Shown: positions 1 to 64,000 of the stretch, piece after piece
How the letters are laid out: each line of letters opens with the position of its first letter
Position numbering within the stretch: position 1 is the stretch's first letter
The notes under the pieces: generated by a model
What the model was told of the DNA's origin: nothing
The model's input: the letters and a program-made list of their open reading frames with translations, nothing else
Databases searched by the model: none
Virus record (IMG/VR): IMGVR_UViG_3300037312_000757
DNA: 64,000 nucleotides
DNA from: a virus
Lineage: Duplodnaviria > Heunggongvirae > Uroviricota > Caudoviricetes
Strand: one strand, 5' to 3'
Made by a program: the position numbers and the translations under genes

Positions 1-195
1 CGGTTGACCAAACAGACCAAAACTAACCGCTTGTAACAGTGTTGACTTACCAACACCGTTACGACTGTTGACGCCACCGTTATCCAAATTCTCGCCCAGA
101 ACGAGCGTCAAACCTTCTTTGTTGAGCACAACCGCCTGAGTTGCATTACCAACACTCAGGAAGTTGCGCATTGAAACGTTCTTAATCTTGAGCAT
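1..195 (-). CDS. 46: gp46-like recombination ATPase (Rad50/SbcC), N-terminal part; runs off the left edge
   Basis: Manual translation MLKIKNVSMRNFLSVGN...SRNGVGKSTLLQA contains a Walker A motif; lies directly downstream of gp47; not in the ORF track. Confidence 0.9.
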   Translation of the reverse strand, partial: MLKIKNVSMRNFLSVGNATQAVVLNKEGLTLVLGENLDNGGVNSRNGVGKSTLLQAVSFGLFGQP

Positions 196-199
196 CTGA

Positions 200-1213
200 T
201 TATTGTAGGCCCTTATAAATTTCAACCAACGTCTTTGAGTTGATACCAGTTGATTGCACTGCATTCAGACCTTCAATAACGATCTGATCGATACTCTGGA
301 AAATTACGTTGTCGTCAAATTCCTGATCGGCTTCTTCCTTGTTCATGGGAACTAGGTCGATTTTGCGAGCGCCAAACTGGGCCACAAATGTTTCCTTAAC
401 GAATTGTGCTTCTTCGTAGGAAATATCGCAGTCAATGCTGATACGGTTATAGCTCTTACCAACAATGAAACGCTCAGGTGCTTCAAGCACCTCGCTAAGT
501 TTCATTGTGCGATATGTGGGAGCATCAGGCCATTCCTTGAAGAACGGCTCTTTGTCCCATTCCAAGAACATCATACCACGGTCATCATCCCATGCATCAG
601 CAAAGCTGAACGGGAATGCATTACCAATGTAAACCACCTTACCACGTGCTTGACGCTTGTGAAAGTGGCCACTGAATACGAAGTCTTGATTTGCGAAATG
701 ATCTTGGTTAAGACCACCGTGGTCTGGCATTTCCACCATCGCGTTCATAAAGAAGTTGGGCAACTCGAAGTGGCCAAACATATAACGCGACTTCATCTTT
801 GGAATTTGCTTCCATTCTTCACCGACCAACCATGGCATAAACGCGACACCATCAATCTCGGTGATCTCGTTGATGATCTCAATGTTGTCGATGTTTCGCG
901 CAAATTCAACACTGCTGATTTCACGCTTTTCACGATAGAACAGATCGTGGTTACCTGGAATAAACCAGACCTTGTCAAACGCTTTGCTAAGACGTTCCAG
1001 ATTGGAAAGAGAAGAACTCATAGTACCGACATGAAGATTGTGACGATTGTCGTGCCAATCTCCAAGGAAAACGCACTGCTTGGCACCCCAAGCGTGCGCT
1101 TCATCAATGAACCAGTTAATGAAATTTTCATTATCCTGATTCGCTTGTCGGTCGTTGCCTTTTCTGCCGAAATGGATATCCGTAAACGCTACGATTTTAT
1201 CGAATAGTGCCAT
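200..1213 (-). CDS. 47: gp47-like recombination nuclease (Mre11/SbcD)
   Basis: Metallophosphoesterase motifs DIHFG, GDWHD, GNHD, GHFE, SGHFH; adjacent to gp46. Confidence 0.92.
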   Translation of the reverse strand: MALFDKIVAFTDIHFGRKGNDRQANQDNENFINWFIDEAHAWGAKQCVFLGDWHDNRHNLHVGTMSSSLSNLERLSKAFDKVWFIPGNHDLFYREKREISSVEFARNIDNIEIINEITEIDGVAFMPWLVGEEWKQIPKMKSRYMFGHFELPNFFMNAMVEMPDHGGLNQDHFANQDFVFSGHFHKRQARGKVVYIGNAFPFSFADAWDDDRGMMFLEWDKEPFFKEWPDAPTYRTMKLSEVLEAPERFIVGKSYNRISIDCDISYEEAQFVKETFVAQFGARKIDLVPMNKEEADQEFDDNVIFQSIDQIVIEGLNAVQSTGINSKTLVEIYKGLQ

Positions 1214-1271
1214 ACCTTATCCTGTTAATGTAGCGCAAGTATATGCGCTACCACAACCAACACCAAAATTG

Positions 1272-2156
1272 TTATTTGTGTTCAGCTGTACGATCAATGA
1301 CTTCGCTAGGACCTTCAGCATTGGCATATTCATGGTCATTCTGGCGTGTATATGATGGATTGACGCCGTGCATGATCAGGATATCGTCGCGAATGTTTTG
1401 ATTCTTCTTTTCCAGATTTAGGATACGGGTAAAGCAGTTCTTGATAGTGGTTGTGTAGAACGCAAATGGATTGTCCGATTTTGACTCGTCAAATTGAAGA
1501 CCAATTTGAGACAATTGCAGAAGTGCATGGCTCTTCATTTCATCCAGATATGTGTAACCACGCCAATTTGAACGTCGTGAGTAACGGTCAACCAGCATCA
1601 TGAACATAACGGCTAGACGATGGCTGATCTGACCACGAGTCATATCGAATTCACCATCTTCAATGGTTCCTGTCCAGTGGCTACGGCCAACCTCAACTGG
1701 GCTACCATCAATCATAATGAAGTGCTTGAATGGGAGGAATGGTGTCTTGACGTAGTTACCTTCTTCCCCCTTACCGCGACGCTTGCGGTCTGGGTCCAGT
1801 GGAAGGTGATGCGGGGTCATTACACGGAAAACAATAGTTTCAGTTGGCAAGTCTTCAGGCTTGACTTCATCTACCTTAATTTCATATGGCTTCTTGCCAG
1901 CTTCGCGTTGCTTTGCTTTGGCTTGCTGTACAATAAGGCGGGCTTTTTCAACCTTAGTTGCTTCGATCAGTTCATCTGTGATCTCGGCAAGTGAGTGAAC
2001 AATAGCATCATAATCTGCGTACTTGGCATCAGCGTAGACGCAGTAAGAGTTCTTGCTCTTGTGGATTTCGGCGAGCAACTCTTTGTTGGTGATGTACTTT
2101 ACCTTGCCACCAGCGGTTGTTGCTGGGGTTGTAGTTGTTTCAACTTTTTCAGTCAT
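1272..2156 (-). CDS. 55: gp55-like late-transcription sigma factor
   Basis: YITNKELL N-terminus; NWRGYTYLDEM and FDESKSDNPFAFYT motifs; T4-like 55-47-46 order. Confidence 0.85.
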   Translation of the reverse strand: MTEKVETTTTPATTAGGKVKYITNKELLAEIHKSKNSYCVYADAKYADYDAIVHSLAEITDELIEATKVEKARLIVQQAKAKQREAGKKPYEIKVDEVKPEDLPTETIVFRVMTPHHLPLDPDRKRRGKGEEGNYVKTPFLPFKHFIMIDGSPVEVGRSHWTGTIEDGEFDMTRGQISHRLAVMFMMLVDRYSRRSNWRGYTYLDEMKSHALLQLSQIGLQFDESKSDNPFAFYTTTIKNCFTRILNLEKKNQNIRDDILIMHGVNPSYTRQNDHEYANAEGPSEVIDRTAEHK

Positions 2157-2262
2157 TGTATTTCTTGTTATTGGACAAAAGTCCGTTTATTGTTTCACCA
2201 AGAGTAACGAAATATATGGTTTGTATCAATAAACCAAGTTATAGTGGCACATAATTCCACGA

Positions 2263-2269
2263 ATAAATA
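2263..2269 (+). promoter_or_regulatory. T4-like late promoter (ATAAATA)
   Basis: Matches the T4 TATAAATA core ~15 nt upstream of the late block; recurs before other structural genes. Confidence 0.65.
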
Positions 2270-2283
2270 ATCAGGTAATAATC

Positions 2284-2829
2284 ATGGACCATGTCGTTTT
2301 TACGATTTGCCGTATGAATCCGCCAACTCGAGGCCACCAGAAATTGGTGAAACAAGTCTTAGACTTGGCAGATGAAAAAAAGTGCGATCACCGCGTGTTT
2401 CTTACACGTACCCACGATAAGAAAAACAATCCTCTGGTGGTCGACGACAAGTTGGAGTTTGCTAGGGCGTTCTTCCCTGATGCAAACATTGTGGATACTC
2501 AGAATATCTTCACTGCCGCAAAAGAACTGGCAGAGGCTGGATATCTACATGCAACTCTGGTTGTCGGGAAAGATCGAGAAGATTCTTTTGAAATGGCTCT
2601 GAATCGTTATATTAACCATCCAGATCCAGAAAAAGACATCGGTCTAAAATCGCTGGAAGTGATCGTAATTCCACGCGAGGCTCATGATTACAGCGCGACT
2701 GCCGCCAGAAAATGGGCAACAGAAGGTAACTTCGATAATTTCAGGGATTCTGTTCCATCTCAAGACCTGGCTGTCGCACAGAAAATGTATAAATGTGTCC
2801 GTCAGGGATTGGGTGTTCAGAATGAGTGA
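2284..2829 (+). CDS. Phage cytidyltransferase-like nucleotidyltransferase
   Basis: RMNPPTRGH (HIGH-like), NPL, VVGKDR and SAT motifs. Confidence 0.75.
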   Translation: MDHVVFTICRMNPPTRGHQKLVKQVLDLADEKKCDHRVFLTRTHDKKNNPLVVDDKLEFARAFFPDANIVDTQNIFTAAKELAEAGYLHATLVVGKDREDSFEMALNRYINHPDPEKDIGLKSLEVIVIPREAHDYSATAARKWATEGNFDNFRDSVPSQDLAVAQKMYKCVRQGLGVQNE

Positions 2830-3730
2830 TATTTTTTCATCAGCAGCAAATGCGATTGGTAGCGCTACTACCAGCCTCAACGGTTTTCATATTACTGGTG
2901 GAACTTCGATTACAAACAGTACACTCGGTATCCCATCAGATTTCTCCAGTGTCTCCAGTGGTATGGCTGGCCTCACCTCAACATTAGGTGGGGTCGTTAG
3001 TCAAGCCACATCAGCGGTTTCAAGCGCCGTCTCCGATGTTACATCGGCACTGCATCTAGGTTCCCTTGGTTTCGGAGGCTCCACTGCGTCATCCTCTGGC
3101 TCAGTCGGTAACGCGGTAGACTTCCGTGTACGTCTCCGCGCCCAACCGTCCTCACAAAGCCAAGTGTATGGCCCGCAAGGAAGCTCAAACATTCTTGGTA
3201 TTCTGTACGAAACCAACGGTATGTTCTTCCCATACACACCAACGATTTCGTGGAATCAAGCAGTTGAGTACGATGCTCTCCACTTTGTTCATAGTAATCA
3301 GGACTACTACGCATACAAGAATACTCCATCCACTCAGATTGATATTTCTGGGCAATGGTCATTGCAGAACCAACGTGAGGGTGAATACATGCTTGCTTCT
3401 ATTCACTTCCTTCGCACAGTCAGCAAGATGTACTTCGGCCAGTCAAACCCAACATTGGCTGGTATGCCACCACCAGTATTGTTTCTGAGTGGGTACGGCG
3501 ATTACATGTTCAATGACTTGCCAGTAATCGTGAAGTCACACTCATACACATTGGATGGAAACGTCGACTATGTAACCGTAAGTGTTGCTGGTGGTAAAGT
3601 ACGTCTGCCATCACTGTTCAATATCAGCTTGTCCTTGGTAGTTCAGCACACACCAACAGCCATGAGAAAGCAGTTTGATTTGGATAAATTCAGAACAGGC
3701 GAACTTATGCGCTCGAAAGGTTGGATCTAA
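2822..3730 (+). CDS. Baseplate/tail-tube initiator-like protein (gp48/gp54 class)
   Basis: Start at ATG 2822 overlapping the previous gene; FPYTPTI and GMPPPVLFLSGYG motifs; precedes gp53. Confidence 0.6.
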   Translation: MSDIFSSAANAIGSATTSLNGFHITGGTSITNSTLGIPSDFSSVSSGMAGLTSTLGGVVSQATSAVSSAVSDVTSALHLGSLGFGGSTASSSGSVGNAVDFRVRLRAQPSSQSQVYGPQGSSNILGILYETNGMFFPYTPTISWNQAVEYDALHFVHSNQDYYAYKNTPSTQIDISGQWSLQNQREGEYMLASIHFLRTVSKMYFGQSNPTLAGMPPPVLFLSGYGDYMFNDLPVIVKSHSYTLDGNVDYVTVSVAGGKVRLPSLFNISLSLVVQHTPTAMRKQFDLDKFRTGELMRSKGWI

Positions 3731-4035
3731 TGACAAAGATTGTTTACCCAGCATCATCACCATATTACTCAACACCACAAACATCTTGGTATACAGGACC
3801 AATTGATTATCGTGATATCCCTGCTGATAGCAGCGATCTCTTTATCGAAACTCTGGACCGTCGTTTTGAACATCGTCCAGACTTGTTGAGTTATGAACTG
3901 TACCAAACACCTGCTTATTGGTGGGTGTTCATGGTACGAAACATCGACCTAATTCGTGATCCAATTTGGGACATGGTTGCCGGTATGTCAATGTATGCCC
4001 CATCAAAGGCACGCATTCAATCGCTTCTAGGGTAA
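3730..4035 (+). CDS. 53: gp53-like baseplate wedge protein (LysM-like)
   Basis: RPDLLSYELY...YWWVF..RN motif; TAATG coupling to the previous gene. Confidence 0.75.
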   Translation: MTKIVYPASSPYYSTPQTSWYTGPIDYRDIPADSSDLFIETLDRRFEHRPDLLSYELYQTPAYWWVFMVRNIDLIRDPIWDMVAGMSMYAPSKARIQSLLG

Positions 4036-4037
4036 TT

Positions 4038-6545
4038 ATGGCTGACAAATCAACACCAGATTTTACCGATTCGAGTGCTTCCGCTAACGTAGCACAGAAC
4101 CAGAAAGTATCGAAGCTTGCCCCATCAACATTCAGTGTTTCTGGTGTTCTAGGTGATTCGGCAAGCTCTACTGGCTTGGCTACACTCGGCAATACCACAC
4201 TCTTTACTCAAGCTTCAAAAACAGCCGCTACCGGTGTAGCAGCCAGTTTGGGCCTTGCTGGTGGACAGACGGTTACAACTACCCCATTGTCAGACACTAC
4301 CACGGCTGTCGTTGGTGCTCAAATCCTTAGTAATGCAAGTGATGCATCATGGCAAGGAAACGTGTTGTCAGATGTGGATCAAGCCACCTACAATATTCGT
4401 TTCTTCATTACTGACGATACGCCGATTTCTTTCTCAACCGCCACGTCATGGGCTGATGCTCGTTCAAAGGTTGCGGCTAGAAAGTCCACCACGATCGCAC
4501 AATCTGGTGTTACCGGTCTCGCAATCGAAAGCTTGACAATCAAGTCTATTCCTGCACCCAACCAAGTCACACGTTCAGTAGCTGCTACAGAAATGACCTT
4601 GGTGGTTAAAGAACCGCTTGGTGTGAGCTTCTTCGACATGCTCGCTCAAGCAGCAGCTCAGCTTGGTATTAGCAACTTTAGTAAGTTCTACTACTTTATC
4701 GAAGTCACGTTCAAGGGTTATGACACTACTGGCGGTTTTGACTTCAATCCATGTGTTGATTTTCCTAACGGTGGATCATGGCTGTATCAAGTTGGTATCA
4801 CAAACATTCAAGTCGAAGCCAATGCGTCTGGTAGCACGTACACGATCTCATGCATTCCAGCAGAAGAAGATATATATGCTGAATTGGATCTGAAACTACC
4901 ATTCCCATATTTGCCAAAGGGTACCACTATTGGTGAAATGCTGAATGACTTAGCAGCAGCATTGAACAGTAATAATCTGATCATGTACGGCGATCAGCTG
5001 ACTGAATACGGCTTCAATTTGGCACCGTTTATCATGAACGGGAAAACCGTAGATCCATCAAAATGGAAACTAACGCCAAACCAGATTGACTACAGTGATA
5101 TCCGAAGTTCAGCTATGGGTACGACGGAAGGTGTGGACCAGAATACACCACACAAGGCGGCGTTCTCGAAGGGTATGAACATCACCGACGTGATCGAACA
5201 GCTTTTCGTTAGCTGCCCAGACGCACAGCTTTACGCAAAGGACGTCCAAACTGAAGGACAATTGGACAAAAACGACAACTCAACTCGTAACTGTATCGTG
5301 TTCCGTCACGAACCATCAATTGATTTCGGTGATTATCTGCCTTCAGTCAACCAATACGAAAAGAAGGTCACGTTCAATATTCTGAGCTATTTCACAACCA
5401 AGCCAATTGTATCAGATGCTGATATTACGAATGCTAGTGTGACAACCAATCAGAAACAAAAGGTTACCAACTTCACAGAAAGCGGTTATCTTGTAAAGCG
5501 TTACGACTATATGTTCACAGGCTTGAATACTGAGGTTCTGAACTTCGACTTCAAGTTTAATATGAATTGGTCCGCAACACTACCATATCTGTATGGTTTG
5601 CAAGGTACAAACGTATCGATGACTGATCAAGCAAAGGCACGTCCTGATGCGCAGGATTATCAACAATTGCAGAGCCAGATGCAGACCTTGGTTCAGAAGA
5701 ATAACGAATTGAAGCAAAAGCTGCAAACGCTGCAAGAAGAAGATACTTCGCTGAAGACAAATAATGCCAGCTCAAGTGCTGACAAGTTGAAAGAAAATGC
5801 AGCCAAGGAATTCGAGATCACTGACTCGATTACTAGAACCAGCAACCAAATTGGTGCTCTTAAGGCAAAGTTGACAAACGCGGCACAACAGACAAAGCAA
5901 GATGCTTTACTGGCAAAGAAACAAGTATTGGATCAAGCATCAAGCTTGTCATACGCAGAAGACGCTTTGACAAACACCGATGTACCACGTATGCCGGTTT
6001 CGATCAAGCAAGCTCCAAATCCAACAGCTTATGGCGCTGGTCCATTGCCTGCTACTTACACTCGTGACCGTTCAATCTATGGTGCAATTCTAGACCAGAT
6101 TTACGGTCCGGTAACAGCAGACTTGCAAAGCATCGAAATCGCAGTACGTGGTGATCCATATTGGCTAGGAGCCAGTAATTTGGAACGTTGTGTGAATCGA
6201 TGGGTACATATCGACGTACCACGTGATCATATGTCAAAGAATCTGATCAATGTAAAACAGGTTGATTATACCTATGGTGACATTATGTTCTTGTTGGCAT
6301 TCAAGTACCCACTGGGTGTCAATGACGATGGTTCGCCAATCTTCAAGTACAACGAAAGCTTTACTGGTATCTATCGTGTCACACAGGTAACACACACTTT
6401 TTCCGGTGGTGTGTTCAAGCAAGATATCAGTGCTGCTCGTATGGCATTGACTGACGCATTTAAGGCACTGGATTTTAACACCAGCGCGCAAACTCAAAAC
6501 ATTATTGCTTCTAACCAAACAGTTAGCGGGCAATCCACACAATAA
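4038..6545 (+). CDS. Baseplate hub protein (gp27/VgrG-N-like) with a coiled-coil insertion
   Basis: C-terminal IAVRGDPYWL and GIYRVTQVTHTFSGGVFKQ motifs; sits between gp53 and gp5. Confidence 0.6.
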   Translation: MADKSTPDFTDSSASANVAQNQKVSKLAPSTFSVSGVLGDSASSTGLATLGNTTLFTQASKTAATGVAASLGLAGGQTVTTTPLSDTTTAVVGAQILSNASDASWQGNVLSDVDQATYNIRFFITDDTPISFSTATSWADARSKVAARKSTTIAQSGVTGLAIESLTIKSIPAPNQVTRSVAATEMTLVVKEPLGVSFFDMLAQAAAQLGISNFSKFYYFIEVTFKGYDTTGGFDFNPCVDFPNGGSWLYQVGITNIQVEANASGSTYTISCIPAEEDIYAELDLKLPFPYLPKGTTIGEMLNDLAAALNSNNLIMYGDQLTEYGFNLAPFIMNGKTVDPSKWKLTPNQIDYSDIRSSAMGTTEGVDQNTPHKAAFSKGMNITDVIEQLFVSCPDAQLYAKDVQTEGQLDKNDNSTRNCIVFRHEPSIDFGDYLPSVNQYEKKVTFNILSYFTTKPIVSDADITNASVTTNQKQKVTNFTESGYLVKRYDYMFTGLNTEVLNFDFKFNMNWSATLPYLYGLQGTNVSMTDQAKARPDAQDYQQLQSQMQTLVQKNNELKQKLQTLQEEDTSLKTNNASSSADKLKENAAKEFEITDSITRTSNQIGALKAKLTNAAQQTKQDALLAKKQVLDQASSLSYAEDALTNTDVPRMPVSIKQAPNPTAYGAGPLPATYTRDRSIYGAILDQIYGPVTADLQSIEIAVRGDPYWLGASNLERCVNRWVHIDVPRDHMSKNLINVKQVDYTYGDIMFLLAFKYPLGVNDDGSPIFKYNESFTGIYRVTQVTHTFSGGVFKQDISAARMALTDAFKALDFNTSAQTQNIIASNQTVSGQSTQ

Positions 6546-6553
6546 AAAGAACT

Positions 6554-8644
6554 ATGAGTTTCAGTTCATTCAAGTCAACCCCATCTGGTTACAAAAACGA
6601 ACCAGGTGCAGGTCGCATAGTAGAAGGAAAGATCTACATTGGTATCGTGAAGAACAATGTGGACATGCAACGCATGGGCCGTCTGGAAGTGTATATCCCA
6701 GAAATGGGCGGCGATCCGAAAAATACAGCACACTGGTTTATCGTCAGTTACGCTTCTCCATTCGCCGGTGTTTCAGACCCATCAGCACGTGTTGCTAACT
6801 CACACCTCTACGGAGAAAGCCAACAATCATACGGATGGTGGGCAGTTCCGCCTGATGTTGAAAACCAAGTGCTAGTCACCTTCGTCAACGGTGAAGCATC
6901 AAAGGGATTCTGGTTCGCTTGCATATACTCGCAGAACATGAACCACATGGTTCCTGGTGTTGCGATTGATAACAGTTTCGACATGAATGGTGACAAAAGC
7001 ATGCCACCAGTTGTCGAATACAATAAGCTTGATCCATCAATCAACACTAACGCCCCTGTCCGTCCACGCTTTGATCCATTGGCAGCAGGCTTGGTTCAAC
7101 AAGGTCTGACCTACGACTTCGAACGAGGTTCAGCGTCATCATCAGCACGACGCGAAGCACCATCACGAGTGTTCGGTTATCTGACCCCACGAGCAAACCA
7201 AGTCTACGTTGACGACAATCCAGACAACGAATTCATCCGTCTCCGTACTCGCTCAGGCACACAAGTCCTGGTACACGAAACTAATGGTTACGTCTACATC
7301 AACTCAGGTTTGGGCAACTCATGGATCGAAGTATCAGATGCTGGCGTCGATATCTACACAGCTGGTTCAATTAGTTGCCACGCAGAACAAGACTTCAATG
7401 TCAGAGCAGATCGAAACATCAATCTCGATGCGGGTGCAAATGTCGTAGTCACCGCCGGTGGAAACATACAGACTCAAAGTGGTATGAATACCTCCATGTC
7501 AGCTGGCGGTACTCTGAAGCTTCTATCAGTCGGCGACATGAGTGGATTGTCACAAGCACAATTGCTATTCACGGCCACAGGTAATCTGCAACTGTCAACG
7601 GCAGCAGCAATGACAGCTTCAGCTTCTGGCGATGTCAACCTGAAGGCTGACGGTAATATGGTAACCGGTGCCGGAGGTAACCACTCCACTAAGGCAGGCA
7701 CGATCATCCGTCAAGCCGGCTCAATCAAGGACAACAGCGGTGCTGCACCTGATCCAACAACCGCAGCACAAGCAACACAACCAGATGCAATCCAGGTTAC
7801 ACAACAAACCGATGGTGCTAATACGGTGAAGACTCCAGTCAGCCGTATGCCAACACACGAACCATGGAAAGGCCATCCAAAGTCAAAGAGCACAAAACCA
7901 CCAGCTGGACAAGTGGCATCAGCTCCATTCTCACCAAATGGTCAAACAGATAGAACTTCACCATTCAAACAAAAGCCTGGTGAAGGTACATCTAACCAAC
8001 CAGATTCCACCCCTCTGACTACCGGTGACGGTAAAGCAGGTGTGATCCCAAATCCATCACTGAGCGGAAATACATCTAATATCAACGGCTTCAAAATCCC
8101 CGTGGAAGTGATGAACGCAATCAGAAAAGCCTCCAGCATCACAGGAGTCGATATCGGCGTTCTGATGGCAATCTGCGCAACAGAGTCAGGCTTCAACCCA
8201 AATGCCTCGGCGCGACCAGCTTCAACAGCAGACGGCCTCTACCAATTCCTGGACGGCTCATGGAAAGATATCATCAAACGATACCCACAATACAATATCA
8301 CCCAGTCCATGAAGAAAGACCCAGAAGCATCAGCTCTGATGGGCGCAGCCTATGCGGCCGAAAATACAAAAATCCTCCAGAAAGGACTAGGACGAACTCC
8401 ACAACCAACTGACATCTACATGGCACACTTCATGGGTCCAGGAGGAGCTCTCAAATTCCTTAAGGCAGATCCAACCGCCAATGCACGCTCAGTGGTACCA
8501 GCCTGGGTGGTGACCTCCAATCCAGATATCTTTAAGGTGTCATCAACAGTACAAGATGTCTACGACGGCTTCCAAAAGAAGATCGGCGGTCGCTGTGTAG
8601 CATTCGCCGCTAAAGCTAATTCTAGTGGTACCGCTACCGCTTAA
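6554..8644 (+). CDS. 5: gp5-like baseplate spike: OB fold, beta-helix and C-terminal SLT lytic transglycosylase
   Basis: MGRLEVYIPE / YGWWAVPPD OB-fold; Gly/Asn/Ser beta-helix repeats; ATESGFNPNA...GLYQF transglycosylase motifs. Confidence 0.85.
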   Translation: MSFSSFKSTPSGYKNEPGAGRIVEGKIYIGIVKNNVDMQRMGRLEVYIPEMGGDPKNTAHWFIVSYASPFAGVSDPSARVANSHLYGESQQSYGWWAVPPDVENQVLVTFVNGEASKGFWFACIYSQNMNHMVPGVAIDNSFDMNGDKSMPPVVEYNKLDPSINTNAPVRPRFDPLAAGLVQQGLTYDFERGSASSSARREAPSRVFGYLTPRANQVYVDDNPDNEFIRLRTRSGTQVLVHETNGYVYINSGLGNSWIEVSDAGVDIYTAGSISCHAEQDFNVRADRNINLDAGANVVVTAGGNIQTQSGMNTSMSAGGTLKLLSVGDMSGLSQAQLLFTATGNLQLSTAAAMTASASGDVNLKADGNMVTGAGGNHSTKAGTIIRQAGSIKDNSGAAPDPTTAAQATQPDAIQVTQQTDGANTVKTPVSRMPTHEPWKGHPKSKSTKPPAGQVASAPFSPNGQTDRTSPFKQKPGEGTSNQPDSTPLTTGDGKAGVIPNPSLSGNTSNINGFKIPVEVMNAIRKASSITGVDIGVLMAICATESGFNPNASARPASTADGLYQFLDGSWKDIIKRYPQYNITQSMKKDPEASALMGAAYAAENTKILQKGLGRTPQPTDIYMAHFMGPGGALKFLKADPTANARSVVPAWVVTSNPDIFKVSSTVQDVYDGFQKKIGGRCVAFAAKANSSGTATA

Positions 8645-8664
8645 TCCTCTATGAGATCACTATT

Positions 8665-8793
8665 TCAGGAATAATTCATGGAGGTTAATGATAGTCGGTA
8701 AACCCTATGGCTATGTCAAACCCAGAGAGAACTCCCTATTATTTCATGGAGGTTACCACTACTTCCTGATAGTACGAAACCCAGGCAGAAGTC
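8665..8793 (+). repeat. Alternating two-motif repeat, locus 1 (2 units)
   Basis: TCATGGAGGTT at 8676 and 8744, each followed by AAACCCAG(AG/GC)AGAA(C/G)TC at 8718 and 8777. Confidence 0.85.
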
Positions 8794-8801
8794 TGGGTTT
8801 T
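8777..8801 (+). terminator. Hairpin/putative terminator built from the last B motif
   Basis: AAACCCAGGC-AGAA-GTCTGGGTTT stem with a T run. Confidence 0.5.
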
Positions 8802-8828
8802 CCATTATCTGAGCATTTAATTCGATGA

Positions 8829-8835
8829 ATAAATA
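8829..8835 (+). promoter_or_regulatory. T4-like late promoter
   Basis: ATAAATA upstream of gp25. Confidence 0.65.
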
Positions 8836-8858
8836 AGTACATAATCGGATGAAAGATA

Positions 8859-9260
8859 ATGAGCAAATTCACATTCACTGGGTTCAGCAGCATTACGGCT
8901 GACAAAGGTGGCAGCAAAACACTGCACGATCTGCAACTCATCGAACAGGATTTGTATGTTCGTTTCCATGTACTTCCAGGTGAACAAGTTATGCGCCCTG
9001 AACGTGGCTGCACTATTTGGTACAAGCTGGAAGAGCCATTTACTCAAAACCTTGTAGACGGCATCAAAGCAGAAGCAACTCGTATCTGTGAGTTGGATCC
9101 TCGCTTGAGCGTCGTAAGTGTGAATGTAATCCAATATGAACATGGCATTCGTCTGGAAATCGTACTGAACTACATTCCATACAACTCAATTGGTACTTTC
9201 ATCGTTGACTTCAATAATCGCCAATCTGCGCTTTCAGCGACAGTGGGGGACAATAGCTAA
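8859..9260 (+). CDS. 25: gp25-like baseplate wedge protein
   Basis: PGEQVMRPERG and DPRL motifs; precedes gp6. Confidence 0.85.
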   Translation: MSKFTFTGFSSITADKGGSKTLHDLQLIEQDLYVRFHVLPGEQVMRPERGCTIWYKLEEPFTQNLVDGIKAEATRICELDPRLSVVSVNVIQYEHGIRLEIVLNYIPYNSIGTFIVDFNNRQSALSATVGDNS

Positions 9261-12200
9261 TGAGCAGCAACCAACAAATTCGACAAAGTGAACTGTTTGC
9301 CGGTCAGGACTGGACGGTCCTCTACCGTGCGTTCACTCAGATCAACTTTAATGCAAGTGATCCAGCAAGCATCAATACTGCTCTGCAAAACTATATTCAG
9401 ACGAACTACCCTGAGGACTTCAACGACTGGATTGAAGATCAGGAATTCGTCATGCTCATCGACTTGCTGTCATGGTTGGCTGGTACACTGGCTTTCCGTA
9501 CTGACGTCAATGCTCGTGAAAACTTCCTGGAAACTGCCCAGTCCCGCGAATCAGTATTGCGTCTGGCACGCTTCCTGAGCTACAATGCGCGTCGCGCACA
9601 GTCAGCTCGAGGCCTAGTAAAGATTACCAATGTGAAGACCAGCCAGAGCGTCTACGACAGTTTTGGAACTAATCTCAACAACCAACAGGTTAACTGGAAC
9701 GATCCAGACAATCCTGACTGGATGGAACAATTCACAGTCGTACTCAATGCTGCATTTCCAACAACCAATCCGTTTGGTATTCCTCTGAAGACTGCAACCG
9801 TGTCTTCCGTACCAACTCAGCTCTATGCACTGAACAACGCCGCAAACACATCATGCGTGTATTCGTACAGTGCTAACGTGGAAGGCAATAGCGATTCATT
9901 CGAAATCGTGAACATGGATTTCGATACGTCTGGTTTCTCGGAACTTGATCCTAATCCATCACAAGCATTCCACATGGCTTACCGTAACGATGGTCTTGGT
10001 AATTCAAGCTCACGTACTGGTTTCTTCATGCTGTTCAAGCAGGGTACACTTCAGTCATCAACTTACTATCTGGCTGATCCTATCGAAAATCGTGTGATCG
10101 ATGTCAACACAAACAACATCAGCCAGACTGACGTGTGGGTTCAGACTATCGACAGTTCATCCAATGTCACAACACAATGGACACAAGTTCCAACGGTTGT
10201 AACCGACAACATCACATTCAACAGTGTTGCACCATCAGTTCGCAGCATTTACAGCGTCGTTACTCGTGACAGCGACCAGATCTCATTCCGTTTTGGTGAT
10301 GGTACATTTGGTAACGTGCCAGTCGGAAACCTGCGTTTGTGGTATCGTACAGTCAACGGACTGCAATATCAGTTGAGTCCAACTGACATGCAGAACTGTC
10401 AGATTGCCATCCCATACACAGACGTGACTGGTCGTAACCAAACACTGACATTAACATTTTCATTGCAGGAGACAATCTCCAATGCAGTGTCAAGCGAAGA
10501 CATTGACGATATTCGTCGTCGCGCTCCACAAGCATTTGCATCACAAAACCGTATGGTGTCCGGTGAAGACTACAACGTCTACCCACTGACATCTAACGAA
10601 ATCGTGAAGATGCACGCAGTGAACCGTATCTACTCAGGCCACAGCCGTTATCTTGATATCAACGACCCAACGTCAACATACCAAGATACCGTTGTGTACA
10701 GTGACGATGGTTGGATGTACACCTTGCCAACTACACAGTATCTGAATATCCCAACCACTGCTAACTTGACACCAGAACAGTTGGCAGTGAACAAGCTGCA
10801 ACCAATGCTCCAGCAGATTTCTCTGCGTGATTACTTCATCAATCTCTGGATGGATACGTACTCAGGTGCGATGTCAATTCCATTTGGTACAGCCACATGG
10901 ACAACACAGTCAGGTAATGGATGGAGTGCAACTGGTGCAATCATTATCAGTACAAGTGCTGATAATGATACCATCTATCCGCTGTTCGACTTCTTGACAA
11001 CAGGTGCGCAACTGAAGGTACAGTGGGACGACTACACATCTGGTTCTAAGGTTACGAAAACTCAATGGGTCCAAGTTAACCAGTGCAACGTTATCCGTAA
11101 CGTCACACAGTTGACAGCTGGTGCAATCCCCGACTTCGTTAGCCAGCTATCAGCTGCTGGTGCTCTAGTTGCTGATGAAACAATTCAAACTGGTGCTTCG
11201 ATTATTCAAATATGCCCGGCATTCCGCAGCGAGCTGAATAACCAAACACCAAGCGATCTGTCAGCAACCGAGTTGGCACAAGTGCAGAACTATTTCACAA
11301 CTCGCCGTCCATTCTCACTGTGGTATCAATTCAGCTTGAACACCTTGCTGAACAGCGGTGAAATGATTCCTGGTACTTGGAATGTTCTGGACTTTAACTC
11401 GACTGGCCCGGCAACCATCAACTCGTTGCCAGCTGTTCATGTTGCTGATATCCAGTATATTGGTTCATCATTCTGGACTATTGAAGTCAAGACTGGTACA
11501 AAGTTTGTGTTTCAAAGCCTGAACAACGTACAGTGGTTCAACGATGCTGATGCATCAATTGTTGACGCAAACACTGGTCTGGCTGTTCGTGATCATATCA
11601 CATTCATGACACCAGATCTGAATGATGTAAGCTTCGACATTTCATCAGCAATGTATGAGAGTGATGGGTTTGTGGACCCAACACGTGTGATCGTTACACC
11701 AACGGATTCTGATAGTGATGGTAACCCTGACGACCCAGAAGTATTCGAGACGGTGGTAGCAAGCAATACCGACAACTTTGGATGGGTATTCTTCTATGGC
11801 GACCCATCATCACAGGATTCTGGTCTGCAACCACTTGACATCAAGGCATACAAAGCGATGCCTGGTAATGGTCAGTTTGTAGATGGTACGATTTTCTGTC
11901 TGATTAACGATACAGCTGGTACACAGACATTCTACAAATATATGAATGGCGTCCCAGCGGTTATCACAAACACCGGTTATGTGGCTCTGCGTGGTGCTGG
12001 CAATCTGAAGTTCCAGTGGAAACACTTCTCGAATCTAGATACACGTATCGACCCAGCAATTACCAACGTAATTGATGCGTTCGTTCTGACATACGAATAT
12101 GACTATTTGGTGCGTCAGTGGATTGCTGCTGGTTGTGACCCAGAGACAGAACCAACAGCACCAACAGATGTGAGTTTGGAGTCACAGTTTAGTGATCTCG

Positions 12201-12619
12201 AACAGTACAAGATGTTCAGTGATCAGATCGTGTGGCGCCCGGTCAAGTACAAGTATTTGTTTGGATCTACAGCTGAAACAGAACTGCAAGCACAGTTCAA
12301 GGTTGTTAAGATTCCGAACACAACAATGAGTGATGGTGAAATTCGATCAAATATTATCGCGGCAATCAACTCTTACTTCGATGTAAATAAGTGGGAGTTC
12401 GGAGAAACATTCTACTTCTCTGAACTGGCTGCTTATATCCACATCCAGTTGGCAACAGCAATTAGTTCTGTTGTCATTGTCCCAACTGCACCAACGAGTG
12501 TATTTGGTAACTTGTTCGAAGTGCGTAGCAACAGCGATGAACTGTTTATCAGCACAGCACAAGTTAGCGATATTGTGATCATTAGCTCCAATACTGCTTC
12601 CAATCTACGGATTTCATAA
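9260..12619 (+). CDS. 6: gp6-like baseplate wedge protein
   Basis: ENFLETAQSRESVLRLA, FGDGTFG, QNRMVSGEDY, WEFGETFYFSEL motifs. Confidence 0.88.
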   Translation: MSSNQQIRQSELFAGQDWTVLYRAFTQINFNASDPASINTALQNYIQTNYPEDFNDWIEDQEFVMLIDLLSWLAGTLAFRTDVNARENFLETAQSRESVLRLARFLSYNARRAQSARGLVKITNVKTSQSVYDSFGTNLNNQQVNWNDPDNPDWMEQFTVVLNAAFPTTNPFGIPLKTATVSSVPTQLYALNNAANTSCVYSYSANVEGNSDSFEIVNMDFDTSGFSELDPNPSQAFHMAYRNDGLGNSSSRTGFFMLFKQGTLQSSTYYLADPIENRVIDVNTNNISQTDVWVQTIDSSSNVTTQWTQVPTVVTDNITFNSVAPSVRSIYSVVTRDSDQISFRFGDGTFGNVPVGNLRLWYRTVNGLQYQLSPTDMQNCQIAIPYTDVTGRNQTLTLTFSLQETISNAVSSEDIDDIRRRAPQAFASQNRMVSGEDYNVYPLTSNEIVKMHAVNRIYSGHSRYLDINDPTSTYQDTVVYSDDGWMYTLPTTQYLNIPTTANLTPEQLAVNKLQPMLQQISLRDYFINLWMDTYSGAMSIPFGTATWTTQSGNGWSATGAIIISTSADNDTIYPLFDFLTTGAQLKVQWDDYTSGSKVTKTQWVQVNQCNVIRNVTQLTAGAIPDFVSQLSAAGALVADETIQTGASIIQICPAFRSELNNQTPSDLSATELAQVQNYFTTRRPFSLWYQFSLNTLLNSGEMIPGTWNVLDFNSTGPATINSLPAVHVADIQYIGSSFWTIEVKTGTKFVFQSLNNVQWFNDADASIVDANTGLAVRDHITFMTPDLNDVSFDISSAMYESDGFVDPTRVIVTPTDSDSDGNPDDPEVFETVVASNTDNFGWVFFYGDPSSQDSGLQPLDIKAYKAMPGNGQFVDGTIFCLINDTAGTQTFYKYMNGVPAVITNTGYVALRGAGNLKFQWKHFSNLDTRIDPAITNVIDAFVLTYEYDYLVRQWIAAGCDPETEPTAPTDVSLESQFSDLEQYKMFSDQIVWRPVKYKYLFGSTAETELQAQFKVVKIPNTTMSDGEIRSNIIAAINSYFDVNKWEFGETFYFSELAAYIHIQLATAISSVVIVPTAPTSVFGNLFEVRSNSDELFISTAQVSDIVIISSNTASNLRIS

Positions 12620-15600
12620 TGGCGCAACGTCAGTTTATTAAACAACTACCTGTTGTCCAACAGACAACAACGCTTCAAAAGTTCTTCAACGCAACGGTTG
12701 ACCAGGTATTCCAGCCTGGTCAACTGCAGAACGTGAACGCGTTTATTGGTAGAAAGCCATCCTATTACAACGCCAACACTGACTTCTACAAGCCAGAGTA
12801 CGATGCCGAACGTGCATTCTATCAGCTTGAGCCAACAATGGTTAGTGCTGACACATCAGGTGTAACTCAGGATCTGTTGTTCTACATGGACGTAGTCAAC
12901 AACCTGCGTTACCAAGGCGCACTTGTGAATAATCACGAACGCTTGTTCGAAACTGATTACTACACATGGTGCCCACCAATTAATCTCGACATGTTGGAGA
13001 ACTATCGCAACTACTACTGGTTGCCAGATGGTCCTCCAATCATGACATTTGACATCCCAGTGAACACATACACTGGTGATGGCACCAAAACAGTTTTCAC
13101 AGCACCGGACAGTCTTCCTGATTCAATCGTCAACGTAAAGGTCAAAGTGCAAGGTGACTATGTTACCGACTTCACTTACGCTAATGGCGAAGTAACGTTC
13201 GATACTGCACCAACTGCTGGCCAGACAATCCAAATTTGGACAAACGGTGGCTTCGTAGCAAACATTAACGGTCAAACTTCATACACATACCCAGGTACTG
13301 TAACTGCTTATGCAGTCGAGCAAAAGTCAGTATCAGAAACATTGCAACAAGATGTACCATGGGATTCAGAAGCTTGGTCAACTAACGACATGATTACATG
13401 GGAAGTTCAGAACTATCTGGATACCCAATCAATCAAGTACAGCTACCCAACAATCACATTGGACCCAGCTCCTGCCCTCGTTCGTGGCATGCTTGTCGAA
13501 ATCAAGGATGACACATGGGAACATGCTTGGGACGTTGCCGCATGGGATGAAGATCTGTGGGAAACCAACACCGCACTGGAAGTTGACGTTCAGAAACAAA
13601 ACGATGAAATGGTCATCGAGATGATCGATCAGGATCCAAATCTGGTTCGTCGCGAAGATCCACAATACTGGACCATTGAACGTCGTTCAGTATCAGAAAA
13701 CCAGTGGAGTCTGAACAATCGTTGGTATCACCGAGATATTATCTTCTACAGCGGTAATGAGTATTCACCAGCAAAGGCAAAACGTCCGATCCTCGAGTTC
13801 TTCAACAGCATCAAGCTGTTCAACTATGGTGTGAACCACCTTGACGACGTAGATGCGATTTACGATGGTGTGACATTCGATGTGTCAACTCTGACTGCTG
13901 GGACACGTATTCTGGTTGTAAACTCAACCACCACGAACGTTTCAGATGGTACCTACTTCGTTGGTCTGAATACTAGCAATGTCAAGACACTAATTGCTGA
14001 CGCGTCAGCAATTCAATACGACATCGTGAAGGCAACTAACGGTGTTGAGTACTGGTTCAACGGTACGAAGTGGATCAAGGCACAAGCATACGGTAACCAA
14101 CCACCACTGTTCGATCTATTCGACGGCAACAGCACAAGTGTGGTTGATCAATCGGTTTACCCAGCCAGCACATTCGCTGGTTCAGCAATCTTTGCTTACT
14201 CACAAGACACGACAGGTACAACACCAACTGATAGTGTCTTGGGTATCGCACCGGTATTCAACACATACGGTTCGTTCGAGTTCGATAACAAGCTCGCAAC
14301 TGACGCTTCAGATGTGCCTGGTCTGAAATACTATGCATTCACAACGTCAACAAGTGGTGTTGTGAATTTCGATTACGAAAGCTCATGGCACTATGCAGGT
14401 AAGACGAGCCAACCAATCGACAGCGCAACTGGGTTCTACGAGATTCCACAAAACCTGCAGGCTAACCCAAACAACGATGGAATCACAACGATTTCACGTA
14501 ACGATTGGTTCCCTCAGTTCCAGCAAATCATGCCTGAAAACAACTGGCTATGGGACAGCAAGTATTACAACTTGAACGCTGGTACAAATATCGTTCAGAA
14601 CCGTGGTAACCTGCTGAAGACTATGCTGATGAGCTCAAACAAGAACATCGACGTAATGAAGTCAATGCTCTATGTTGAGCGTGAATACAGCCGTTACCGC
14701 GCAAAGCTGTCACAATACCTGACAACTATGTACAATAGTGGTCAGATTACAACCACGGCTGCTGCTCTTACAACAGCATTGAACTACCTGAAGGTCACAA
14801 AGACATCAACCTTCTCGTTCTTCAACAACGGTATGGGCGGTGACAACTATTACATTCCAGCATCTGGTGCATACCTCGGTCTGACTCCACTGTGGAAACC
14901 AGAACTGATCATCCAGAACTCATCAGCTGGCGGCTGTGCAGTCATGTTGCGTGGCCACGATGGCAGCTTGCTACCAGGCTTCTCAAAGTACACAACTCAA
15001 AATGTTACTCTGACGGCTCAAGGTATCATGGTTGATGGGGTTGAGGAAGAACTCGACCTCCGCGATACCATCTTGTTCGCTTACGAACAAATGCTGTACG
15101 CTGCTTGTGATTCATCACTGAAGGCACAACGTCGCCCAGTATTCGATATCAAAACCGTACAACCTGGTAAGTTCCGCACAACTGATTACTCACTGACAGA
15201 GTTCAACACTGTTGCAACTCCAATCTTTGAACGCTGGGTTGCTCGCGGTCAAAAAGACTATACCACAAACAAGACATACGATCCAAACAATGTTTGGACA
15301 TGGAACCTCAGCCAAGCTAAGGATGCCGATGGTCAAGCAATCCCAGGTTACTGGCGTGGTCTCTACGATTACTACTTCGACACCGACCGCCCAGACACAC
15401 ATCCTTGGGAAATGCTGGGCTTTACAAGCAAACCAACATGGTGGGATATTCATTACTCATGGACAGATGCGACCAAGCGTGCCGCTCTGATTGCGGCAAT
15501 CGTTGCTGGTAATGTGGCCGAACCACCAAGCACATCAATCGATCCTCTGTTTGCTCGTGCCGGTTTCGAACGTTTCATTCCTGTTGACATTAACGGTAAC

Positions 15601-18600
15601 CTTCTGGACCCATTCGCAGCTGGTATCGTGATCGATACAGGTGACGTTACATCATACGCAGGCGACTGGGTATTCGGTGACTGCGGTCCAGTTGAAAACT
15701 CATGGTGGAACAGCGAATACATCAGCTTTGCTTTGTCAGAATTGAGCTATCTCCTGAAGCCTGTTAGCTTCGTCGAATCAGGTTGGGAAACACTCGACAA
15801 TGAGCTCACATATCCAGGCCAAGCTAACCAGTGGGTAAGCAAGACTCTTGGTCGCCGCAAGCACTTTAGCGACTATGTGGTTCATAACGAAGTAGTCAAC
15901 AAGAAGACAGTTCAAGTAATCGGTCTGCAACAGTGGATTTCAGACTACGTCAAGTCAAACGGTCAAGACATCACCACAACATTTGGTGATCACGTTCGTG
16001 GTCTCAATGTCAAGCTGGCACACAAGGTGGGTGCATTCACTGACTCAAAGACCATGCAGGCTTCAACAGAAAGCCAAGGTGTTCTACCAAGCGAAAACGT
16101 TACTGTCGAACTGTACAACTCACCAAGCACTCGTGAAGAGTTCTATGGTGGTGTCATCGTTAAGTGGACAGGCAACGGATGGGCAGTTATTGGTTATGAC
16201 GTTCTGAACCCAGTGTTCAATATCATTACACCAAATACAAGCGGCCCAAAGGTCACAATCTCACTGGGTGAAATTGCAACACGTGCATACCCATGGGCAC
16301 CAAACACCTTCTATCAAACAGGTGTTCAAGTTACATGGCAAAATGCAACATATGAATGCTTGAAGTCACACACTTCAGTGGCAACATTCGAGCAAGAATA
16401 CTGGGAGCTGGTTTCCAGCTCAGCTGGTACTTCACCATACCTGCAATTCTACACCAAAGCAGTTCCAGCAAATACGGTCACAACCGTTCCATACGGCACA
16501 GTATTTCACACAATGCAGGAAGTTGCTAACTTCCTGGCTGGTTATGAACTATATCTGAAGAGTCGTGGTTGGGTGTTCGATGGTTTTGATAGCTCAATTA
16601 ACGAAGCAAAGGACTTCCGTATTGCTGTCCGCCAATTCCTGAACTGGGCACAAGTTACATGGGCACCAGGCACATTCATCACACTCAGCCCAATTGCTGA
16701 TGGTGTGAAGTTTGTCACCAACCATGGCGCAATCCAATCAGTTGAACAAATGGTCAACGGCGTTTACTCAATCCTAGATCGCGGCGGCGCATACGTTGAT
16801 ATCAAGAACACAGTCGTGAACCGCGTCAACGGTCAAATCGTCGTGTCAACAAAGGATGGCTCTGGTATCTACGGTCTGCGTATCAGCGTAACCGAGATTG
16901 AGCACTGCATTCTGTTCGATAACACAACGATCTTCAACGACGTTATCTACGAACCATTGTTCAACTTGCGTCAAAACCGCATTCGCATGAACTTCAACCT
17001 CAGTACAAACTGGAATGGTACATTGAATGCACCAGGCTTTGTGTTGACTGATAATCTGATGGTTCCAAGCTTCGACCGTTCAGTGGAAGACGTTCGCAAC
17101 ATGTTCGGTATTGAGCAACCTGTTTATTCAGTGATGCGCGATTACGCACGTCACCAAATTGGTTACCAGTCACGTAACTACTTGGCAGACATCTTCACAA
17201 ACGAACTTAACCAGTTCGAATTCTATCAGGGTATGATTCAGCAAAAGGGTTCAGCAGGTGCGCTGGACAAATTGCTGCGTAATACAACACTGACGCAGAC
17301 TACCAACCTGGAGTTCTTGGAAGAATGGGCGTTCCTGAACGGTAACTACGGGGGCGTGGGTCAAGAGAAAGTTGTTGAATTCGAGATCTCAAGTGAAAAC
17401 GTTAAGCAAGAGCCACAACAGATCAATTTCAAGAATGCTGACGAAGGTCTAACTGCTGAACAATTGACTGCTCTGCAAGACGCGGATTCACTGACACTAG
17501 ATCTGTACTCAAACAGCACAGCATATGATACACGCTGGATCTATCCACCAACATCAAATGCGGTATTCCCAGAACTGCTGGACTTCACTCGTCACAAGGG
17601 TGATCTCCCAACAGCTGGTTATGTTCGTACAGATGAAGTCACTGTCGCGACTGTTGATCTGTCAACACTGAATACAAAGGTGCAAGCCGGCACTGTTAAC
17701 CTATCAATCGGCTCACGCGTTTGGATCTACGACAACGGCAAGTCAACATTTGACGTGCTGCGTGCTGATACAGCTATCACGGGTTCCGATTCAAATGGTA
17801 ATTCACTGAACGGTCTGGTGACCGCTAACTATGTGGCGGAAATCAACGGTAACATCATTACCCTGATGTACCCAACGACTATCATGGCTGGCGAGTTTAT
17901 GTACATCAGCTCACCATCAAACACCAGCCCAGATATCGGTGGCGTGTACACAGTCGAGTCAGTATCTTCAGATCGTTTGACTGTTACTCTGGTAGAGACC
18001 ATCACAGTAAACAACACCTTCGACAGCCCAGGCACATTTGCTAATTCAGTCGTGGCAGAGCCTAACGCTGACGCGCCATCAATCCTGCGTCTGTACTCTG
18101 TTCGCTTCAACGAGAGCAATGGCGGCTCTATGGCAAGCTCTATGGCACTGTCCACACTTGCCGCTAACTTTAGTTCAGCTGTAAAGGTACCAACTGGTGG
18201 TTTCACAACTGGTGAATGCATTTACCTGGACTGCGGTTACGAGTTTGCTAACCAAGACACCTATGCGATGTACCAAAAGCGTTGGGCTGTATTCAAGTGG
18301 AACGGCACAGCGTTCGTACCATACCGTTCACAAGCTCCACGCATTGATCGCACTCTGATCAACTCAGTTAAGTTGTATGACACAACAACTGCGCTGTCAT
18401 CAGATAGCAACCAAATGCAAGCAAACCCATTGCTGTACCCAGATGTACTTCCGTTCGATCCAGTTCAGGGTCTCATCCCTGGTGCTGCGAAGCGTGAAGT
18501 ATTCTACATGCAAGAATTCGACCCAGCACGTTACAACCAGGGTTCAAACTTGTCACTGGGTCTTGAGTGGGACGCTGCACAAGTTGGTCGTATTTGGTGG

Positions 18601-21600
18601 AACCTGAATACATCACGTTTCTTGCTGGCTGAAACTAATGATCTTACAAGTCTGGGTGATGCTGACAAGGCAGCGGAAATCGCATACCGCGTAAAGAACT
18701 GGGGCGCCCTTGCGCCAGACAGCGAAGTCGATTTCTACGAGTGGACCGAGAGCGATGTCAATCCAACTGACTGGATGACAAACTTCAATGCTGGCACAAC
18801 ACCAGCAACATACGATGGACCAGTGTTCAACTCATCCAATCCATCATGGGTTGAAAAGCAAGTGTACAACACTTCAACTGGCGAGTACGACACAAAGTTC
18901 TATTTCTGGGTCAAGAACCGTCAAACAACACCTGACGTTGGCTTCCGCAACATCAGCGCATCAGCCGCTGCTGATCTAATTGCTGATCCAGCGAATAACG
19001 GTATTGCATGGATGGCCCCAGTGTCAAGCGATACTGTGATTGCTGCTGCAATCAGCCAGTACCTGACACCAACCAGCTCAATGCAAATGCGTGTTCGCAA
19101 GAATGATGCTAAGGTTGGTAAGCATTCAGAATGGACATTGCTGCGTCCAGGTGATGCACTGAGCTTGCCATCAACAGGCTTGTTCACTAACATGGTGTTC
19201 TCACTGGCTGGTATCAACGCACAAAACGATCCAATTCCAAATCCAAACCTGTACGTGACAACACGCACTGGTAACGATCTGCGTATTGGCCAAAGCTGGT
19301 TCGCTAACCTGCAAGGTGCTCGCAAGCACTTGGTAGAGTATTTGAACAACGTGTTCGCAAATCTGCTCCTGGCTGACGAACGTCCATACGCTTTGACAGC
19401 AATGCAGAAGGTGCAAAGCGATGCGCAATACCTACAGTGGACTCAAACTGAAGGTTCAGCATATCTCGAACCAATTCCAAATGCTGCATTGTGGAAGAAG
19501 CAGTTCGCATCATTGCAAGAATTCACTAAGGCATACACAAATGATGCCACAGTGAGCCCAGGCTTGATCATGAACTTCAGTGGCACAACACCATACTGGT
19601 CAGTTATGACGGCCGATCAGTCAGGTAATGTCAACTTCGCAACTCTATGGGACCAGCAGGTTTCATCACTCACAGAACTGCAAGCACTGGCTGGTAAATT
19701 GGCTGATGGTACAAAGGTACTCGTTACAGCAAACTCAGCAACTGCAAACATGTGGACACTATGGTCCTGGAATGCCACAACTGCTAAGTTCGATCTGATA
19801 ACAACTCAGCGTTACAACACGAGCGATATCTTCACGGTTGTTGACTGGTACGCTAAGGGATACGATGAAACAATGGTACCAAGCGCAGTGTTTGCAACGC
19901 AAGCTGCCCGTCAGGTTGCACTTGGTGCTGAACCAACAATCCAGTACACCAAGATTCTTGATGACGGTCAAGGTCGCTGGATGTGGCAGACATGGTCAAA
20001 TGGTGTCTGGACTACTGTTGCCAAGGAAAACGGTACAGTTCAGTTCAACGACAACGTATGGAAGAACACAGGTAACAGTTTTGACGTGACCGGTTCACTC
20101 CCAAGCAACTTTGCAACTCTGGTTGCAAACCGTGACATGGGTTATGAACTGAACGCGATGTTGAACATTCTGCGTGACAACGTTTTGGTCGCATCAGAAG
20201 AAAATGATCTGTTCTTCAGCATGATCAAATATCTGCATACGGAACAGGACTTCGTTGACTGGTGCTTCAAGACATCGTTTATGTACATCCAGGGTTTCAA
20301 TGCAAACCTGATTGCAAGCCCAATCGCAAGTATCGATTACACAAGCGACTTGTTGGCATATATCGACGAAGTTAAGCCTTACCACGTTAAGATCCGTAAC
20401 TTCATCAGCAAGTACGGCGTGAACGATACAGCGAATGTCCATGCTACTGACTTCGACAAGCCAGTGTATTATGATTCAGCTAAGGGCGTTTACCGTGTCT
20501 TGGATGCAACAAATACGGCAGACTTGGCTATTCTGTCAACAAACCCAACCTACAAGGATTGGTACAACAACTGGAAGAATGGCAACAACCAAGTACGTAA
20601 AATCAAGGCAACACTAACATTTGATCGTGTGTCAATTGATAGCACTGATACAAATGGTGGTGCGATTAACCGCCTGTCACAATACTGGAATGGTAACGCA
20701 ACAACCCAGAACGGGTTGAAGGGCATCATGAAGGGTGTCGTGTTCAATGGTCCAGTAATTTCAGGTGGTAATCTTGCCGCTCCAACACTGGATCCAACAA
20801 CACTGACATACAAGGATAGCAACGGTAAACTGTTGGCCACAAATGCTCCAAGTTATGTTTACTTCGCACAGAAGTTCAACACAACTGACCATCTGCTTCC
20901 ACGTCCTTGGGACGTTGCTGATGATCATCAGCAAAACTATGTTTGGGATGACATCACATTCGAAAACTGGGATGCAATGGATGAGCGTGTGTGGTCCAAG
21001 CTTGTTCAATCTGGCTTGACTGGTCAAATATACAATGCGTATGAATTCGAGTTCACACTCGAAGACATGGATGTGAACAACGGCCACCGTATCGAAGTTT
21101 ACCGCAATGGCACACGTTTGTCTCTGATTAATGGTGATTACATTGTCCTGGCTGATGACACTCTGGCTAATAGCTGGAAGATCTACTTCAAGATGTCAGA
21201 TCTCACAGACTCAGACACCGTGATTATCATGGTTGTTCAAGGTGACACATATGACGAGATAATCAATGGTGGTACATTTGCAGCAACAACATATGATGAG
21301 ATCATTAGTGGCAGCATCTTCCATGATCCAACACACCAAGCAAATCACCCAGAAGAGCTTGTGCAAGTGCTGGTAACGGCAGGCGTTCGCATCAAGATCT
21401 CACAGCGTTGGACAGAAGGCAGTGCCTCAATCACAGCATTCGAGTCACCACTTGATATGCACTTGCCAGTGGCTCCACAGTCCAAGCAAGCAATTGCGTT
21501 GTATGACAACGGGGTCCGTGTTGCACAAAGCGATTATGCTTACGATGCACGTAACACCGCAGTGACATATTCGGGTAGCAACAATCCAACATTCCTGGAC

Positions 21601-23379
21601 AGCGTTCTGTTCGGTTTTGGTGGTGTAAATCAAATCGTTGAAGCCGATTACTTCGACGGTGACGGTTCTACAAAGGCGTTCACTCTGAAATCAGCTGTGA
21701 CTTACGCAAGCGATCTGTTTGTGACAATCGACGGTGTGATGACATCAGCATTTACCGCGTCAGGCACTACATTGACATTCACAACAGCACCAGCGGCTGG
21801 TACATTCGTGAAGGCAGTAGTTATGCCATCCATCTCATCCGGCGTGTCTGGTTTCAACGTTGTGAACGTCAAGGAAATCGACCTGGCAGCTCTGGGTGGT
21901 CCGTTGACCTTCACGGCGGCATTTGGTCTCACAAATCCACCAAGCGTTACTCAGTCAATCATTGAAGTAGATGGATTGCGTGTGTTGTCGGCTGGTGTGT
22001 ACGAAGCATTCATCACACCAGACAACAACACACTGGAGATGGAGGACGTTGAGTACGCGAACTTGTCAGCGACATTCAACGGCTCACCAATCACAATTGG
22101 TACAGACGTTGTCAAGTCATTGACAATCCCAGCAGCTACACGCTCAGTTTCACTTGGTGCAAACTGGGCAGCCAGCGACATGGTTGTGAAGATCAATGGT
22201 GTTGAGCAAGTAATCGGTTCAATCACAGGCACAGCACCAGGCTACAAGCTGTCAAATCTGAATCCAGCAGCCCCAGAACTGAACACTCAGATCCTGGTTG
22301 ACTGGGATGAGGATAACTGGGATAACGTTTCATTGTGGGATGATCCAACTCTGTACAACAAGTACACAATCACACCAGCAAATGCGACATTCGTTGCATA
22401 CCATGGCTACTTGATGAACTTGAACCCACAGGGTGCAGATATCACAGTCACAGTTTCCTTTGGTAATACGTTACCAAATGATCTGACTGACTACACTTGG
22501 ACTCCTGCGAATGCACAAGCAATCATGATGGGTAACGAAATCATGATGCTTGGTGATGTAAGTGGTGATTTGGTAGTGTACGATGCAGCGCAAGCTGACT
22601 TCAACTTTACAGATCCAATTGCACAGCAGTTCCCAGGTGCAAAACGCTTGACACTTACAACGTTCACCAACCCTGAAGTTATGGGAATCCACACAGTTAG
22701 CTATGATCACATCAGTGATAACTGGTTCCCAATTCCTGGTACATACCCAACCCCAGGTAGCATCTGGGTTACATTGAACGGCCGTAAGTTGCGTGAAGGT
22801 GCCGAATTCTACGTCACACCAGCTGACAATGGCTTCGATATCCCACAATGGGATTTCGACGCTCGTGACGAGATGTCAGAGTTTGGTCCACACAGCTTTG
22901 CAGTTCGTATGAATGAGGAAAATGGCATTTATGCAAATCCTGGTGATCACGTGATCATCACAACGTTCACAGGCACACAGGCTGAGGCTCCATACGACCA
23001 GATCATGTACTTGGATCCACTCCGCGAATACGGTATCAAGGACATCAACAAGGTCACAACTGGCTCAGACTACTATGCCCTGGCTGATAATGTGGATATC
23101 ACAACTACAGACATTGTGTTGAAGCGTGTTGCAACTGACGGTATGCCAAATATCGACTGGTTCAACGGCAATCGTGATACAGCTCATCCTGGGGTGATGA
23201 TGATCGACAAGGAAATTGTTCGATTCGTTCAGGCCACGGTGGATGAAAACGCCAACACAATTACATTGGTTGGCGTAGAACGTGGTTACCGTGGTTCCTC
23301 AATTCTGCCACACAATGCAGGTGGCGAAGTGATCGACCTAACGGCAGATCCGTATGTCAAGCCATTAGCACCGATCTAA
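12619..23379 (+). CDS. Giant (3586 aa) virion structural protein, probably a gp7-like baseplate wedge
   Basis: Follows gp6 by TAATG coupling; Thr/Asn/Trp-rich; YIDEVKPYHVKIR motif; repeated GDG(T/S)..FT small beta-domains. Confidence 0.7.
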   Translation: MAQRQFIKQLPVVQQTTTLQKFFNATVDQVFQPGQLQNVNAFIGRKPSYYNANTDFYKPEYDAERAFYQLEPTMVSADTSGVTQDLLFYMDVVNNLRYQGALVNNHERLFETDYYTWCPPINLDMLENYRNYYWLPDGPPIMTFDIPVNTYTGDGTKTVFTAPDSLPDSIVNVKVKVQGDYVTDFTYANGEVTFDTAPTAGQTIQIWTNGGFVANINGQTSYTYPGTVTAYAVEQKSVSETLQQDVPWDSEAWSTNDMITWEVQNYLDTQSIKYSYPTITLDPAPALVRGMLVEIKDDTWEHAWDVAAWDEDLWETNTALEVDVQKQNDEMVIEMIDQDPNLVRREDPQYWTIERRSVSENQWSLNNRWYHRDIIFYSGNEYSPAKAKRPILEFFNSIKLFNYGVNHLDDVDAIYDGVTFDVSTLTAGTRILVVNSTTTNVSDGTYFVGLNTSNVKTLIADASAIQYDIVKATNGVEYWFNGTKWIKAQAYGNQPPLFDLFDGNSTSVVDQSVYPASTFAGSAIFAYSQDTTGTTPTDSVLGIAPVFNTYGSFEFDNKLATDASDVPGLKYYAFTTSTSGVVNFDYESSWHYAGKTSQPIDSATGFYEIPQNLQANPNNDGITTISRNDWFPQFQQIMPENNWLWDSKYYNLNAGTNIVQNRGNLLKTMLMSSNKNIDVMKSMLYVEREYSRYRAKLSQYLTTMYNSGQITTTAAALTTALNYLKVTKTSTFSFFNNGMGGDNYYIPASGAYLGLTPLWKPELIIQNSSAGGCAVMLRGHDGSLLPGFSKYTTQNVTLTAQGIMVDGVEEELDLRDTILFAYEQMLYAACDSSLKAQRRPVFDIKTVQPGKFRTTDYSLTEFNTVATPIFERWVARGQKDYTTNKTYDPNNVWTWNLSQAKDADGQAIPGYWRGLYDYYFDTDRPDTHPWEMLGFTSKPTWWDIHYSWTDATKRAALIAAIVAGNVAEPPSTSIDPLFARAGFERFIPVDINGNLLDPFAAGIVIDTGDVTSYAGDWVFGDCGPVENSWWNSEYISFALSELSYLLKPVSFVESGWETLDNELTYPGQANQWVSKTLGRRKHFSDYVVHNEVVNKKTVQVIGLQQWISDYVKSNGQDITTTFGDHVRGLNVKLAHKVGAFTDSKTMQASTESQGVLPSENVTVELYNSPSTREEFYGGVIVKWTGNGWAVIGYDVLNPVFNIITPNTSGPKVTISLGEIATRAYPWAPNTFYQTGVQVTWQNATYECLKSHTSVATFEQEYWELVSSSAGTSPYLQFYTKAVPANTVTTVPYGTVFHTMQEVANFLAGYELYLKSRGWVFDGFDSSINEAKDFRIAVRQFLNWAQVTWAPGTFITLSPIADGVKFVTNHGAIQSVEQMVNGVYSILDRGGAYVDIKNTVVNRVNGQIVVSTKDGSGIYGLRISVTEIEHCILFDNTTIFNDVIYEPLFNLRQNRIRMNFNLSTNWNGTLNAPGFVLTDNLMVPSFDRSVEDVRNMFGIEQPVYSVMRDYARHQIGYQSRNYLADIFTNELNQFEFYQGMIQQKGSAGALDKLLRNTTLTQTTNLEFLEEWAFLNGNYGGVGQEKVVEFEISSENVKQEPQQINFKNADEGLTAEQLTALQDADSLTLDLYSNSTAYDTRWIYPPTSNAVFPELLDFTRHKGDLPTAGYVRTDEVTVATVDLSTLNTKVQAGTVNLSIGSRVWIYDNGKSTFDVLRADTAITGSDSNGNSLNGLVTANYVAEINGNIITLMYPTTIMAGEFMYISSPSNTSPDIGGVYTVESVSSDRLTVTLVETITVNNTFDSPGTFANSVVAEPNADAPSILRLYSVRFNESNGGSMASSMALSTLAANFSSAVKVPTGGFTTGECIYLDCGYEFANQDTYAMYQKRWAVFKWNGTAFVPYRSQAPRIDRTLINSVKLYDTTTALSSDSNQMQANPLLYPDVLPFDPVQGLIPGAAKREVFYMQEFDPARYNQGSNLSLGLEWDAAQVGRIWWNLNTSRFLLAETNDLTSLGDADKAAEIAYRVKNWGALAPDSEVDFYEWTESDVNPTDWMTNFNAGTTPATYDGPVFNSSNPSWVEKQVYNTSTGEYDTKFYFWVKNRQTTPDVGFRNISASAAADLIADPANNGIAWMAPVSSDTVIAAAISQYLTPTSSMQMRVRKNDAKVGKHSEWTLLRPGDALSLPSTGLFTNMVFSLAGINAQNDPIPNPNLYVTTRTGNDLRIGQSWFANLQGARKHLVEYLNNVFANLLLADERPYALTAMQKVQSDAQYLQWTQTEGSAYLEPIPNAALWKKQFASLQEFTKAYTNDATVSPGLIMNFSGTTPYWSVMTADQSGNVNFATLWDQQVSSLTELQALAGKLADGTKVLVTANSATANMWTLWSWNATTAKFDLITTQRYNTSDIFTVVDWYAKGYDETMVPSAVFATQAARQVALGAEPTIQYTKILDDGQGRWMWQTWSNGVWTTVAKENGTVQFNDNVWKNTGNSFDVTGSLPSNFATLVANRDMGYELNAMLNILRDNVLVASEENDLFFSMIKYLHTEQDFVDWCFKTSFMYIQGFNANLIASPIASIDYTSDLLAYIDEVKPYHVKIRNFISKYGVNDTANVHATDFDKPVYYDSAKGVYRVLDATNTADLAILSTNPTYKDWYNNWKNGNNQVRKIKATLTFDRVSIDSTDTNGGAINRLSQYWNGNATTQNGLKGIMKGVVFNGPVISGGNLAAPTLDPTTLTYKDSNGKLLATNAPSYVYFAQKFNTTDHLLPRPWDVADDHQQNYVWDDITFENWDAMDERVWSKLVQSGLTGQIYNAYEFEFTLEDMDVNNGHRIEVYRNGTRLSLINGDYIVLADDTLANSWKIYFKMSDLTDSDTVIIMVVQGDTYDEIINGGTFAATTYDEIISGSIFHDPTHQANHPEELVQVLVTAGVRIKISQRWTEGSASITAFESPLDMHLPVAPQSKQAIALYDNGVRVAQSDYAYDARNTAVTYSGSNNPTFLDSVLFGFGGVNQIVEADYFDGDGSTKAFTLKSAVTYASDLFVTIDGVMTSAFTASGTTLTFTTAPAAGTFVKAVVMPSISSGVSGFNVVNVKEIDLAALGGPLTFTAAFGLTNPPSVTQSIIEVDGLRVLSAGVYEAFITPDNNTLEMEDVEYANLSATFNGSPITIGTDVVKSLTIPAATRSVSLGANWAASDMVVKINGVEQVIGSITGTAPGYKLSNLNPAAPELNTQILVDWDEDNWDNVSLWDDPTLYNKYTITPANATFVAYHGYLMNLNPQGADITVTVSFGNTLPNDLTDYTWTPANAQAIMMGNEIMMLGDVSGDLVVYDAAQADFNFTDPIAQQFPGAKRLTLTTFTNPEVMGIHTVSYDHISDNWFPIPGTYPTPGSIWVTLNGRKLREGAEFYVTPADNGFDIPQWDFDARDEMSEFGPHSFAVRMNEENGIYANPGDHVIITTFTGTQAEAPYDQIMYLDPLREYGIKDINKVTTGSDYYALADNVDITTTDIVLKRVATDGMPNIDWFNGNRDTAHPGVMMIDKEIVRFVQATVDENANTITLVGVERGYRGSSILPHNAGGEVIDLTADPYVKPLAPI

Positions 23380-23391
23380 TGATGTTCTAGA

Positions 23392-23427
23392 GGTAGAAAA
23401 GGGGAGCTTTAGCTCCCCTTTTCTACC
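23392..23427 (+). terminator. Intrinsic terminator
   Basis: GGTAGAAAAGGGGAGC-TTTA-GCTCCCCTTTTCTACC perfect inverted repeat. Confidence 0.85.
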
Positions 23428-23501
23428 ATCCGAATATTGATAATCCTACCAAGTTTCGTTCTAATGGCTAATTATATTGGCATTTAATTCGTCTCATAAA
23501 T

Positions 23502-23672
23502 ATGGATACAGATAAAGATAAACAGACAATTGAGTCAGTAGATCCTGCTGGCGTACAAGCCACCGACCATTTACTGATTCGAGACGTGGATTCTGGCAAG
23601 GTACTGGTTAACATCAGGAATACAGCCAAGAATCTTCCCCTAGAGGATTCCGATTCAGATGAGCAAGCTTGA
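23502..23672 (+). CDS. Small 56-aa protein (not in ORF track)
   Basis: MDTDKDKQ...DHLLIRDVDSGKVLVNIRN...; resembles the N-terminus of the next protein (GHVLIRD...EVLVDKHN). Confidence 0.6.
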   Translation: MDTDKDKQTIESVDPAGVQATDHLLIRDVDSGKVLVNIRNTAKNLPLEDSDSDEQA

Positions 23673-24264
23673 TCAAGCAAATGTAGAAACTTTCGGTCAC
23701 GTACTGATCCGTGACATTACAGATCCAATGGATCCAGAAGTCCTCGTGGACAAACACAATGCAATCCACTACGAAAACTTCAGTAACGCTATCGCTCTAG
23801 CTATGGCAGACTTTTCTACTGGCGTAATCGAGGAAATGCATTTTGGTAATGGCGGTTCGGTTACTTCAGCTACTGGCACCATTAGCTATTACACCCCGAA
23901 TACAACCGGTTTGGATGCCGACCTGTACAACGATACGTATTTCAAGGTGGTAAACAACCGCAGTGCTAGATTTACTGACGATGCGTCCAAGACAAACGTT
24001 ACCACAAATCACATTACTGGTAATACCTACACGGATATCATCGTAACTTGCACATTGAATTATGGCGAACCATCAGGTCAAGATGCGTTCGACAACGCTA
24101 CACAAACCAACGCAACTTACACATTCGATGAACTTGGTTTGAAAACATACGATCCAAATACTGGCGTAAAACGCCTGTTGACTCATGTGATTTTCAACCC
24201 ATTCCAGAAATCCCTGAACCGTATCATCGAAGTCATTTACACCGTGCGAATCGCAATGGTCTAA
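23659..24264 (+). CDS. Virion structural protein (baseplate-associated)
   Basis: HNAIHYEN, FDELGL, LLTHVIFNPFQKSLNR motifs; structural-gene context. Confidence 0.65.
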   Translation: MSKLDQANVETFGHVLIRDITDPMDPEVLVDKHNAIHYENFSNAIALAMADFSTGVIEEMHFGNGGSVTSATGTISYYTPNTTGLDADLYNDTYFKVVNNRSARFTDDASKTNVTTNHITGNTYTDIIVTCTLNYGEPSGQDAFDNATQTNATYTFDELGLKTYDPNTGVKRLLTHVIFNPFQKSLNRIIEVIYTVRIAMV

Positions 24265-24282
24265 GAGTTAAAGTAGCTGTTA

Positions 24283-24289
24283 ATAAATA
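24283..24289 (+). promoter_or_regulatory. T4-like late promoter
   Basis: ATAAATA upstream of the fibre gene. Confidence 0.65.
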
Positions 24290-24317
24290 GAACAATAATA
24301 CGGATCCCGGAGTAATA

Positions 24318-25385
24318 ATGACAAACTACGTAGTCACTAATGACGTCAACGGCTCGTTCAACATTCCTGACGGCTCAATCAATACGTCACTGACCTCATT
24401 GAGCTTGCTCGGGCGTGGCGCGTCTGGTTATGGCCAGGCTGTGGCACAAAACACAATTTCGCAACTTTGCAACTTTGCAAGTGCTGTTCATCCAGCAAAC
24501 CCATTGAAGGGTCAAATCTGGTATGATTCAGGTAACAGTGTTATCAAATTCTACACCGGCTCATCAAATTGGGCGCAAGTAGCTCAAGTAACTGACCTGG
24601 CAAACTATGCACCACTAGCTGCATTCCAGCAAGCCCAAAGTGACATTTCTGCCCTTGAGACAAACTCTGCCACCAAGAGCGACCTGAGCAACTACTTGAC
24701 TGTTCAGCAGTATTACAACCCACCAGCAAACTCCCCACCACTCCCAATCTCAGGCGGTGGTACTGGTCTTACTGCAATTGGTACACCAGGCTATGTGCTG
24801 ACTGTTAATCCATCAGGTAACGGTTACATCTTCTCAGACCCAACAACGTTCGTTCCTTCATCCGCAAACTTCATGAAGGTAAACCAAACGAACTTGCCAT
24901 CTGCTGACAACACATACAACCTTGGTAGCTCATCATATCGCTACACCAGTGTTTACGCTGTGACATTTACTGGTAACGCAACATCAGCGAACTACGCTGA
25001 CTTGGCAGAACGTTACGAAGCAGATTGCGAACTGGAAGCGGGCGATGTGGTTATGCTTGGTGGCGCCAAGGAAATTACAAAAGCATCAGGTGCCTTCAGC
25101 ACAGAAGTGTTTGGCGTAATTTCAACAGCTCCAGCCTATATGATGAATGCTGAAGCAGGTTCAGACGAGACTCATCCTTTCGTTGCATTGGCTGGTCGTG
25201 TTCCGGTCAAGGTAATTGGTAAGGTCAAGAAGGGTCAACGTTTGGTTTCTTCAAGCTTTGCTGGTATTGCACAAGCTGCTGACATCAATGATATTCCAAA
25301 CAGCTTTGTCGTGATTGGTCGCGCATTGGCTGACAAGGAAACTGATGCTATTGGCATGGTAGAAATCACCGTAGGGGCAAAATAA
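24318..25385 (+). CDS. Short fibre/virion protein with a C-terminal intramolecular-chaperone-like domain
   Basis: GQIWYD and GGTG motifs; C-terminal YADLAERYEAD...GDVV...VALAGRVPVKV. Confidence 0.7.
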   Translation: MTNYVVTNDVNGSFNIPDGSINTSLTSLSLLGRGASGYGQAVAQNTISQLCNFASAVHPANPLKGQIWYDSGNSVIKFYTGSSNWAQVAQVTDLANYAPLAAFQQAQSDISALETNSATKSDLSNYLTVQQYYNPPANSPPLPISGGGTGLTAIGTPGYVLTVNPSGNGYIFSDPTTFVPSSANFMKVNQTNLPSADNTYNLGSSSYRYTSVYAVTFTGNATSANYADLAERYEADCELEAGDVVMLGGAKEITKASGAFSTEVFGVISTAPAYMMNAEAGSDETHPFVALAGRVPVKVIGKVKKGQRLVSSSFAGIAQAADINDIPNSFVVIGRALADKETDAIGMVEITVGAK

Positions 25386-26275
25386 TGGCAGTTTCAAAAG
25401 GCAATCCAATCACCGCTGCATACTTCAATTCGTTGCAGACGACGCTTGGTAACGTCATGGGTGCCGGTTCCGGAAACTCAGGTTGGGGCCAAACTGTCTC
25501 TAGCGCACAGCTTTCTGTTGGTACACAAATTAAGGCCTCTCATTGGAGCTCCCTTTACACTGATATCAACAAAGCCTGGCAACAGATTTTCGGCGTTAGT
25601 GTACCAGCTGCTTCTTGCCCGGTCATCACTGCTGGTACCGTGATCAGGGCATCTGATATTTCGCTGTATGAAAGCGCAATCACAAACGTCAATACAAACC
25701 GTTTGACAATCGCTGCCGGTAACTGGACAAGCTTTTCAGACCAATATCGTAACACACGTGCTTCAGCATGGGGTGGTGGTGGCAATACTGGTATCACTTG
25801 CACATTCAACGTGACATGGTCATCAGAAGATGCGGCTCGCTATTTTTTCAACAGCGGTGGTTCTGTTGCATTTGCGTTGGTTCACCCAAGCACAGCAACA
25901 ACACAGGATTCAAACTGGAACACCATGTTGACTAACGTTGGTAGTTTGAGTCTAGGTGCTGCTGGTTCCTGGCGTACTGGTACTCTTGGAACACTGAATA
26001 CCGCACTTGGCTATTACGGTTTGACAGGCACAGCAGCATCTTGGTTTACCGGTTCACATATTGGTACCGGTGCTTATGTGAACAACGACGCAACTATCAC
26101 GATGGCGAAGATCACAAATGGTTTCCAAGTGCATATTACTCTGCAGGATGAACACACAAATAGCTTCTATGATTCAGTTCAGGCTGGTACGTATGTTACC
26201 GTTGCTTATGGTAAAGCAACGGCTATTATGAGTGGTATTACATCGCCTGGTATTACGACGGTAACCAACTTCTAA
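25385..26275 (+). CDS. Virion structural/fibre-associated protein
   Basis: Thr/Ser/Gly-rich; GWGQ and ARYFFNSGG motifs; coupled to the fibre gene. Confidence 0.6.
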   Translation: MAVSKGNPITAAYFNSLQTTLGNVMGAGSGNSGWGQTVSSAQLSVGTQIKASHWSSLYTDINKAWQQIFGVSVPAASCPVITAGTVIRASDISLYESAITNVNTNRLTIAAGNWTSFSDQYRNTRASAWGGGGNTGITCTFNVTWSSEDAARYFFNSGGSVAFALVHPSTATTQDSNWNTMLTNVGSLSLGAAGSWRTGTLGTLNTALGYYGLTGTAASWFTGSHIGTGAYVNNDATITMAKITNGFQVHITLQDEHTNSFYDSVQAGTYVTVAYGKATAIMSGITSPGITTVTNF

Positions 26276-26280
26276 TCAAT

Positions 26281-26335
26281 TTGCAATCCTGAAACTCCAC
26301 TTGCTAGAATGGTGTTCATTTTAGAAGTGGAGTTT
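26281..26335 (+). promoter_or_regulatory. Sigma70-like promoter inside a hairpin whose 3' arm contains the RBS
   Basis: TTGCAA-N18-TAGAAT with extended TG; arms AAACTCCACTT/AAGTGGAGTTT. Confidence 0.55.
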
Positions 26336-26339
26336 TCTT

Positions 26340-26687
26340 ATGGATGATAGACTCGAAAAAGCACTTGAACATGGCAACTACAAGGTTACTGTGTTCCAAC
26401 AAAAACAGAATCTCAAGCTTCGCCTTGAGAATCTCCTCACATATGCCCATAACGGTGGCATCTTCAAGGTTTCTCAAGAACTGATTGGTTTCATTGATGC
26501 ATTACTGCGCAAGGAAGTGTCAGAAGTCGTACTCCTCGACTCACGCGAAAACCCAGTTAAGATTGCAAGCCTCCAGGACTTTTATGACGAAGTCCTGAGT
26601 CTGTACTTCGAAGCTACAAATGAATATCATTTGGCATATGAAGAACTACGTAAAGCTCGTAATGTAAAGAAGGCAACCGGTCAATGA
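26340..26687 (+). CDS. Hypothetical protein heading the tailoring-enzyme island
   Basis: ORF with GGAG RBS, coupled to the next gene. Confidence 0.75.
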   Translation: MDDRLEKALEHGNYKVTVFQQKQNLKLRLENLLTYAHNGGIFKVSQELIGFIDALLRKEVSEVVLLDSRENPVKIASLQDFYDEVLSLYFEATNEYHLAYEELRKARNVKKATGQ

Positions 26688-27577
26688 GCAAAGGTTTCCT
26701 AATCTTCGCCCACAACAACGAAGAAGTCGACTACGGTAAGATCGCTGTTTGTTGCAGCTTGATGCTCAAAGCTCACTGCAAGAACAATGACGTCTGCTTG
26801 GTGACCGATCAGGGGACTATTGACTGGTTGAAACAAAGCCTTGGAAGCGATATGGTCAACTATGCGTTCCAGCATGTTCGAGTACTCGACTATAAAGTAG
26901 TCAAAGCCATTCAAGCACAACGGCGCTTCCGTGACTCGATGAGTACTGAGAAGTCACTGACTTGGCTGAACTCAACCAGAAGCTCGGCATACGAAATGTC
27001 TCCATTTGATGAGACAATCATGATCGACAGCGACTTGCTGGTGCAAGACAATTCCTTTGACCTGGTTTGGGGTAATGACGAAGACATTCTCATCAATCGT
27101 GATGTTTTGACTCTCGAATACAAACGACCAGCCATCAATGAGATTCGACTCGATAGCATGGGCATTCCAATGTATTGGGCAACTCAGGTGTATTTCCGTA
27201 AGGGCGATCGAGCAAAGCAACTGTTCGATCTGGTTGATCATATTCGTGAGCGCTACGATTACTATCAATACGTGTACGAGTTTCCTGGCAAACTGTTCCG
27301 TAATGACTACGCATTCAGTATTGCCATTCACATCATGAATGGATTTCTCGAGAACAACGAGATCAAGAGCTTTCCATCAAGCAATATTCTGTCAAGCTTC
27401 GACTGCGATGAGCTTATCGATGTGAAAAAGGGCGCGTTGACATTCTTGGTGAATAGTGCAGAAGAACGCTGGCGTTACACACTGAATAATGTGAAAGGCA
27501 TCACTGTTCACACGATGAACAAATATTCAATCCTCCGTAAGGCAGATGAAATCATTGAGATTTACGGACCAAAGTAA
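26684..27577 (+). CDS. GT-A fold glycosyltransferase-like protein
   Basis: SPFDETIMIDSD DxD motif; FRNDYAFS. Confidence 0.7.
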   Translation: MSKGFLIFAHNNEEVDYGKIAVCCSLMLKAHCKNNDVCLVTDQGTIDWLKQSLGSDMVNYAFQHVRVLDYKVVKAIQAQRRFRDSMSTEKSLTWLNSTRSSAYEMSPFDETIMIDSDLLVQDNSFDLVWGNDEDILINRDVLTLEYKRPAINEIRLDSMGIPMYWATQVYFRKGDRAKQLFDLVDHIRERYDYYQYVYEFPGKLFRNDYAFSIAIHIMNGFLENNEIKSFPSSNILSSFDCDELIDVKKGALTFLVNSAEERWRYTLNNVKGITVHTMNKYSILRKADEIIEIYGPK

Positions 27578-28440
27578 TGACAAGAGAATTTAAACGAGAG
27601 CGTGGCTTCTTTACTTTTGCACAGAATGGTAAGCATGACTATGTCCGCATGGCATATGCTTTGGCTCTAAGCTTGAAAGCTACTCAACAGGAAGTTCCAT
27701 ATCTTGCACTTGGTATCACACCAGGTTACAAGGTTCCTCGTCATTACAAATGGGCATTCGATGAAATCATCGAAATTCCTTGGGGTGATGGTGCTGCAGA
27801 TTCCGAATGGAAGCTGCAAAACGAATGGAAGGCTTATCACATGACACCATATCGTGAGACAATCAAGCTTGACTGCGACATGCTGTTCCTCCAAAACATC
27901 GATAATTGGTGGGAGACACTGTCAACTCAAGAGGTATATGCTGCCACTACCTCATTGACGTTTCGTGGGGAAGTCGTGACTAGCGACTACTACCGAAAGA
28001 CGTTCACCGCAAACAAGCTACCAAACGTCTATACGGCATTCATGTACTTCAAGTACAGTGACTTGGCTCAGGAACTGTTTGAGATGGCCGAGATCATCTA
28101 TTACAACTGGGAGAAGTTCTTCTTCGAGTTTCTCGAAGAGCCACGTCCACACGAAGTATCAACCGACGTTGTGTTCGCTCTGGCTATGCGTCTCATCGGA
28201 CGTGAAGAGGAATGTGTTGGTGTTGGCCAGTTTCCAAACTTTGTCCATATGAAGTCAAAGCTTCAGAATTGGGACGACAATAAAGTATCAGAAGATTGGA
28301 CCAAGCACATTGGTGTTTACTTCACCGATGAACTCGAATTGAAGATTGGTCGTTATCGCCAACTCGCACCTGTGCATTATCATGACAAGGCGTTCCTCAC
28401 TGACGAAATGATCGAGTTGTATGAGGCAAAGTTGAAATGA
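27577..28440 (+). CDS. GT-A fold glycosyltransferase-like protein (paralog of the previous gene)
   Basis: TPYRETIKLDCD DxD motif; FVHMK; HYH. Confidence 0.7.
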   Translation: MTREFKRERGFFTFAQNGKHDYVRMAYALALSLKATQQEVPYLALGITPGYKVPRHYKWAFDEIIEIPWGDGAADSEWKLQNEWKAYHMTPYRETIKLDCDMLFLQNIDNWWETLSTQEVYAATTSLTFRGEVVTSDYYRKTFTANKLPNVYTAFMYFKYSDLAQELFEMAEIIYYNWEKFFFEFLEEPRPHEVSTDVVFALAMRLIGREEECVGVGQFPNFVHMKSKLQNWDDNKVSEDWTKHIGVYFTDELELKIGRYRQLAPVHYHDKAFLTDEMIELYEAKLK

Positions 28441-29354
28441 GAAAGTTTTACGCGCACTTCGATCACGAAACTGGAAAGATTTTCTCTGTCGGTCCTGTAG
28501 CGGATAACGATGTTTATCCTGATGCAGAATATATGGAAATGGATGAGGAAACGGCAATGAAGTTTCTTCGCCATGAACGTAGCATGATGGACTGGTTCAT
28601 AGACAAGAGCGGTGATAAGCATATCCTGGTCCAAAACTATCTGAATGTGCCACCAGAGAATCCAGGTGTATTGTTCGAAGTCCCGAGGCTCGGCAAAGTA
28701 GTCCTTCAAGGCATTCAAATCAAGCTGTCAGTTCCAGATGACATCATAGAATTTTCAATCCCCGAACGTAGTAAGGGACAACAACTTGATGCTATCAAGG
28801 AAAAAACGATGACGTTTGTTCTAACCAAACGTAACGATCCCACCTATGTGGTTGGTGAATTTGTTGTGTCGATCTCTGAATTGATAGCGAAGGGTCGATT
28901 GATGTTTCCCACAACTTGTGACCTCAATGATTATTCGCTGTTCACCAAACGAGTGTTCTTGAACTACCAATTCGAAGTATCACACAGCGGACGTGGCATG
29001 TCATTCCGCAGTGATACCATGAAGATCAACAAGATGGTGTCATACACTTCTAAGCCAGTAAAGAAAGGCATTGTTGCTTCATATGATGAAGATACGCATA
29101 CATTGAACTTTAATCTGGTTGGTAAGACAAAACTGTGGTGGCCAGACAATGCTATGTGTCCAGTATTCCTGACAAAGCCACGTGACCCCACAATCGTCTA
29201 CCACAAACTAATGATCGACGTCGAATCATTTTGGGAAAACAAGAAGATTAGTTTACAATTACCGAAAGACATACATAGTGAATTTGGCTTGGCTGGATAT
29301 CCGCTTGCCGACACTATGGCATTCGTAAGAGTAAACAATGACACAAGTTCGTGA
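28437..29354 (+). CDS. Hypothetical protein with an internal duplication
   Basis: FVLTKRNDPT and VFLTKPRDPT repeated motif; operonic coupling. Confidence 0.7.
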   Translation: MRKFYAHFDHETGKIFSVGPVADNDVYPDAEYMEMDEETAMKFLRHERSMMDWFIDKSGDKHILVQNYLNVPPENPGVLFEVPRLGKVVLQGIQIKLSVPDDIIEFSIPERSKGQQLDAIKEKTMTFVLTKRNDPTYVVGEFVVSISELIAKGRLMFPTTCDLNDYSLFTKRVFLNYQFEVSHSGRGMSFRSDTMKINKMVSYTSKPVKKGIVASYDEDTHTLNFNLVGKTKLWWPDNAMCPVFLTKPRDPTIVYHKLMIDVESFWENKKISLQLPKDIHSEFGLAGYPLADTMAFVRVNNDTSS

Positions 29355-30258
29355 CATCACAGAATTTGATATTTTCTTCCTCAGTTATGATGAGCCCAAT
29401 GCCGAGAAGCATTGGGCCGACCTTTTGGAAAAATGCCCTTGGGCTAAACGAGTCCACGGGGTCAAAGGGTTTGACAGCGCTCACCGCGCGTGTGCCGAAC
29501 AAAGCGAAACAGATTGGTTCGTCACAGTAGACGCGGACAATATAGTCCATACAGATTTCTTCGACCAGAAGGTCACACTCCATCCAGAACAGGACATCAA
29601 CAAAAGCTTCAGCTGGAATGCACTCAATGGCATGAACGGCTTGATGTACGGCAACGGTGGCTTGAAGCTGTGGTCAAAACAGTTCGTGTTGAACATGAAC
29701 ACCCACGAAAATAGCGACGATCCGCGCAAAGCTGTCGACTTCTGTTGGGAAGAAGACTATCTACACCTACATAAAACATTCAGCACCGTATGGAATAACG
29801 GTAGCCCATACCAAGCATGGCGTGTTGGCTTCCGAGAGGCAGTAAAGCTTTCACTGGATCAGGGTAAACGTGTTCCTGCTGACAAGATGAAAACCACATT
29901 ACATGACGTCAACCTGCGAAATCTCCGTATCTGGGCTTGCGTGGGTGCAGATGTTGAGTACGGCAAATGGGCCATGTATGGCACTCGCTTCGGTCTTATG
30001 CAGATGATCAAGCCACACTGGGATTATACCGATATTCGCGACTATGATTGGTTTGATAATATGTGGGAAATCTCGATGAGAGAACAATTCGAGGTTAAGA
30101 AGACAACTACTGGCTGGTCATATGACGAAGTATTCCTTGATCGTAATATTCTTGAATGTGGTGAGTGGATCGAAAGTCAAACCAAGATTCTGCTTCCTGT
30201 GCTAGACGCAAAAGCAAGCGATTTCTTCCGAGAAAGCTTCAAACTACGAAATGACTGA
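29338..30258 (+). CDS. GT-A fold glycosyltransferase-like protein
   Basis: FLSYDEPNAE, RVHGVKG, VTVDADN (DxD), YGNGGLKL, AWRVGFRE. Confidence 0.7.
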   Translation: MTQVRDITEFDIFFLSYDEPNAEKHWADLLEKCPWAKRVHGVKGFDSAHRACAEQSETDWFVTVDADNIVHTDFFDQKVTLHPEQDINKSFSWNALNGMNGLMYGNGGLKLWSKQFVLNMNTHENSDDPRKAVDFCWEEDYLHLHKTFSTVWNNGSPYQAWRVGFREAVKLSLDQGKRVPADKMKTTLHDVNLRNLRIWACVGADVEYGKWAMYGTRFGLMQMIKPHWDYTDIRDYDWFDNMWEISMREQFEVKKTTTGWSYDEVFLDRNILECGEWIESQTKILLPVLDAKASDFFRESFKLRND

Positions 30259-31663
30259 CAAATCACCTAATCAAATCAACATGGAGAATATGTTGAAGCG
30301 GATGGATGAGGTCGAATCATCATCTGGTTCAAAATCCATGTGTCTGGCGAAGTGGCTGCAGAGCACTGTTTATCTTATGAACGGCCATACACATTCATGC
30401 CACCACCCATCAGTTCATAAGATTCCTATTAGTGAGATTAAACGCAAACCTTCTGCTCTTCACAACACAGAACACAAGATGAAAGTTCGTGAAGAGATGC
30501 TTGCTGGCCAACGCCCGAAGGAATGCCAATATTGTTGGAATGTCGAGGATCTTCCAGGTAAACACATCAGCGATCGCACATACAAAAGTGCTGACGTTGA
30601 GTGGGCGCATCCACACCTAAACACCGTCATTGCAAGCGGTAATGGTTCGGACATTGCTCCTACCTATCTAGAGGTTGCATTTGAGAACACTTGCAACTTC
30701 AAATGCATGTATTGCACACCAGATATTTCCAGTAAATGGATGGAAGAGATTGAGCGCCATGGTGCCTATCCAACAAGTTACAATCTTGGTTCTATCCAAT
30801 GGCTGAAGCAGATTGATAAGATGCCAATCCCACGTAAGGAAGAGAATCCATACGTTGATGCTTTCTGGCAATGGTGGCCTGAGCTCTACAAGAGTCTCAA
30901 CACATTCCGTATCACTGGTGGTGAGCCATTACTGTCAAAGAACACTTGGCTTGTACTTGAATATATCAAGGCAAACCCTCGCAAAGACTTCACGTTGGCT
31001 ATCAACACAAACATGCAGGTCCCTGATGATCTGATTGATAAGTTGATCTCCTATTACAAGGGTATTGCTCCTCATATCAAGTCATTCGATGTCTATACGA
31101 GCTGCGAGGCTCATGGCAAACAAGCTGACTATATCAGATACGGTATGGACTATGACAAGTTCATGAGCAACTGCCGTCGGTTCCTGTCCGAGACTGATGC
31201 TCGTCTGAATTTTATGGTAACATTCAATGCATTGAGCGTAACCACATTTACAGAATTCCTGAAAGACATCTGGCAGATGCGTGTCGATTTTAACGAGAAT
31301 GACGCGATGAATCGTATACCAATGATGATTTCTTATCTTCGTTGGCCGCAATTCCAAGACGTTAGAATCTTGCCAGAATCTGTCAAGCGACCGTTCGCAG
31401 AGAAAGTCAAAGCATTCGTTCAAGCGCATACTCGAAATACTAGCCCCGATCGTGCTGGTCGTTTTTACTTGGAAGAAATTGATCAAGTAGAACGTCTTTG
31501 TGAGTATATGTTCGAACCACTCGATGCTGACTATCTCAAACGCCAATACGATGATTTTGGTGCTTTCTTCGGCGAATATGACGAACGTCGCAATGTCAGT
31601 TTTGATGATCTGTTTCCAGAATTATCCGATTTCTACACCTTTTGCTTAGAACAAAATGGCTAA
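30251..31663 (+). CDS. Radical SAM enzyme with an N-terminal twitch domain
   Basis: CNFKCMYC and TGGEP; N-terminal CLAKW...SCHHP...ECQYCW. Confidence 0.9.
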   Translation: MTDKSPNQINMENMLKRMDEVESSSGSKSMCLAKWLQSTVYLMNGHTHSCHHPSVHKIPISEIKRKPSALHNTEHKMKVREEMLAGQRPKECQYCWNVEDLPGKHISDRTYKSADVEWAHPHLNTVIASGNGSDIAPTYLEVAFENTCNFKCMYCTPDISSKWMEEIERHGAYPTSYNLGSIQWLKQIDKMPIPRKEENPYVDAFWQWWPELYKSLNTFRITGGEPLLSKNTWLVLEYIKANPRKDFTLAINTNMQVPDDLIDKLISYYKGIAPHIKSFDVYTSCEAHGKQADYIRYGMDYDKFMSNCRRFLSETDARLNFMVTFNALSVTTFTEFLKDIWQMRVDFNENDAMNRIPMMISYLRWPQFQDVRILPESVKRPFAEKVKAFVQAHTRNTSPDRAGRFYLEEIDQVERLCEYMFEPLDADYLKRQYDDFGAFFGEYDERRNVSFDDLFPELSDFYTFCLEQNG

Positions 31664-33176
31664 AAAGAACAACGAATCATATCAAGAATACCGAGATCGA
31701 GTTGTTAATCCCATCTCGCCAAGTTTTTGTGGTGCAAAGTGGTACAATGCAACTATCTGGCTGGGTAGTGGTACAACCGCATCATGTCATCACCCACCAG
31801 CACACAAGATTCCACTTGAAGAAGTGAAGCGTTCAATCAAGGCAATTCACAATACCGAATACAAGAAGGCAGTCCGTGAACAGATGCTGCGCGGTGAACA
31901 ACCAGCAGAATGCGATTACTGCTGGAAGATTGAAGGGCTAGGTCAAGACAAAGTATCAGATCGTGTATTCAAGTCAGTAATCTATACCGACGAAGAATTG
32001 AAAGAAGCCAAGGAAAAACTTGGTAGCTCAGCTGATGTTGATCTCAAGACACTTGAGATCGCATTTGACGCCAACTGCAACTTTGCTTGCTCATACTGCA
32101 ATCCATCATTCAGCACCACTTGGATGAAGGATGTTCGTACTAATGGTCCATATCAGAATCTTGTATCAGATGGTGGTGGTGCTTTCCAACAGGACGGTTC
32201 GTGGGCAATGCCTTATGGCCCCAAGAACGAGAATAACCCATATGTTGAAGCATTCATGCAATGGTGGGAAAGTGATCTTCAACACTCACTGCGTGAACTG
32301 CGCATCACTGGTGGTGAAGGGACAATGAGCCCTGACTTCTGGCGATTGATGGATTGGTGGAAGGAACATCCAGAATGCAAGGTTAGTCTGGCTGTCAACA
32401 CTAACCTAGGTGCAAAACAAGAACTGATCGAACGACTTTGTGAAACCTCACATAGCTTCCAAGACTTCCATCTTTACACGAGCAATGAAGCATTTGGCGC
32501 TCATGCCGAATATATTCGTGATGGTCTCGTTTGGGAGACATGGATGAGCAATCTTCGCATGATGCTTGAGAAGGGCAACTGCAAGGGCGTTCACGTTATG
32601 ATGACTATCAATAGTTTGGCCCTGTTCAGCATCACCGAGTTCATGGATGAAATGCTAAAACTGCGTGCAGAGTTTGGCAAACATGCATGCATGATGTCAT
32701 TCAATATCTTGCGCTTCCCAAGCTTCCAGGCAGCCGTTACGCTTCCGCAAGACATCAAGGAAGGCATCGCTGACAACCTGACTAACTGGCTGTCCAAGCA
32801 ATCTCTGATGCATCAGTGGGAGATCGATGGATTGCAACGCTTGATTGCTTATCTGCGTGAAGTTCAGGAAGGCCACAGCAACACATCAAGCTTGGAAAGC
32901 CGCATGCGCGATTTCAAGAGTTTCTTTGCTCAATACGATAAACGTCGTGGCAAGGATTTCAAGTCAACATTCCCGCAACTTGCTGACTGGTACGATAACA
33001 TCCCGGACACTAATGTCCAGCCAATCAAGTTCTTCAAGAACGGTGACGCAACGGAGGGTTGGAGTTATGTCAAGGAACTCAAGGAACGCGCCAACAAAGA
33101 AGGCTGGATTCTCACACCGTCAAATGTGAATCCTGGTGCACAAGGTTACGAACCACCTAAAGAAGGCATGGATTAA
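31656..33176 (+). CDS. Radical SAM enzyme with an N-terminal twitch domain
   Basis: CNFACSYC and TGGEG; FCGAKW...SCHHP...ECDYCW. Confidence 0.9.
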   Translation: MAKKNNESYQEYRDRVVNPISPSFCGAKWYNATIWLGSGTTASCHHPPAHKIPLEEVKRSIKAIHNTEYKKAVREQMLRGEQPAECDYCWKIEGLGQDKVSDRVFKSVIYTDEELKEAKEKLGSSADVDLKTLEIAFDANCNFACSYCNPSFSTTWMKDVRTNGPYQNLVSDGGGAFQQDGSWAMPYGPKNENNPYVEAFMQWWESDLQHSLRELRITGGEGTMSPDFWRLMDWWKEHPECKVSLAVNTNLGAKQELIERLCETSHSFQDFHLYTSNEAFGAHAEYIRDGLVWETWMSNLRMMLEKGNCKGVHVMMTINSLALFSITEFMDEMLKLRAEFGKHACMMSFNILRFPSFQAAVTLPQDIKEGIADNLTNWLSKQSLMHQWEIDGLQRLIAYLREVQEGHSNTSSLESRMRDFKSFFAQYDKRRGKDFKSTFPQLADWYDNIPDTNVQPIKFFKNGDATEGWSYVKELKERANKEGWILTPSNVNPGAQGYEPPKEGMD

Positions 33177-33215
33177 CTACTAAGATAAATTAGAGATATA
33201 ACCACCATATCTCTA

Positions 33216-34508
33216 ATGATCGACAAAGCCAAAGTCTCCCAACTCGTAAAGTCTAAAAACTTTTGCGCAGTTCCCTGGATGCACCTCCACGTAATCAACG
33301 ATGGGCGTGCATTCCCTTGCTGTCAAACTCCAATCGAAGACGAAAATTCACTCGGTAACGTTAAGGAACAACACGTTATCGAGATCGTCAATTCTGCAAA
33401 ATACAAAGAGATGCGCAAGAACATGCTGGAGGATCTACCTCTACCTGCTTCGTGCGAACGTTGCACTAAGAAGGAAGATGCAGGTATCAATACCATGCGT
33501 AAAGGTATGAATGATCAATGGGTCAATCTCAACGAAAACTTTATCGCAGAAACCGCAGAAGATGGCTCAATACCAGAAGCACGTCTGCAATATTGGGACT
33601 TCCGATTCAGCAACTACTGTAACCTGGCTTGCCGCACATGCAGTCCCTTGTTCAGCACCAGCTGGCATTCTGATTCATTCAAATTGCACAAAGTTCATAT
33701 GAATGGATCCAAAGCATTGATTGATTTGAAAGACGCTGACATCTTTTGGGAAGATCTTGAAGGTCAGATCAAGCATCTTTCAGTCATTCAATTTGCTGGT
33801 GGCGAACCAGTCATAATGGAAGAGCATTGGAAGCTCATCAAGATGCTCGAAGCACAGAACAAAACCAACGTAAGTCTCCGGTACTCAACCAACGCAACCA
33901 AGCTGTCATACAAAGGCATGAACATGCTTGATGTATGGAAAAAGTTTAGCCACGTACACCTGAGTCTGAGCATTGACGGAGTAGGGCCACATTTCGATTA
34001 CATTCGTCATCGTGGCGTATGGGAAGAAGTAAAGCAAAACTTGCTGGCAATTCGGGCAACCAAGATGATCGATTATTGGATGCATCCCACAATCAGCATT
34101 CTTAATATCTTCCATATCACAGATATGCACAAGGAACTTTTCGATTTAGATCTCATTCCAAATGCCGAACTGTATCCTGGCAATCCATTTTTGCCAGAAG
34201 CATACTTCATTCATCGTTTCCATTTGAATCCGCTATTCACACCAGAATCGCATAGTATCAAGGCGCTACCAAAAGAACTGAAAGAGTTAGCGACTGAAAA
34301 ACTGCTAACGTACGGTGGAATGATGAACATACAACACGGTATTCCCATGAGTGGATGGAAAAGCTTGGTTGACTTCATGTGGGCGAGTGATGATTCACAC
34401 TTGTTCCAAGATTTCATAGAACACACAAAGAAACTTGACGAACTGCGTGGGCAAGATTTCACGCAGTTGGATCCTATTTTGGCACCATATTTCAAATGCA
34501 TGAAGTAA
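33216..34508 (+). CDS. Radical SAM enzyme with an N-terminal twitch domain
   Basis: CNLACRTC and AGGEP; FCAVPW...PCC...SCERC. Confidence 0.9.
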   Translation: MIDKAKVSQLVKSKNFCAVPWMHLHVINDGRAFPCCQTPIEDENSLGNVKEQHVIEIVNSAKYKEMRKNMLEDLPLPASCERCTKKEDAGINTMRKGMNDQWVNLNENFIAETAEDGSIPEARLQYWDFRFSNYCNLACRTCSPLFSTSWHSDSFKLHKVHMNGSKALIDLKDADIFWEDLEGQIKHLSVIQFAGGEPVIMEEHWKLIKMLEAQNKTNVSLRYSTNATKLSYKGMNMLDVWKKFSHVHLSLSIDGVGPHFDYIRHRGVWEEVKQNLLAIRATKMIDYWMHPTISILNIFHITDMHKELFDLDLIPNAELYPGNPFLPEAYFIHRFHLNPLFTPESHSIKALPKELKELATEKLLTYGGMMNIQHGIPMSGWKSLVDFMWASDDSHLFQDFIEHTKKLDELRGQDFTQLDPILAPYFKCMK

Positions 34509-35401
34509 ATCCTAAACTTATTATGCCATGGTCTGTGAAGACTATGGAAGAATTGAAAACACGACTAGAGTACGATACCAGCCGCAATAATTTTGGCAAA
34601 GGTGAATACCCAGGCGTCGTTCAATATCTGTCTGATGCCGAGCGCGATAACTCAAAACGTGCAATCGCTTCTGGTTTCACACACTACAAAGAAAACGATG
34701 TTTCATACCAAATCAATAGTTTGGGATTCCGCGGTGACTGGGAACTAGAAGACTTTGTAGAAGACGACACCTTCAAGCTGTTGGTTATGGGCTGTAGTTT
34801 CACACTGGGCGAAGGACTAGCTTATGATGATATGTGGTCAGTCATATTGGCCAAACGTCTAGAGACCTTTTTGGGTAAGAAAGTAAAGCTGGCAAACACT
34901 GCATTGTGTGGAGCAAGCCTAAATAATCAAACCCGCTTGTTTTCGATGATTTCCGATCATGCAAAGTTTGACATGGCTATTATGTTGGCACCACATGTTG
35001 GAAGACATGAATACGTGGTAAAATCCCGTCAACTTGATCAGCCATTTCCAGTTGCATTGGTTCCAAACTTCAAGCATATGAACGCTGGCCCAGCTTACGA
35101 TCATTTCTATAAGTTTGCTACAGAAGAATATTTGTATTACGACTACCTGCGTTCCATTGAACATCTGAAGCATATTGCTGATGCAAAGAGGATGCCGCTC
35201 CTAGTGGGTAGTTGGGATCCAACCGCTACTAATCTAATGATTGAAGGGTCATCTTTTGATCCATTACCAATTTTCTATATTTGGGAAAATATCAAGGGTG
35301 AACACAAACATAGAATGGCTCGAGATGGAAACCACCCTGGTCCATTCAGCAACAGTCATTATGTTGATCAAATATGGAATAGGGTAATCAGTCTGTTATG
35401 A
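34496..35401 (+). CDS. SGNH/GDSL-like hydrolase or acyltransferase
   Basis: NSLGFRG, GCSFTLG (block I) and RDGNHPG (DxxH). Confidence 0.7.
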   Translation: MHEVNPKLIMPWSVKTMEELKTRLEYDTSRNNFGKGEYPGVVQYLSDAERDNSKRAIASGFTHYKENDVSYQINSLGFRGDWELEDFVEDDTFKLLVMGCSFTLGEGLAYDDMWSVILAKRLETFLGKKVKLANTALCGASLNNQTRLFSMISDHAKFDMAIMLAPHVGRHEYVVKSRQLDQPFPVALVPNFKHMNAGPAYDHFYKFATEEYLYYDYLRSIEHLKHIADAKRMPLLVGSWDPTATNLMIEGSSFDPLPIFYIWENIKGEHKHRMARDGNHPGPFSNSHYVDQIWNRVISLL

Positions 35402-36015
35402 TAGATTTGAATAAATTCGTGCCAGTGCCATGGACATGCCCAGGCTTCATGCTCGGTAGCGACATTCTAAGTCTAGATCTCCTGCAGTCAATCAATGATT
35501 TCGACTTTTCACTGAGCACACCAGTGTTGCAGTTTAAGCGACGTAGTGTTACCTGCGATCTATTTGATTTCACTCCATCAGGCAAACAACTGATGGATAA
35601 GGTTGGTGATTTGGTTTCATATCTAAATGACGCAGATATTTTGGAATACCTGGTGGTGAAAAGTTTTGAAGGATGTGAGCTTCCATTAAATCGATTTTGG
35701 GCTAATGGAATCGACGCGATTAAACGAGTGCATTCTGGAATGGTTGTGCAACTTACAGAAGACACTATTGGATTCAAGATGTCACCACATGTAGATCACC
35801 GTGAAGTCATTGCCAACATGCAACTCTATCTGGGGCCAAACGGATACGATGTGGGTACCACATTCCATAAAGCAAACAACTGGGACATCACAAAGAAAGT
35901 ACCTTTTGCCACAAACACCGGGTACTTTTGTGTCAATACCGAACAAAGCATTCATAGTGTGACTGTGGATCAAGATATCACACGAAGATCACTCATTATT
36001 AGTTGGACATTATAG
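35398..36015 (+). CDS. 2OG-Fe(II) oxygenase-like protein
   Basis: HVD...H...R motif: PHVD, GTTF, SIHSV, RRSL. Confidence 0.65.
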   Translation: MIDLNKFVPVPWTCPGFMLGSDILSLDLLQSINDFDFSLSTPVLQFKRRSVTCDLFDFTPSGKQLMDKVGDLVSYLNDADILEYLVVKSFEGCELPLNRFWANGIDAIKRVHSGMVVQLTEDTIGFKMSPHVDHREVIANMQLYLGPNGYDVGTTFHKANNWDITKKVPFATNTGYFCVNTEQSIHSVTVDQDITRRSLIISWTL

Positions 36016-36023
36016 GATTAACC

Positions 36024-36128
36024 ATGTGGAATTTTATTAAAGGATTGGTCGAAAAGATCAAAAATGAAATCGCCTACCGCAAACGCATGAAGGCATTAAA
36101 ACGTAAAGATCCATTCATCTACAAATAA
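36024..36128 (+). CDS. 34-aa basic peptide ending DPFIYK (not in ORF track)
   Basis: MWNFIKGLVEKIKNEIAYRKRMKALKRKDPFIYK; AGGA RBS; fills the gap between neighbouring genes. Confidence 0.75.
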   Translation: MWNFIKGLVEKIKNEIAYRKRMKALKRKDPFIYK

Positions 36129-36130
36129 TC

Positions 36131-36962
36131 ATGTATGTTCAGTTCGACGTAATGTCTTTGTGGAACGAAGGTAGAATCGTTCCTCTAATAAACCAAACAA
36201 TGCAGTGGATGCCAAGCGATTCAAAAGAAAACTATAAAGAATCTGGTAACCTCTATACACCCGAATCGTTCGATTATCAATTCAACGATTGGGGATATCG
36301 ATGCGATAGCTTTGCTGGTCCAGAGCAATATCCCTTCAGAGTGTTGTTCATTGGATGCTCATACACTATGGGCATCGGTCTTCCACAGGAAGAAACCTGG
36401 GCCTATAAAACTCTAAAGTCATTGCGTACTCATTACCAACAAGATATCCCATATTGGAACATAGGTTTCGGAGGAGTAGGCACAGATTTCAACGCTAGAA
36501 TGGCTTCAATGGTTATCCCCCACTTGAAACCCAACTTGGTATTGTTTCTTGCACCATCAATGAGTAGAAGAGAAATCATAGAAGAACAAACCCACTTCAA
36601 TGCAATCCCACCAGAATTCATGAATGGCATGAAAACACCTTTTAAACACACGCATTGGCTTCTTCTCCGATGAAGCCAATGCGTACAACTTTATTAAGAA
36701 TATGGTAATGGTAGATGCTCTCACCAAAACCTATGGCGGATCACTCAAATGGATGTCACATCTGGCTTACGAAAAACAACAAGAAGACCAAATACATTCA
36801 ATCCTACCACAATCATTGATTGACAACAAACTTAAATTCAATGTCTTCAAAGCAAATACATTCCCATTCATCGACAAAGCTAGAGACAAAATGCATTCAG
36901 GCCCCAAATCTCATGATCTTTACCATGAACTACTATGGGATGAGTTAAAACATATCCTGTAA
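36131..36962 (+). pseudogene. Second SGNH-like gene split by a +1 frameshift near 36630-36670 (or a sequencing error)
   Basis: GCSYTMG lies in ORF 36131-36673; RDKMHSGP lies in the +1 frame (36702-36962); removing one base at ATGAAAACACCTTTT gives a full-length paralog of 34496-35401. Confidence 0.75.
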
Positions 36963-36991
36963 AAAGAGCCACCATTATGGTGGCTCTTTTT
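36961..36991 (+). terminator. Intrinsic terminator
   Basis: AAAAAGAGCCACCA-TTA-TGGTGGCTCTTTTT. Confidence 0.85.
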
Positions 36992-37132
36992 CATTCGATT
37001 ATCAGCTAAACAACATAATTACCACCATTATAGATGGCAGCAATGACCAATATCTACAACACATCACGGAATTAAACCACTCTATAACCCATTGGTGATT
37101 CCTCCATTAACATCATACTCATCAAACCATCA

Positions 37133-37380
37133 TCACGAATATATCATGGAGGTTCAACGAACTAACTCCTGATAGCTACTAAACCCAGAGAGAACTCCCC
37201 AAATTCCTCACGAAGAACTCATGGAGGTTATCCATGGCATATCTTACCATACCCAGAACCCAGAGAGAAGTCACCATTTCCTCTCCATGAAACCATTTCT
37301 TCACGAATAATTCAATGAGGTAGTCAATCGTGTCAGGGTCTAGGACCCTTCATGGACGACATCAAACCCAGGCAGATCTC
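37133..37380 (+). repeat. Alternating two-motif repeat, locus 2 (3 units)
   Basis: TCACGAA..(TCATGGAGGTT) at 37133, 37208, 37301 (degenerate); (A)AACCCAG(AG/GC)AGA at 37181, 37257, 37364. Confidence 0.85.
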
Positions 37381-37392
37381 TTCATTTTTCCA

Positions 37393-37399
37393 ATAAATA
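37393..37399 (+). promoter_or_regulatory. T4-like late promoter
   Basis: ATAAATA upstream of the carbamoyltransferase. Confidence 0.55.
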
Positions 37400-37423
37400 T
37401 TTGGTTACATAATGGGGGTTCAA

Positions 37424-38896
37424 ATGAAATACCTTGGTATTGTCTCTATGGGACATGATGCATCCGTAGCTCTGGTAGATGGCTACGAAATCCTCTTTGC
37501 TGGACATGCAGAGCGTTATAGCCGTACGAAGAATGACGGTGAAATCAATGCCGCCCTCCTCAAGGACGCATTGAAGTATGGCACTCCGGATCAGATTGTC
37601 TGGTATGAACGCCCTATGTTGAAACGTAGTCGTCAACTCTTCGCCGGTCAATACCAGGAAGTATTCAAGACTCCCTCAATCCGTCAACACCTGAACTCGG
37701 TGGGTATTGGACAATTACCCATCAACATCGTGTCACATCACGAGAGTCATGCTGCGGCTGGCTATTTTACAAGTCCCTTCACAGATGCCTCTATTCTCGT
37801 TTGTGATGCCATCGGAGAGTGGACGTGTATCAGCATCTGGGAGGCGCATGGTGGCTCTTTACGTCAAGTCTGGAAGCAATCCTACCCCCACTCCTTGGGT
37901 CTATTTTACTCGGCCATCACACAACGTTGTGGCTTGAAGCCCAATGAGGAGGAGTTCATTCTCATGGGTATGGCTGCTCTGGGTCAACCAAAGTATGTTG
38001 CCGACCTGAAGAAGGACTTCATCGCATCCGAGCGTGGACCTGACTTTAAGTTGAATACTAACCTCCATCGAGGAATGCTCTGGTGGCGTCCTGATCTGCA
38101 AACCGAACAGGATTACTATGACTTAGCTGCATCTGCTCAGGTTATTGTTGAGGAGTATCTGGAGCAGACTCTGGCATGGATGGCAAAAACTCTTCCATCA
38201 CGTAACTTGGTCATGATGGGCGGCGTTGCATTGAACTGTGTTGCAAATGCAAAGTTGGCAGCACTAGGCATCTATGATGACATCTGGATTATGCCAAACC
38301 CGGGCGATGCCGGTTCATGTATCGGCGCAGTAGCCGCTCATACGAAAAGCCATCTGATGTGGGAATCACCATACTTGGGATACAACATCAAGCGTGAGTT
38401 TGACTTCGAAGGCGCAATGCAAGTATTGCTGAAGGGCGAACCAATTGGTGTCGCTAATGGCCGTGCCGAGTTTGGTCCTCGTGCATTGGGTAATCGTAGT
38501 CTCATTTGTGACCCTCGTGGTCCTAATGTCAAGGACATGATCAACCAGATCAAGAAGCGTGAGCCATTCCGTCCTTTTGCACCAATCATCATGGAACACT
38601 TGGCACATGAATATTTCGATATGCCAGTGAATACTTCACCATACATGCAATTTGTGGCTAACTGCAAGTTCCCAGATCAGTTCCCAGCGATCTGTCACTT
38701 CGACAATACTAGCCGCGTGCAGACGTTGAACAGTGAACAGAATCCAGTCTTCTATGAGTTGCTCGAGCGCTTCTATCAAGCGACTGGATGTCCTATGCTG
38801 CTGAACACGAGTCTGAACATCAAGGGTGAACCATTGGTGAACACATGGCTTGATGCTGTGGGTTTCCGCAACATGTATGGTGTGCAGGTTTTCTAA
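37424..38896 (+). CDS. NodU/CmcH/TobZ-family O-carbamoyltransferase
   Basis: HDASVA, HHESHAA, GGVALNC, PGDAG, EFGPRALGNRS, KREPFRPFAP, LNTSLN; likely start ATG 37424 after GGGGG. Confidence 0.93.
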   Translation: MKYLGIVSMGHDASVALVDGYEILFAGHAERYSRTKNDGEINAALLKDALKYGTPDQIVWYERPMLKRSRQLFAGQYQEVFKTPSIRQHLNSVGIGQLPINIVSHHESHAAAGYFTSPFTDASILVCDAIGEWTCISIWEAHGGSLRQVWKQSYPHSLGLFYSAITQRCGLKPNEEEFILMGMAALGQPKYVADLKKDFIASERGPDFKLNTNLHRGMLWWRPDLQTEQDYYDLAASAQVIVEEYLEQTLAWMAKTLPSRNLVMMGGVALNCVANAKLAALGIYDDIWIMPNPGDAGSCIGAVAAHTKSHLMWESPYLGYNIKREFDFEGAMQVLLKGEPIGVANGRAEFGPRALGNRSLICDPRGPNVKDMINQIKKREPFRPFAPIIMEHLAHEYFDMPVNTSPYMQFVANCKFPDQFPAICHFDNTSRVQTLNSEQNPVFYELLERFYQATGCPMLLNTSLNIKGEPLVNTWLDAVGFRNMYGVQVF

Positions 38897-38951
38897 ATTG
38901 CTCAGATAGACGGCAACTTGTACCATAGTGTAACTTCATTATGGTACGAAA

Positions 38952-39626
38952 ATGGCATATGATCTTTTCTTCCTGAGCTACAATGAGCCGCATGCTGAAG
39001 AAAACTGGCTGCGATTCAAAGCTCGTTTCCAACACGCAAAGCGCGTTGATGGTGTCGATGGCATCTTCAATGCGCATCGCGAATGCGCCAAGCGTTCACT
39101 GACAACACATTTCTTCGTTGTTGACGCAGACAACGAAATCCTCGACTTTGACTTCAAGTTCACAGTTTCACCATACGAAAAAGATTACGTTCACTTGTGG
39201 TATGCTCGCAATCCAGTGAACGGTCTGGAATATGGCTGGGGCGGATTGAAACTCTTCCCGAAAAAACTCGTTCTTCAAACAGAAAAAGTCGGTGTCGATA
39301 TGACAACGAGTTTTCCATTGAAGATCATTCCTGAAGTCGTTTCGATAACGAACTTCAATACATCCGCGTTTGACACATGGCGTAGCGCTTTCCGTGAGGG
39401 TGTGAAACTGTCAAACGATAGTTCAGAAGAAGCAGTACAACGTCTTAACGGCTGGCATAGTACATCACACTCGGCATATTCTGCATATGCCCTTCATGGT
39501 GTTGTTTCCGCTAGGGAATTTCTGAGGGAAGGCGGTGACCCTGCTTTGATCAATGACTGGGTATGGTTGCGTGAACAGTTCGACAAAACATTTACAGAAG
39601 ACGGCAAAATTAGATGGATGAATTAA
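38952..39626 (+). CDS. GT-A glycosyltransferase-like protein (paralog of 29338-30258)
   Basis: FLSYNEP, VVDADN, YGWGGLKL, WRSAFRE. Confidence 0.7.
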   Translation: MAYDLFFLSYNEPHAEENWLRFKARFQHAKRVDGVDGIFNAHRECAKRSLTTHFFVVDADNEILDFDFKFTVSPYEKDYVHLWYARNPVNGLEYGWGGLKLFPKKLVLQTEKVGVDMTTSFPLKIIPEVVSITNFNTSAFDTWRSAFREGVKLSNDSSEEAVQRLNGWHSTSHSAYSAYALHGVVSAREFLREGGDPALINDWVWLREQFDKTFTEDGKIRWMN

Positions 39627-40426
39627 ACGAAACAATGCATTACGTGCATCAAATCATGATGGGCTTGGAAGAGCTGGCAAACGGCCGAAATAAGTCAATG
39701 ATTCCCGATGTGTATCACCAAGTGTACGGTGACAACTACCATGACATTCGTCTGGTATTGGACAAGCATGATGTACTCCCGCCAGGAACACTAGCCAATA
39801 TCCGTCATGCAATCTTCAAGTACCCAGAGCAAAACTGGAAAGATGCTCTTAGCAAGTATCAGATCAAGAGCAAGCGTTGGTTGGTTCATGAGCTCTCAGA
39901 ACACGTTGGTAACTCGTTTGATCAGATCTATGTCCTGGGTGGTTGGCTAGGTGTTCTTCCATTCCTTCTTCGTAGTGAAGGTATGATCATTAACCAGATT
40001 TTCAACTTCGACATTGACGAAGGGGTGCTGGAACCATCATGTTTCATCAACCATTACTACGAATCGCAAAAGCCAATGTCGTATCTGGCGCGCAAGCTTG
40101 ACGCGTACAAGCTGAATTATGAAGATGACAAGATTCTCATCGATCCACACAATCCGCAAGGAGATACTATCGACGGCAAGCCAGATCTGATCATCAACAC
40201 GATCTGTGAGCACTTGAGTGATTACCATAACTGGGTCCAACGTATTCCGTTTGGCGTTCCGGTGGTACTACAGAGCAACAACATGTTTGGTATTGATGAT
40301 CATGTGAACTGCGTGGGCTCATTGGAAGAGTTTGTGGCCGAATGCCAATTGAGCGATATTCAATTCTCGGGGACTCTTGACCTCGGGGACACGTGGAAAC
40401 GCTTCATGATCATCGGCGAACGCTAA
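39614..40426 (+). CDS. Class I SAM-dependent methyltransferase-like protein
   Basis: VLGGWLG (motif I), NFDID (motif II), DLIINTICEH. Confidence 0.55.
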   Translation: MDELNETMHYVHQIMMGLEELANGRNKSMIPDVYHQVYGDNYHDIRLVLDKHDVLPPGTLANIRHAIFKYPEQNWKDALSKYQIKSKRWLVHELSEHVGNSFDQIYVLGGWLGVLPFLLRSEGMIINQIFNFDIDEGVLEPSCFINHYYESQKPMSYLARKLDAYKLNYEDDKILIDPHNPQGDTIDGKPDLIINTICEHLSDYHNWVQRIPFGVPVVLQSNNMFGIDDHVNCVGSLEEFVAECQLSDIQFSGTLDLGDTWKRFMIIGER

Positions 40427-40444
40427 GAAACCCTTTGGTTACAG

Positions 40445-40468
40445 GATGGCGGGCATACGCCCGCCATC
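40445..40468 (+). terminator. Hairpin, probable terminator
   Basis: GATGGCGGGC-ATAC-GCCCGCCATC. Confidence 0.6.
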
Positions 40469-40490
40469 GTTCATTTCGACAATTTGTTCA

Positions 40491-40498
40491 TATAAATA
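40491..40498 (+). promoter_or_regulatory. T4 consensus late promoter
   Basis: Exact TATAAATA upstream of the tail fibre gene. Confidence 0.75.
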
Positions 40499-40528
40499 CG
40501 GAGTAAATTATTCGACCTGGAGTAACCG

Positions 40529-42304
40529 ATGACAAGTTATGTGGTTTCCACACCGGTAAATGGTACCTTCACAGTACCAGACGACCTGATCAACACGTCT
40601 CAGACGGCGCTGAATCTGATCGGGCGCGGCGTGACCAATTACGGCCAGGCTGTAGCAGAAAACGACATCAACCTACTGCAGAACTTTGCTGGTCCAACCT
40701 CACCGGTCAATCCGCTTATTGGCCAGCTCTGGTATGACAATAACGTTCAACAGCTTTGCGTTCTAACTGGTCCAGCCACTTGGAGTGCTTTGGCCATGGA
40801 AAGCGAGCTGGCGAACTATGCCACCGAGAGCGACTTCCAAAATCTGAGCGCTGCCGTAAATTCATTGAGTGCAAATGCAGTAACAAAGGATCAACTGTCC
40901 CTTTATGTGACTGCCGCTGAACTGTACACTCCAACCGGTACACCACGTGTGGTTCCAGTTAAGTCTGGTGGTACTGGATTGTCAGCATTGGGTCAACCAG
41001 GCCAGATGCTAGTTGTCAACGGTCTGCAAACTGGTCTCACCTACGCCTCCCCACAGAATTTCTATCGCCGCCCGTTTGTGTCGGCCAATAGTACAAAAAC
41101 CCTCACGGCATCACAGCTTGGTTCAATCGTCAACATTACCGCAAGTGGCGTAACGATTAATCTACCACCAGCAGTACAATGTCAACAAGGCACATCGTTC
41201 ATCTTTACACTGCTGGTAACTGGTGGTTCAGTAACGATCACCGCAGCTGGTACTGATTACATTCTTGGTGGTAAAGCCGCTCAAGGCAATACTTACACAA
41301 TGTATGCTGGTGAAGATCTAGAAATTGCATCTGACGGCGCACTGGGTTGGGTTGCTACGAGCCAGTCAAAGACAACAGCGGTAACAATGCCAGCTGGTGA
41401 TAGTTCACTGAACTTGGCTAACACTGCATTCGTCACAACCGCTATTGCAACGGCAGTATCTGGTTTGCAGACGTACGGTAATGGTCGTTGGGCTCCTATC
41501 AACAGCCCAGCATTCACTGGTACACCAACTGCTCCAACTCCAACTACTGGTGATAATTCGACAAACGTTGCAACAACTGCGTTCGTCACAACAGCAACCA
41601 ATGCCGTGAAGGTTGGTTTTACACCTGTGCAGCAAGGCGGTGGTGTTGGCCAAGGCACAAACAAAGTTTACATTGGTTGGTCGGGCTCAGGTCTGCTCTG
41701 TACGGTCGATTCGTCGAACATTGGTCGAATTCTGTTCCAGAGCGATTTCGATAACCTCCAGAACCAGATCAACACAAAAGCACCAGCAAGCCAGCCATAT
41801 GCTTACACTGGTATTAACCAGACCGTGTATTTCTGGGATGTTCATGCAAATGGTACTATCTACTCAGCAAACGATATTTGGGCATTCGCGTCAGACGAAC
41901 GACTGAAAGAGAAAATTGTTCCAATCACAAATGCATTGGCTAAACTGCATCAGATTAGTGGTGTTCTGTACAACTTCACAGCTGAAGCACAGAAACTGAG
42001 TGGCATCGACAGCAAACGTCGTCACATGGGCTTCTTGGCTGGTGAAATGGAAAAGATCGCCCCCGAAGTGGTCGGTCCGGCGCCATTTGACATTGACAAG
42101 AAGACAGGCAAATCAATCAGTGGTAAGAACTACAAGACAATTCAGTACGAAAAAGCAGTACCACTGGTAGCAGAAGCAGTCAAAGAACTCGACGATAAGG
42201 TTGAAACACTGAAAACTCAGATTGAAGATGAATTGACTGATATGCGCGCCAAGATAGCCTATCTGATGTCCAACATGGAACGTTTGTTGGGAGATGACAA
42301 ATGA
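40529..42304 (+). CDS. Tail fibre with a C-terminal peptidase S74-type intramolecular chaperone
   Basis: N-terminus paralogous to 24318; GDxSxxxAxTAFV repeats; GFTPVQQGGG; SDERLKEKI cleavage motif. Confidence 0.85.
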   Translation: MTSYVVSTPVNGTFTVPDDLINTSQTALNLIGRGVTNYGQAVAENDINLLQNFAGPTSPVNPLIGQLWYDNNVQQLCVLTGPATWSALAMESELANYATESDFQNLSAAVNSLSANAVTKDQLSLYVTAAELYTPTGTPRVVPVKSGGTGLSALGQPGQMLVVNGLQTGLTYASPQNFYRRPFVSANSTKTLTASQLGSIVNITASGVTINLPPAVQCQQGTSFIFTLLVTGGSVTITAAGTDYILGGKAAQGNTYTMYAGEDLEIASDGALGWVATSQSKTTAVTMPAGDSSLNLANTAFVTTAIATAVSGLQTYGNGRWAPINSPAFTGTPTAPTPTTGDNSTNVATTAFVTTATNAVKVGFTPVQQGGGVGQGTNKVYIGWSGSGLLCTVDSSNIGRILFQSDFDNLQNQINTKAPASQPYAYTGINQTVYFWDVHANGTIYSANDIWAFASDERLKEKIVPITNALAKLHQISGVLYNFTAEAQKLSGIDSKRRHMGFLAGEMEKIAPEVVGPAPFDIDKKTGKSISGKNYKTIQYEKAVPLVAEAVKELDDKVETLKTQIEDELTDMRAKIAYLMSNMERLLGDDK

Positions 42305-42810
42305 CAATGCAATCATCAGGCTCAATTAGCATTGGCCAAGCACGAAATGAATGTCAGCTCAGTGGGCAGATTGATGCTGCCAATTACCGGCTTAGCCATC
42401 TGGCTGGTGTTAATCAAGGCAATGCATATGCTTGGAGCTACTGGTATGGTAAGAGCTATGTGACAAACATTGTCAACCAGCAATTTGCTGTTTGTGCAGC
42501 GCACGTTGACCGTGACCTCTACCTGAATATCAACTTCAGAACAGGCGCAACTTCTTGGACAGCTAACGGCAACAACAATCCAAACTTGATGTGGTACACG
42601 CAAACGTACCCTAATGTAACATTGGCTCAATATTATACGGCCTGGAATGCCACAGTTCTGTATCAAGCAGGTGACACTGGAGTAGCGTTGTCAGTCTCAC
42701 AACAACCATCTCCGAGTAACGACTTCACGGCAATCATCCACTTTGACGACAATCCGGCATCTGGGGCACATGACGTTCAAGTTGGTATAAACATCACATT
42801 CACTTCATAA
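42301..42810 (+). CDS. Small fibre-associated protein
   Basis: MQSSGSISI N-terminus; coupled to the fibre gene. Confidence 0.55.
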   Translation: MTMQSSGSISIGQARNECQLSGQIDAANYRLSHLAGVNQGNAYAWSYWYGKSYVTNIVNQQFAVCAAHVDRDLYLNINFRTGATSWTANGNNNPNLMWYTQTYPNVTLAQYYTAWNATVLYQAGDTGVALSVSQQPSPSNDFTAIIHFDDNPASGAHDVQVGINITFTS

Positions 42811-42812
42811 AC

Positions 42813-42840
42813 AAAAAGAGCAGCCTTAGGCTGCTCTTTT
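42813..42840. terminator. Bidirectional terminator between convergent blocks
   Basis: AAAAAGAGCAGCC-TTA-GGCTGCTCTTTT. Confidence 0.85.
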
Positions 42841-42858
42841 CATTTCAGCAATAACGGT

Positions 42859-43884
42859 TTACACCGCCATATCTGCTTTGATAGGCGGAAGGTGCTGATA
42901 GCCTTCCAAGCGGATATCGTCCATTGTGAACTTGTCAATGTCCTTGATTTCAGGATTGAGCCACAATGTAGGCAAAGCCAGGGGCGTACGGCTAATCTGT
43001 TCCTTTACCTGCTCAACGTGATTAGAATACACGTGAGTATCGCCAAGGATATGCACAAATTCCCCAACGCCAAAATTACAAACTTGCGCAATCATGTGCG
43101 TGAACAGCGAGTAGCTCGCGATATTGAACGGAACACCAAGGAACATGTCCGCACTGCGTTGATACATTTGACATGACAACTTATGACGTGGCGCCCCGAT
43201 TTCATCAAACGATGCATGTAGATCATCAGCTGGTACCATTGGAATCAAGCTTGGTGCATATTGGAAGCCTGGTTCATGAATTACCAACCAGTCAATTCGA
43301 TCTTGAATGCTCATCTTCGATACGAAGAACTGAGCAAACATGTGGCATGGTGGGAGTGCCATCTTATCGAGCTCACCCGGGTTCCAAGCAGTCAAAACAT
43401 GACGACGACCGAATGGGTCCTTCTTCAGACCTTCGATCAACTGTGCGAGCTGGTCAACTTGCTTGACAGTGTAAGCAGGCTCACCGGCGTGAACACCGAT
43501 TTCCTTGTCAGGGGCTTGCCATGAGCGCCACTGTACACCATAGACGCGCCCAAGGTCGCCCTCGAATTTTGCCTTTGGCGTCCAGTAATCAGCATTTGCA
43601 TTACCAGTCCAAATTGTTTGCTTTTCGCTGTCGCGTGAACCGTGCAAGATTTCCTTCAGGCGTTTCTCATCACCACTACCTTCGATAAACCACAGCAACT
43701 CAGATACAAGGGCTTTCCAAGCCAGTTTCTTTGTTGTAACTGCTGGAAACCCTTGAGTAAGATCAAAACGCATTTGTTGACCGAATAGGGCGATAGTGCC
43801 AGTGCCTGTTCGGTCCATACGTTCGTCACCTTCCGCAATGATGCGTGCAAGCAAGTCGAGATATTGTTGTTCTGGGTGTGTCAT
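42859..43884 (-). CDS. thyA: Thymidylate synthase
   Basis: DRTGTGT, MALPPCH, YQRSADMFLGVPFN. Confidence 0.97.
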   Translation of the reverse strand: MTHPEQQYLDLLARIIAEGDERMDRTGTGTIALFGQQMRFDLTQGFPAVTTKKLAWKALVSELLWFIEGSGDEKRLKEILHGSRDSEKQTIWTGNANADYWTPKAKFEGDLGRVYGVQWRSWQAPDKEIGVHAGEPAYTVKQVDQLAQLIEGLKKDPFGRRHVLTAWNPGELDKMALPPCHMFAQFFVSKMSIQDRIDWLVIHEPGFQYAPSLIPMVPADDLHASFDEIGAPRHKLSCQMYQRSADMFLGVPFNIASYSLFTHMIAQVCNFGVGEFVHILGDTHVYSNHVEQVKEQISRTPLALPTLWLNPEIKDIDKFTMDDIRLEGYQHLPPIKADMAV

Positions 43885-44402
43885 AGTTTTCTGTCCATTA
43901 TTTCATATGTGACGTCGAAGTCCTGGCCCTTAGATACGTGAGTAAAGAACGGCGGGTTGAAGTTCGTGGTATCGAGCGAAAGGAAGCAGTCCCCTTCGAA
44001 CGATTTGCCTATACGAGTGACGTATAGACGTTCTGCCAGCTTGGCAAACTGAGTATATACCTGGGCACCACCTATGATCATGATCTCTTGGTGGTCTGGG
44101 AAACGCGTCCTAAGACATTCAATGATTTCCTCAGGAGTGCCAGTTGCCAAGTAGTCGGCCACTTCTGACAGATCACTCTCGTAGAACTCGCGAGGTGTTT
44201 TGGATGTCATCACGACATTCACACGATTCGGAAGTGGTTTCTTCGGCAAGCTGTGCCATGTGTTAGACCCCATCAGAACGATTTTGTCCTTGGTGTGAGT
44301 CTTGAACCACTTCATATCTTCTGAGATTCGTGGCCAAGGAAGTTCGTTGTCCTTGCCAATACAGCCATTCTCAGCAATGGCTACAATCATTGAAATTATC
44401 AT
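43881..44402 (-). CDS. folA: Dihydrofolate reductase
   Basis: IGKDNELPW, PLPNRVNVV, IIGGAQVY. Confidence 0.95.
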   Translation of the reverse strand: MIISMIVAIAENGCIGKDNELPWPRISEDMKWFKTHTKDKIVLMGSNTWHSLPKKPLPNRVNVVMTSKTPREFYESDLSEVADYLATGTPEEIIECLRTRFPDHQEIMIIGGAQVYTQFAKLAERLYVTRIGKSFEGDCFLSLDTTNFNPPFFTHVSKGQDFDVTYEIMDRKL

Positions 44403-44767
44403 TTATCCCACATAATTCGATCAAGGCCCATTTGCGTGTTTCGATCACGCATCAGGATCTCGCGGAACTCTTCTTCTAGCTCCGGTTGCACTAGCTTCAT
44501 AGTTATCATCAAATTCATCCACGCATCGTTGACTGATTCGTTCTCTTTAACCATGCGTTCAATGACTTCGTAGAAGTCTGCCTTAATAAATTTGCCACTC
44601 AATTTACTACGGGCTTCATCCAGCATTTTCACCGAATCTTTTGCCTGCTTTTCCATAGCTTCGAGTTTTTCTTTTAGATCGTTGATCTCTTTTTCTTGCT
44701 TTGCTATGATGAGATCAGGGCTCTCATTCATTTCATCTGCAAAGCGTTCTGCATCAAAAGCTTCCAT
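44399..44767 (-). CDS. Hypothetical coiled-coil protein
   Basis: Coupled ORF; paralog of 44754-45038. Confidence 0.7.
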   Translation of the reverse strand: MEAFDAERFADEMNESPDLIIAKQEKEINDLKEKLEAMEKQAKDSVKMLDEARSKLSGKFIKADFYEVIERMVKENESVNDAWMNLMITMKLVQPELEEEFREILMRDRNTQMGLDRIMWDK

Positions 44768-45038
44768 ATCCCCTCGTTAGACGAACATTACTGAATTTCT
44801 TTTCAATTTCTGGATCCACCAACTTCAAGGTAATCAGCAAAGCATCCCATGATTCCTTGAGGCTTTCGTTTTGTGCGATTGCTGTTTCCAGAATGCGATA
44901 AAATTCCGCACGTTGATATGATTCTGCCGCAATTCTTTCGGCATGATCTTTCTGCTGTTCAAGGTGGAGAATTTTGTTGTTGAGCTGACTTATGATATCA
45001 GCTTGTTTGGCGACCATACGGTCAGTTGGATCATACAT
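44754..45038 (-). CDS. Hypothetical coiled-coil protein
   Basis: GAGGA RBS; paralog of 44399-44767. Confidence 0.7.
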   Translation of the reverse strand: MYDPTDRMVAKQADIISQLNNKILHLEQQKDHAERIAAESYQRAEFYRILETAIAQNESLKESWDALLITLKLVDPEIEKKFSNVRLTRGYGSF

Positions 45039-45043
45039 GAAGA

Positions 45044-45090
45044 AAGTCCTCTGTTTGCCAAATTATATGGCAGTTCAGAGGACTTGTCTA
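45044..45090 (-). promoter_or_regulatory. Sigma70-like promoter with its -10 in a hairpin loop
   Basis: TAGACA-N17-TATAAT; arms AAGTCCTCTG/CAGAGGACTT cover the RBS. Confidence 0.65.
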
Positions 45091-45092
45091 AA

Positions 45093-45407
45093 TTACTTGA
45101 GTAGTTTGCGGCGAGCAGCTTGGAGCAGTTCGTCTGTCATCTGGTTGATGACACGACGGATTTTTCGCACATCAAGGATGATCTTGATATTCACGATACT
45201 TTCAGGCTTTGTGTCCAGAAGGTCTTCAAGTTCTTGTGCAGTGAGGATCAATTCTTCACCCCATTGCGTGTACACTTTAGCCAGAATAATGTATTCCGGT
45301 GGTACAGATTCTGGATCCAAGGAACTGATGATTTCGTCAATAATATCGGGCTTGCTCATAGTGTGCTCCGCAAAGTGTCCTCTGGTATTTACTTGGCGGT
45401 TACCCAT
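45093..45407 (-). CDS. Hypothetical protein
   Basis: ORF in the minus-strand block. Confidence 0.65.
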   Translation of the reverse strand: MGNRQVNTRGHFAEHTMSKPDIIDEIISSLDPESVPPEYIILAKVYTQWGEELILTAQELEDLLDTKPESIVNIKIILDVRKIRRVINQMTDELLQAARRKLLK

Positions 45408-45630
45408 TATTATCTACCGAATTAATTTTGTTGGTTAACGCGGTGCGATATGTATCGTAAAGCTTCTGAAGCTCTGGATCTGCTGCACGATGTGCTTGTT
45501 CTTCTTGAAGTTCTACCAAGATCGCATGGCACATGGTGATCAAGTCTGCAACGTATGTTTCGGACATGAATGTGGTGCCCTCAAAATACGCTCTAATTTG
45601 TTCCCTAGTTGGAACGGGGAGCTTTCCCAT
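45400..45630 (-). CDS. Hypothetical protein
   Basis: ORF coupled to the next gene. Confidence 0.6.
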   Translation of the reverse strand: MGKLPVPTREQIRAYFEGTTFMSETYVADLITMCHAILVELQEEQAHRAADPELQKLYDTYRTALTNKINSVDNNG

Positions 45631-45656
45631 AATTGTAAATCTCTATTTCTGTTGGC

Positions 45657-45686
45657 AAAAAGCCCCGATTATGAGTCGGGGCTTTT
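45657..45686 (-). terminator. Intrinsic terminator
   Basis: AAAAAGCCCCGATT-ATG-AGTCGGGGCTTTT. Confidence 0.8.
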
Positions 45687-45704
45687 CGACCAAACCTTCA
45701 TGCT

Positions 45705-45992
45705 TTAGGACAGCTCACCATTGTTCTTCAAGTGATCTGAGTATTCAAGTGCAGCCAGAATAACGGCTGCTGCCTTGATCAAATCATCCTCAAAGTCTTC
45801 CTGTGTTACTGCACCACCTCGATTGATACGAGATGAACCCTTGCGCTTCGCTTGCTGAGTCAAATAGTGGCTAGCGATAGCAATCCAGTCATTGACTGAG
45901 TTCTTGCTATCCCACTCCGAACCTGGCAAAGTCTTCTGACGCTCGCGCTCATCAACAATACGAGAGATCAAGTTTTGGACTTTGTCTTGCAT
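45705..45992 (-). CDS. Small all-alpha protein, possibly MazG-like NTP pyrophosphatase fold
   Basis: Start MQDKVQN; ERERQ...W...EDDLIKAAAVILAALE pattern. Confidence 0.45.
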   Translation of the reverse strand: MQDKVQNLISRIVDERERQKTLPGSEWDSKNSVNDWIAIASHYLTQQAKRKGSSRINRGGAVTQEDFEDDLIKAAAVILAALEYSDHLKNNGELS

Positions 45993-45993
45993 A

Positions 45994-46671
45994 TTACTCA
46001 GCTTTTGAAGCTGCCTTCGCTGTTGATGAACGGCGGTCGCCACCACGGCCTGACTTCTTAGGCTGGGCATCGACGCCCTCAGCAGTAGCAATTTCAACAG
46101 ATGGCTTGGCTTGTGCATTACGTGGGCGGAGTTCTGGAGCGATACGATATGCTTCTTCACGCTTCAGCTTCGCTTCGTTTTCGATGAGGTCTGCTTCGAA
46201 CAGAATGTTCTGTGCCATAGTCAGACGCTCTTCTTCACGCATTGCCTTCAGGTTGTTGACGACTGCGTTGAAGTTTTCAGCTTCTTGAGCTTGCTTCTGC
46301 TTGAAACCATCTGGCAGAGTGCCCTTCGCTTCCAAAACGTCAATCAGAGGAATTGGTTGATTTGGGAATGGAACCAGAATGATGTTGTCAATTGGTTCTG
46401 TACGCATGAGACCATTTGCATGGAACTCGTTCAGCACGTTGCGGCCAGTTTCTGGCACGTTACGGCGTGTCATAAAGTCGGCGAAGGTATCAACACCTTG
46501 GCCTTCGCTGCTTTCGACCATCTCGCGGATGATCTGCTCAAAACGTGGTGTGAGGCTCTCGACGTCGATGATCAGAGCTGTCTTTGGGTCTTGTGGTAGT
46601 TGCATGAAAACAACCACACAGCGACGGTCGGTTGACTTAACCTTACCAACGTGCTTCAGCATTTGTGACAT
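45994..46671 (-). CDS. Hypothetical protein (MLKHVGK N-terminus, basic tail)
   Basis: AAGGA RBS before MSQMLKHVG. Confidence 0.75.
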   Translation of the reverse strand: MSQMLKHVGKVKSTDRRCVVVFMQLPQDPKTALIIDVESLTPRFEQIIREMVESSEGQGVDTFADFMTRRNVPETGRNVLNEFHANGLMRTEPIDNIILVPFPNQPIPLIDVLEAKGTLPDGFKQKQAQEAENFNAVVNNLKAMREEERLTMAQNILFEADLIENEAKLKREEAYRIAPELRPRNAQAKPSVEIATAEGVDAQPKKSGRGGDRRSSTAKAASKAE

Positions 46672-46744
46672 GGTTTTTATTCCTTTAAGAAGAAGGTTAG
46701 GTGGAACAAAGTTCGACACCTAACCTTGTAGGTCTGAAACTGGT

Positions 46745-47053
46745 TTACTTAGCCTTGCGCTTTGAAACCTTCTTCACTGAAGCAGCGGGAGCCGCATCAG
46801 CTTGAGTAGCTTCAGCCTGTGCTTCACCAGCTGCTGCTTGTTCATTAGCAGCTTGTGCAGCGGTTGCAGCTTCAACAAAAGCGTTGATCTTTTGACGAAC
46901 AGATGCAACTTGTTCGATAACAGCCCAGCCCTTGAAAGCGCCTTGGTCTGCTGCGTAGTCGATGATCTTGACTACGTTTTGCAGGTCAACCAGAGAGATG
47001 GTTGCAGCTTCAGCGCCAGTTGCTGGTGCTTGGTTGTCGATAACGTCTGACAT
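46745..47053 (-). CDS. Hypothetical protein
   Basis: AAGGAG RBS; own promoter TTGACA-N16-TAGAAT at 47125-47098. Confidence 0.75.
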   Translation of the reverse strand: MSDVIDNQAPATGAEAATISLVDLQNVVKIIDYAADQGAFKGWAVIEQVASVRQKINAFVEAATAAQAANEQAAAGEAQAEATQADAAPAASVKKVSKRKAK

Positions 47054-47128
47054 TACTCAAAACTCCTTGTTGTTTTAATTATCGTTGAGTAAAGGTGATT
47101 CTAGCAGAACCACCTTTTCTGTCAAAAT

Positions 47129-47707
47129 TTATTTCTGACCAATCAACTTGACCTTGTCTTCAGGCCACATCAAGTAGTTGTTCCAACTTGGGTGCTTGAT
47201 GACAATCGGTCGAGACTTAGCCTTCGCAGCCATTTCGAAATACGACGGACGATATGGCATGTTCTTCGGCTTGATATGACGGTTGTGCCCCTTCTGCGCG
47301 TTGCAAGGACCGCATGATGCCACGATGTTTTCCCATGACGTAGTACCACCGTCCTTACGAGGAACGACGTGGTCCATAGTCAACTCATCGTACGTGAAGC
47401 GATGGCTGCAATACTGACACAAATGGTTGTCACGCAAGAAGACGTTGGCTCGGCTGAACTTCATGTTACGTCCTGGCTTCACGTAGCTCTTCGTCATGAC
47501 GACTGCCGGAACTTGCATTTCGACAGAAGGCGAGCGTACAAACCAATCATCGTAGTATTCGATCGGTTCAACAGTCTCACTCCACATAGAAGTGATAGCG
47601 TCACGCCAGCTCATAGTGCTGATAGGCAGAACGTTCACAGGTGAGCCGTCAGTGTTCAACACTAATACATCGCCACCTGCATCGAAGTTTATTTTTAACC
47701 GTTCCAT
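47129..47707 (-). CDS. HNH endonuclease (McrA-like)
   Basis: RDNHLCQYC, TMDHVVP, WENIVASCGPCNAQKG. Confidence 0.9.
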   Translation of the reverse strand: MERLKINFDAGGDVLVLNTDGSPVNVLPISTMSWRDAITSMWSETVEPIEYYDDWFVRSPSVEMQVPAVVMTKSYVKPGRNMKFSRANVFLRDNHLCQYCSHRFTYDELTMDHVVPRKDGGTTSWENIVASCGPCNAQKGHNRHIKPKNMPYRPSYFEMAAKAKSRPIVIKHPSWNNYLMWPEDKVKLIGQK

Positions 47708-47761
47708 GATATTCTTCTTGTAAGTCAATTATTTAGGAACGTTAACGTAGCTGTTAAAGAG

Positions 47762-48940
47762 TCAGAACTTGTTGAAGTTCTCGACCTTCGGTTTGCCATC
47801 AACGAACCTAATGTCCAGGGTACTCAGGTGTCCATGTTTTCCACATCCTGTATCCAGGAAGATGGCTTGTCCACCCAGTTTCCCATGATGCACCAACGGC
47901 ATTTCAGTGCTGCGGATATCATGTCCTACAATAGCGACACTGTTCTGCGGCAACTTGTCAACCCAATTGTAAATGCGATTCGGGAAACCATCTTGTCTGC
48001 GCGGTGAAGTATTATCTACTTCACCAAACAAACACATTTCTTCAAACTTGCCAGACACTCGTTTCTCTGTGTTGGTCCAGATATCCGGGTGTACAGCGCC
48101 GTGAGTGAAAATAAAATTCTGTGCGATACGGTGGTTTCTCGACATGTTGACGAGACCTTTAAACCGTGACGTCCACTTTTCCCGCTCGCTTTCACTCAAC
48201 GACTCGATGCGGTTGGTTGTCATTTTGTTACCTTCACTCAGCTTGATATTGCCTTCAGGCTGTGTGACCCAACGGTAAATCTTCTTCTCATGGTTACCCA
48301 TGATCAGTTCTGCTTCGCCCCGCACAACGAGTCGATATGCTTCTTCAATCGTCTCCAGTGAGTCACGCCCATAATCGAGCAAGTCACCAGTGAGTTGAAT
48401 AAAGTGGTTTCTGCGCTGTGCCCAACGAATGACGTTGAGAAAAGCGTTCAACTGTCCATGCACGTCGGGGACAACAGTGATGCCTTCGTATCCGCGTGCG
48501 ATGACTTGCGCGAACAAGTCACTGTTATCGAGGGGAAGAATCACCTCAAATGAATCACGCTTGATGTCGATGACATCAGCAACCTTGTCACCCTGCTTGA
48601 GATCCTTGCGGACGTTCAAGTCGTCTACGAGATAGAAGACGTTCATGCCCTTGTTGGCCGCAATGCGTGCCAATGCGAGACGTGTGTCACGGCGAAGGTC
48701 AGGAACATCTACCACTACGCGTTCACCAAGCATAAGCTTAGTGGCTACTTCATGCTCAAGCTCCCGCATAAACAGCGCACGCAGGTCTGGACGGTCCCCA
48801 GGGCCTGTCATGCGTTCCTGCACGCGCTCGATACTGACAAGCTCGTGGCTAGGGAATTTAGCAGTGATATCAGCTGTATTGGCATCGACCAAAACAACTA
48901 AGCTATTCAACGGAATCTTTTTCATAACACATTGTGGCAT
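47762..48940 (-). CDS. Pnkp-like protein: degenerate kinase domain plus metallophosphoesterase
   Basis: DVHG, GDLLDYG, GNHE, THG, GHD, LDTG; the N-terminal kinase-like fold lacks GxxGxGKS. Confidence 0.75.
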   Translation of the reverse strand: MPQCVMKKIPLNSLVVLVDANTADITAKFPSHELVSIERVQERMTGPGDRPDLRALFMRELEHEVATKLMLGERVVVDVPDLRRDTRLALARIAANKGMNVFYLVDDLNVRKDLKQGDKVADVIDIKRDSFEVILPLDNSDLFAQVIARGYEGITVVPDVHGQLNAFLNVIRWAQRRNHFIQLTGDLLDYGRDSLETIEEAYRLVVRGEAELIMGNHEKKIYRWVTQPEGNIKLSEGNKMTTNRIESLSESEREKWTSRFKGLVNMSRNHRIAQNFIFTHGAVHPDIWTNTEKRVSGKFEEMCLFGEVDNTSPRRQDGFPNRIYNWVDKLPQNSVAIVGHDIRSTEMPLVHHGKLGGQAIFLDTGCGKHGHLSTLDIRFVDGKPKVENFNKF

Positions 48941-48974
48941 TTGCCAGTTGTTTAATCAAATACAAACGCCACAA

Positions 48975-49254
48975 ACAACGAAGGGGCGATTTTTGTCGCC
49001 CCTTCGAGAATTTTGTACAGCGTCGCTATAGTTTCACCTATAACTTACTCCCTTGGGGCTCATGATTGCGTGGATTTCCGGCGCAATCGTTCAATAGAAC
49101 AATTGTCTCACCGGATGCGAGCGCGTGTGCAAACTTCGCTGGCGCGATAACGCCCGAGCGTTGGGATGAATACATCATCTGCCACGCTTGGATGTTAGCT
49201 GCTGCTCGTTTAGCGGTTTCGCCCATTTCCAGATAGAGTCCTTTCACTTGAACA
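48975..49254 (-). ncRNA. Putative structured non-coding RNA (~280 nt)
   Basis: Own promoter (TTGACT-N16-TATCAT, 49287-49260), several stems and a terminator at 48979-49006; only a weak 69-aa ORF. Confidence 0.45.
48979..49006 (-). terminator. Intrinsic terminator
   Basis: CGAAGGGGCGA-(loop)-TCGCCCCTTCG followed by TTGTTTGT on the minus strand. Confidence 0.75.
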
Positions 49255-49296
49255 GCCAGATGATATTACTCCCTGGCTGTAAGTCAAGCTTTTCTT

Positions 49297-50616
49297 TTAT
49301 TTAACGAAGAGAGCGCGGAACTTGTCCACCAACTTAGCCCACTTAGCCTTCATCTTGTCCATAAAGCTCATGTTACGCACTGCTGCCTTGCGATATTCGA
49401 ACCACGACAAGTTGCCCCAGTAGTGACGAACCATATCGATACGAGGGCCGCTGTGCATATGAAGTTTGATGTGATGCATGATCGACTCAAGCACATCTTC
49501 ACCGCCGTACGCACGAGCGTAATAACCAGCATCTTCAGCCGATATACCAAACGCTGGATTCTTCACCACCTTCATGAAGAAATCCTTGCGAGTCGCGTAC
49601 TGAGTCTTCAGCTTTTCAACCGCATCAACAATACCTTGCGCGTAGTTGGCGACGTTCTGATGGAAATCAGCCTCGAACGCCATCAACGCTGCGCGGTTAG
49701 TCGAGTCCAACAGCGGCAAGTGATCATCAACTTTGCCCTCAACCACCAACTGAATGACGTCCTTCTCAGACTGCATCAGGTCAGTTGCATTGTGGCGGAA
49801 GCAGTACTCATCGCCCTTCAGCTTCACCATGTGGCCATCTTCAAAACGGATGATGTAGCCTTCCATGTTCTTGATGCCACGCACATACTTGATGAACGAC
49901 TTCAGATCGCGGGTGGTCTTCTGGAATGCGGCAACCACTGGAATATTGTGATGATTGCCAGCACGTAGCAACTCATCGTAGGACCAATACTCGCCAGACA
50001 CGTTATGGCGCGCCGCAGTCAGCACCAAAGCGTCTTCCGGGTAGTCGATCACAATAGGTTGCTTACGCGAACACCATTCGAAAATAGGCGTCACATTGAG
50101 GTTTTCGCATTCATAGACGAATGCTTTGTAGCCCAAGTCAGATGCATCAACAAACTCAGTTACCAGATCAGCAATTGGCGTCCAACCCATCATAGTACCC
50201 CAACGGATTGGATCCGTTGCGCCACGCTTATCAAACGGACGGACTGGTCGAAGCATTGACCCGTCAAGCTTCTCCAGCACTACGAACGGCTTCGTCATGT
50301 CGATGTTGTAATCAAGAACCTCTTCTCGTTCGTTGACGTTGAAGAACTTGTGGAAACCACGTGCGATAACTTGGCCAGTCTTTTCATCAAAGATCAGACC
50401 ACGACATTCACGCACGAGTTTTGATGCACGATCGACAACTTCATCGCCAGTCAAGTCAGAGAACAAACCACGGACATTTACCACATAGTCGAAGACTATG
50501 TAGCCATGGCCCGTGTTACGTTCGCAGAAGCATGGTGTTTGTACTCGAGCGTTGGCATCGAGACATGCTTGACGAACTTCGTCAATGGAAGTGATATGCG
50601 GGAATTGATAGTTCAT
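49297..50616 (-). CDS. rnlA: T4 Rnl1-like RNA ligase
   Basis: ECRGLIF, KFFNVNE, EKLDGS (motif I), FEW, EGYII, VKLK. Confidence 0.9.
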   Translation of the reverse strand: MNYQFPHITSIDEVRQACLDANARVQTPCFCERNTGHGYIVFDYVVNVRGLFSDLTGDEVVDRASKLVRECRGLIFDEKTGQVIARGFHKFFNVNEREEVLDYNIDMTKPFVVLEKLDGSMLRPVRPFDKRGATDPIRWGTMMGWTPIADLVTEFVDASDLGYKAFVYECENLNVTPIFEWCSRKQPIVIDYPEDALVLTAARHNVSGEYWSYDELLRAGNHHNIPVVAAFQKTTRDLKSFIKYVRGIKNMEGYIIRFEDGHMVKLKGDEYCFRHNATDLMQSEKDVIQLVVEGKVDDHLPLLDSTNRAALMAFEADFHQNVANYAQGIVDAVEKLKTQYATRKDFFMKVVKNPAFGISAEDAGYYARAYGGEDVLESIMHHIKLHMHSGPRIDMVRHYWGNLSWFEYRKAAVRNMSFMDKMKAKWAKLVDKFRALFVK

Positions 50617-50725
50617 GATTTATTCTTATTGTTATGACATGAGTCTAGCTTGCCAAATGCCAATCAGCAAGATAGCCATCGCTTAAGATGGCTACCTTAG
50701 ATTGCTACTTAATGCCTAGTAATCT

Positions 50726-51325
50726 TTACTTGCCCAGTTCGGCGCGGCTTGCGACAATCTTGTCGACAATGCCAAACTCGAGCGATTCCTGCGCTGACAT
50801 GAAGTGGTCACGTTCCATCAGCTTATAGACTTCGTCGTACGAACGGCCAACGTTGTCTGCGAGCATCTGAGTGAGAACCTTGTTCAGCTTTTCGGTTTCC
50901 TGGAACTGAATGCGTTGATCATGCACTGTACCGCGCGTGCCAGAACTGACGCTATGAATCATCACGCGTGCATTTGGCAGCGAAATACGCTTGCCTTTCG
51001 TACCTGCTGACAGGAATACCGAACCCATCGAGCAAGCTTGACCCATGACGATCGTGCTGACGTCATTCTTGATGAAGTTCATCGTATCGACGATTGCCAG
51101 ACCAGCAGTCACCGAACCACCCGGGCTGTTGACATACATGTAGATGTCACCATCGCCTTCTGCTTCGAGGTGCAGAAGCTGGGCAACGACGATGCTTGCC
51201 ATTGTGTCGTTCACTTCACCTTCGACGAAGACGATTCGCTCCGACAGCAAACGGCTGTAAATGTCCATCGATCGCTCACCGCGAGCTTCTTGCTTGACGA
51301 CCATCGGGACAAGTGAGTTTTGCAT
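50726..51325 (-). CDS. clpP: ATP-dependent Clp protease proteolytic subunit
   Basis: [34 protein letters not shown]. Confidence 0.95.
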
Positions 51326-51328
51326 GTT

Positions 51329-51652
51329 TTATTCCTGTGTGTTGTTTTTCAGATAGGCGTTCGAGCCATCCATGAGTTTAAACATAATGGCTTCGTTGCC
51401 ATCTTCGAAGAATACTACAAGCTTAGACTCGTAGTCATTTTTGTAGACGCCCCAGCGGCTTTCAAAATTCTCTGCGACATATTGGTCCATCAGGCCAACA
51501 AAGTCTTCACCAAATTGATGTGCTAGAAGAGGAACTTCTACTCTTTCCCAGTCACCTGGAAATGGACCTTTGATTTTGCGGTTGCCGTATGTTCCGAGAA
51601 TGTCAGAAGCATTCAACGTAACACCGGTAAAACGAACTGCGCGATCTTTCAT
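51329..51652 (-). CDS. Small protein of the AxxFKL family
   Basis: FFEDGNEAIMFKL motif. Confidence 0.65.
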   Translation of the reverse strand: MKDRAVRFTGVTLNASDILGTYGNRKIKGPFPGDWERVEVPLLAHQFGEDFVGLMDQYVAENFESRWGVYKNDYESKLVVFFEDGNEAIMFKLMDGSNAYLKNNTQE

Positions 51653-51761
51653 GTGAGTCACTGACTAGCGGGTTAACCTTCAGTGACTAATTATATAGAT
51701 TGGCAACCTTGCGTCAAGCTAAGGTTGCCATTTTGTGGTAAGAGTGGCAAGCCACTTCTTA

Positions 51762-51998
51762 TTATAATTCTTCTGGTGCGTCGTCTTGTTCAAATGGACG
51801 ATCCGGCACTTTGTAGAAGGTACCAATCAATCTTTCATTTAACGGGAATACTCCGTTAAGATGATTGAAATACAGTACATCATCCGGGTCTGATGAAATG
51901 TAAACATAACCACGCGGAGGACCTGGTCGGTCAATATAATACCAGCCAGTTTCCGTGACTTCACTTGCTTTCAGAGGTGGGCCGAATGTCATGTTCAT
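51762..51998 (-). CDS. Hypothetical protein
   Basis: Coupled to the NADAR gene. Confidence 0.55.
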   Translation of the reverse strand: MNMTFGPPLKASEVTETGWYYIDRPGPPRGYVYISSDPDDVLYFNHLNGVFPLNERLIGTFYKVPDRPFEQDDAPEEL

Positions 51999-52537
51999 AG
52001 CACAAACTCCTGAATGATGCGATCACGCGATCGTTCCAGTGACTTGCCCAGCAAATTGAGTACACCAGCGGGCCATGTGGCTTCATCCCAGGCACGAGGA
52101 TCGTTCTCTTCAAGACCAATACCCCATATGCGATCATAGGGGCTGGCTTCAACGATTTGCAGCGGATACGACAGGATAATGCCTTCACGCAAATCATCGA
52201 TCTGGCTGAACTTGGCATACGTGATTTCATCCATGATTCCTTCACGATTTGCCACCCATACGGCTTCGTCATAGTTCTGCACTTGACGACCAAGTGACTT
52301 GTGACCCCATTCGATCACTCGTCCGGTTTCTTTGTCGCGAATATCCCACGGATACTTGGCATCTAGAATGCGTTGAGCTGTCTTTGCGTCTCCGAACAAC
52401 TCAGCTTTCAACCACATCATTGTTTGTTCGGCATAATCAAACTTGATGCCACCAAGTGTAAAACTGGGTGTATATGCCCAGTTTGAATAAGCGTCTTCAT
52501 TACGCCAGAACAGCAACTTATTGTTCTTGATTAGCAT
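51995..52537 (-). CDS. NADAR (YbiA/DUF1768) family protein
   Basis: YSNW, EQTMMWLKA.LFGD, KSLGRQV, EASPYDRIWGIG, NLLGK. Confidence 0.9.
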   Translation of the reverse strand: MLIKNNKLLFWRNEDAYSNWAYTPSFTLGGIKFDYAEQTMMWLKAELFGDAKTAQRILDAKYPWDIRDKETGRVIEWGHKSLGRQVQNYDEAVWVANREGIMDEITYAKFSQIDDLREGIILSYPLQIVEASPYDRIWGIGLEENDPRAWDEATWPAGVLNLLGKSLERSRDRIIQEFVL

Positions 52538-52648
52538 GTCGCAGATGTTCCTTTAAGAACGCTCATGGTCAAATTAGAATCATGTATGAGCGTGCGGTAG
52601 GGGTGCGTTGATACGGGATACAGTTAATCGGGCCGTCGCGTTGGAACG

Positions 52649-52957
52649 TCATCCATTGCGTTTCCTTTCTTCTGCCTCGATCTTTAAAATATGACTCCCT
52701 TTGGTGGGTTCGTCCTCTAGCAAAAATCGTGTACCTTCATCTAGGTTCTCAGGCAATGGTTGTGCGTTTGCATAAAACTGCCTACGAATCTCGTCATCGT
52801 ACTTACCAGCAATCAAATCTTTGGTGAATTGTGCTGTGGCCCTGCCTTCTTTGGTAAAGCGGCTATGGAAGAAATGCAACACTTGCATACCCCAGCTCAT
52901 TACGATGACAGCAGCCCATACAATGCGTGATATACCTTCAGGCCGACGCATGATCAT
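52649..52957 (-). CDS. Hypothetical protein with an N-terminal hydrophobic segment
   Basis: AAGGAG RBS; promoter TTGCTG-N17-TATCAT upstream. Confidence 0.6.
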   Translation of the reverse strand: MIMRRPEGISRIVWAAVIVMSWGMQVLHFFHSRFTKEGRATAQFTKDLIAGKYDDEIRRQFYANAQPLPENLDEGTRFLLEDEPTKGSHILKIEAEERKRNG

Positions 52958-53020
52958 GATCAATTCTCCTTGTTGTTCATATGATACAATGACGTAGGGC
53001 AACCAGCAAGCGCCAAAAGG

Positions 53021-53049
53021 AAAACCCCGGGAAAGACTCCCGGGGCTTT
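53021..53049 (-). terminator. Intrinsic terminator
   Basis: CCCCGGGA/TCCCGGGG stem with a T run on the minus strand. Confidence 0.75.
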
Positions 53050-53074
53050 CGCCGCCCTACAACACAAAACCTGA

Positions 53075-54295
53075 TTACTTGCCCAGTTCGTAGTACGCGG
53101 TCAGGCCGAACGGAGCCGTGATGCTCGTCGTGCCGTGGATCACAAACAGCGTATCCACGTAGTTCTCGTCGCCCCAGCTACCGCCAGGGTAGCCGTCGGT
53201 GAACATCACAAAGCGATGCGGTTCAAGACCTTCTTCCTTCATGAAATCCCAGTTGCACTCGAACAGCGTGCCACCGCCACCTTGCGGTTCGTACTCGAGA
53301 ATTTCATCCAGGTTGTCATGCGTGAAGGTCTTCACGTTGTACACGCTCGTATCGAACGTCCACAGCGTCAGCTTGAAGTCCTTGAAGGTCTCCATGATGC
53401 CCTTCACTTCACCCAGGATATCGCGCAGCATTTCTTCCGTCATGGACCCCGACGTGTCGATCGCGATTGCGATGTCGATCGTGTTCATGTAGTTCATGCC
53501 CGGGAGGATCACACCAGCATTCCACGAACGCTTGTTGATCTTGCTGAACGTGAAGTCATCCTTCAACGCGCTCTGGATATGCGTATCCAGCAGTGCGCGC
53601 CAGTCCATCTTGGGTTGCGTGAACGCGTCGATCAAACGCTTCACACCGGCCGGCGTCTTGTCCGCACCAGCAGCCTGCGCAGCTTGAATCGTTGCCGCAC
53701 GAATTTCGTTGCGGATCTGATCCATGTCTTCCTGCGTCAGCTTCGGCGGGCCATCCTTGCCCATAACGCGCACTTCTACGCCACCGTCGCTGTTGCCGTC
53801 GCCGTCTTCATCACCTTCGCCGCCGCTGCCATCCAAGTGCATATCCAGCGGCATCTTGATGACCGTGCTGTTCTTCATCAGCAGCTCGTACACTTCTTCC
53901 GACGTCATCTCGTCGGTGTACTTGTCCGGCTCGTACAGCCCGCCCGTGGGCATCTTACCGACTTGCTCTTGATGAAGCGTATAGTTGACGATGTAGTCCG
54001 CGGCCATGTTGTGGATCTTGTGATCGCGGCCGCCCTTACGGCCCATGTGATCGTACACGCAGTGAAGCACTTCGTGACCGATCAGGAACAGCAGTTCAGC
54101 AGGAGTGAGGCCCTTGATGAACTCGCGGTTGTAGTAGAAGTGACGACCTTCAGTTGCCGCAGTCTTGCACCAGCTGGAAGCGTCGACCAGCTTGAGACGC
54201 GTGGCCAGGTTGCCGAAAAACGGCTTTTCAAGCAGCAGCTTCACCCGCGCCGCCACGATTGCTTGCACTACCGGATCGTCGAGATTCGTTGACAT
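53075..54295 (-). CDS. DUF2201-type metallopeptidase plus vWA domain protein
   Basis: HEVLH (HExxH), DTSGS (MIDAS), GGGGT, FTDG. Confidence 0.88.
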   Translation of the reverse strand: MSTNLDDPVVQAIVAARVKLLLEKPFFGNLATRLKLVDASSWCKTAATEGRHFYYNREFIKGLTPAELLFLIGHEVLHCVYDHMGRKGGRDHKIHNMAADYIVNYTLHQEQVGKMPTGGLYEPDKYTDEMTSEEVYELLMKNSTVIKMPLDMHLDGSGGEGDEDGDGNSDGGVEVRVMGKDGPPKLTQEDMDQIRNEIRAATIQAAQAAGADKTPAGVKRLIDAFTQPKMDWRALLDTHIQSALKDDFTFSKINKRSWNAGVILPGMNYMNTIDIAIAIDTSGSMTEEMLRDILGEVKGIMETFKDFKLTLWTFDTSVYNVKTFTHDNLDEILEYEPQGGGGTLFECNWDFMKEEGLEPHRFVMFTDGYPGGSWGDENYVDTLFVIHGTTSITAPFGLTAYYELGK

Positions 54296-54384
54296 TGTTT
54301 GTTTCACTCCTCTTAAAGTGTTCTTTCGTCTATTGTAGCACGAATTGGCTACGTTGCTACCTTTTTTCCACTAGCGTTGCGGGG

Positions 54385-54412
54385 AAAAAAATGGAGCGGG
54401 TTGCCCCGCTCC
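54385..54412 (-). terminator. Terminator after the MoxR gene, followed by an internal promoter for vWA
   Basis: GGAGCGGG/CCCGCTCC stem with a T run; TGcTACAAT -10 near 54332-54340. Confidence 0.65.
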
Positions 54413-54433
54413 CCAGGTGCAACCGCCCACACC

Positions 54434-55567
54434 TTAATTCATGATGAGATGCTTGTATTTGTCAGCAAACTTCTCGAAGTTCTTCATCGACTTTGCGTTG
54501 AAGCCCAGCTTGAACGTGCTCAGCGCGGTCTTCGCGCCCATCACGCAGATTTCAGGCTGGAAGTGCTCCAGCATGTAGCCGAGGAAGTTATCGGCTTGCT
54601 TCAGCCATGCTTCGTGCTGATCCTTCGGCTTGCCCGCCTTCGCGATCTTTTCCGCACCTTCGCGCAGCTGGTAGCACAGTGCCGTCGTCAGTGCGTAGCA
54701 CAGCGAAACGTCAACGCGCGTCAGCGCCGGGTTCTTGCCGTTCAGGATATCGTCCGGGTTCGGCAGGTCAGCAGCATTGCGACGGTATTCCATGAATTCC
54801 ACCGCGTTGCCGTCGCCGATCGCACCAGCAACCATGCCCGTCATGATCGTTTCCGGCAGATCCGGGTTACCATCGACGATGCGCGACACAAATTCCCACG
54901 AACGCGGCGTTGCAAAACCACGCGATGCCGACAGTGCTTCGAACTGGAACAGCTTGTTCTTGAATGCAGTCAGGAAACCGACCACGTCCTTGTTGAACTT
55001 GCTGTTCAGCGCGTGAACTTGCCAGTCGTCGAAGTCGTGACGCATTTCGAGGTGGACGAAACGGTTTGCCAGCGGAGTCGGCATACGGAACGTCACGCCC
55101 TTGTCCGTCTCGCGGTTACCAGCCGCCACGATCACGCAGCCTTCCGGCACCGTGTATTCACCCAGCTTGCGATCGAGCACCAGCTGATATGCAGCAGCTT
55201 GAACGCTCGGGGGCGCGCTGTTAAACTCGTCGAGCAGGATCATGACCTTTGCGTTCGGGTCATGCGGCAGTACCAGCGGGGCCGACCAACGCATGCCGTG
55301 CATTTCGACACCACCGATCACTTCCTTCACCGGGTACGGGATACCGCGGATGTCCGTCGGCTCCATCTGGGACAGACGAATATCGACGAAGCCCATGCCC
55401 ATTTCCTTTGCCACTTGCGCCAGCACAGCCGACTTACCGATACCCGGCGGGCCCCACAGGAACGGCGCAACCTTGGTCGGTGCGAGATGCTTGATGGACG
55501 CCGCAACTTCCGACGGCTTGAACGTGAAGGTTTGCGGTGCGTTTGCGGAGGACTTGCTCTTCGACAT
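54434..55567 (-). CDS. MoxR-type AAA+ ATPase
   Basis: GPPGIGKS, LLDEFN, AAGNR, LANRF, TPRSW. Confidence 0.9.
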   Translation of the reverse strand: MSKSKSSANAPQTFTFKPSEVAASIKHLAPTKVAPFLWGPPGIGKSAVLAQVAKEMGMGFVDIRLSQMEPTDIRGIPYPVKEVIGGVEMHGMRWSAPLVLPHDPNAKVMILLDEFNSAPPSVQAAAYQLVLDRKLGEYTVPEGCVIVAAGNRETDKGVTFRMPTPLANRFVHLEMRHDFDDWQVHALNSKFNKDVVGFLTAFKNKLFQFEALSASRGFATPRSWEFVSRIVDGNPDLPETIMTGMVAGAIGDGNAVEFMEYRRNAADLPNPDDILNGKNPALTRVDVSLCYALTTALCYQLREGAEKIAKAGKPKDQHEAWLKQADNFLGYMLEHFQPEICVMGAKTALSTFKLGFNAKSMKNFEKFADKYKHLIMN

Positions 55568-55648
55568 ACTTTTTGCTCCTAGTGTTTGGGCGGTTTATAC
55601 AACAATTTGTGTTTACTGCGTTTTGTGTTGCGTATCACAGTAATCGCA

Positions 55649-55677
55649 ACTCTACAGAGCAATGGCATGTTCGTCAA
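55649..55677 (-). promoter_or_regulatory. Sigma70-like promoter of the MoxR gene
   Basis: TTGACG-N17-TAGAGT. Confidence 0.55.
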
Positions 55678-55744
55678 GCGCTTTTATAAGCCATTCATGT
55701 TGCGGTTTTACAACACATATGGCGAGTTCGTTTGGCGAGGAAGC

Positions 55745-56170
55745 TTAGAGATCAGGCAGGAAGCTGTTCTTGTCGAACTGCAAACGGTATTTGGCTTCGA
55801 TCAACGTTTCGATTTTTCCGTCAGACAGGCGCAACATCATTGCCAGATCACTGTCGAACGTAGTGAACATCTTGTTGTTGATGAAGTAAGGAAGGGTAGA
55901 GACTCTATCTAGATAGAGGAGGTGTGGCAGCTTGACTTTGTAGCCTTCTGCCATAGGGATGTCATATCCTTTAAAGAAGGACTTCATGAGTTGAAGTCCA
56001 ACTTCAGACAACTTGAGACCCTTGGCTGAGCAAGGGTCACCGCGATAATTTTTGAAAATCAGTTGGCAGATTTCTTGCGTATCTTTACCGACAATCATGT
56101 TTTTCAACGGACTATCGGTCGCAAGTGATTGCGCAACCAACAATTCAGCTATCTTGGCCTGTATCGTCAT
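55745..56170 (-). CDS. Hypothetical protein
   Basis: Overlap-coupled ORF; LLYLDR..PYFI motif. Confidence 0.7.
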   Translation of the reverse strand: MTIQAKIAELLVAQSLATDSPLKNMIVGKDTQEICQLIFKNYRGDPCSAKGLKLSEVGLQLMKSFFKGYDIPMAEGYKVKLPHLLYLDRVSTLPYFINNKMFTTFDSDLAMMLRLSDGKIETLIEAKYRLQFDKNSFLPDL

Positions 56171-56465
56171 CTGGATCGATTTCGTTAACTAATTCACCTG
56201 CAGTCAACTTATAAACAGCAAACTGATCTGTCTTGAACAGCTTGTTGAGCTTTTCAGCCAGGTTGAATGCATGTCCAGGGTTACTGAAGGAAACCTTTTT
56301 GTACTTTGGGCCAGGATAGTTGACCAAACTATTAAGTGAGCGAAGATTGATTGGGCGACCTTCGTAAAAAACTGCGTAGATCGCGTCAGCTGCCAAAATT
56401 TGCTCGCTTTTGTAGGTCTTACTGTCAGTGTGGTTCAACAGAACGGATGGCTTAGGACGGCTCAT
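56145..56465 (-). CDS. Hypothetical protein (MSRPKP...YKKVSFSNPGHAFNLA)
   Basis: ORF with a late-type ATAAATA upstream (56505-56499). Confidence 0.75.
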   Translation of the reverse strand: MSRPKPSVLLNHTDSKTYKSEQILAADAIYAVFYEGRPINLRSLNSLVNYPGPKYKKVSFSNPGHAFNLAEKLNKLFKTDQFAVYKLTAGELVNEIDPDDDTGQDS

Positions 56466-56621
56466 ATTGCACCTATAAAGCAAAATTTCTATGTCATGTA
56501 TTTATGCGAAAGGATACATTTTGAAACACTCATGTTATCACCAAATGAATCTGTAAAAGTTGCTGAACCCCAGAAAAGACGAAAGCTCCCCAAGGGAGCT
56601 TTTATTCGGTCTAATACTCGA

Positions 56622-56885
56622 TTAGAAGTCTGCGTCGAAGTTGCCAGCTTGATGGCGAGCAACTACATCACTCTTGATCAGTTCCTGGTAACCACCAATG
56701 CGTTCACCATCAACGAAAATCTGCGGCACTGTGCGAACACCTGGGCCACACTTCTCGTAAAACGCCTTGCGTGCTTCTTCGTCATCGAGATTTACTTCTG
56801 AATACTCGATACCATTCTTCTTCAAGTATGCCTTAGCTTGTGTGCAGTAAGGGCAAATAGTCTTGCTATACACTACGACTTCCAT
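56622..56885 (-). CDS. Glutaredoxin
   Basis: CPYC, TVPQIF, IGGY. Confidence 0.93.
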   Translation of the reverse strand: MEVVVYSKTICPYCTQAKAYLKKNGIEYSEVNLDDEEARKAFYEKCGPGVRTVPQIFVDGERIGGYQELIKSDVVARHQAGNFDADF

Positions 56886-56893
56886 GTTTTCTC

Positions 56894-57121
56894 CTAAAAA
56901 GTACCGCCAGATACATGGATAATCTGTGGTTGAATCTTTGTAAGTTGATCCAGGAAGTCCTGGATCGCCACCTTCAAGTCTTCGCTTTCCTGCGCAGACA
57001 CGTAGGCAATGACTGCGAGCAGTTCATTGGCTTCGTGAATGCTTAGGCGAATTTCTTTGCTGTTGGTTGCGCTCGCATGTTTGATGCGAGTCGCGATAGT
57101 TTGAAGGATCGTTGTGTCCAT
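56894..57121 (-). CDS. Hypothetical protein
   Basis: ORF in operon. Confidence 0.65.
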   Translation of the reverse strand: MDTTILQTIATRIKHASATNSKEIRLSIHEANELLAVIAYVSAQESEDLKVAIQDFLDQLTKIQPQIIHVSGGTF

Positions 57122-57124
57122 GTA

Positions 57125-57586
57125 TCAGACGGTTCTATTTAGTGCTGACATGACATTCATCATCTCGAGACGAGTCTTGAACGGACCAGAACTCTGATAC
57201 TGTTCAACTGTCTTCAGCAATGGGCAGAAGCTTGGCACCCAGCGCTTGCTGAACTTAATGGTCCAAAAACCAGCCACATGCTGCACTTGCTTGCCTCGAA
57301 CATACACCGGACGTTCACCCGTTGTTGATACGGAAACGTTCGTATGCTTGATTGGGAAGCCGTCGATATGATCGACGATGTCGCCATCTTCCTTCGCTTC
57401 ATTGACTTGCTCTTTTACCTTACCACCAAGGAATTCCTTGATGTCTGACATCTTGGCAAAGGTCGTCCTTGCCTCTGGTGTCATGTAAACGTATTCAGCA
57501 TCAGTCTTGTAGATGAAGCCAACTGGAAAGCCATTCGCGTTAGCTACCCAGCTATTTGCTGTGATCTTATGCAGATTGATCGCCAT
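57125..57586 (-). CDS. Hypothetical protein
   Basis: Likely start MAINLHK with AAGGA RBS; SFCP and GPFKT motifs. Confidence 0.7.
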   Translation of the reverse strand: MAINLHKITANSWVANANGFPVGFIYKTDAEYVYMTPEARTTFAKMSDIKEFLGGKVKEQVNEAKEDGDIVDHIDGFPIKHTNVSVSTTGERPVYVRGKQVQHVAGFWTIKFSKRWVPSFCPLLKTVEQYQSSGPFKTRLEMMNVMSALNRTV

Positions 57587-58166
57587 CTTTTTCCTTTTTA
57601 ATGTGCGCAACTGTTGCACGTACTGCATTCGGATCTGAGAGATTTGAGTTGACAAAACGCAAGTCATCGCGTTCGACCAAATACAATAGATTGTCAGCAA
57701 CAAATGCTGGCACGGTTGCTGGTGCATCGACACCTTCAGGCAATTCTACTTCCGCCATAACCAGATACAAATTTGCATTGATCTCATCGTGGAAGAAATC
57801 CACTTCCCAGTTCAGATTACCGTCTGGAATTGTTACTCGAGTCTTGGAAATACGACCCGAAGAAGCCACCGCCAGCTTGTCAAAGTCCGACTTTTCAATA
57901 TCAGTTTCGATCTCAATCAGTTCACTATTCACCATAAGCTTATAGGTGAACTTGTATAGACCAGAAGCTGGTGGTACAAGTTCACCTTCTGCTGACAATT
58001 TCGTGAAATCATATTTGTTCTTGATGCTGCGGATGCGCGGTCCACCAGGCAAATATGCCTGGAAGATACGATGTACCGTTGCGTCTGGCATCAATTCCAG
58101 ATCAGTCATAAAACCAACATCATTTGTTGGTAGCAAGACGTACTTACGTTCGTTTTCGATCGACAT
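57567..58166 (-). CDS. CYTH (triphosphate tunnel metalloenzyme) domain protein
   Basis: IENERKY (ExExK), EIETDI, KTR, WEVDFF, AEVE. Confidence 0.85.
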   Translation of the reverse strand: MSIENERKYVLLPTNDVGFMTDLELMPDATVHRIFQAYLPGGPRIRSIKNKYDFTKLSAEGELVPPASGLYKFTYKLMVNSELIEIETDIEKSDFDKLAVASSGRISKTRVTIPDGNLNWEVDFFHDEINANLYLVMAEVELPEGVDAPATVPAFVADNLLYLVERDDLRFVNSNLSDPNAVRATVAHIKKEKDGDQSA

Positions 58167-58167
58167 A

Positions 58168-59199
58168 TTATTTTGCGTAGGGTGCGTTCAAGTATTCAGC
58201 GTGATCTGCGGCTTCCTTGCTCAGGTTGACGAGACCATTACGTTCGCAGAAGCGGAGGAAGTGAATACCAACGCCTTGCTTGCCGCGCTTTTGCACGTTT
58301 TCAACGATGATCGAATCCATCAATTCCTTGATTTCTTCTGGTTGCTGCGTGAGATCGATCAGCGACTTGTTGAAGTTGTAAGCGTCAAGAACACGAACTT
58401 CCTCCTCAGTGCCATCAGTCTTTGCCTTTTGCCATGTTTGCAGCATCAGGTTATTCCAGTTATAACCCATCTCGTTGCGGTCTTCCCATGCTTCGATAAG
58501 CTTCTTCTCACGTACCTTTGGATATGCCGAGAAAATGCTATCACCAGAATCACCACGCATGCACTTCATGAATAAAGCACGCTTCCACCAATTAGCTTCT
58601 GGTTTGAACAATTCACCCTTCTTCAGCGCCTTACCAATGCGAAGCTTGCCGTCACTCTTGAGACCAAACTCAATGCGTTGGTTTGCCTTGTCGTAAATGC
58701 CATCCGTTGTGATGAGCAGTTCACGTACTCCGTCATAGATCTTGACATTAGGCGCCAGCATTTGGATGAAGTCGGTATCGCCACTAACTAGCAAATGCTC
58801 GTCTTCTGGATGAACTTGAATGAAACGAGCAACCCAGTCGTCACCTTCCACACCGTCACTTTGCAGTACGGTTGAGTTGGTCTTTTCCATAAGAAACGTC
58901 ATCAATTCTTCAAACGTTTCGCGGAAGACTTGATCCTCTTCCTGATCGGCTGGTTTCAGTGTAGCCAGAGCTCGTTGGGCTTTACGAGCTGATTTGTATT
59001 CCGGGTACACAGCATAGCGCCAGCTATGACCTTCTAAGCAGAATACGACGTGGTCGGCCTTATACTCTCTCCACAGTTTTCGGATTGAACGGAAAACTGC
59101 GTGCAGTGCCAGACCAGCTTTCGAATATGCATCACCCTGAACGGCGTGACGGCAACGATAGAACAAGTTGGCAGTATCAACAATTATGTATTTGGACAT
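58168..59199 (-). CDS. rnh: T4 RNase H-like 5'-3' exonuclease
   Basis: VDTANL, YPEYK, EGDD, SGDTDF, GDSGD. Confidence 0.88.
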   Translation of the reverse strand: MSKYIIVDTANLFYRCRHAVQGDAYSKAGLALHAVFRSIRKLWREYKADHVVFCLEGHSWRYAVYPEYKSARKAQRALATLKPADQEEDQVFRETFEELMTFLMEKTNSTVLQSDGVEGDDWVARFIQVHPEDEHLLVSGDTDFIQMLAPNVKIYDGVRELLITTDGIYDKANQRIEFGLKSDGKLRIGKALKKGELFKPEANWWKRALFMKCMRGDSGDSIFSAYPKVREKKLIEAWEDRNEMGYNWNNLMLQTWQKAKTDGTEEEVRVLDAYNFNKSLIDLTQQPEEIKELMDSIIVENVQKRGKQGVGIHFLRFCERNGLVNLSKEAADHAEYLNAPYAK

Positions 59200-59289
59200 G
59201 TTTGTTATTCTTATTGTGAATGGCGCTCTAGCAAAGCTAGTTCACCGTTGACCATAATTGTAGCTTATGTTGCAACGGTAGCAAAAATT

Positions 59290-59310
59290 AAGGGGAGCAA
59301 AGCTCCCCTT
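59290..59310 (-). terminator. Intrinsic terminator (GGGGAGC family)
   Basis: AAGGGGAGC-AAA-GCTCCCCTT. Confidence 0.7.
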
Positions 59311-59313
59311 GTT

Positions 59314-59592
59314 TCAACAATACGTCAGCTTGAATGCTATTGCATCGTGTTCATCTTCGAACAGAAACCACCCCTCATTGATTAGCGGGTCCTCGATTAC
59401 CCACATAGGTAAATCGTCCCAATCAAAGTCCGGAGGTGGTAAGATCGACTTTGTGACTATTGCAAATGTTTCAGGGTCAACAAATCTGAGTAACCACTTT
59501 TTAGGAATGGCTACTCTGTGATAGCCTTGCGGATTCTCTCGCAAGAAACCGTTAACTATAACCAGATTAGCTGAAGTCTGACCTGTTACCAC
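59314..59592 (-). CDS. Small protein of the AxxFKL family (start uncertain)
   Basis: LFEDEHDAIAFKLTY. Confidence 0.55.
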   Translation of the reverse strand: MVTGQTSANLVIVNGFLRENPQGYHRVAIPKKWLLRFVDPETFAIVTKSILPPPDFDWDDLPMWVIEDPLINEGWFLFEDEHDAIAFKLTYC

Positions 59593-60175
59593 GACGCACC
59601 GTATTGATCACTCGACCACTGTTGAATGGAACATCTTCGGCCGCCATATTCTCGGCAATAACTGAACGACACAGGTCTTCAAACCATTGCTGGATGATCT
59701 GTTCTTCGTTATAACCAGAATAACCATGTTCGATCAATTGCTTGATCCAATATTCATTCCAGTCAAACTCAAATGCTAGACCACCAACACCTTGAGCTGG
59801 ATCGTAGTCGCTGTTCAGGATTGTGATGTATGGCTCTTTCCTGATGTTGGCTGATTGTTTTTCAAATTCATTGAGTTCAATGTTACCAGCAGTGAATTCA
59901 ATTTCCAGCTTACGAAGAGCGAGTTCGTCACCAGTATATGTCATGTCTGCATATTTGGTAGCAAACTCATAGTCGCTGATGTTGCCATGTTTGTGTTCAA
60001 GGCGAAGCAGTTCAACCTTTAGCTCATCACCCTCATAGTCGATTTCGATCAGTCGTTTATCAAGATCGTAACCATCAAAGTAATATTCAGCTTCTGCTCG
60101 TTCACGAGTTTTACCACTCAAACCCCAAGATGCTGGAAGCCAATTGAATGGAATCTTTTTGTTCTTTTTGCTCAT
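59567..60175 (-). CDS. Hypothetical acidic protein
   Basis: GGAG RBS; FEFDWN...GYSG..EEQIIQQWF motif. Confidence 0.75.
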   Translation of the reverse strand: MSKKNKKIPFNWLPASWGLSGKTRERAEAEYYFDGYDLDKRLIEIDYEGDELKVELLRLEHKHGNISDYEFATKYADMTYTGDELALRKLEIEFTAGNIELNEFEKQSANIRKEPYITILNSDYDPAQGVGGLAFEFDWNEYWIKQLIEHGYSGYNEEQIIQQWFEDLCRSVIAENMAAEDVPFNSGRVINTVRRGNRSDFS

Positions 60176-60200
60176 ACTGTCTCCAAGTATGCCAATTCTA

Positions 60201-60626
60201 TTACACCAGAGCAGGCAAGTCGAATTCCATCACAGCAAGACCACGTTTCTTGGCTTGCTGAACTTCACTATGAGATTGCTTACCGCCACCAACACGAATG
60301 AGCACGTCAATACTGCTGAGGAAATATGCACTCTCATCGCCCCATGTCTGGCCTACATATTCGACCGTATCGACAGGATAAAGATCATATTCCTTAGCAC
60401 ACTCAGGTGCTACGCCACGTGTGAAGAAACCCAAGCTCGTTGCAATTTCATATGCTAGTCCGGGGATTCCGAGATTTGTGAGACCTGATACGATCTCTAC
60501 TTTCTGATTGCCTGTGCTGAGGAGGCCAAATGCTTGTGTGAGGATACCGCGTGCTTCTTCGATGTCAAACTTCTGTGCTGAGTAGCCAACCACACCGATG
60601 CGTTTATAGTTATTCTTGTTATACAT
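60201..60626 (-). CDS. SLOG-superfamily (DprA/LOG-like) protein
   Basis: IGVVGYS, IVSGLTNLG, VGGGKQS..E. Confidence 0.6.
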   Translation of the reverse strand: MYNKNNYKRIGVVGYSAQKFDIEEARGILTQAFGLLSTGNQKVEIVSGLTNLGIPGLAYEIATSLGFFTRGVAPECAKEYDLYPVDTVEYVGQTWGDESAYFLSSIDVLIRVGGGKQSHSEVQQAKKRGLAVMEFDLPALV

Positions 60627-60654
60627 GGTGTCCTAAGGTGGCGCATATGCCACT

Positions 60655-60867
60655 TTATAACCATGTTAACACAAACTCCACAGCAATCAAATCATCATCT
60701 GGAAGTTCTATCTCCCAAGTAAGGAGGTTCAACCTGAGATTACACTTGCGATCCAATGCCCATTGTCTAAAGTCTTTAGACGGCTGCGATATGGGCAAGC
60801 TCCCACCAGGGAAGTATGTCCAATCAGTTGATATCGCCTTTTTGGGCACTGGATATACTAACCCCAC
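60655..60867 (-). CDS. Small AxxFKL-family protein
   Basis: DDDLIAVEFVLTW. Confidence 0.65.
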   Translation of the reverse strand: MGLVYPVPKKAISTDWTYFPGGSLPISQPSKDFRQWALDRKCNLRLNLLTWEIELPDDDLIAVEFVLTWL

Positions 60868-61070
60868 GTTAGCATGAACTCCAATGCGAGGTTATCATCA
60901 TCGATCCTGATGCAGAGACCATTGTGTGCATCATGATGCAACGTGTATTCCCCTCGTTCGGCGAACCACTCCCGGACATCTTCCCTGAGGTCGAAGACGG
61001 CCATAACGCCAACATAACGTTCCTTGGGCGATTCCAAATGTGTTCGAGGAACTTTAAAGAAATGACTCAT
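60858..61070 (-). CDS. Small AxxFKL-family protein
   Basis: VREWF...DDNLALEFMLTW. Confidence 0.65.
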   Translation of the reverse strand: MSHFFKVPRTHLESPKERYVGVMAVFDLREDVREWFAERGEYTLHHDAHNGLCIRIDDDNLALEFMLTWG

Positions 61071-61323
61071 AGAATTTTAGTTTGAATAGAGTCGCGATAT
61101 TTTCATCTTTGATGTTGAACAAAATGAATTGCTTCATTCCTTCGTTGACAACACGCCAACGATGGCTGCAATTGTCGTCCAACCATGCTTTCATATCCGG
61201 TCGAAAGCCGCCACGATATTTTTCGATACTATCTGAAGTCCATACTTCCCGATAGTCAAAGAGCGCAGTGATATCCAGCTTGAATTTGTGGCGGCTCGCT
61301 GATTTTACAGATCTTCTTGCCAT
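61054..61323 (-). CDS. Small AxxFKL-family protein
   Basis: KAWLDDN...DENIATLFKLKF. Confidence 0.65.
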   Translation of the reverse strand: MARRSVKSASRHKFKLDITALFDYREVWTSDSIEKYRGGFRPDMKAWLDDNCSHRWRVVNEGMKQFILFNIKDENIATLFKLKFYESFL

Positions 61324-61703
61324 TCGCCCACATCCGCTGCGTCAGAAAGGAGTTTCATCTTAACGATGGTCAAATACTGGCGGATCTGCTTTCGATTCTG
61401 CCAGAACATGTCTTCGTAATGACGAGGGCCATTACACGGACAATCATGAACAAAGTTCTTGCCGCTGATATAGCTGTAACGAACGTCGTCCACATCACGA
61501 TGAATGATGAAGCCCTCTGGGTCTTCCTTGTTCATTTCCGTGTAGTATTCAATCTCACTCTCGATGATCACATCACTGTCAATCGCAATGTGTTCACGCC
61601 CGCAATAGCATTCTTGATTGGGACCGCCACCACCCATGAATACACCAATGAAGTCATCTGTTGGCGGACGATCACAGTAGATGGGATATTTCTTTTCGCT
61701 CAT
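61305..61703 (-). CDS. Hypothetical protein with Cys/His pairs
   Basis: CYCGREH...CPC. Confidence 0.65.
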   Translation of the reverse strand: MSEKKYPIYCDRPPTDDFIGVFMGGGGPNQECYCGREHIAIDSDVIIESEIEYYTEMNKEDPEGFIIHRDVDDVRYSYISGKNFVHDCPCNGPRHYEDMFWQNRKQIRQYLTIVKMKLLSDAADVGEWQEDL

Positions 61704-61978
61704 TATTCACCACTTATCATTAACTTGAATTGCAAGGCTTGTAACTCATCTGGGATGTCTATTTCAACCCAGTAGTCAACCATTGTGCGTACTGTAGTTC
61801 TGGTTCGATATTGACGGCGCTCGCTACGTTCCACCCAGGTGTGTTCGATACCATTGCGACGTAGCCATCTACGCATGAATTTGTTTGGCTTTGCATGCCA
61901 GTTGTCACCCTTTCCGTTGAGCAGGAGGATCAAACCAACACGTCTTTCTGTGTATTTGTCAGGTAACTTAAACTTCAT
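61703..61978 (-). CDS. Small AxxFKL-family protein
   Basis: RRWLRRN...PDELQALQFKL. Confidence 0.65.
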   Translation of the reverse strand: MKFKLPDKYTERRVGLILLLNGKGDNWHAKPNKFMRRWLRRNGIEHTWVERSERRQYRTRTTVRTMVDYWVEIDIPDELQALQFKLMISGE

Positions 61979-61980
61979 TG

Positions 61981-62253
61981 TTACTGCGATGCCCAAATCA
62001 AACGAAAAGCCACCGCTGTAGTTTCATCTGGAGCCATAATGTATGGTTCATAATCGACATTCCATACACTATTTGTCCACATCTGAGTACCATCTGCTTC
62101 GTAGGTGCAGTTGTTGTCGTGCAACCACTCCAGAATCTCTGGCTTTATCACCGCAATCAAAGAAATAGGTGACACGGCCGATCCATCAGCGTTTGCGGCA
62201 ACATCAATGTAAATGAAACGCCGCGGGAAGGGGATTTTTACAGGTTTGCTCAT
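61981..62253 (-). CDS. Small AxxFKL-family protein, probably leaderless
   Basis: LEWLHDN...PDETTAVAFRLIW; TTGAAC-N17-TACAAT ends 6 nt before the ATG. Confidence 0.65.
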   Translation of the reverse strand: MSKPVKIPFPRRFIYIDVAANADGSAVSPISLIAVIKPEILEWLHDNNCTYEADGTQMWTNSVWNVDYEPYIMAPDETTAVAFRLIWASQ

Positions 62254-62290
62254 AGAACAATTGTACAGAATGGCAAGTGCCAGTTCAAGC

Positions 62291-62315
62291 AAAAGGGGAG
62301 CAAAAACTCCCCTTT
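62291..62315 (-). terminator. Intrinsic terminator (GGGGAG family)
   Basis: AAAAGGGGAG-CAAAAA-CTCCCCTTT. Confidence 0.7.
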
Positions 62316-62319
62316 CTGG

Positions 62320-62622
62320 TTACAGCCAAGTTAACTTGAATTGCAAGGCCCAAAGCTCATCTGGAATCTTGAGCAAGTATTCTCTTTTGATATCCCACCG
62401 TTGACCAATCATGATCGTTCGATTGTGCATCTGGAACGGTGTGCCTTCAGCAAGCAAAGTACGCGTTTCAACAAACTCAAATTCATATTCAATCTTGCGA
62501 CGCTTGAGCCAGTTCTTCACACTCTTTGTCAACTTTTTATGGCTACCGACTTTGTTCCCATTGTTTGGGTCACGCCCATAGTATTCCTCACACATTTCTG
62601 GGGGAAGTGAAAACACTGTCAT
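62320..62622 (-). CDS. Small AxxFKL-family protein
   Basis: KNWLKRR...PDELWALQFKLTW. Confidence 0.65.
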   Translation of the reverse strand: MTVFSLPPEMCEEYYGRDPNNGNKVGSHKKLTKSVKNWLKRRKIEYEFEFVETRTLLAEGTPFQMHNRTIMIGQRWDIKREYLLKIPDELWALQFKLTWL

Positions 62623-62876
62623 ACACCACCAAATGTCAATTTGAATTGAATTGCTTCACGGACATCATCAAAACTATAAGCCACGAACGCTTCGTTTGTT
62701 CCAATGATACAAGTTGTATCCCACCCATATGGTGAACTGCAATTTTCAGCAAGCCACCGTTTGGCTTCACAGTGGCCTTCCCAAATGCTGCCGTAGGGTT
62801 TGTCTTTACTAAGACCAAGTTCATCAAGTATGTCATAGCTCAGACGTACTTGATGTTGGTATTGACCGTTATCCAT
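62619..62876 (-). CDS. Small AxxFKL-family protein
   Basis: KRWLAEN...DDVREAIQFKLTF. Confidence 0.65.
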   Translation of the reverse strand: MDNGQYQHQVRLSYDILDELGLSKDKPYGSIWEGHCEAKRWLAENCSSPYGWDTTCIIGTNEAFVAYSFDDVREAIQFKLTFGGV

Positions 62877-63108
62877 AGATCAACTTGAATGCTACCGCGA
62901 TTGACTCGATAGAGAAGAGTACCACAGGTCCTTGCTTATCAAGGATCTGGTAGTGGAACTCAGGCTCACGTTCTTGTTCAGCTCTGAGCCAGTTATAAAC
63001 CTCTTGATTGAGATTGAAGCTTTCTGGCTGATCAACACCCGGGAATAGCAATGCGATGCGTGCGATCGACCTGTAATGATCACTGCCTACTCGAACTGAA
63101 TAGATCAT
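62869..63108 (-). CDS. Small AxxFKL-family protein
   Basis: YNWL...ESIAVAFKLIY. Confidence 0.65.
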   Translation of the reverse strand: MIYSVRVGSDHYRSIARIALLFPGVDQPESFNLNQEVYNWLRAEQEREPEFHYQILDKQGPVVLFSIESIAVAFKLIYG

Positions 63109-63110
63109 GC

Positions 63111-64000
63111 TTACTTACCAATCACATTTTGAAAGACGTAAGCGTGGACGCGTGCTGCCACGTTGTAACCACGACGGCAAGCTTCCTCTGCAACACGAGC
63201 AGCAACCATATTCTGGCCTTCAACGGTTGCACCTACCGGCATAATCCAAATTGGCCAATTCACACCTGCCGCGCGGAATGCAGCGGTGAACTCTTCAACT
63301 TCTTGCCATGAACGTTCGCTACCATCACTCACGTACTTCAGTTGACCGTGATTGCTCATCTTTGCGTAGTGAGCAACTACATCAGGTTGCAAGGCATCGG
63401 CCTTTTGCTCACCACTCAAGTACAATTTAGGTGAAACGGACCAGAACCATTCTGTGCCAGCTAGTTCTTCATATTCTTGCGACAACGAAGCAAAGTTTTC
63501 TGCATGCATCCAACGGAGATGACGCATGTAGAAACTTTGACTCATCTCTTCCATCGTACCGTCAAACTCACCCGTCAGGTAATTGGTGAACTTGTCACGA
63601 GCCGCTTGCGTGCCGTTTGTTTCAACGGTCACGTACTTGGGCACGTTACCACGTCGTGCAAACTCAAGCATGATGTCCACGATTGCGTTCTGATTCATCA
63701 TGGGTTCACCACCAGTGAATGCCAAATGAGTCCACTGGCCGCTCTTTGGATGCTTGAACTTACCTTCTGGATTGTGGCCACCGCGCTTCAGGAACTCTTC
63801 GAGTTGGTCGCAAATTTCAGCTGCTGTTGCCGTATGTGCTAAGTGGGCAAACTTCTTTGCCCATGAATAGCTCGAATCGCAACCACGATTGAAAACAGGC
63901 AAGTCTTCCATTCGTTTAATACTTGAAACATCAATAGTTTGATGATCCAAATTCCATGAAGCTGGGTTTGTTGGATCATCTTGGCCAAATCCGTCGCAAG
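63111..64000 (-). CDS. queE: QueE-like radical SAM enzyme (7-carboxy-7-deazaguanine synthase); N-terminus beyond the right edge
   Basis: Frame open to the edge (...CDGFG...GCDSSYSW); FTGGEP, VETNGT, SVSPKL, RVH. Confidence 0.75.
   Translation of the reverse strand, partial: CDGFGQDDPTNPASWNLDHQTIDVSSIKRMEDLPVFNRGCDSSYSWAKKFAHLAHTATAAEICDQLEEFLKRGGHNPEGKFKHPKSGQWTHLAFTGGEPMMNQNAIVDIMLEFARRGNVPKYVTVETNGTQAARDKFTNYLTGEFDGTMEEMSQSFYMRHLRWMHAENFASLSQEYEELAGTEWFWSVSPKLYLSGEQKADALQPDVVAHYAKMSNHGQLKYVSDGSERSWQEVEEFTAAFRAAGVNWPIWIMPVGATVEGQNMVAARVAEEACRRGYNVAARVHAYVFQNVIGK

Follow-up and report, generated by a model that had tools for sequence, protein, structure and literature searches.

The question of the fiber-linked island

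What do 15 genes encoding mostly glycosyltransferases and tailoring enzymes do between two tail fiber genes of a phage? The locus belongs to a 524-kb soil giant phage (a jumbo myophage), in which it is carried as a mosaic within the tail fiber module; the window analyzed here is a 64,000-nucleotide stretch of that genome. Our tentative answer is that the encoded enzymes build a glycan in the cytoplasm and edit it chemically, and that the decorated target is probably a virion protein of the fiber module.

Layout and transcription signals

The ORF map bears out the layout given in an earlier note on this DNA, with 15 genes at positions 26340 to 40426, all on the plus strand and mostly overlapping, bracketed by two fiber genes that share an N-terminal anchor domain (Table 1). 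Neighboring genes overlap by 1 to 17 nt or are separated by 2 to 55 nt, the sole exception being a 449-nt gap (36963 to 37411). Profiles and structural models verified all of the enzyme classes named in that note, but its gene list omitted a conserved 34-aa ORF and included g1 and g4, which are not recognizable as enzymes. The motifs of the enzyme families are intact, and g11/g12 is a frameshifted SGNH paralogue. The same phage also encodes a giant protein of 3,586 aa.

Table 1. Features of the island and its flanks (window coordinates)
Feature	Coordinates	Strand	Assignment	Evidence
g00	24318..25385	+	Tail fiber	C-terminal Peptidase_G2/intramolecular-chaperone (IMC)-like domain; tail-fiber PHROGs
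g0	25385..26275	+	296 aa, Ser/Thr/Gly/Ala-rich	Sequence, synteny
Hairpin, then UUUUCUU	26290..26336	+	Strong hairpin just 5' of g1 ATG	-25.7 kcal/mol, z -5.3
g1	26340..26687	+	115 aa, first core gene, conserved	Homologues in 14+ loci and RsoM2USA ORF354
g2	26684..27577	+	GT8/glycogenin-like GT-A glycosyltransferase, DSD motif	g3 paralogue; profile A2
g3	27577..28440	+	GT8/glycogenin-like GT-A glycosyltransferase, DCD motif	g2 paralogue; profile A2
g4	28437..29354	+	Variable; tandem Ig/FN3-like beta-sandwich domains	AF2 pLDDT 72.7, pTM 0.48
g5	29338..30258	+	GT-A-fold glycosyltransferase, unnamed family, VDADN motif, C-terminal helical domain	AF2 pLDDT 92.7
g6	30251..31663	+	N-twitch radical SAM	NF033640 337.9 bits; CX3CX2C and GGE motifs
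g7	31656..33176	+	N-twitch radical SAM	NF033640 323.9 bits
g8	33216..34508	+	N-twitch radical SAM	NF033640 368.2 bits; Pfam SPASM and Radical_SAM
g9	34496..35401	+	SGNH/GDSL-type hydrolase or acyl-handling enzyme, block I a GCS variant	Profile A5
g10	35398..36015	+	2OG-Fe(II) oxygenase, prolyl-4-hydroxylase-like, HVD...H motif	ESM Atlas
34-aa ORF	36024..36128	+	Conserved carbamoyltransferase partner, C-terminus DPFIYK	Sequence, synteny
g11/g12	36131..36962	+	Second SGNH paralogue, frameshifted	g11 vs g9 E 2e-17
Terminator	36965..36990	+	Intrinsic terminator ending g1-g12 unit	-21.7 kcal/mol, z -7.3, then U-tract
Late motif AATAAATA	37392..37399	+	T4-type late-promoter-like	12 nt 5' of g13 ATG
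g13	37412..38896	+	NodU/CmcH/TobZ-family O-carbamoyltransferase	Pfam N and C domains; phrog_1601; PDB
g14	38952..39626	+	Short g5 paralogue, GT-A domain alone	BLASTP vs g5 E 4e-31; alignment A1
g15	39614..40426	+	Class-I SAM-dependent methyltransferase-like	ESM Atlas TM 0.75/0.90 to class-I methyltransferase cluster
Hairpin (40445-40468), then TATAAATA (40491-40498)	40445..40498	+	5' of fiber g16	
g16	40529..42304	+	Tail fiber, downstream island boundary	Peptidase_S74 chaperone domain; tail-fiber PHROGs

Although the genes are co-oriented, as previously noted, the terminator after g12, the 449-nt gap, and the late motif before g13 divide the genes between two or more transcription units. The phage encodes a gp55-type late sigma factor (1272 to 2156), and 27 of the 38 late motifs in the genome lie within 60 nt 5' of an ORF, against 6.4% expected. 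The motif AATAAATA recurs at 24282, 5' of g00, and late-type signals precede g13 and both fiber genes, which argues for a link to the virion. On the other side, no late motif precedes the g1-g12 unit itself; upstream of it lies a strong hairpin that overlaps a sigma-70-like site (TTGCAA-N18-TAGAAT), an element that may be a terminator, an attenuator, or a promoter region.

A glycosyltransferase core conserved behind the fiber

More than 20 loci of uncultured phages share the gene order fiber-g0-g1-g2-g3-(g4)-g5 with the cultured Ralstonia phage RsoM2USA (ORF355 to ORF350 in the latter), and both this order and the position behind the fiber are kept in all relatives with enough flank, again favoring a link to the virion. 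In RsoM2USA, ORF361 and ORF356, which adjoin the core, are virion proteins identified by mass spectrometry (PMC8504454). Wherever the flank suffices, the g0 gene sits immediately 5' of the core; its product matched nothing in Pfam, PHROG, or NCBIfam and is a candidate acceptor or fiber accessory protein. Family searches with g1 likewise gave no match. The g4 model, whose Foldseek matches were limited to Ig/FN3-type and uncharacterized phage proteins and whose alignment holds few invariant residues, points to a nonenzymatic protein, possibly an adaptor, carrier, or structural protein.

The island encodes four glycosyltransferase-type proteins, two GT8/glycogenin-like and two with a GT-A fold. 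In the g2/g3 family, the DxD motif and a distal His are invariant, and the family profile matched glycogenin in the PDB (E 6.5e-8); g3 is 51% identical to RsoM2USA ORF352. Only glycogenin-type GT8 structures, and no LPS GT8 structure, were matched, and since glycogenin-type enzymes prime on protein, this restriction favors a virion-protein target. The g5 family comprises 1,728 clusters, and the g5 model aligned with many GT-A enzymes (VIA Z about 10), its best Foldseek match being the capsid glycosyltransferase A64R of PBCV-1 (E 4e-4), which also favors the virion; Mimivirus R699 and STIV A197 were matched as well, all at an identity of only 10 to 15%. In the four proteins scanned, out of ten that share a length of ~735 to 750 aa and the domain position, a g5-type domain is fused to a GT-B transferase of the EryCIII/UDPGT/MurG type (UDP-glycosyltransferases). 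However, GT-A and GT8 enzymes serve lipid-linked or free acceptors equally well, which counts against a virion-protein target.

Variable tailoring genes

The genes 3' of the core differ among relatives, and from 0 to 5 or more radical SAM copies stand behind the same glycosyltransferases. The g6 gene is semicore, lying directly 3' of g5 in many relatives. Sister islands encode UDP-glucose/GDP-mannose dehydrogenases, consistent with glycan chemistry, and also SufBD/SufC/SufE for Fe-S supply. In RsoM2USA, a g7-type radical SAM gene (ORF202, 55% identity to g7) and a carbamoyltransferase gene lie ~90 kb from the fiber-linked core; fiber linkage of the tailoring genes is therefore not obligatory.

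All three radical SAM proteins are full-length members of NF033640 (N_Twi_rSAM), scoring about twice its cutoff of 170 bits. A literature search found no paper mentioning this family, and we know of no characterized member or reaction. In g8 the SPASM/twitch domain is N-terminal (residues 17 to 84, with Cys17, 36, 80, and 83 conserved), and the twitch domain of g6 and g7 is N-terminal too, whereas BtrN, MoaA, and AprD4 carry their auxiliary-cluster domain at the C terminus. BtrN- and AprD4-type twitch enzymes act on aminoglycoside sugars or in aminoglycoside pathways, and we infer that the substrates here are sugars as well; the next-best NCBIfam matches of the N_Twi_rSAM enzymes are peptide maturases, which counts against that reading. 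Among 74 genome-collection loci, one of which (L074) turned out to be phage DNA, co-oriented neighbors of N_Twi_rSAM genes included tandem radical SAMs in 14 and GT2 transferases in 5, and g9-like SGNH genes also adjoin them.

The g9 family profile matched SGNH esterases (E 5e-12), with S101, N134, G139, and H280 invariant. Its paralogue is split into g11 (36131 to 36673) and g12 (36702 to 36962) by a frameshift near 36633 to 36673, with the second frame open from 36633 and DxxH retained in the C-terminal piece; contigs of two runs show no indel here. The oxygenase g10, which among the loci compared occurs only in the present genome, resembles 2OG-FeII_Oxy_3 clusters in the ESM Atlas (features 0.93 to 0.95, structure TM 0.75 to 0.81). 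No sequence match to g15 was obtained in Pfam, NCBIfam, or PDB; the 30 nearest clusters in an ESM Atlas feature search have no Pfam family, and the nearest one that does (0.95) carries Methyltransf_31 on 21% of its members.

The carbamoyltransferase g13 has both Pfam domains (Carbam_trans_N, E 1e-46; Carbam_trans_C, E 1e-53), matches phrog_1601 (E 6e-100), and has NovN, GdmN, and TobZ as its closest solved relatives (E 1e-60 to 1e-43). It shares the two-domain Kae1-like and YrdC-like build of TobZ, NovN, GdmN, and NodU but is shorter (494 aa versus 570 to 700 aa), and it falls well under the NodU equivalog cutoff (154 versus 1000 bits). Homologues of the 34-aa ORF lie immediately 5' of a carbamoyltransferase gene in three loci (L016, L063, and L074), and in L082 a longer ORF ending in DPFIYR takes this place; further homologues occur in L056, L023, and L024, with no carbamoyltransferase match in the DNA examined there. 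The 34-aa protein has no Pfam or NCBIfam match and no transmembrane segment. SxtK-like partners of O-carbamoyltransferases are likewise small neighboring ORFs that end in a PFIY-type motif, and the 34-aa protein may be a counterpart of SxtK/DUF5989.

Proposed pathway and competing explanations

The enzyme annotations are correct, so a pathway that builds and decorates a glycan is well supported, as the earlier note had held, by the four glycosyltransferase-type proteins, the GT-B fusions of the g5 type, and the dehydrogenases of sister islands. In the order of steps that we infer, the core (g1, g2/g3, g4, and g5) would use host NDP-sugars to begin and lengthen a short sugar chain on a protein inherited along with the island (g0, g4, or a neighboring fiber), and g14 would add one more sugar. 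The radical SAM enzymes may then abstract hydrogen from sugar carbons, leading to oxidation, epimerization, deoxygenation, or C-C chemistry as with BtrN and AprD4. Hydroxylation by g10, placement or removal of an O-acyl group by the SGNH enzyme, O-carbamoylation of a hydroxyl by g13 with its 34-aa partner, and methylation by g15 would complete the product. The putative fiber or baseplate target proposed earlier is consistent with the fixed fiber-side position, the late-type promoter of g13, the predicted solubility of all island proteins, and the lack of a hydroxymethylase. An island GC content matching that of the remaining genome also favors the proposed explanation, as does the absence of any transmembrane segment, flippase, or polymerase among the encoded proteins. 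The island encodes no sugar-activation enzyme.

The enzymes could instead remodel the host envelope, altering an LPS O-chain, capsule, or other surface glycan on cytoplasmic lipid-linked precursors and thereby blocking superinfection or preventing progeny from adhering to debris. LPS synthesis commonly involves GT8 enzymes, the gene content is hypervariable like that of O-antigen loci, and the 270-min latent period of RsoM2USA leaves time for a surface change. Host O-chain modification is also the published reading of fiber-linked GT8/radical-SAM islands in pelagimyophages (PMC7029224), and a capsule change or a metabolite that of jumbo-cyanophage glycosyltransferase/carbamoyltransferase clusters (PMC7824862). 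We nevertheless regard this explanation as unlikely: the island encodes neither a membrane-bound component nor a flippase, polymerase, or initiating phosphoglycosyl transferase, its core is linked to fiber genes and not to early or auxiliary gene regions, and both the late-type promoter and the glycogenin-restricted profile described above speak against it.

An improbable alternative is direct, RiPP-like modification of side chains by the radical SAMs, oxygenase, and carbamoyltransferase, with a fiber, the giant 3,586-aa protein, or a small peptide as substrate and the glycosyltransferases serving a separate function. Many SPASM/twitch enzymes mature peptides or proteins, g8 has secondary NCBIfam matches to PapB, anaerobic sulfatase maturase, and the like, g10 is prolyl-hydroxylase-like, and small ORFs exist in the island. 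Yet the radical SAMs have neither an RRE-type peptide-recognition domain nor a precursor-like peptide beside them, and across loci the 34-aa ORF follows the carbamoyltransferase instead of them. The variable radical SAM copy number is what optional tailoring would predict, and nucleotide-sugar dehydrogenases in sister islands point away from peptides.

Production of a soluble glycosylated small molecule during infection, such as an aminoglycoside- or nucleoside-like secondary metabolite, seems more improbable again. The aminoglycoside connection of twitch enzymes and the antibiotic-tailoring roles of TobZ, NovN, and GdmN are in its favor, and Iyer et al. suggest a secondary metabolite for the cyanophage carbamoyltransferase clusters (PMC7824862), but the island has no scaffold-forming enzyme, aminotransferase, or exporter, and its core is strictly fiber linked. 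Highly improbable, finally, is hypermodification of bases in the phage DNA as a means of escaping restriction: glucosylation of hydroxymethylated bases is a classical activity of phage glycosyltransferases, and thymidine hypermodification pathways include radical SAM enzymes and oxygenases, but the only thymidylate-synthase-family gene in the 524-kb genome is a true ThyA (NF002497, 349.6 bits; cutoff, 327) beside DHFR and a dCMP/dUMP hydroxymethylase is therefore absent, g10 resembles P4H-type oxygenases with no TET/JBP match found in the ESM Atlas, and the island belongs to the late structural module, has a late-type promoter, and includes no DNA-binding or nucleotide-kinase partner.

Comparison with known systems

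Virus-encoded virion glycosylation is established for chlorovirus PBCV-1 (A64R and partners), giant-virus fibrils, and mycobacteriophage capsids and tail tubes. In these systems, structural proteins receive their sugars in the cytoplasm from soluble GT-A enzymes that the virus encodes, with host NDP-sugars as donors; to our knowledge, none includes radical SAM, carbamoyltransferase, or SGNH enzymes. Virion glycosylation in the present phage, unlike that of the PBCV-1 type, is a prediction from gene content.

To call the system undescribed, as the earlier note did, was too strong, because fiber-linked GT8/radical-SAM islands have already been described as the host recognition cluster (HRC) of pelagimyophages and cyanomyophages (Zaragoza-Solas et al. 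2020, PMC7029224); this kind of island is known but biochemically uncharacterized, and the earlier interpretation as a whole is partly supported. Like the present island, the HRC is hypervariable, lies in the structural module of T4-type myophages, and combines tail fibers, GT8 glycosyltransferases, and radical-SAM cassettes that vary between close relatives; the authors favored modification of the host O-chain. In contrast, HRC phages infect marine SAR11 and cyanobacteria and have far smaller genomes, and no carbamoyltransferase, SGNH enzyme, peptide partner, or g1-g5 core was described there. The polymorphic clusters of large jumbo cyanophages (Iyer et al. 2021, PMC7824862) share paralogous glycosyltransferases, carbamoyltransferases, 2OG-Fe oxygenases, and methylases with our island; they add NDP-sugar synthesis enzymes, a halogenase, and HAD phosphatases, with radical SAMs unmentioned, whereas the present island dispenses with sugar activation and carries three N-twitch radical SAM genes.

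Source genome and phage type

The genome that carries the island is a 523,836-bp IMG/VR virus record with direct terminal repeats. Its gene set includes a gp55-like late sigma factor, an SbcD-like nuclease, baseplate hub and wedge proteins, an RNA ligase, thymidylate synthase, and dihydrofolate reductase (DHFR), and the source virus is a jumbo myophage with a T4-type core. The baseplate wedge protein shares 42 to 43% identity with those of Agrobacterium phage Atu_ph07 and Sinorhizobium phage Phosso and 36 to 38% with those of RaK2-like phages; judged by sequence, the phage is a member of the Atu_ph07/RaK2-like jumbo group. GC content in the island (0.42 to 0.46) is like that of the rest of the window.

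Two studies each include a rhizosphere metagenome run in which the stretch is present, at word depths of ~1,700 in one, which may be the source sample, and ~12,000 in the other. In one of these runs, X2, a contig has 22 other letters between 37228 and 37177, within a repeat-bearing 449-nt gap, and a low-depth contig skips 139 nt inside g15 (window 40137-40277). Contig fragmentation and very high depth in X2 indicate several coexisting strains.

Organization and expression signals of the island

The earlier note described about 15 co-oriented, mostly overlapping genes between two fiber genes, and 15 plus-strand genes (g1 to g15) were indeed found at 26340-40426. Adjoining genes overlap by 1 to 17 nt or are separated by gaps of 2 to 55 nt, with the 449-nt gap as the single exception. 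The flanking fiber genes, g00 and g16, have an N-terminal anchor domain in common, and baseplate genes and the gene for a giant protein lie upstream of the island. A reading of the island as one operon is contradicted by a strong hairpin between g1 and the upstream gene g0 (encoding a Ser/Thr/Gly/Ala-rich protein), a terminator after g12, the 449-nt gap, and a late-promoter motif before the carbamoyltransferase gene g13. The likely g1 ribosome-binding site, GGAG, lies in the 3' arm of the hairpin, a structure that could control whether the core genes are translated or transcribed.

Genome-wide, 27 of 38 copies of [AT]ATAAATA lie at most 60 nt upstream of a same-strand ORF, compared with 6.4% expected by position (~11-fold). 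Because of this promoter-like placement, the motif looks functional, presumably acting as a T4-type late promoter in this genome. All five copies in the window (2262, 8828, 24282, 37392, and 40491) precede plus-strand genes, four of them structural-module genes, both fiber genes included, and one the carbamoyltransferase gene. For the g1-g12 unit, no late-promoter motif of its own was found, only a sigma-70-like site inside the g0/g1 hairpin.

Coordinates of features in and around the island and of micropeptide loci in compared contigs (L numbers)
Feature	Coordinates	Strand	Remarks
Fiber gene g00	24318-25385	+	C-terminal intramolecular-chaperone domain
Hairpin between g0 and g1	26290-26336		19-20 bp; z -5.3
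34-aa ORF ending DPFIYK	36024-36128	+	Missed by the first reading
g11/g12	36131-36962	+	SGNH gene split by a frameshift
Terminator after g12	36965-36990		Intrinsic
T4-type late-promoter motif AATAAATA	37392		Ahead of g13, after the 449-nt gap
Fiber gene g16	40529-42304	+	C-terminal intramolecular-chaperone domain
Thymidylate synthase gene	42859-43884	-	341 aa
DHFR gene	43881-44402		Next after thymidylate synthase
DPFIY(K/R) micropeptide	L016:14793-14897		
DPFIY(K/R) micropeptide	L063:13616-13711		
DPFIY(K/R) micropeptide	L074:14366-14461		
DPFIY(K/R) micropeptide	L082 ~5603-5820		

Glycosyltransferase-type proteins

The glycosyltransferases named in the earlier note were recovered at the level of predicted activity, g2 and g3 through a glycogenin (GT8) profile match and g5 and g14 through a GT-A fold. 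The g2 and g3 proteins are weak paralogues of each other, and as single sequences neither matched Pfam or NCBIfam. A profile of their family (22 sequences) matched glycogenin-1 and -2 with E values of 6.5e-8 to 1.6e-6 over ~100 N-terminal residues only, and D99 and D101 of the DxD motif and a distal H267 are invariant in the 22 sequences.

The paralogous g5 and g14 have an invariant VDxDN motif, including D65 and D67. Searches of PDB sequences with single g5, g9, and g15 and with a g5 profile returned nothing meaningful, so structures or family profiles were needed for these proteins; against curated GT2 models, g5 reached 17.3 bits with PF13704, under the cutoff of 27.5, and PF00535 had no match at the locus. 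In the AlphaFold (AF2) model of g5 (pLDDT 92.7), residues 4 to 192 form a GT-A domain with the DxD after strand 4. The top Foldseek match was the PBCV-1 capsid glycosyltransferase A64R (E 4e-4), and VIA-align gave Z scores of 8.5 to 10.1 over residues 4 to 192 with B4GALNT1, LgtB-type GalT, SunS/ThuS, A64R, and STIV A197; Mimivirus R699 was among the many GT-A transferases matched at Z of ~10. Nucleotidyltransferases that share this fold reach Z of ~9, so activity cannot be assigned from the fold alone. The g5-type domain represents a family without a name, with 1,728 clusters at 50% identity, 808 of which match at an E value of 1e-30 or better. In the four members of ~735 to 750 aa that were scanned, out of ten alike in length and domain position, an EryCIII/UDPGT/MurG-type GT-B domain lies N-terminal to the g5-type domain, a fusion that speaks for involvement in building glycans.

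Radical SAM enzymes

The proposed three twitch radical SAM enzymes, g6, g7, and g8, matched NF033640 (N_Twi_rSAM) over its full length (model positions 1 to 398), with 337.9, 323.9, and 368.2 bits compared with a curated cutoff of 170 bits, and a search of the genome confirmed the matches. They carry the CX3CX2C cluster motifs CNFKCMYC, CNFACSYC, and CNLACRTC as well as GGE. Their N-terminal twitch domain is a four-Cys domain in which C36, C80, and C83 are invariant and C17 is nearly invariant; in g8, Pfam SPASM matched residues 17 to 84 of this domain.

N_Twi_rSAM genes were found in 76 distinct loci across many bacterial phyla, a few of which are misbinned phage contigs, and often form tandem arrays. 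One Elusimicrobia MAG (CAIRTQ01, L043-L075) shows a very large expansion of the family, with genes on more than 15 contigs and often two to six copies per locus. In a genome-collection sample of co-oriented neighbors (n = 74), which includes one locus, L074, that proved to be phage DNA, further radical SAM genes were found in 14 and GT2 transferases in 5; other co-oriented neighbors encode TPR proteins, acyl-carrier/ketosynthase proteins, and g9-like SGNH proteins. A literature search found no paper on N_Twi_rSAM/NF033640 or on this island, nor any assigned product.

Other tailoring enzymes and noncatalytic members

The presence of an SGNH protein was borne out for g9 by family-level evidence. 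A homologue search with g9 returned one relative only, and the single sequence had no match in Pfam or PDB, but a profile of the family built with 12 relatives from the compared loci matched PDB SGNH esterases (E 4.7e-12), and S101, G105/G139, N134, and H280 are invariant in g9 and its relatives. Together, g11 and g12 make up a single SGNH gene paralogous to g9, which a frameshift near 36633-36673 splits in two. This break seems real, since contigs of both metagenome runs carry no indel there; the gene is either a real pseudogene or would need a recoding event.

The oxygenase and the methyltransferase of the earlier note have candidates in g10 and g15, each indicated by the ESM Atlas. For g10, which had no Pfam match at an E value of 0.01 or better, an HVD motif and a distal His are visible, and Atlas features (0.93 to 0.95) and TM scores (0.75 to 0.81) to 2OG-FeII_Oxy_3/P4H clusters point to a prolyl-hydroxylase-like 2OG-Fe(II) oxygenase. 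No match was found for g15 in Pfam, NCBIfam, or PDB sequences; its Atlas structure (TM 0.75/0.90 to a class-I methyltransferase cluster) and VLGGWLG motif give moderate support to a class-I methyltransferase-like protein. The variable g4 protein has Ig/FN3-like beta-sandwich domains without a catalytic signature. Its fold matches were generic Ig/FN3 ones of low TM score.

The NodU/TobZ-type carbamoyltransferase was confirmed in g13, in which Carbam_trans_N (Kae1-like; 158.3 bits) and Carbam_trans_C (YrdC-like; 180.1 bits) are both above cutoff and which matched the structures of NovN (E 1.7e-60), TobZ (E 7e-44), and GdmN (between 1e-60 and 1e-43). At 154.4 bits, compared with an equivalog cutoff of 1000, g13 is no orthologue of NodU itself but belongs to the NodU/CmcH/TobZ family. 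Homologues of the 34-aa ORF lie directly upstream of the carbamoyltransferase gene in three other phage loci, and in L082, a gammaproteobacterial-labeled contig, a longer ORF ending DPFIYR precedes it. The micropeptide matched no Pfam or NCBIfam model; the recurrent arrangement suggests a carbamoyltransferase with a conserved partner peptide.

Conserved core and mosaic tailoring genes

The order fiber-g0-g1-g2-g3-(g4)-g5, which we call the core, is kept in 15 IMG/VR loci and in contigs filed under bacterial MAGs, namely L063 and L074 (Haliscomenobacter MAG; 148 and 183 kb) and L044, L047, L056, L079, and L081 (marine TMED/MED MAGs). Several of these MAG-filed contigs also carry fiber homologues and therefore look like phage DNA; two Haliscomenobacter MAG contigs each have a baseplate wedge homologue, and the core is in one of them. 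The MAG-filed core contigs are probably jumbo-phage DNA binned with bacteria, and their bacterial binning is a weak host hint at best.

No match to the island turned up when it was compared by Megablast with 50,697 phage records. A protein search of phage records found the core only in the cultured Ralstonia phage RsoM2USA, with distant radical SAM proteins in two Vibrio phages; a paper on the "moraphage" lineage (PMC12619734) was considered and set aside. RsoM2USA holds orthologues of nine island genes: ORF354-347 are counterparts of g1, g2, g3, the g4 slot, g5, g6, g14, and g15, and the g7-type ORF202 and the carbamoyltransferase ORF199 lie at a second locus ~90 kb away. ORF361 and ORF356, which adjoin the core counterparts, were identified as virion proteins by mass spectrometry (PMC8504454).

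Tailoring content behind the core is mosaic even where the core proteins (g1 to g3 and g5) are 73 to 92% identical. Relatives have from zero to at least five radical SAM genes, and the carbamoyltransferase, methyltransferase, and SGNH genes are each present or absent. Further genes in sister islands encode UDP-glucose/GDP-mannose dehydrogenases, SufBD/SufC/SufE, a B12-binding radical SAM, and DUF6071 proteins. In L023 and other sister islands, SufBD, SufC-like, SufE, and alternative oxidase genes lie beside many radical SAM genes, and these phages apparently carry an Fe-S supply of their own. Two bacterial loci with radical SAM and carbamoyltransferase genes, L036 and L082, have unrelated Pfam neighbors except for a DUF6071 protein; g9 and this protein showed no significant similarity by BLASTP (E 0.17).

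Function and target of the pathway

No transmembrane segments were found in any cluster protein. There are no NDP-sugar synthesis genes in the island, and the genome as a whole encodes no sugar nucleotidyltransferase and, away from the island, a single stand-alone epimerase/dehydratase; host NDP-sugars would thus be the presumed donors for the island glycosyltransferases. The NAD-dependent epimerase/dehydratase (GDP-mannose-dehydratase-like, 360 aa) lies far from the island, at G000:C1:258476-264371 (L109), near genes for a NUDIX protein and a nicotinamide phosphoribosyltransferase. The genome has one thymidylate-synthase-family gene, a true ThyA beside DHFR, and lacks the usual route to DNA glycosylation by way of hydroxymethyl bases. 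Family models match this ThyA in two or three separate stretches (6-192, 233-341), which suggests a ~40-residue insertion.

Solubility, the lack of a DNA route, the fixed fiber linkage, and the late-type promoter together favor, indirectly, a pathway that works in the cytoplasm on a virion protein produced at the same time. In the proposal of a cluster that builds and decorates a glycan on virion proteins, the building and decorating are upheld by the enzyme classes and the GT-B fusion, but the virion target stands less firmly, being favored by position, promoter type, and solubility. We consider it quite likely that the island encodes a cytoplasmic pathway of glycan assembly and editing; a virion-protein target is the best single reading overall, at not quite an even chance.

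Remodeling of the host envelope, a role of the sort proposed for comparable phage islands, is unlikely for this set of soluble proteins. Direct modification of a protein or peptide is rather improbable, and slightly more so is a soluble metabolite, a kind of product also suggested for phage glycosyltransferase clusters. DNA modification ranks last and is very improbable because the genome has no hydroxymethylase.

A fuller scenario, possible but doubtful, is a novel glycan on the fibers of jumbo phages of Gram-negative hosts: its sugars would be edited by N-twitch radical SAM enzymes after transfer and then O-carbamoylated with the aid of the dedicated micropeptide, and phage-surface chemistry would become more diverse as the tailoring genes turn over in mosaic fashion. 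The N-twitch radical SAM enzymes, the g5-type transferase, and the carbamoyltransferase with its partner peptide belong to abundant families without a known reaction or product, and the scenario, if true, would give the first reaction for an N-twitch radical SAM family of thousands of proteins. A product on the virion would widen the range of phage glycosylation, from mycobacteriophages and algal viruses, to take in the jumbo phages of Gram-negative soil bacteria and would bear on host recognition and on phage use against plant pathogens. With its nine orthologues, RsoM2USA makes the question directly testable in a cultured phage, and the main value of the finding is this cultured system for finding the product.

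Comparison with known systems

In jumbo cyanophages, clusters of glycosyltransferase and carbamoyltransferase genes have been interpreted as capsule modifiers or metabolite pathways (PMC7824862). The host recognition clusters (HRC) of pelagimyophages and cyanomyophages are hypervariable, fiber-linked islands that hold cassettes of GT8 and radical SAM genes, which their authors interpreted as host O-chain modifiers (PMC7029224). The claim of an undescribed biochemical system therefore holds for the biochemistry, which is unexplored, but not for the kind of island, which is described (PMC7029224). The island belongs to this described kind, matching the HRC definition in its flanking fibers, its structural-module setting, its GT8-like and radical SAM genes, and its variable content among close relatives.

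Follow-up and report, generated by a model that had tools for sequence, protein, structure and literature searches.

What is the function of two short motifs that alternate three times in a non-coding region of a large phage genome? The region (36963-37423) is located between an 86-codon ORF and a carbamoyltransferase gene (37412/37424-38896) in the window, by which we mean the whole 64,000-nt stretch of phage DNA that was analysed. The earlier note on this DNA described three units, each of a motif A followed by a motif B, pointed to a similar locus 1, and considered iteron-like sites for replication, packaging, or segregation, or a dual-repeat RNA array not described before.

Repeat Units and Their Surroundings in the Window

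Both motifs are present where they had been placed. Box A (TCACGAA-N4-TCATGGAGGTT) is exact at 37133 and 37208 and has three mismatches at 37301, and box B (AACCCAGRSAGA) occurs at 37182, 37257, and 37365 in locus 2, as well as at 8719 and 8778 in locus 1. The window contains five matches of box A (0.06 expected) and five of box B (0.9 expected), arranged as three units at 37133-37380 and two units at 8665-8790, all on the plus strand (Table 1). The head of box A of the second unit in locus 2 immediately adjoins the tail of box B of the first. The unit periods of locus 2 are 75 and 93 nt, exactly as described earlier, and the period of locus 1 is 68 nt. The A-to-B gaps of 26 and 27 nt were reproduced, while the third gap is 41 nt and not 42 nt. 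The gap sequences do vary; however, they are not unrelated spacers, since a short helix is found at a fixed position within each of them.

It was also correct that the GGCAGA variant is the final box B of each array and that a late-promoter-like ATAAATA follows, 16 nt downstream in locus 2 and 39 nt downstream in locus 1. ATAAATA is rare (78 copies in the genome on both strands). Genome-wide, it is located 16-47 nt downstream at 4 of 15 loci, four of the five multi-unit arrays, versus approximately 0.004 expected per locus. In locus 2, AATAAATA is followed by TACATAAT and then by the carbamoyltransferase gene. A common longer pattern, AATAAATA-N4-6-TACATAAT, can be noted at 37392-37419 and 8828-8848, just before start codons; it may be a conserved late promoter and leader signature of the phage. 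Upstream of locus 2, an inverted repeat at the end of the 86-codon ORF, 140 nt 5' of the first unit, looks like a terminator for the upstream genes. In locus 1, the final box B together with the downstream CTGGGTTTT forms a terminator-like hairpin.

Table 1. Coordinates of the repeat units and adjoining features in the window.
Feature	Position	Strand	Details
Locus 2, unit 1	37120-37205	+	55.5 bits, model R1
Unit 1, extended box A	37120-37154	+	core TCATGGAGGTT 37144-37154
Unit 1, short stem	37162-37164 / 37173-37175	+	CTA / TAG
Unit 1, box B	37181-37205	+	core 37182-37193, AGAGAGA variant
Locus 2, unit 2	37197-37283	+	48.9 bits
Unit 2, box A core	37219-37229	+	
Unit 2, stem	37234-37237 / 37247-37250	+	ATGG / CCAT
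Unit 2, box B core	37257-37268	+	
Locus 2, unit 3	37286-37390	+	18.3 bits
Unit 3, diverged box A	37312-37322	+	TCAATGAGGTA
Unit 3, outer stem	37328-37331 / 37356-37359	+	TCGT / ACGA
Unit 3, inner hairpin	37335-37340 / 37344-37349	+	AGGGTC / GACCCT
Unit 3, box B core	37365-37376	+	GGCAGA variant
Locus 1, two units	8654-8810	+	between gp5-like and gp25-like baseplate genes
Locus 1, box A cores	8676-8686; 8744-8754	+	
Locus 1, box B cores	8719-8730; 8778-8789	+	
Terminator-like inverted repeat	36961-36991	+	perfect, 15 bp, flanking A-run and T-run
AATAAATA of locus 2	37392-37399	+	T4-type late-promoter-like, 16 nt past the last box B
AATAAATA of locus 1	8828-8835	+	downstream of the array
Skew zone of locus 2	36330-37119	+	one-sided; plus strand A+C-rich, G-poor; minus strand G+T-rich
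Skew zone of locus 1	7377-8650	+	one-sided; keto skew -0.31, -0.28, -0.17, -0.30

Structure of the Element and Covariation of Its Stem

The conserved stretches are longer than the motifs first recognised. The element has a length of approximately 100 nt and consists of box A (~35 nt; consensus ..CCAtT..TTCAaCGAAtAATTCATGGAGGTTA), a short stem-loop, and box B (~25-29 nt; consensus AAACCCAG(GC/AG)AGAACTCttcA..). Measured from box core to box core, the units are 46-72 nt in length, and tandem units follow each other with a period of 59-163 nt. The end of box A (GGTT) and the start of box B (AACC) are able to pair and close the stem-loop; this helix is invariant, so covariation neither supports nor refutes it.

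A helix of 4-8 bp is located 3-5 nt inside the GGTT/AACC pair, and in some units a further hairpin caps it. Among the 42 units of this and related genomes, 39 have a Watson-Crick helix of at least 4 bp in the same place, formed by approximately 20 different sequences, such as CTTT/AAAG, GTAT/ATAC, AACAT/ATGTT, and ATCG/CGAT. The parts between the boxes belong to a few recurring stem-loop types and are not unique guides. All four helix pairs are changed on both sides in an alignment of 45 units; this alignment was fitted to the structure in question by a covariance model, which should be kept in mind when reading the 46 double-change cells (14.6 ± 3.5 in shuffles, none of 500 as high) and the 90% of cells paired in register (at most 59% with the partner slid). 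RNAalifold, applied to MAFFT subtype alignments, proposed other helices from invariant bases because the variable stems are out of register there; the covariance-model alignment restored the stem register. A likeness to hammerhead or k-turn structures, suspected by eye, is supported by no model.

The helices are too short and too interrupted for extrusion from duplex DNA, which implies a folded single strand, either RNA or ssDNA. With regard to the folding strand, the opposite one is favoured by minimum free energies but not by z-scores. A.C juxtapositions beside the stem (16 versus 1) also favour the opposite strand; inside the model-aligned stem, G.T exceeds A.C by 7 to 3, which conflicts with the counts beside it.

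Distribution in the Genome

The window is part of a single contig of 523,836 bp (G000), the ends of which overlap by 127 nt, indicating a circular assembly. The genome is that of a phage with T4-like baseplate genes, and its nearest cultured relatives are the Agrobacterium phage Atu_ph07 and the Sinorhizobium phage Phosso (~40% protein identity). The genome-wide motif search, which the earlier note had proposed, revealed 22 units at 15 loci and one decayed copy in the 524-kb genome, and nothing else; pattern scans and the whole-genome covariance model gave the same 22 units at 15 loci. Ten loci contain one unit, three contain two, and two contain three.

The loci are spaced evenly, at intervals of 28-55 kb, or one per ~35 kb. 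With two close pairs merged, the coefficient of variation of the spacing is 0.29 versus ~0.90 for random placement (P ~5e-5), and with the decayed copy included it is 0.22, which is below all 100,000 random trials. The orientation of the elements is mixed, with both senses relative to the neighbouring genes. The association of the loci with gene-strand switches is not significant (P ~0.1), and no flanking gene family common to the loci was found. The decayed copy (genome 27739-27785, minus strand; 29.6 bits, E 3e-4), in which box A is reduced to GTCAGGAGGTT, is located in coding DNA in the one large inter-locus gap. It has no adjoining composition skew of the kind described below and serves as a natural "dead copy" control.

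The genome also contains tandem runs of small genes (~110-147 codons) with faint mutual similarity, at 369054-372186, 373813-375727, and 465737-470713, and four single elements are located in short gaps between these genes, antisense to them. The origin of box B from the A-x-x-F-K-L tail of the small-protein family of this genome was considered and rejected as a four-residue coincidence.

This distribution bears on the readings proposed earlier. The array is not CRISPR, as had been stated, given the two different boxes, the irregular periods (75/93 and 68 nt), the folding and recurring "spacers", and the single unit at 10 of 15 loci. Nor does it correspond to TIGR, in which tandem units are ~36 nt and not 46-72 nt between box cores; no match to the Pfam Nop domain (PF01798) was found in the genome, whereas control genomes matched. 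More generally, the element might be a small or guide RNA array read in the A-to-B direction, or a set of iterons of a single local origin, packaging site, or partition site. The conserved flanks around a variable middle, the stem that covaries as in RNA, and the two or three tandem units of loci 1 and 2 would agree with such a role. However, most loci have only one unit and the stem-loop types are few. A search of Rfam over the window gave no match at gathering thresholds, with only the terminator hairpin matched below threshold, and a tRNA/tmRNA scan found none. In locus 2, the array is preceded by the terminator-like hairpin and followed by the late-promoter-like site, the direction of the composition footprint is the opposite one, and a single pac or par site would not be expected 15 times at even spacing. 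The small-RNA array has no support, and we consider this whole group of readings the least probable of all. The iteron-type origin was rejected as well, since each unit has an internal helix and measures at least 75 nt, the spacing within arrays is irregular, and the 15 loci are dispersed.

One-Sided Composition Skew

Upstream of box A, a stretch of 800 nt is A+C-rich on the element strand at each of the 15 loci (keto skew approximately -0.15 to -0.39), and there is no skew downstream of box B. The skew is maximal 200-400 nt from the element and has faded by ~1 kb. Among the 19 strongest skew zones of the genome (|skew| ≥0.2 over 600 nt), 13 adjoin elements; the zone of locus 2 (genome 67078-68010) is one of the 19. 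In this zone, the keto skew is -0.17, -0.27, and -0.24 in the final three 200-nt bins, and the zone spans the ORFs 36131-36673 and 36702-36962 together with the non-coding leader. The zone of locus 1 is within the 3' part of the gp5-like baseplate hub/lysozyme gene. From locus to locus, the zone covers different, unrelated genes in either orientation.

Third codon positions show the skew most strongly. The changes in base frequency there, given for the complementary strand, are from.266 to.142 for C, from.283 to.398 for T, from.223 to.161 for A, and from.228 to.299 for G. Genes in general have almost no third-position keto skew (+0.02). Together with the near confinement of the strongest skew zones to element flanks, this means that ordinary transcription, even of late structural genes, leaves no such footprint. 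From the C>T and A>G shifts we infer the deamination pattern of a strand that is often single-stranded. The skew could also be selected rather than mutational, for example through G-rich RNA favouring R-loops, or a process unrelated to replication could produce it.

Other strong skew zones (-0.26, -0.29, then +0.28) are found in a region of ~3.5 kb at 514049-517666. The sign flips near 516.6 kb, between arms rich in CTCAGA/CCTCAGAGG and in CCTCTGAGG palindromic words. The 514-517.7 kb region is a separate iteron-like candidate origin or protein-docking region. No pattern was found in the orientation of the elements relative to this CCTCAGAGG palindrome region.

Conservation in Related Phages

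The element is present at syntenic sites with the same polar skew in related uncultured phages. A 290-kb fragment of one such phage contains syntenic elements, each with the same polar skew. Smaller viral contigs also carry the element; where the pattern occurs by chance in unrelated contigs, no skew accompanies it. For the full elements in metagenome contigs (n = 25), the mean skew is -0.185 upstream and -0.009 downstream, compared with +0.015 for 99 chance matches. Comparison of orthologous loci gives ~85% identity for the flanks and near identity for the boxes, whereas the stem-loop is swapped for a different subtype. The boxes are thus constant and the stem module is interchangeable. Presumably, a sequence-specific protein recognises the boxes, and for the stem the ability to form is sufficient.

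In the genomes of Atu_ph07 and Phosso, neither the element nor regular skew zones were found, with only one comparable zone in Atu_ph07. The absence of both from the closest cultured relatives indicates that the system is dispensable in the wider group. When a phage collection was searched at the DNA level with the locus as query, nothing matched. Two rhizosphere metagenome studies contain the phage at extremely high abundance (contig word depth ~1,700 and ~10,000), and a diverged low-depth relative co-occurs with it (window 35800-38200). In one metagenome run, the assembly breaks at the repeat units.

The copy at 166 kb is located inside a conserved gene of 334-346 codons, which is encoded by the opposite strand and whose reading frame continues through the element. 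Here, the element is an in-frame insert of 33-35 codons near the N-terminus (G000 166266-167270 and L030:1370-2410); the middle of the insert differs between the two related phages, and the reading frame is open in both. The homologues, gp065 of Atu_ph07 and a hypothetical protein of Phosso, lack exactly this 33-residue segment, which means that the element was acquired at this site. That a protein tolerates the insert suggests that the position of the element is under selection. Translational bypass and a mini-intron were rejected for this copy in favour of simple in-frame read-through.

Such an insertion could also be expected of a selfish miniature mobile element (MITE, REP, or PeSL-like), the boxes and hairpin of which serve its own transposition or recombination. 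The exchange of the stem-loop module between orthologous loci, the occurrence in both orientations relative to genes, and the tandem copies are compatible with this. Nevertheless, we regard it as very improbable: the elements occupy syntenic positions in two genomes, and terminal inverted repeats, clear target duplications, and a Y1 transposase are lacking. The spread of such an element predicts neither even spacing nor a polar skew at every intact copy. MITE, REP, and IS200-IS605-derived elements were rejected specifically because box B is not box A in inverted form, Y1_Tnp was not matched in the genome (controls matched), and the loci are syntenic in the relative.

Proposed Function and Its Alternatives

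Our leading, though tentative, reading of these features is that the elements are dispersed, unidirectional initiation sites of DNA synthesis, of the R-loop or D-loop type, which fire away from box A. Each locus would be a polar start of nucleic-acid synthesis. In the window, synthesis would proceed leftwards, opposite to the A-to-B direction of the earlier note. The nascent strand, which could be the RNA of an R-loop or DNA primed either from that RNA or by the primase of the phage, would use the strand read in the window as its template, and the complementary strand would be repeatedly displaced for ~0.8 kb, as at T4 oriF/oriG or in the mitochondrial D-loop. The part proximal to the start would be displaced first and filled last, which matches the gradient of the skew. 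Alternatively, the start might be primed directly by the Toprim primase and DnaB-like helicase of the phage. A gene encoding a Toprim-domain primase is located immediately upstream of a DnaB-type helicase gene (G000 158821-160187), and this pair resembles the gene 61/gene 41 pair of T4. The wider proposal, that the chromosome is divided into ~35-kb units set by an orientation-specific initiation module with one-way firing and a deamination footprint, is possible but somewhat less secure.

The polarity limits what the process can be. Any process that proceeds from the element away from box A and repeatedly exposes the complementary strand fits, while a fork or transcript moving towards the element, or resection from a break there, would expose the wrong strand. 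Equating the skew with single-strandedness, placing the synthesis start at the element, and assigning it a role in replication are all steps that we infer from composition. With the one-sided footprint present at every locus, the replication part of the earlier reading gained support, whereas its iteron array gave way to 15 dispersed modular loci. In searches of the genome for MotA, gp59-N, and UvsW-1, no match was found, and the controls were equally empty.

The same polarity would be expected if the element were a very strong promoter or activator site that drives ~1-kb transcripts away from box A and has no role in replication, which we consider unlikely. The skew would then result from transcription-associated damage of the non-template strand or from selection for G-rich RNA. 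In 9 of 15 loci, the genes of the skew zone are directed away from box A; at 126 kb, one such gene starts ~106 nt away from the array, which makes up most of the divergent intergenic region there. At several loci, ATGG is found at a near-fixed distance after box A'. At six loci, however, including both loci of the window, such transcripts would be antisense to resident genes (e.g., gp5). The genes in general are nearly unskewed and the strongest skew is almost confined to the flanks of elements, and even spacing is unexpected for promoters. No consensus promoter was found either: matches to a sigma-70-like promoter directed away from box A are at or below shuffle expectation, and none is conserved. 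A sigma-70 promoter spanning box A was dropped because the conserved part would be its spacer.

More doubtful still is a site for a strand-specific nickase, at which the nick is widened to a gap or used for strand displacement. Such a nick might serve the loading of a sliding clamp, as in the "mobile enhancer" of T4-type late transcription, or the start of recombination or repair synthesis. The G+T-rich strand would become exposed if the strand read in the window were nicked and the nick widened 3'-to-5', or if the other strand were nicked and displacement followed. Folded single strands with conserved flanking boxes are typical targets of nickases, and because ATAAATA is close behind four array loci, clamp-dependent late transcription may be linked to nicking. 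But only 4 of the 15 loci have this late-promoter-like site behind them, and no enzyme of the Y1/HUH transposase type was found in the genome. We therefore rank the initiation site first, the outward promoter second, and the nick or gap site third; the selfish element and the RNA array or local iterons fit poorly.

Comparison with Known Systems

The T4 phage has at least five origins per 169 kb (PMC3016281). They have no common motif and are composed of a MotA-dependent promoter and an A+T-rich unwinding element (Kreuzer & Brister 2010, PMC3016281). At oriF and oriG, synthesis starts unidirectionally from an RNA annealed to one strand, while the other strand is single-stranded (PMC3016281). 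The element described here is similar to oriF and oriG in that several dispersed sites, approximately one per 35 kb, are located inside or beside genes, late structural genes included, and both phages have a T4-like virion and replication gene set. Unlike the T4 origins, every site of this phage is built from one and the same pair of boxes with a covarying stem-loop, in some cases as tandem units; neither a MotA-type nor a sigma-70 promoter could be recognised at the elements; and the zone is skewed over 0.8 kb, whereas the unwinding zone of T4 is merely A+T-rich.

In the mitochondrial D-loop with its 7S DNA, one strand is displaced over 0.5-1 kb beside the start, and the skew grows with the time spent single-stranded. 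CpG-island promoters have GC-skewed R-loop zones, and G-rich transcripts stabilise R-loops. These systems are organellar or eukaryotic, with one site per genome or a link to promoters, whereas the phage has a repeated, sequence-defined module. T4 oriE and plasmid iterons resemble the element in having short non-coding repeats beside baseplate genes and a proposed initiator binding. Iterons, however, are direct repeats of 12-22 bp in helical phase at one locus, while in this phage each unit has an internal stem and a length of ~75-105 nt. Compared with the A-B element, the CCTCAGAGG arrays at 514-517.7 kb look more iteron-like.

PeSL cassettes of T4-type phages, REP/BIME sequences, and mycobacteriophage stoperators are likewise dispersed, oriented, short intergenic sequences with a stem-loop and/or protein-binding boxes, and their copies can mediate recombination with each other. 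A sigma-70 early promoter is part of PeSLs, RAYT (Y1) transposases are required by REPs, and stoperators lack stems and have a length of 13 bp. To our knowledge, none of them is evenly spaced or tied to a polar composition footprint. By analogy, the element would work most like the R-loop origins of T4 or the mitochondrial D-loop, differing from both in its shared module, exchangeable covarying stem, tandem copies, strict spacing, and strong footprint. No such element was described in the literature searched.

The element would bear on how replication is initiated and arranged in phages whose genomes reach hundreds of kilobases; here a compact, conserved module marks 15 evenly spaced sites. 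If the proposed reading is true, this phage would provide the first case among viruses of a recognisable multi-origin (or multi-nick) signal common to its sites, and a dedicated initiator that binds the boxes would be implied. The footprint can be read from the sequence alone and is kept across a clade of soil phages, while it is absent from their nearest cultured relatives. The combination of the repeat with a one-sided third-position skew offers a simple signature for finding analogous sites in other large viruses, and the two boxes, the stem, and the 0.8-kb zone provide precise targets for the study of multi-origin replication, R-loops, and site-specific nicking in megaphages.
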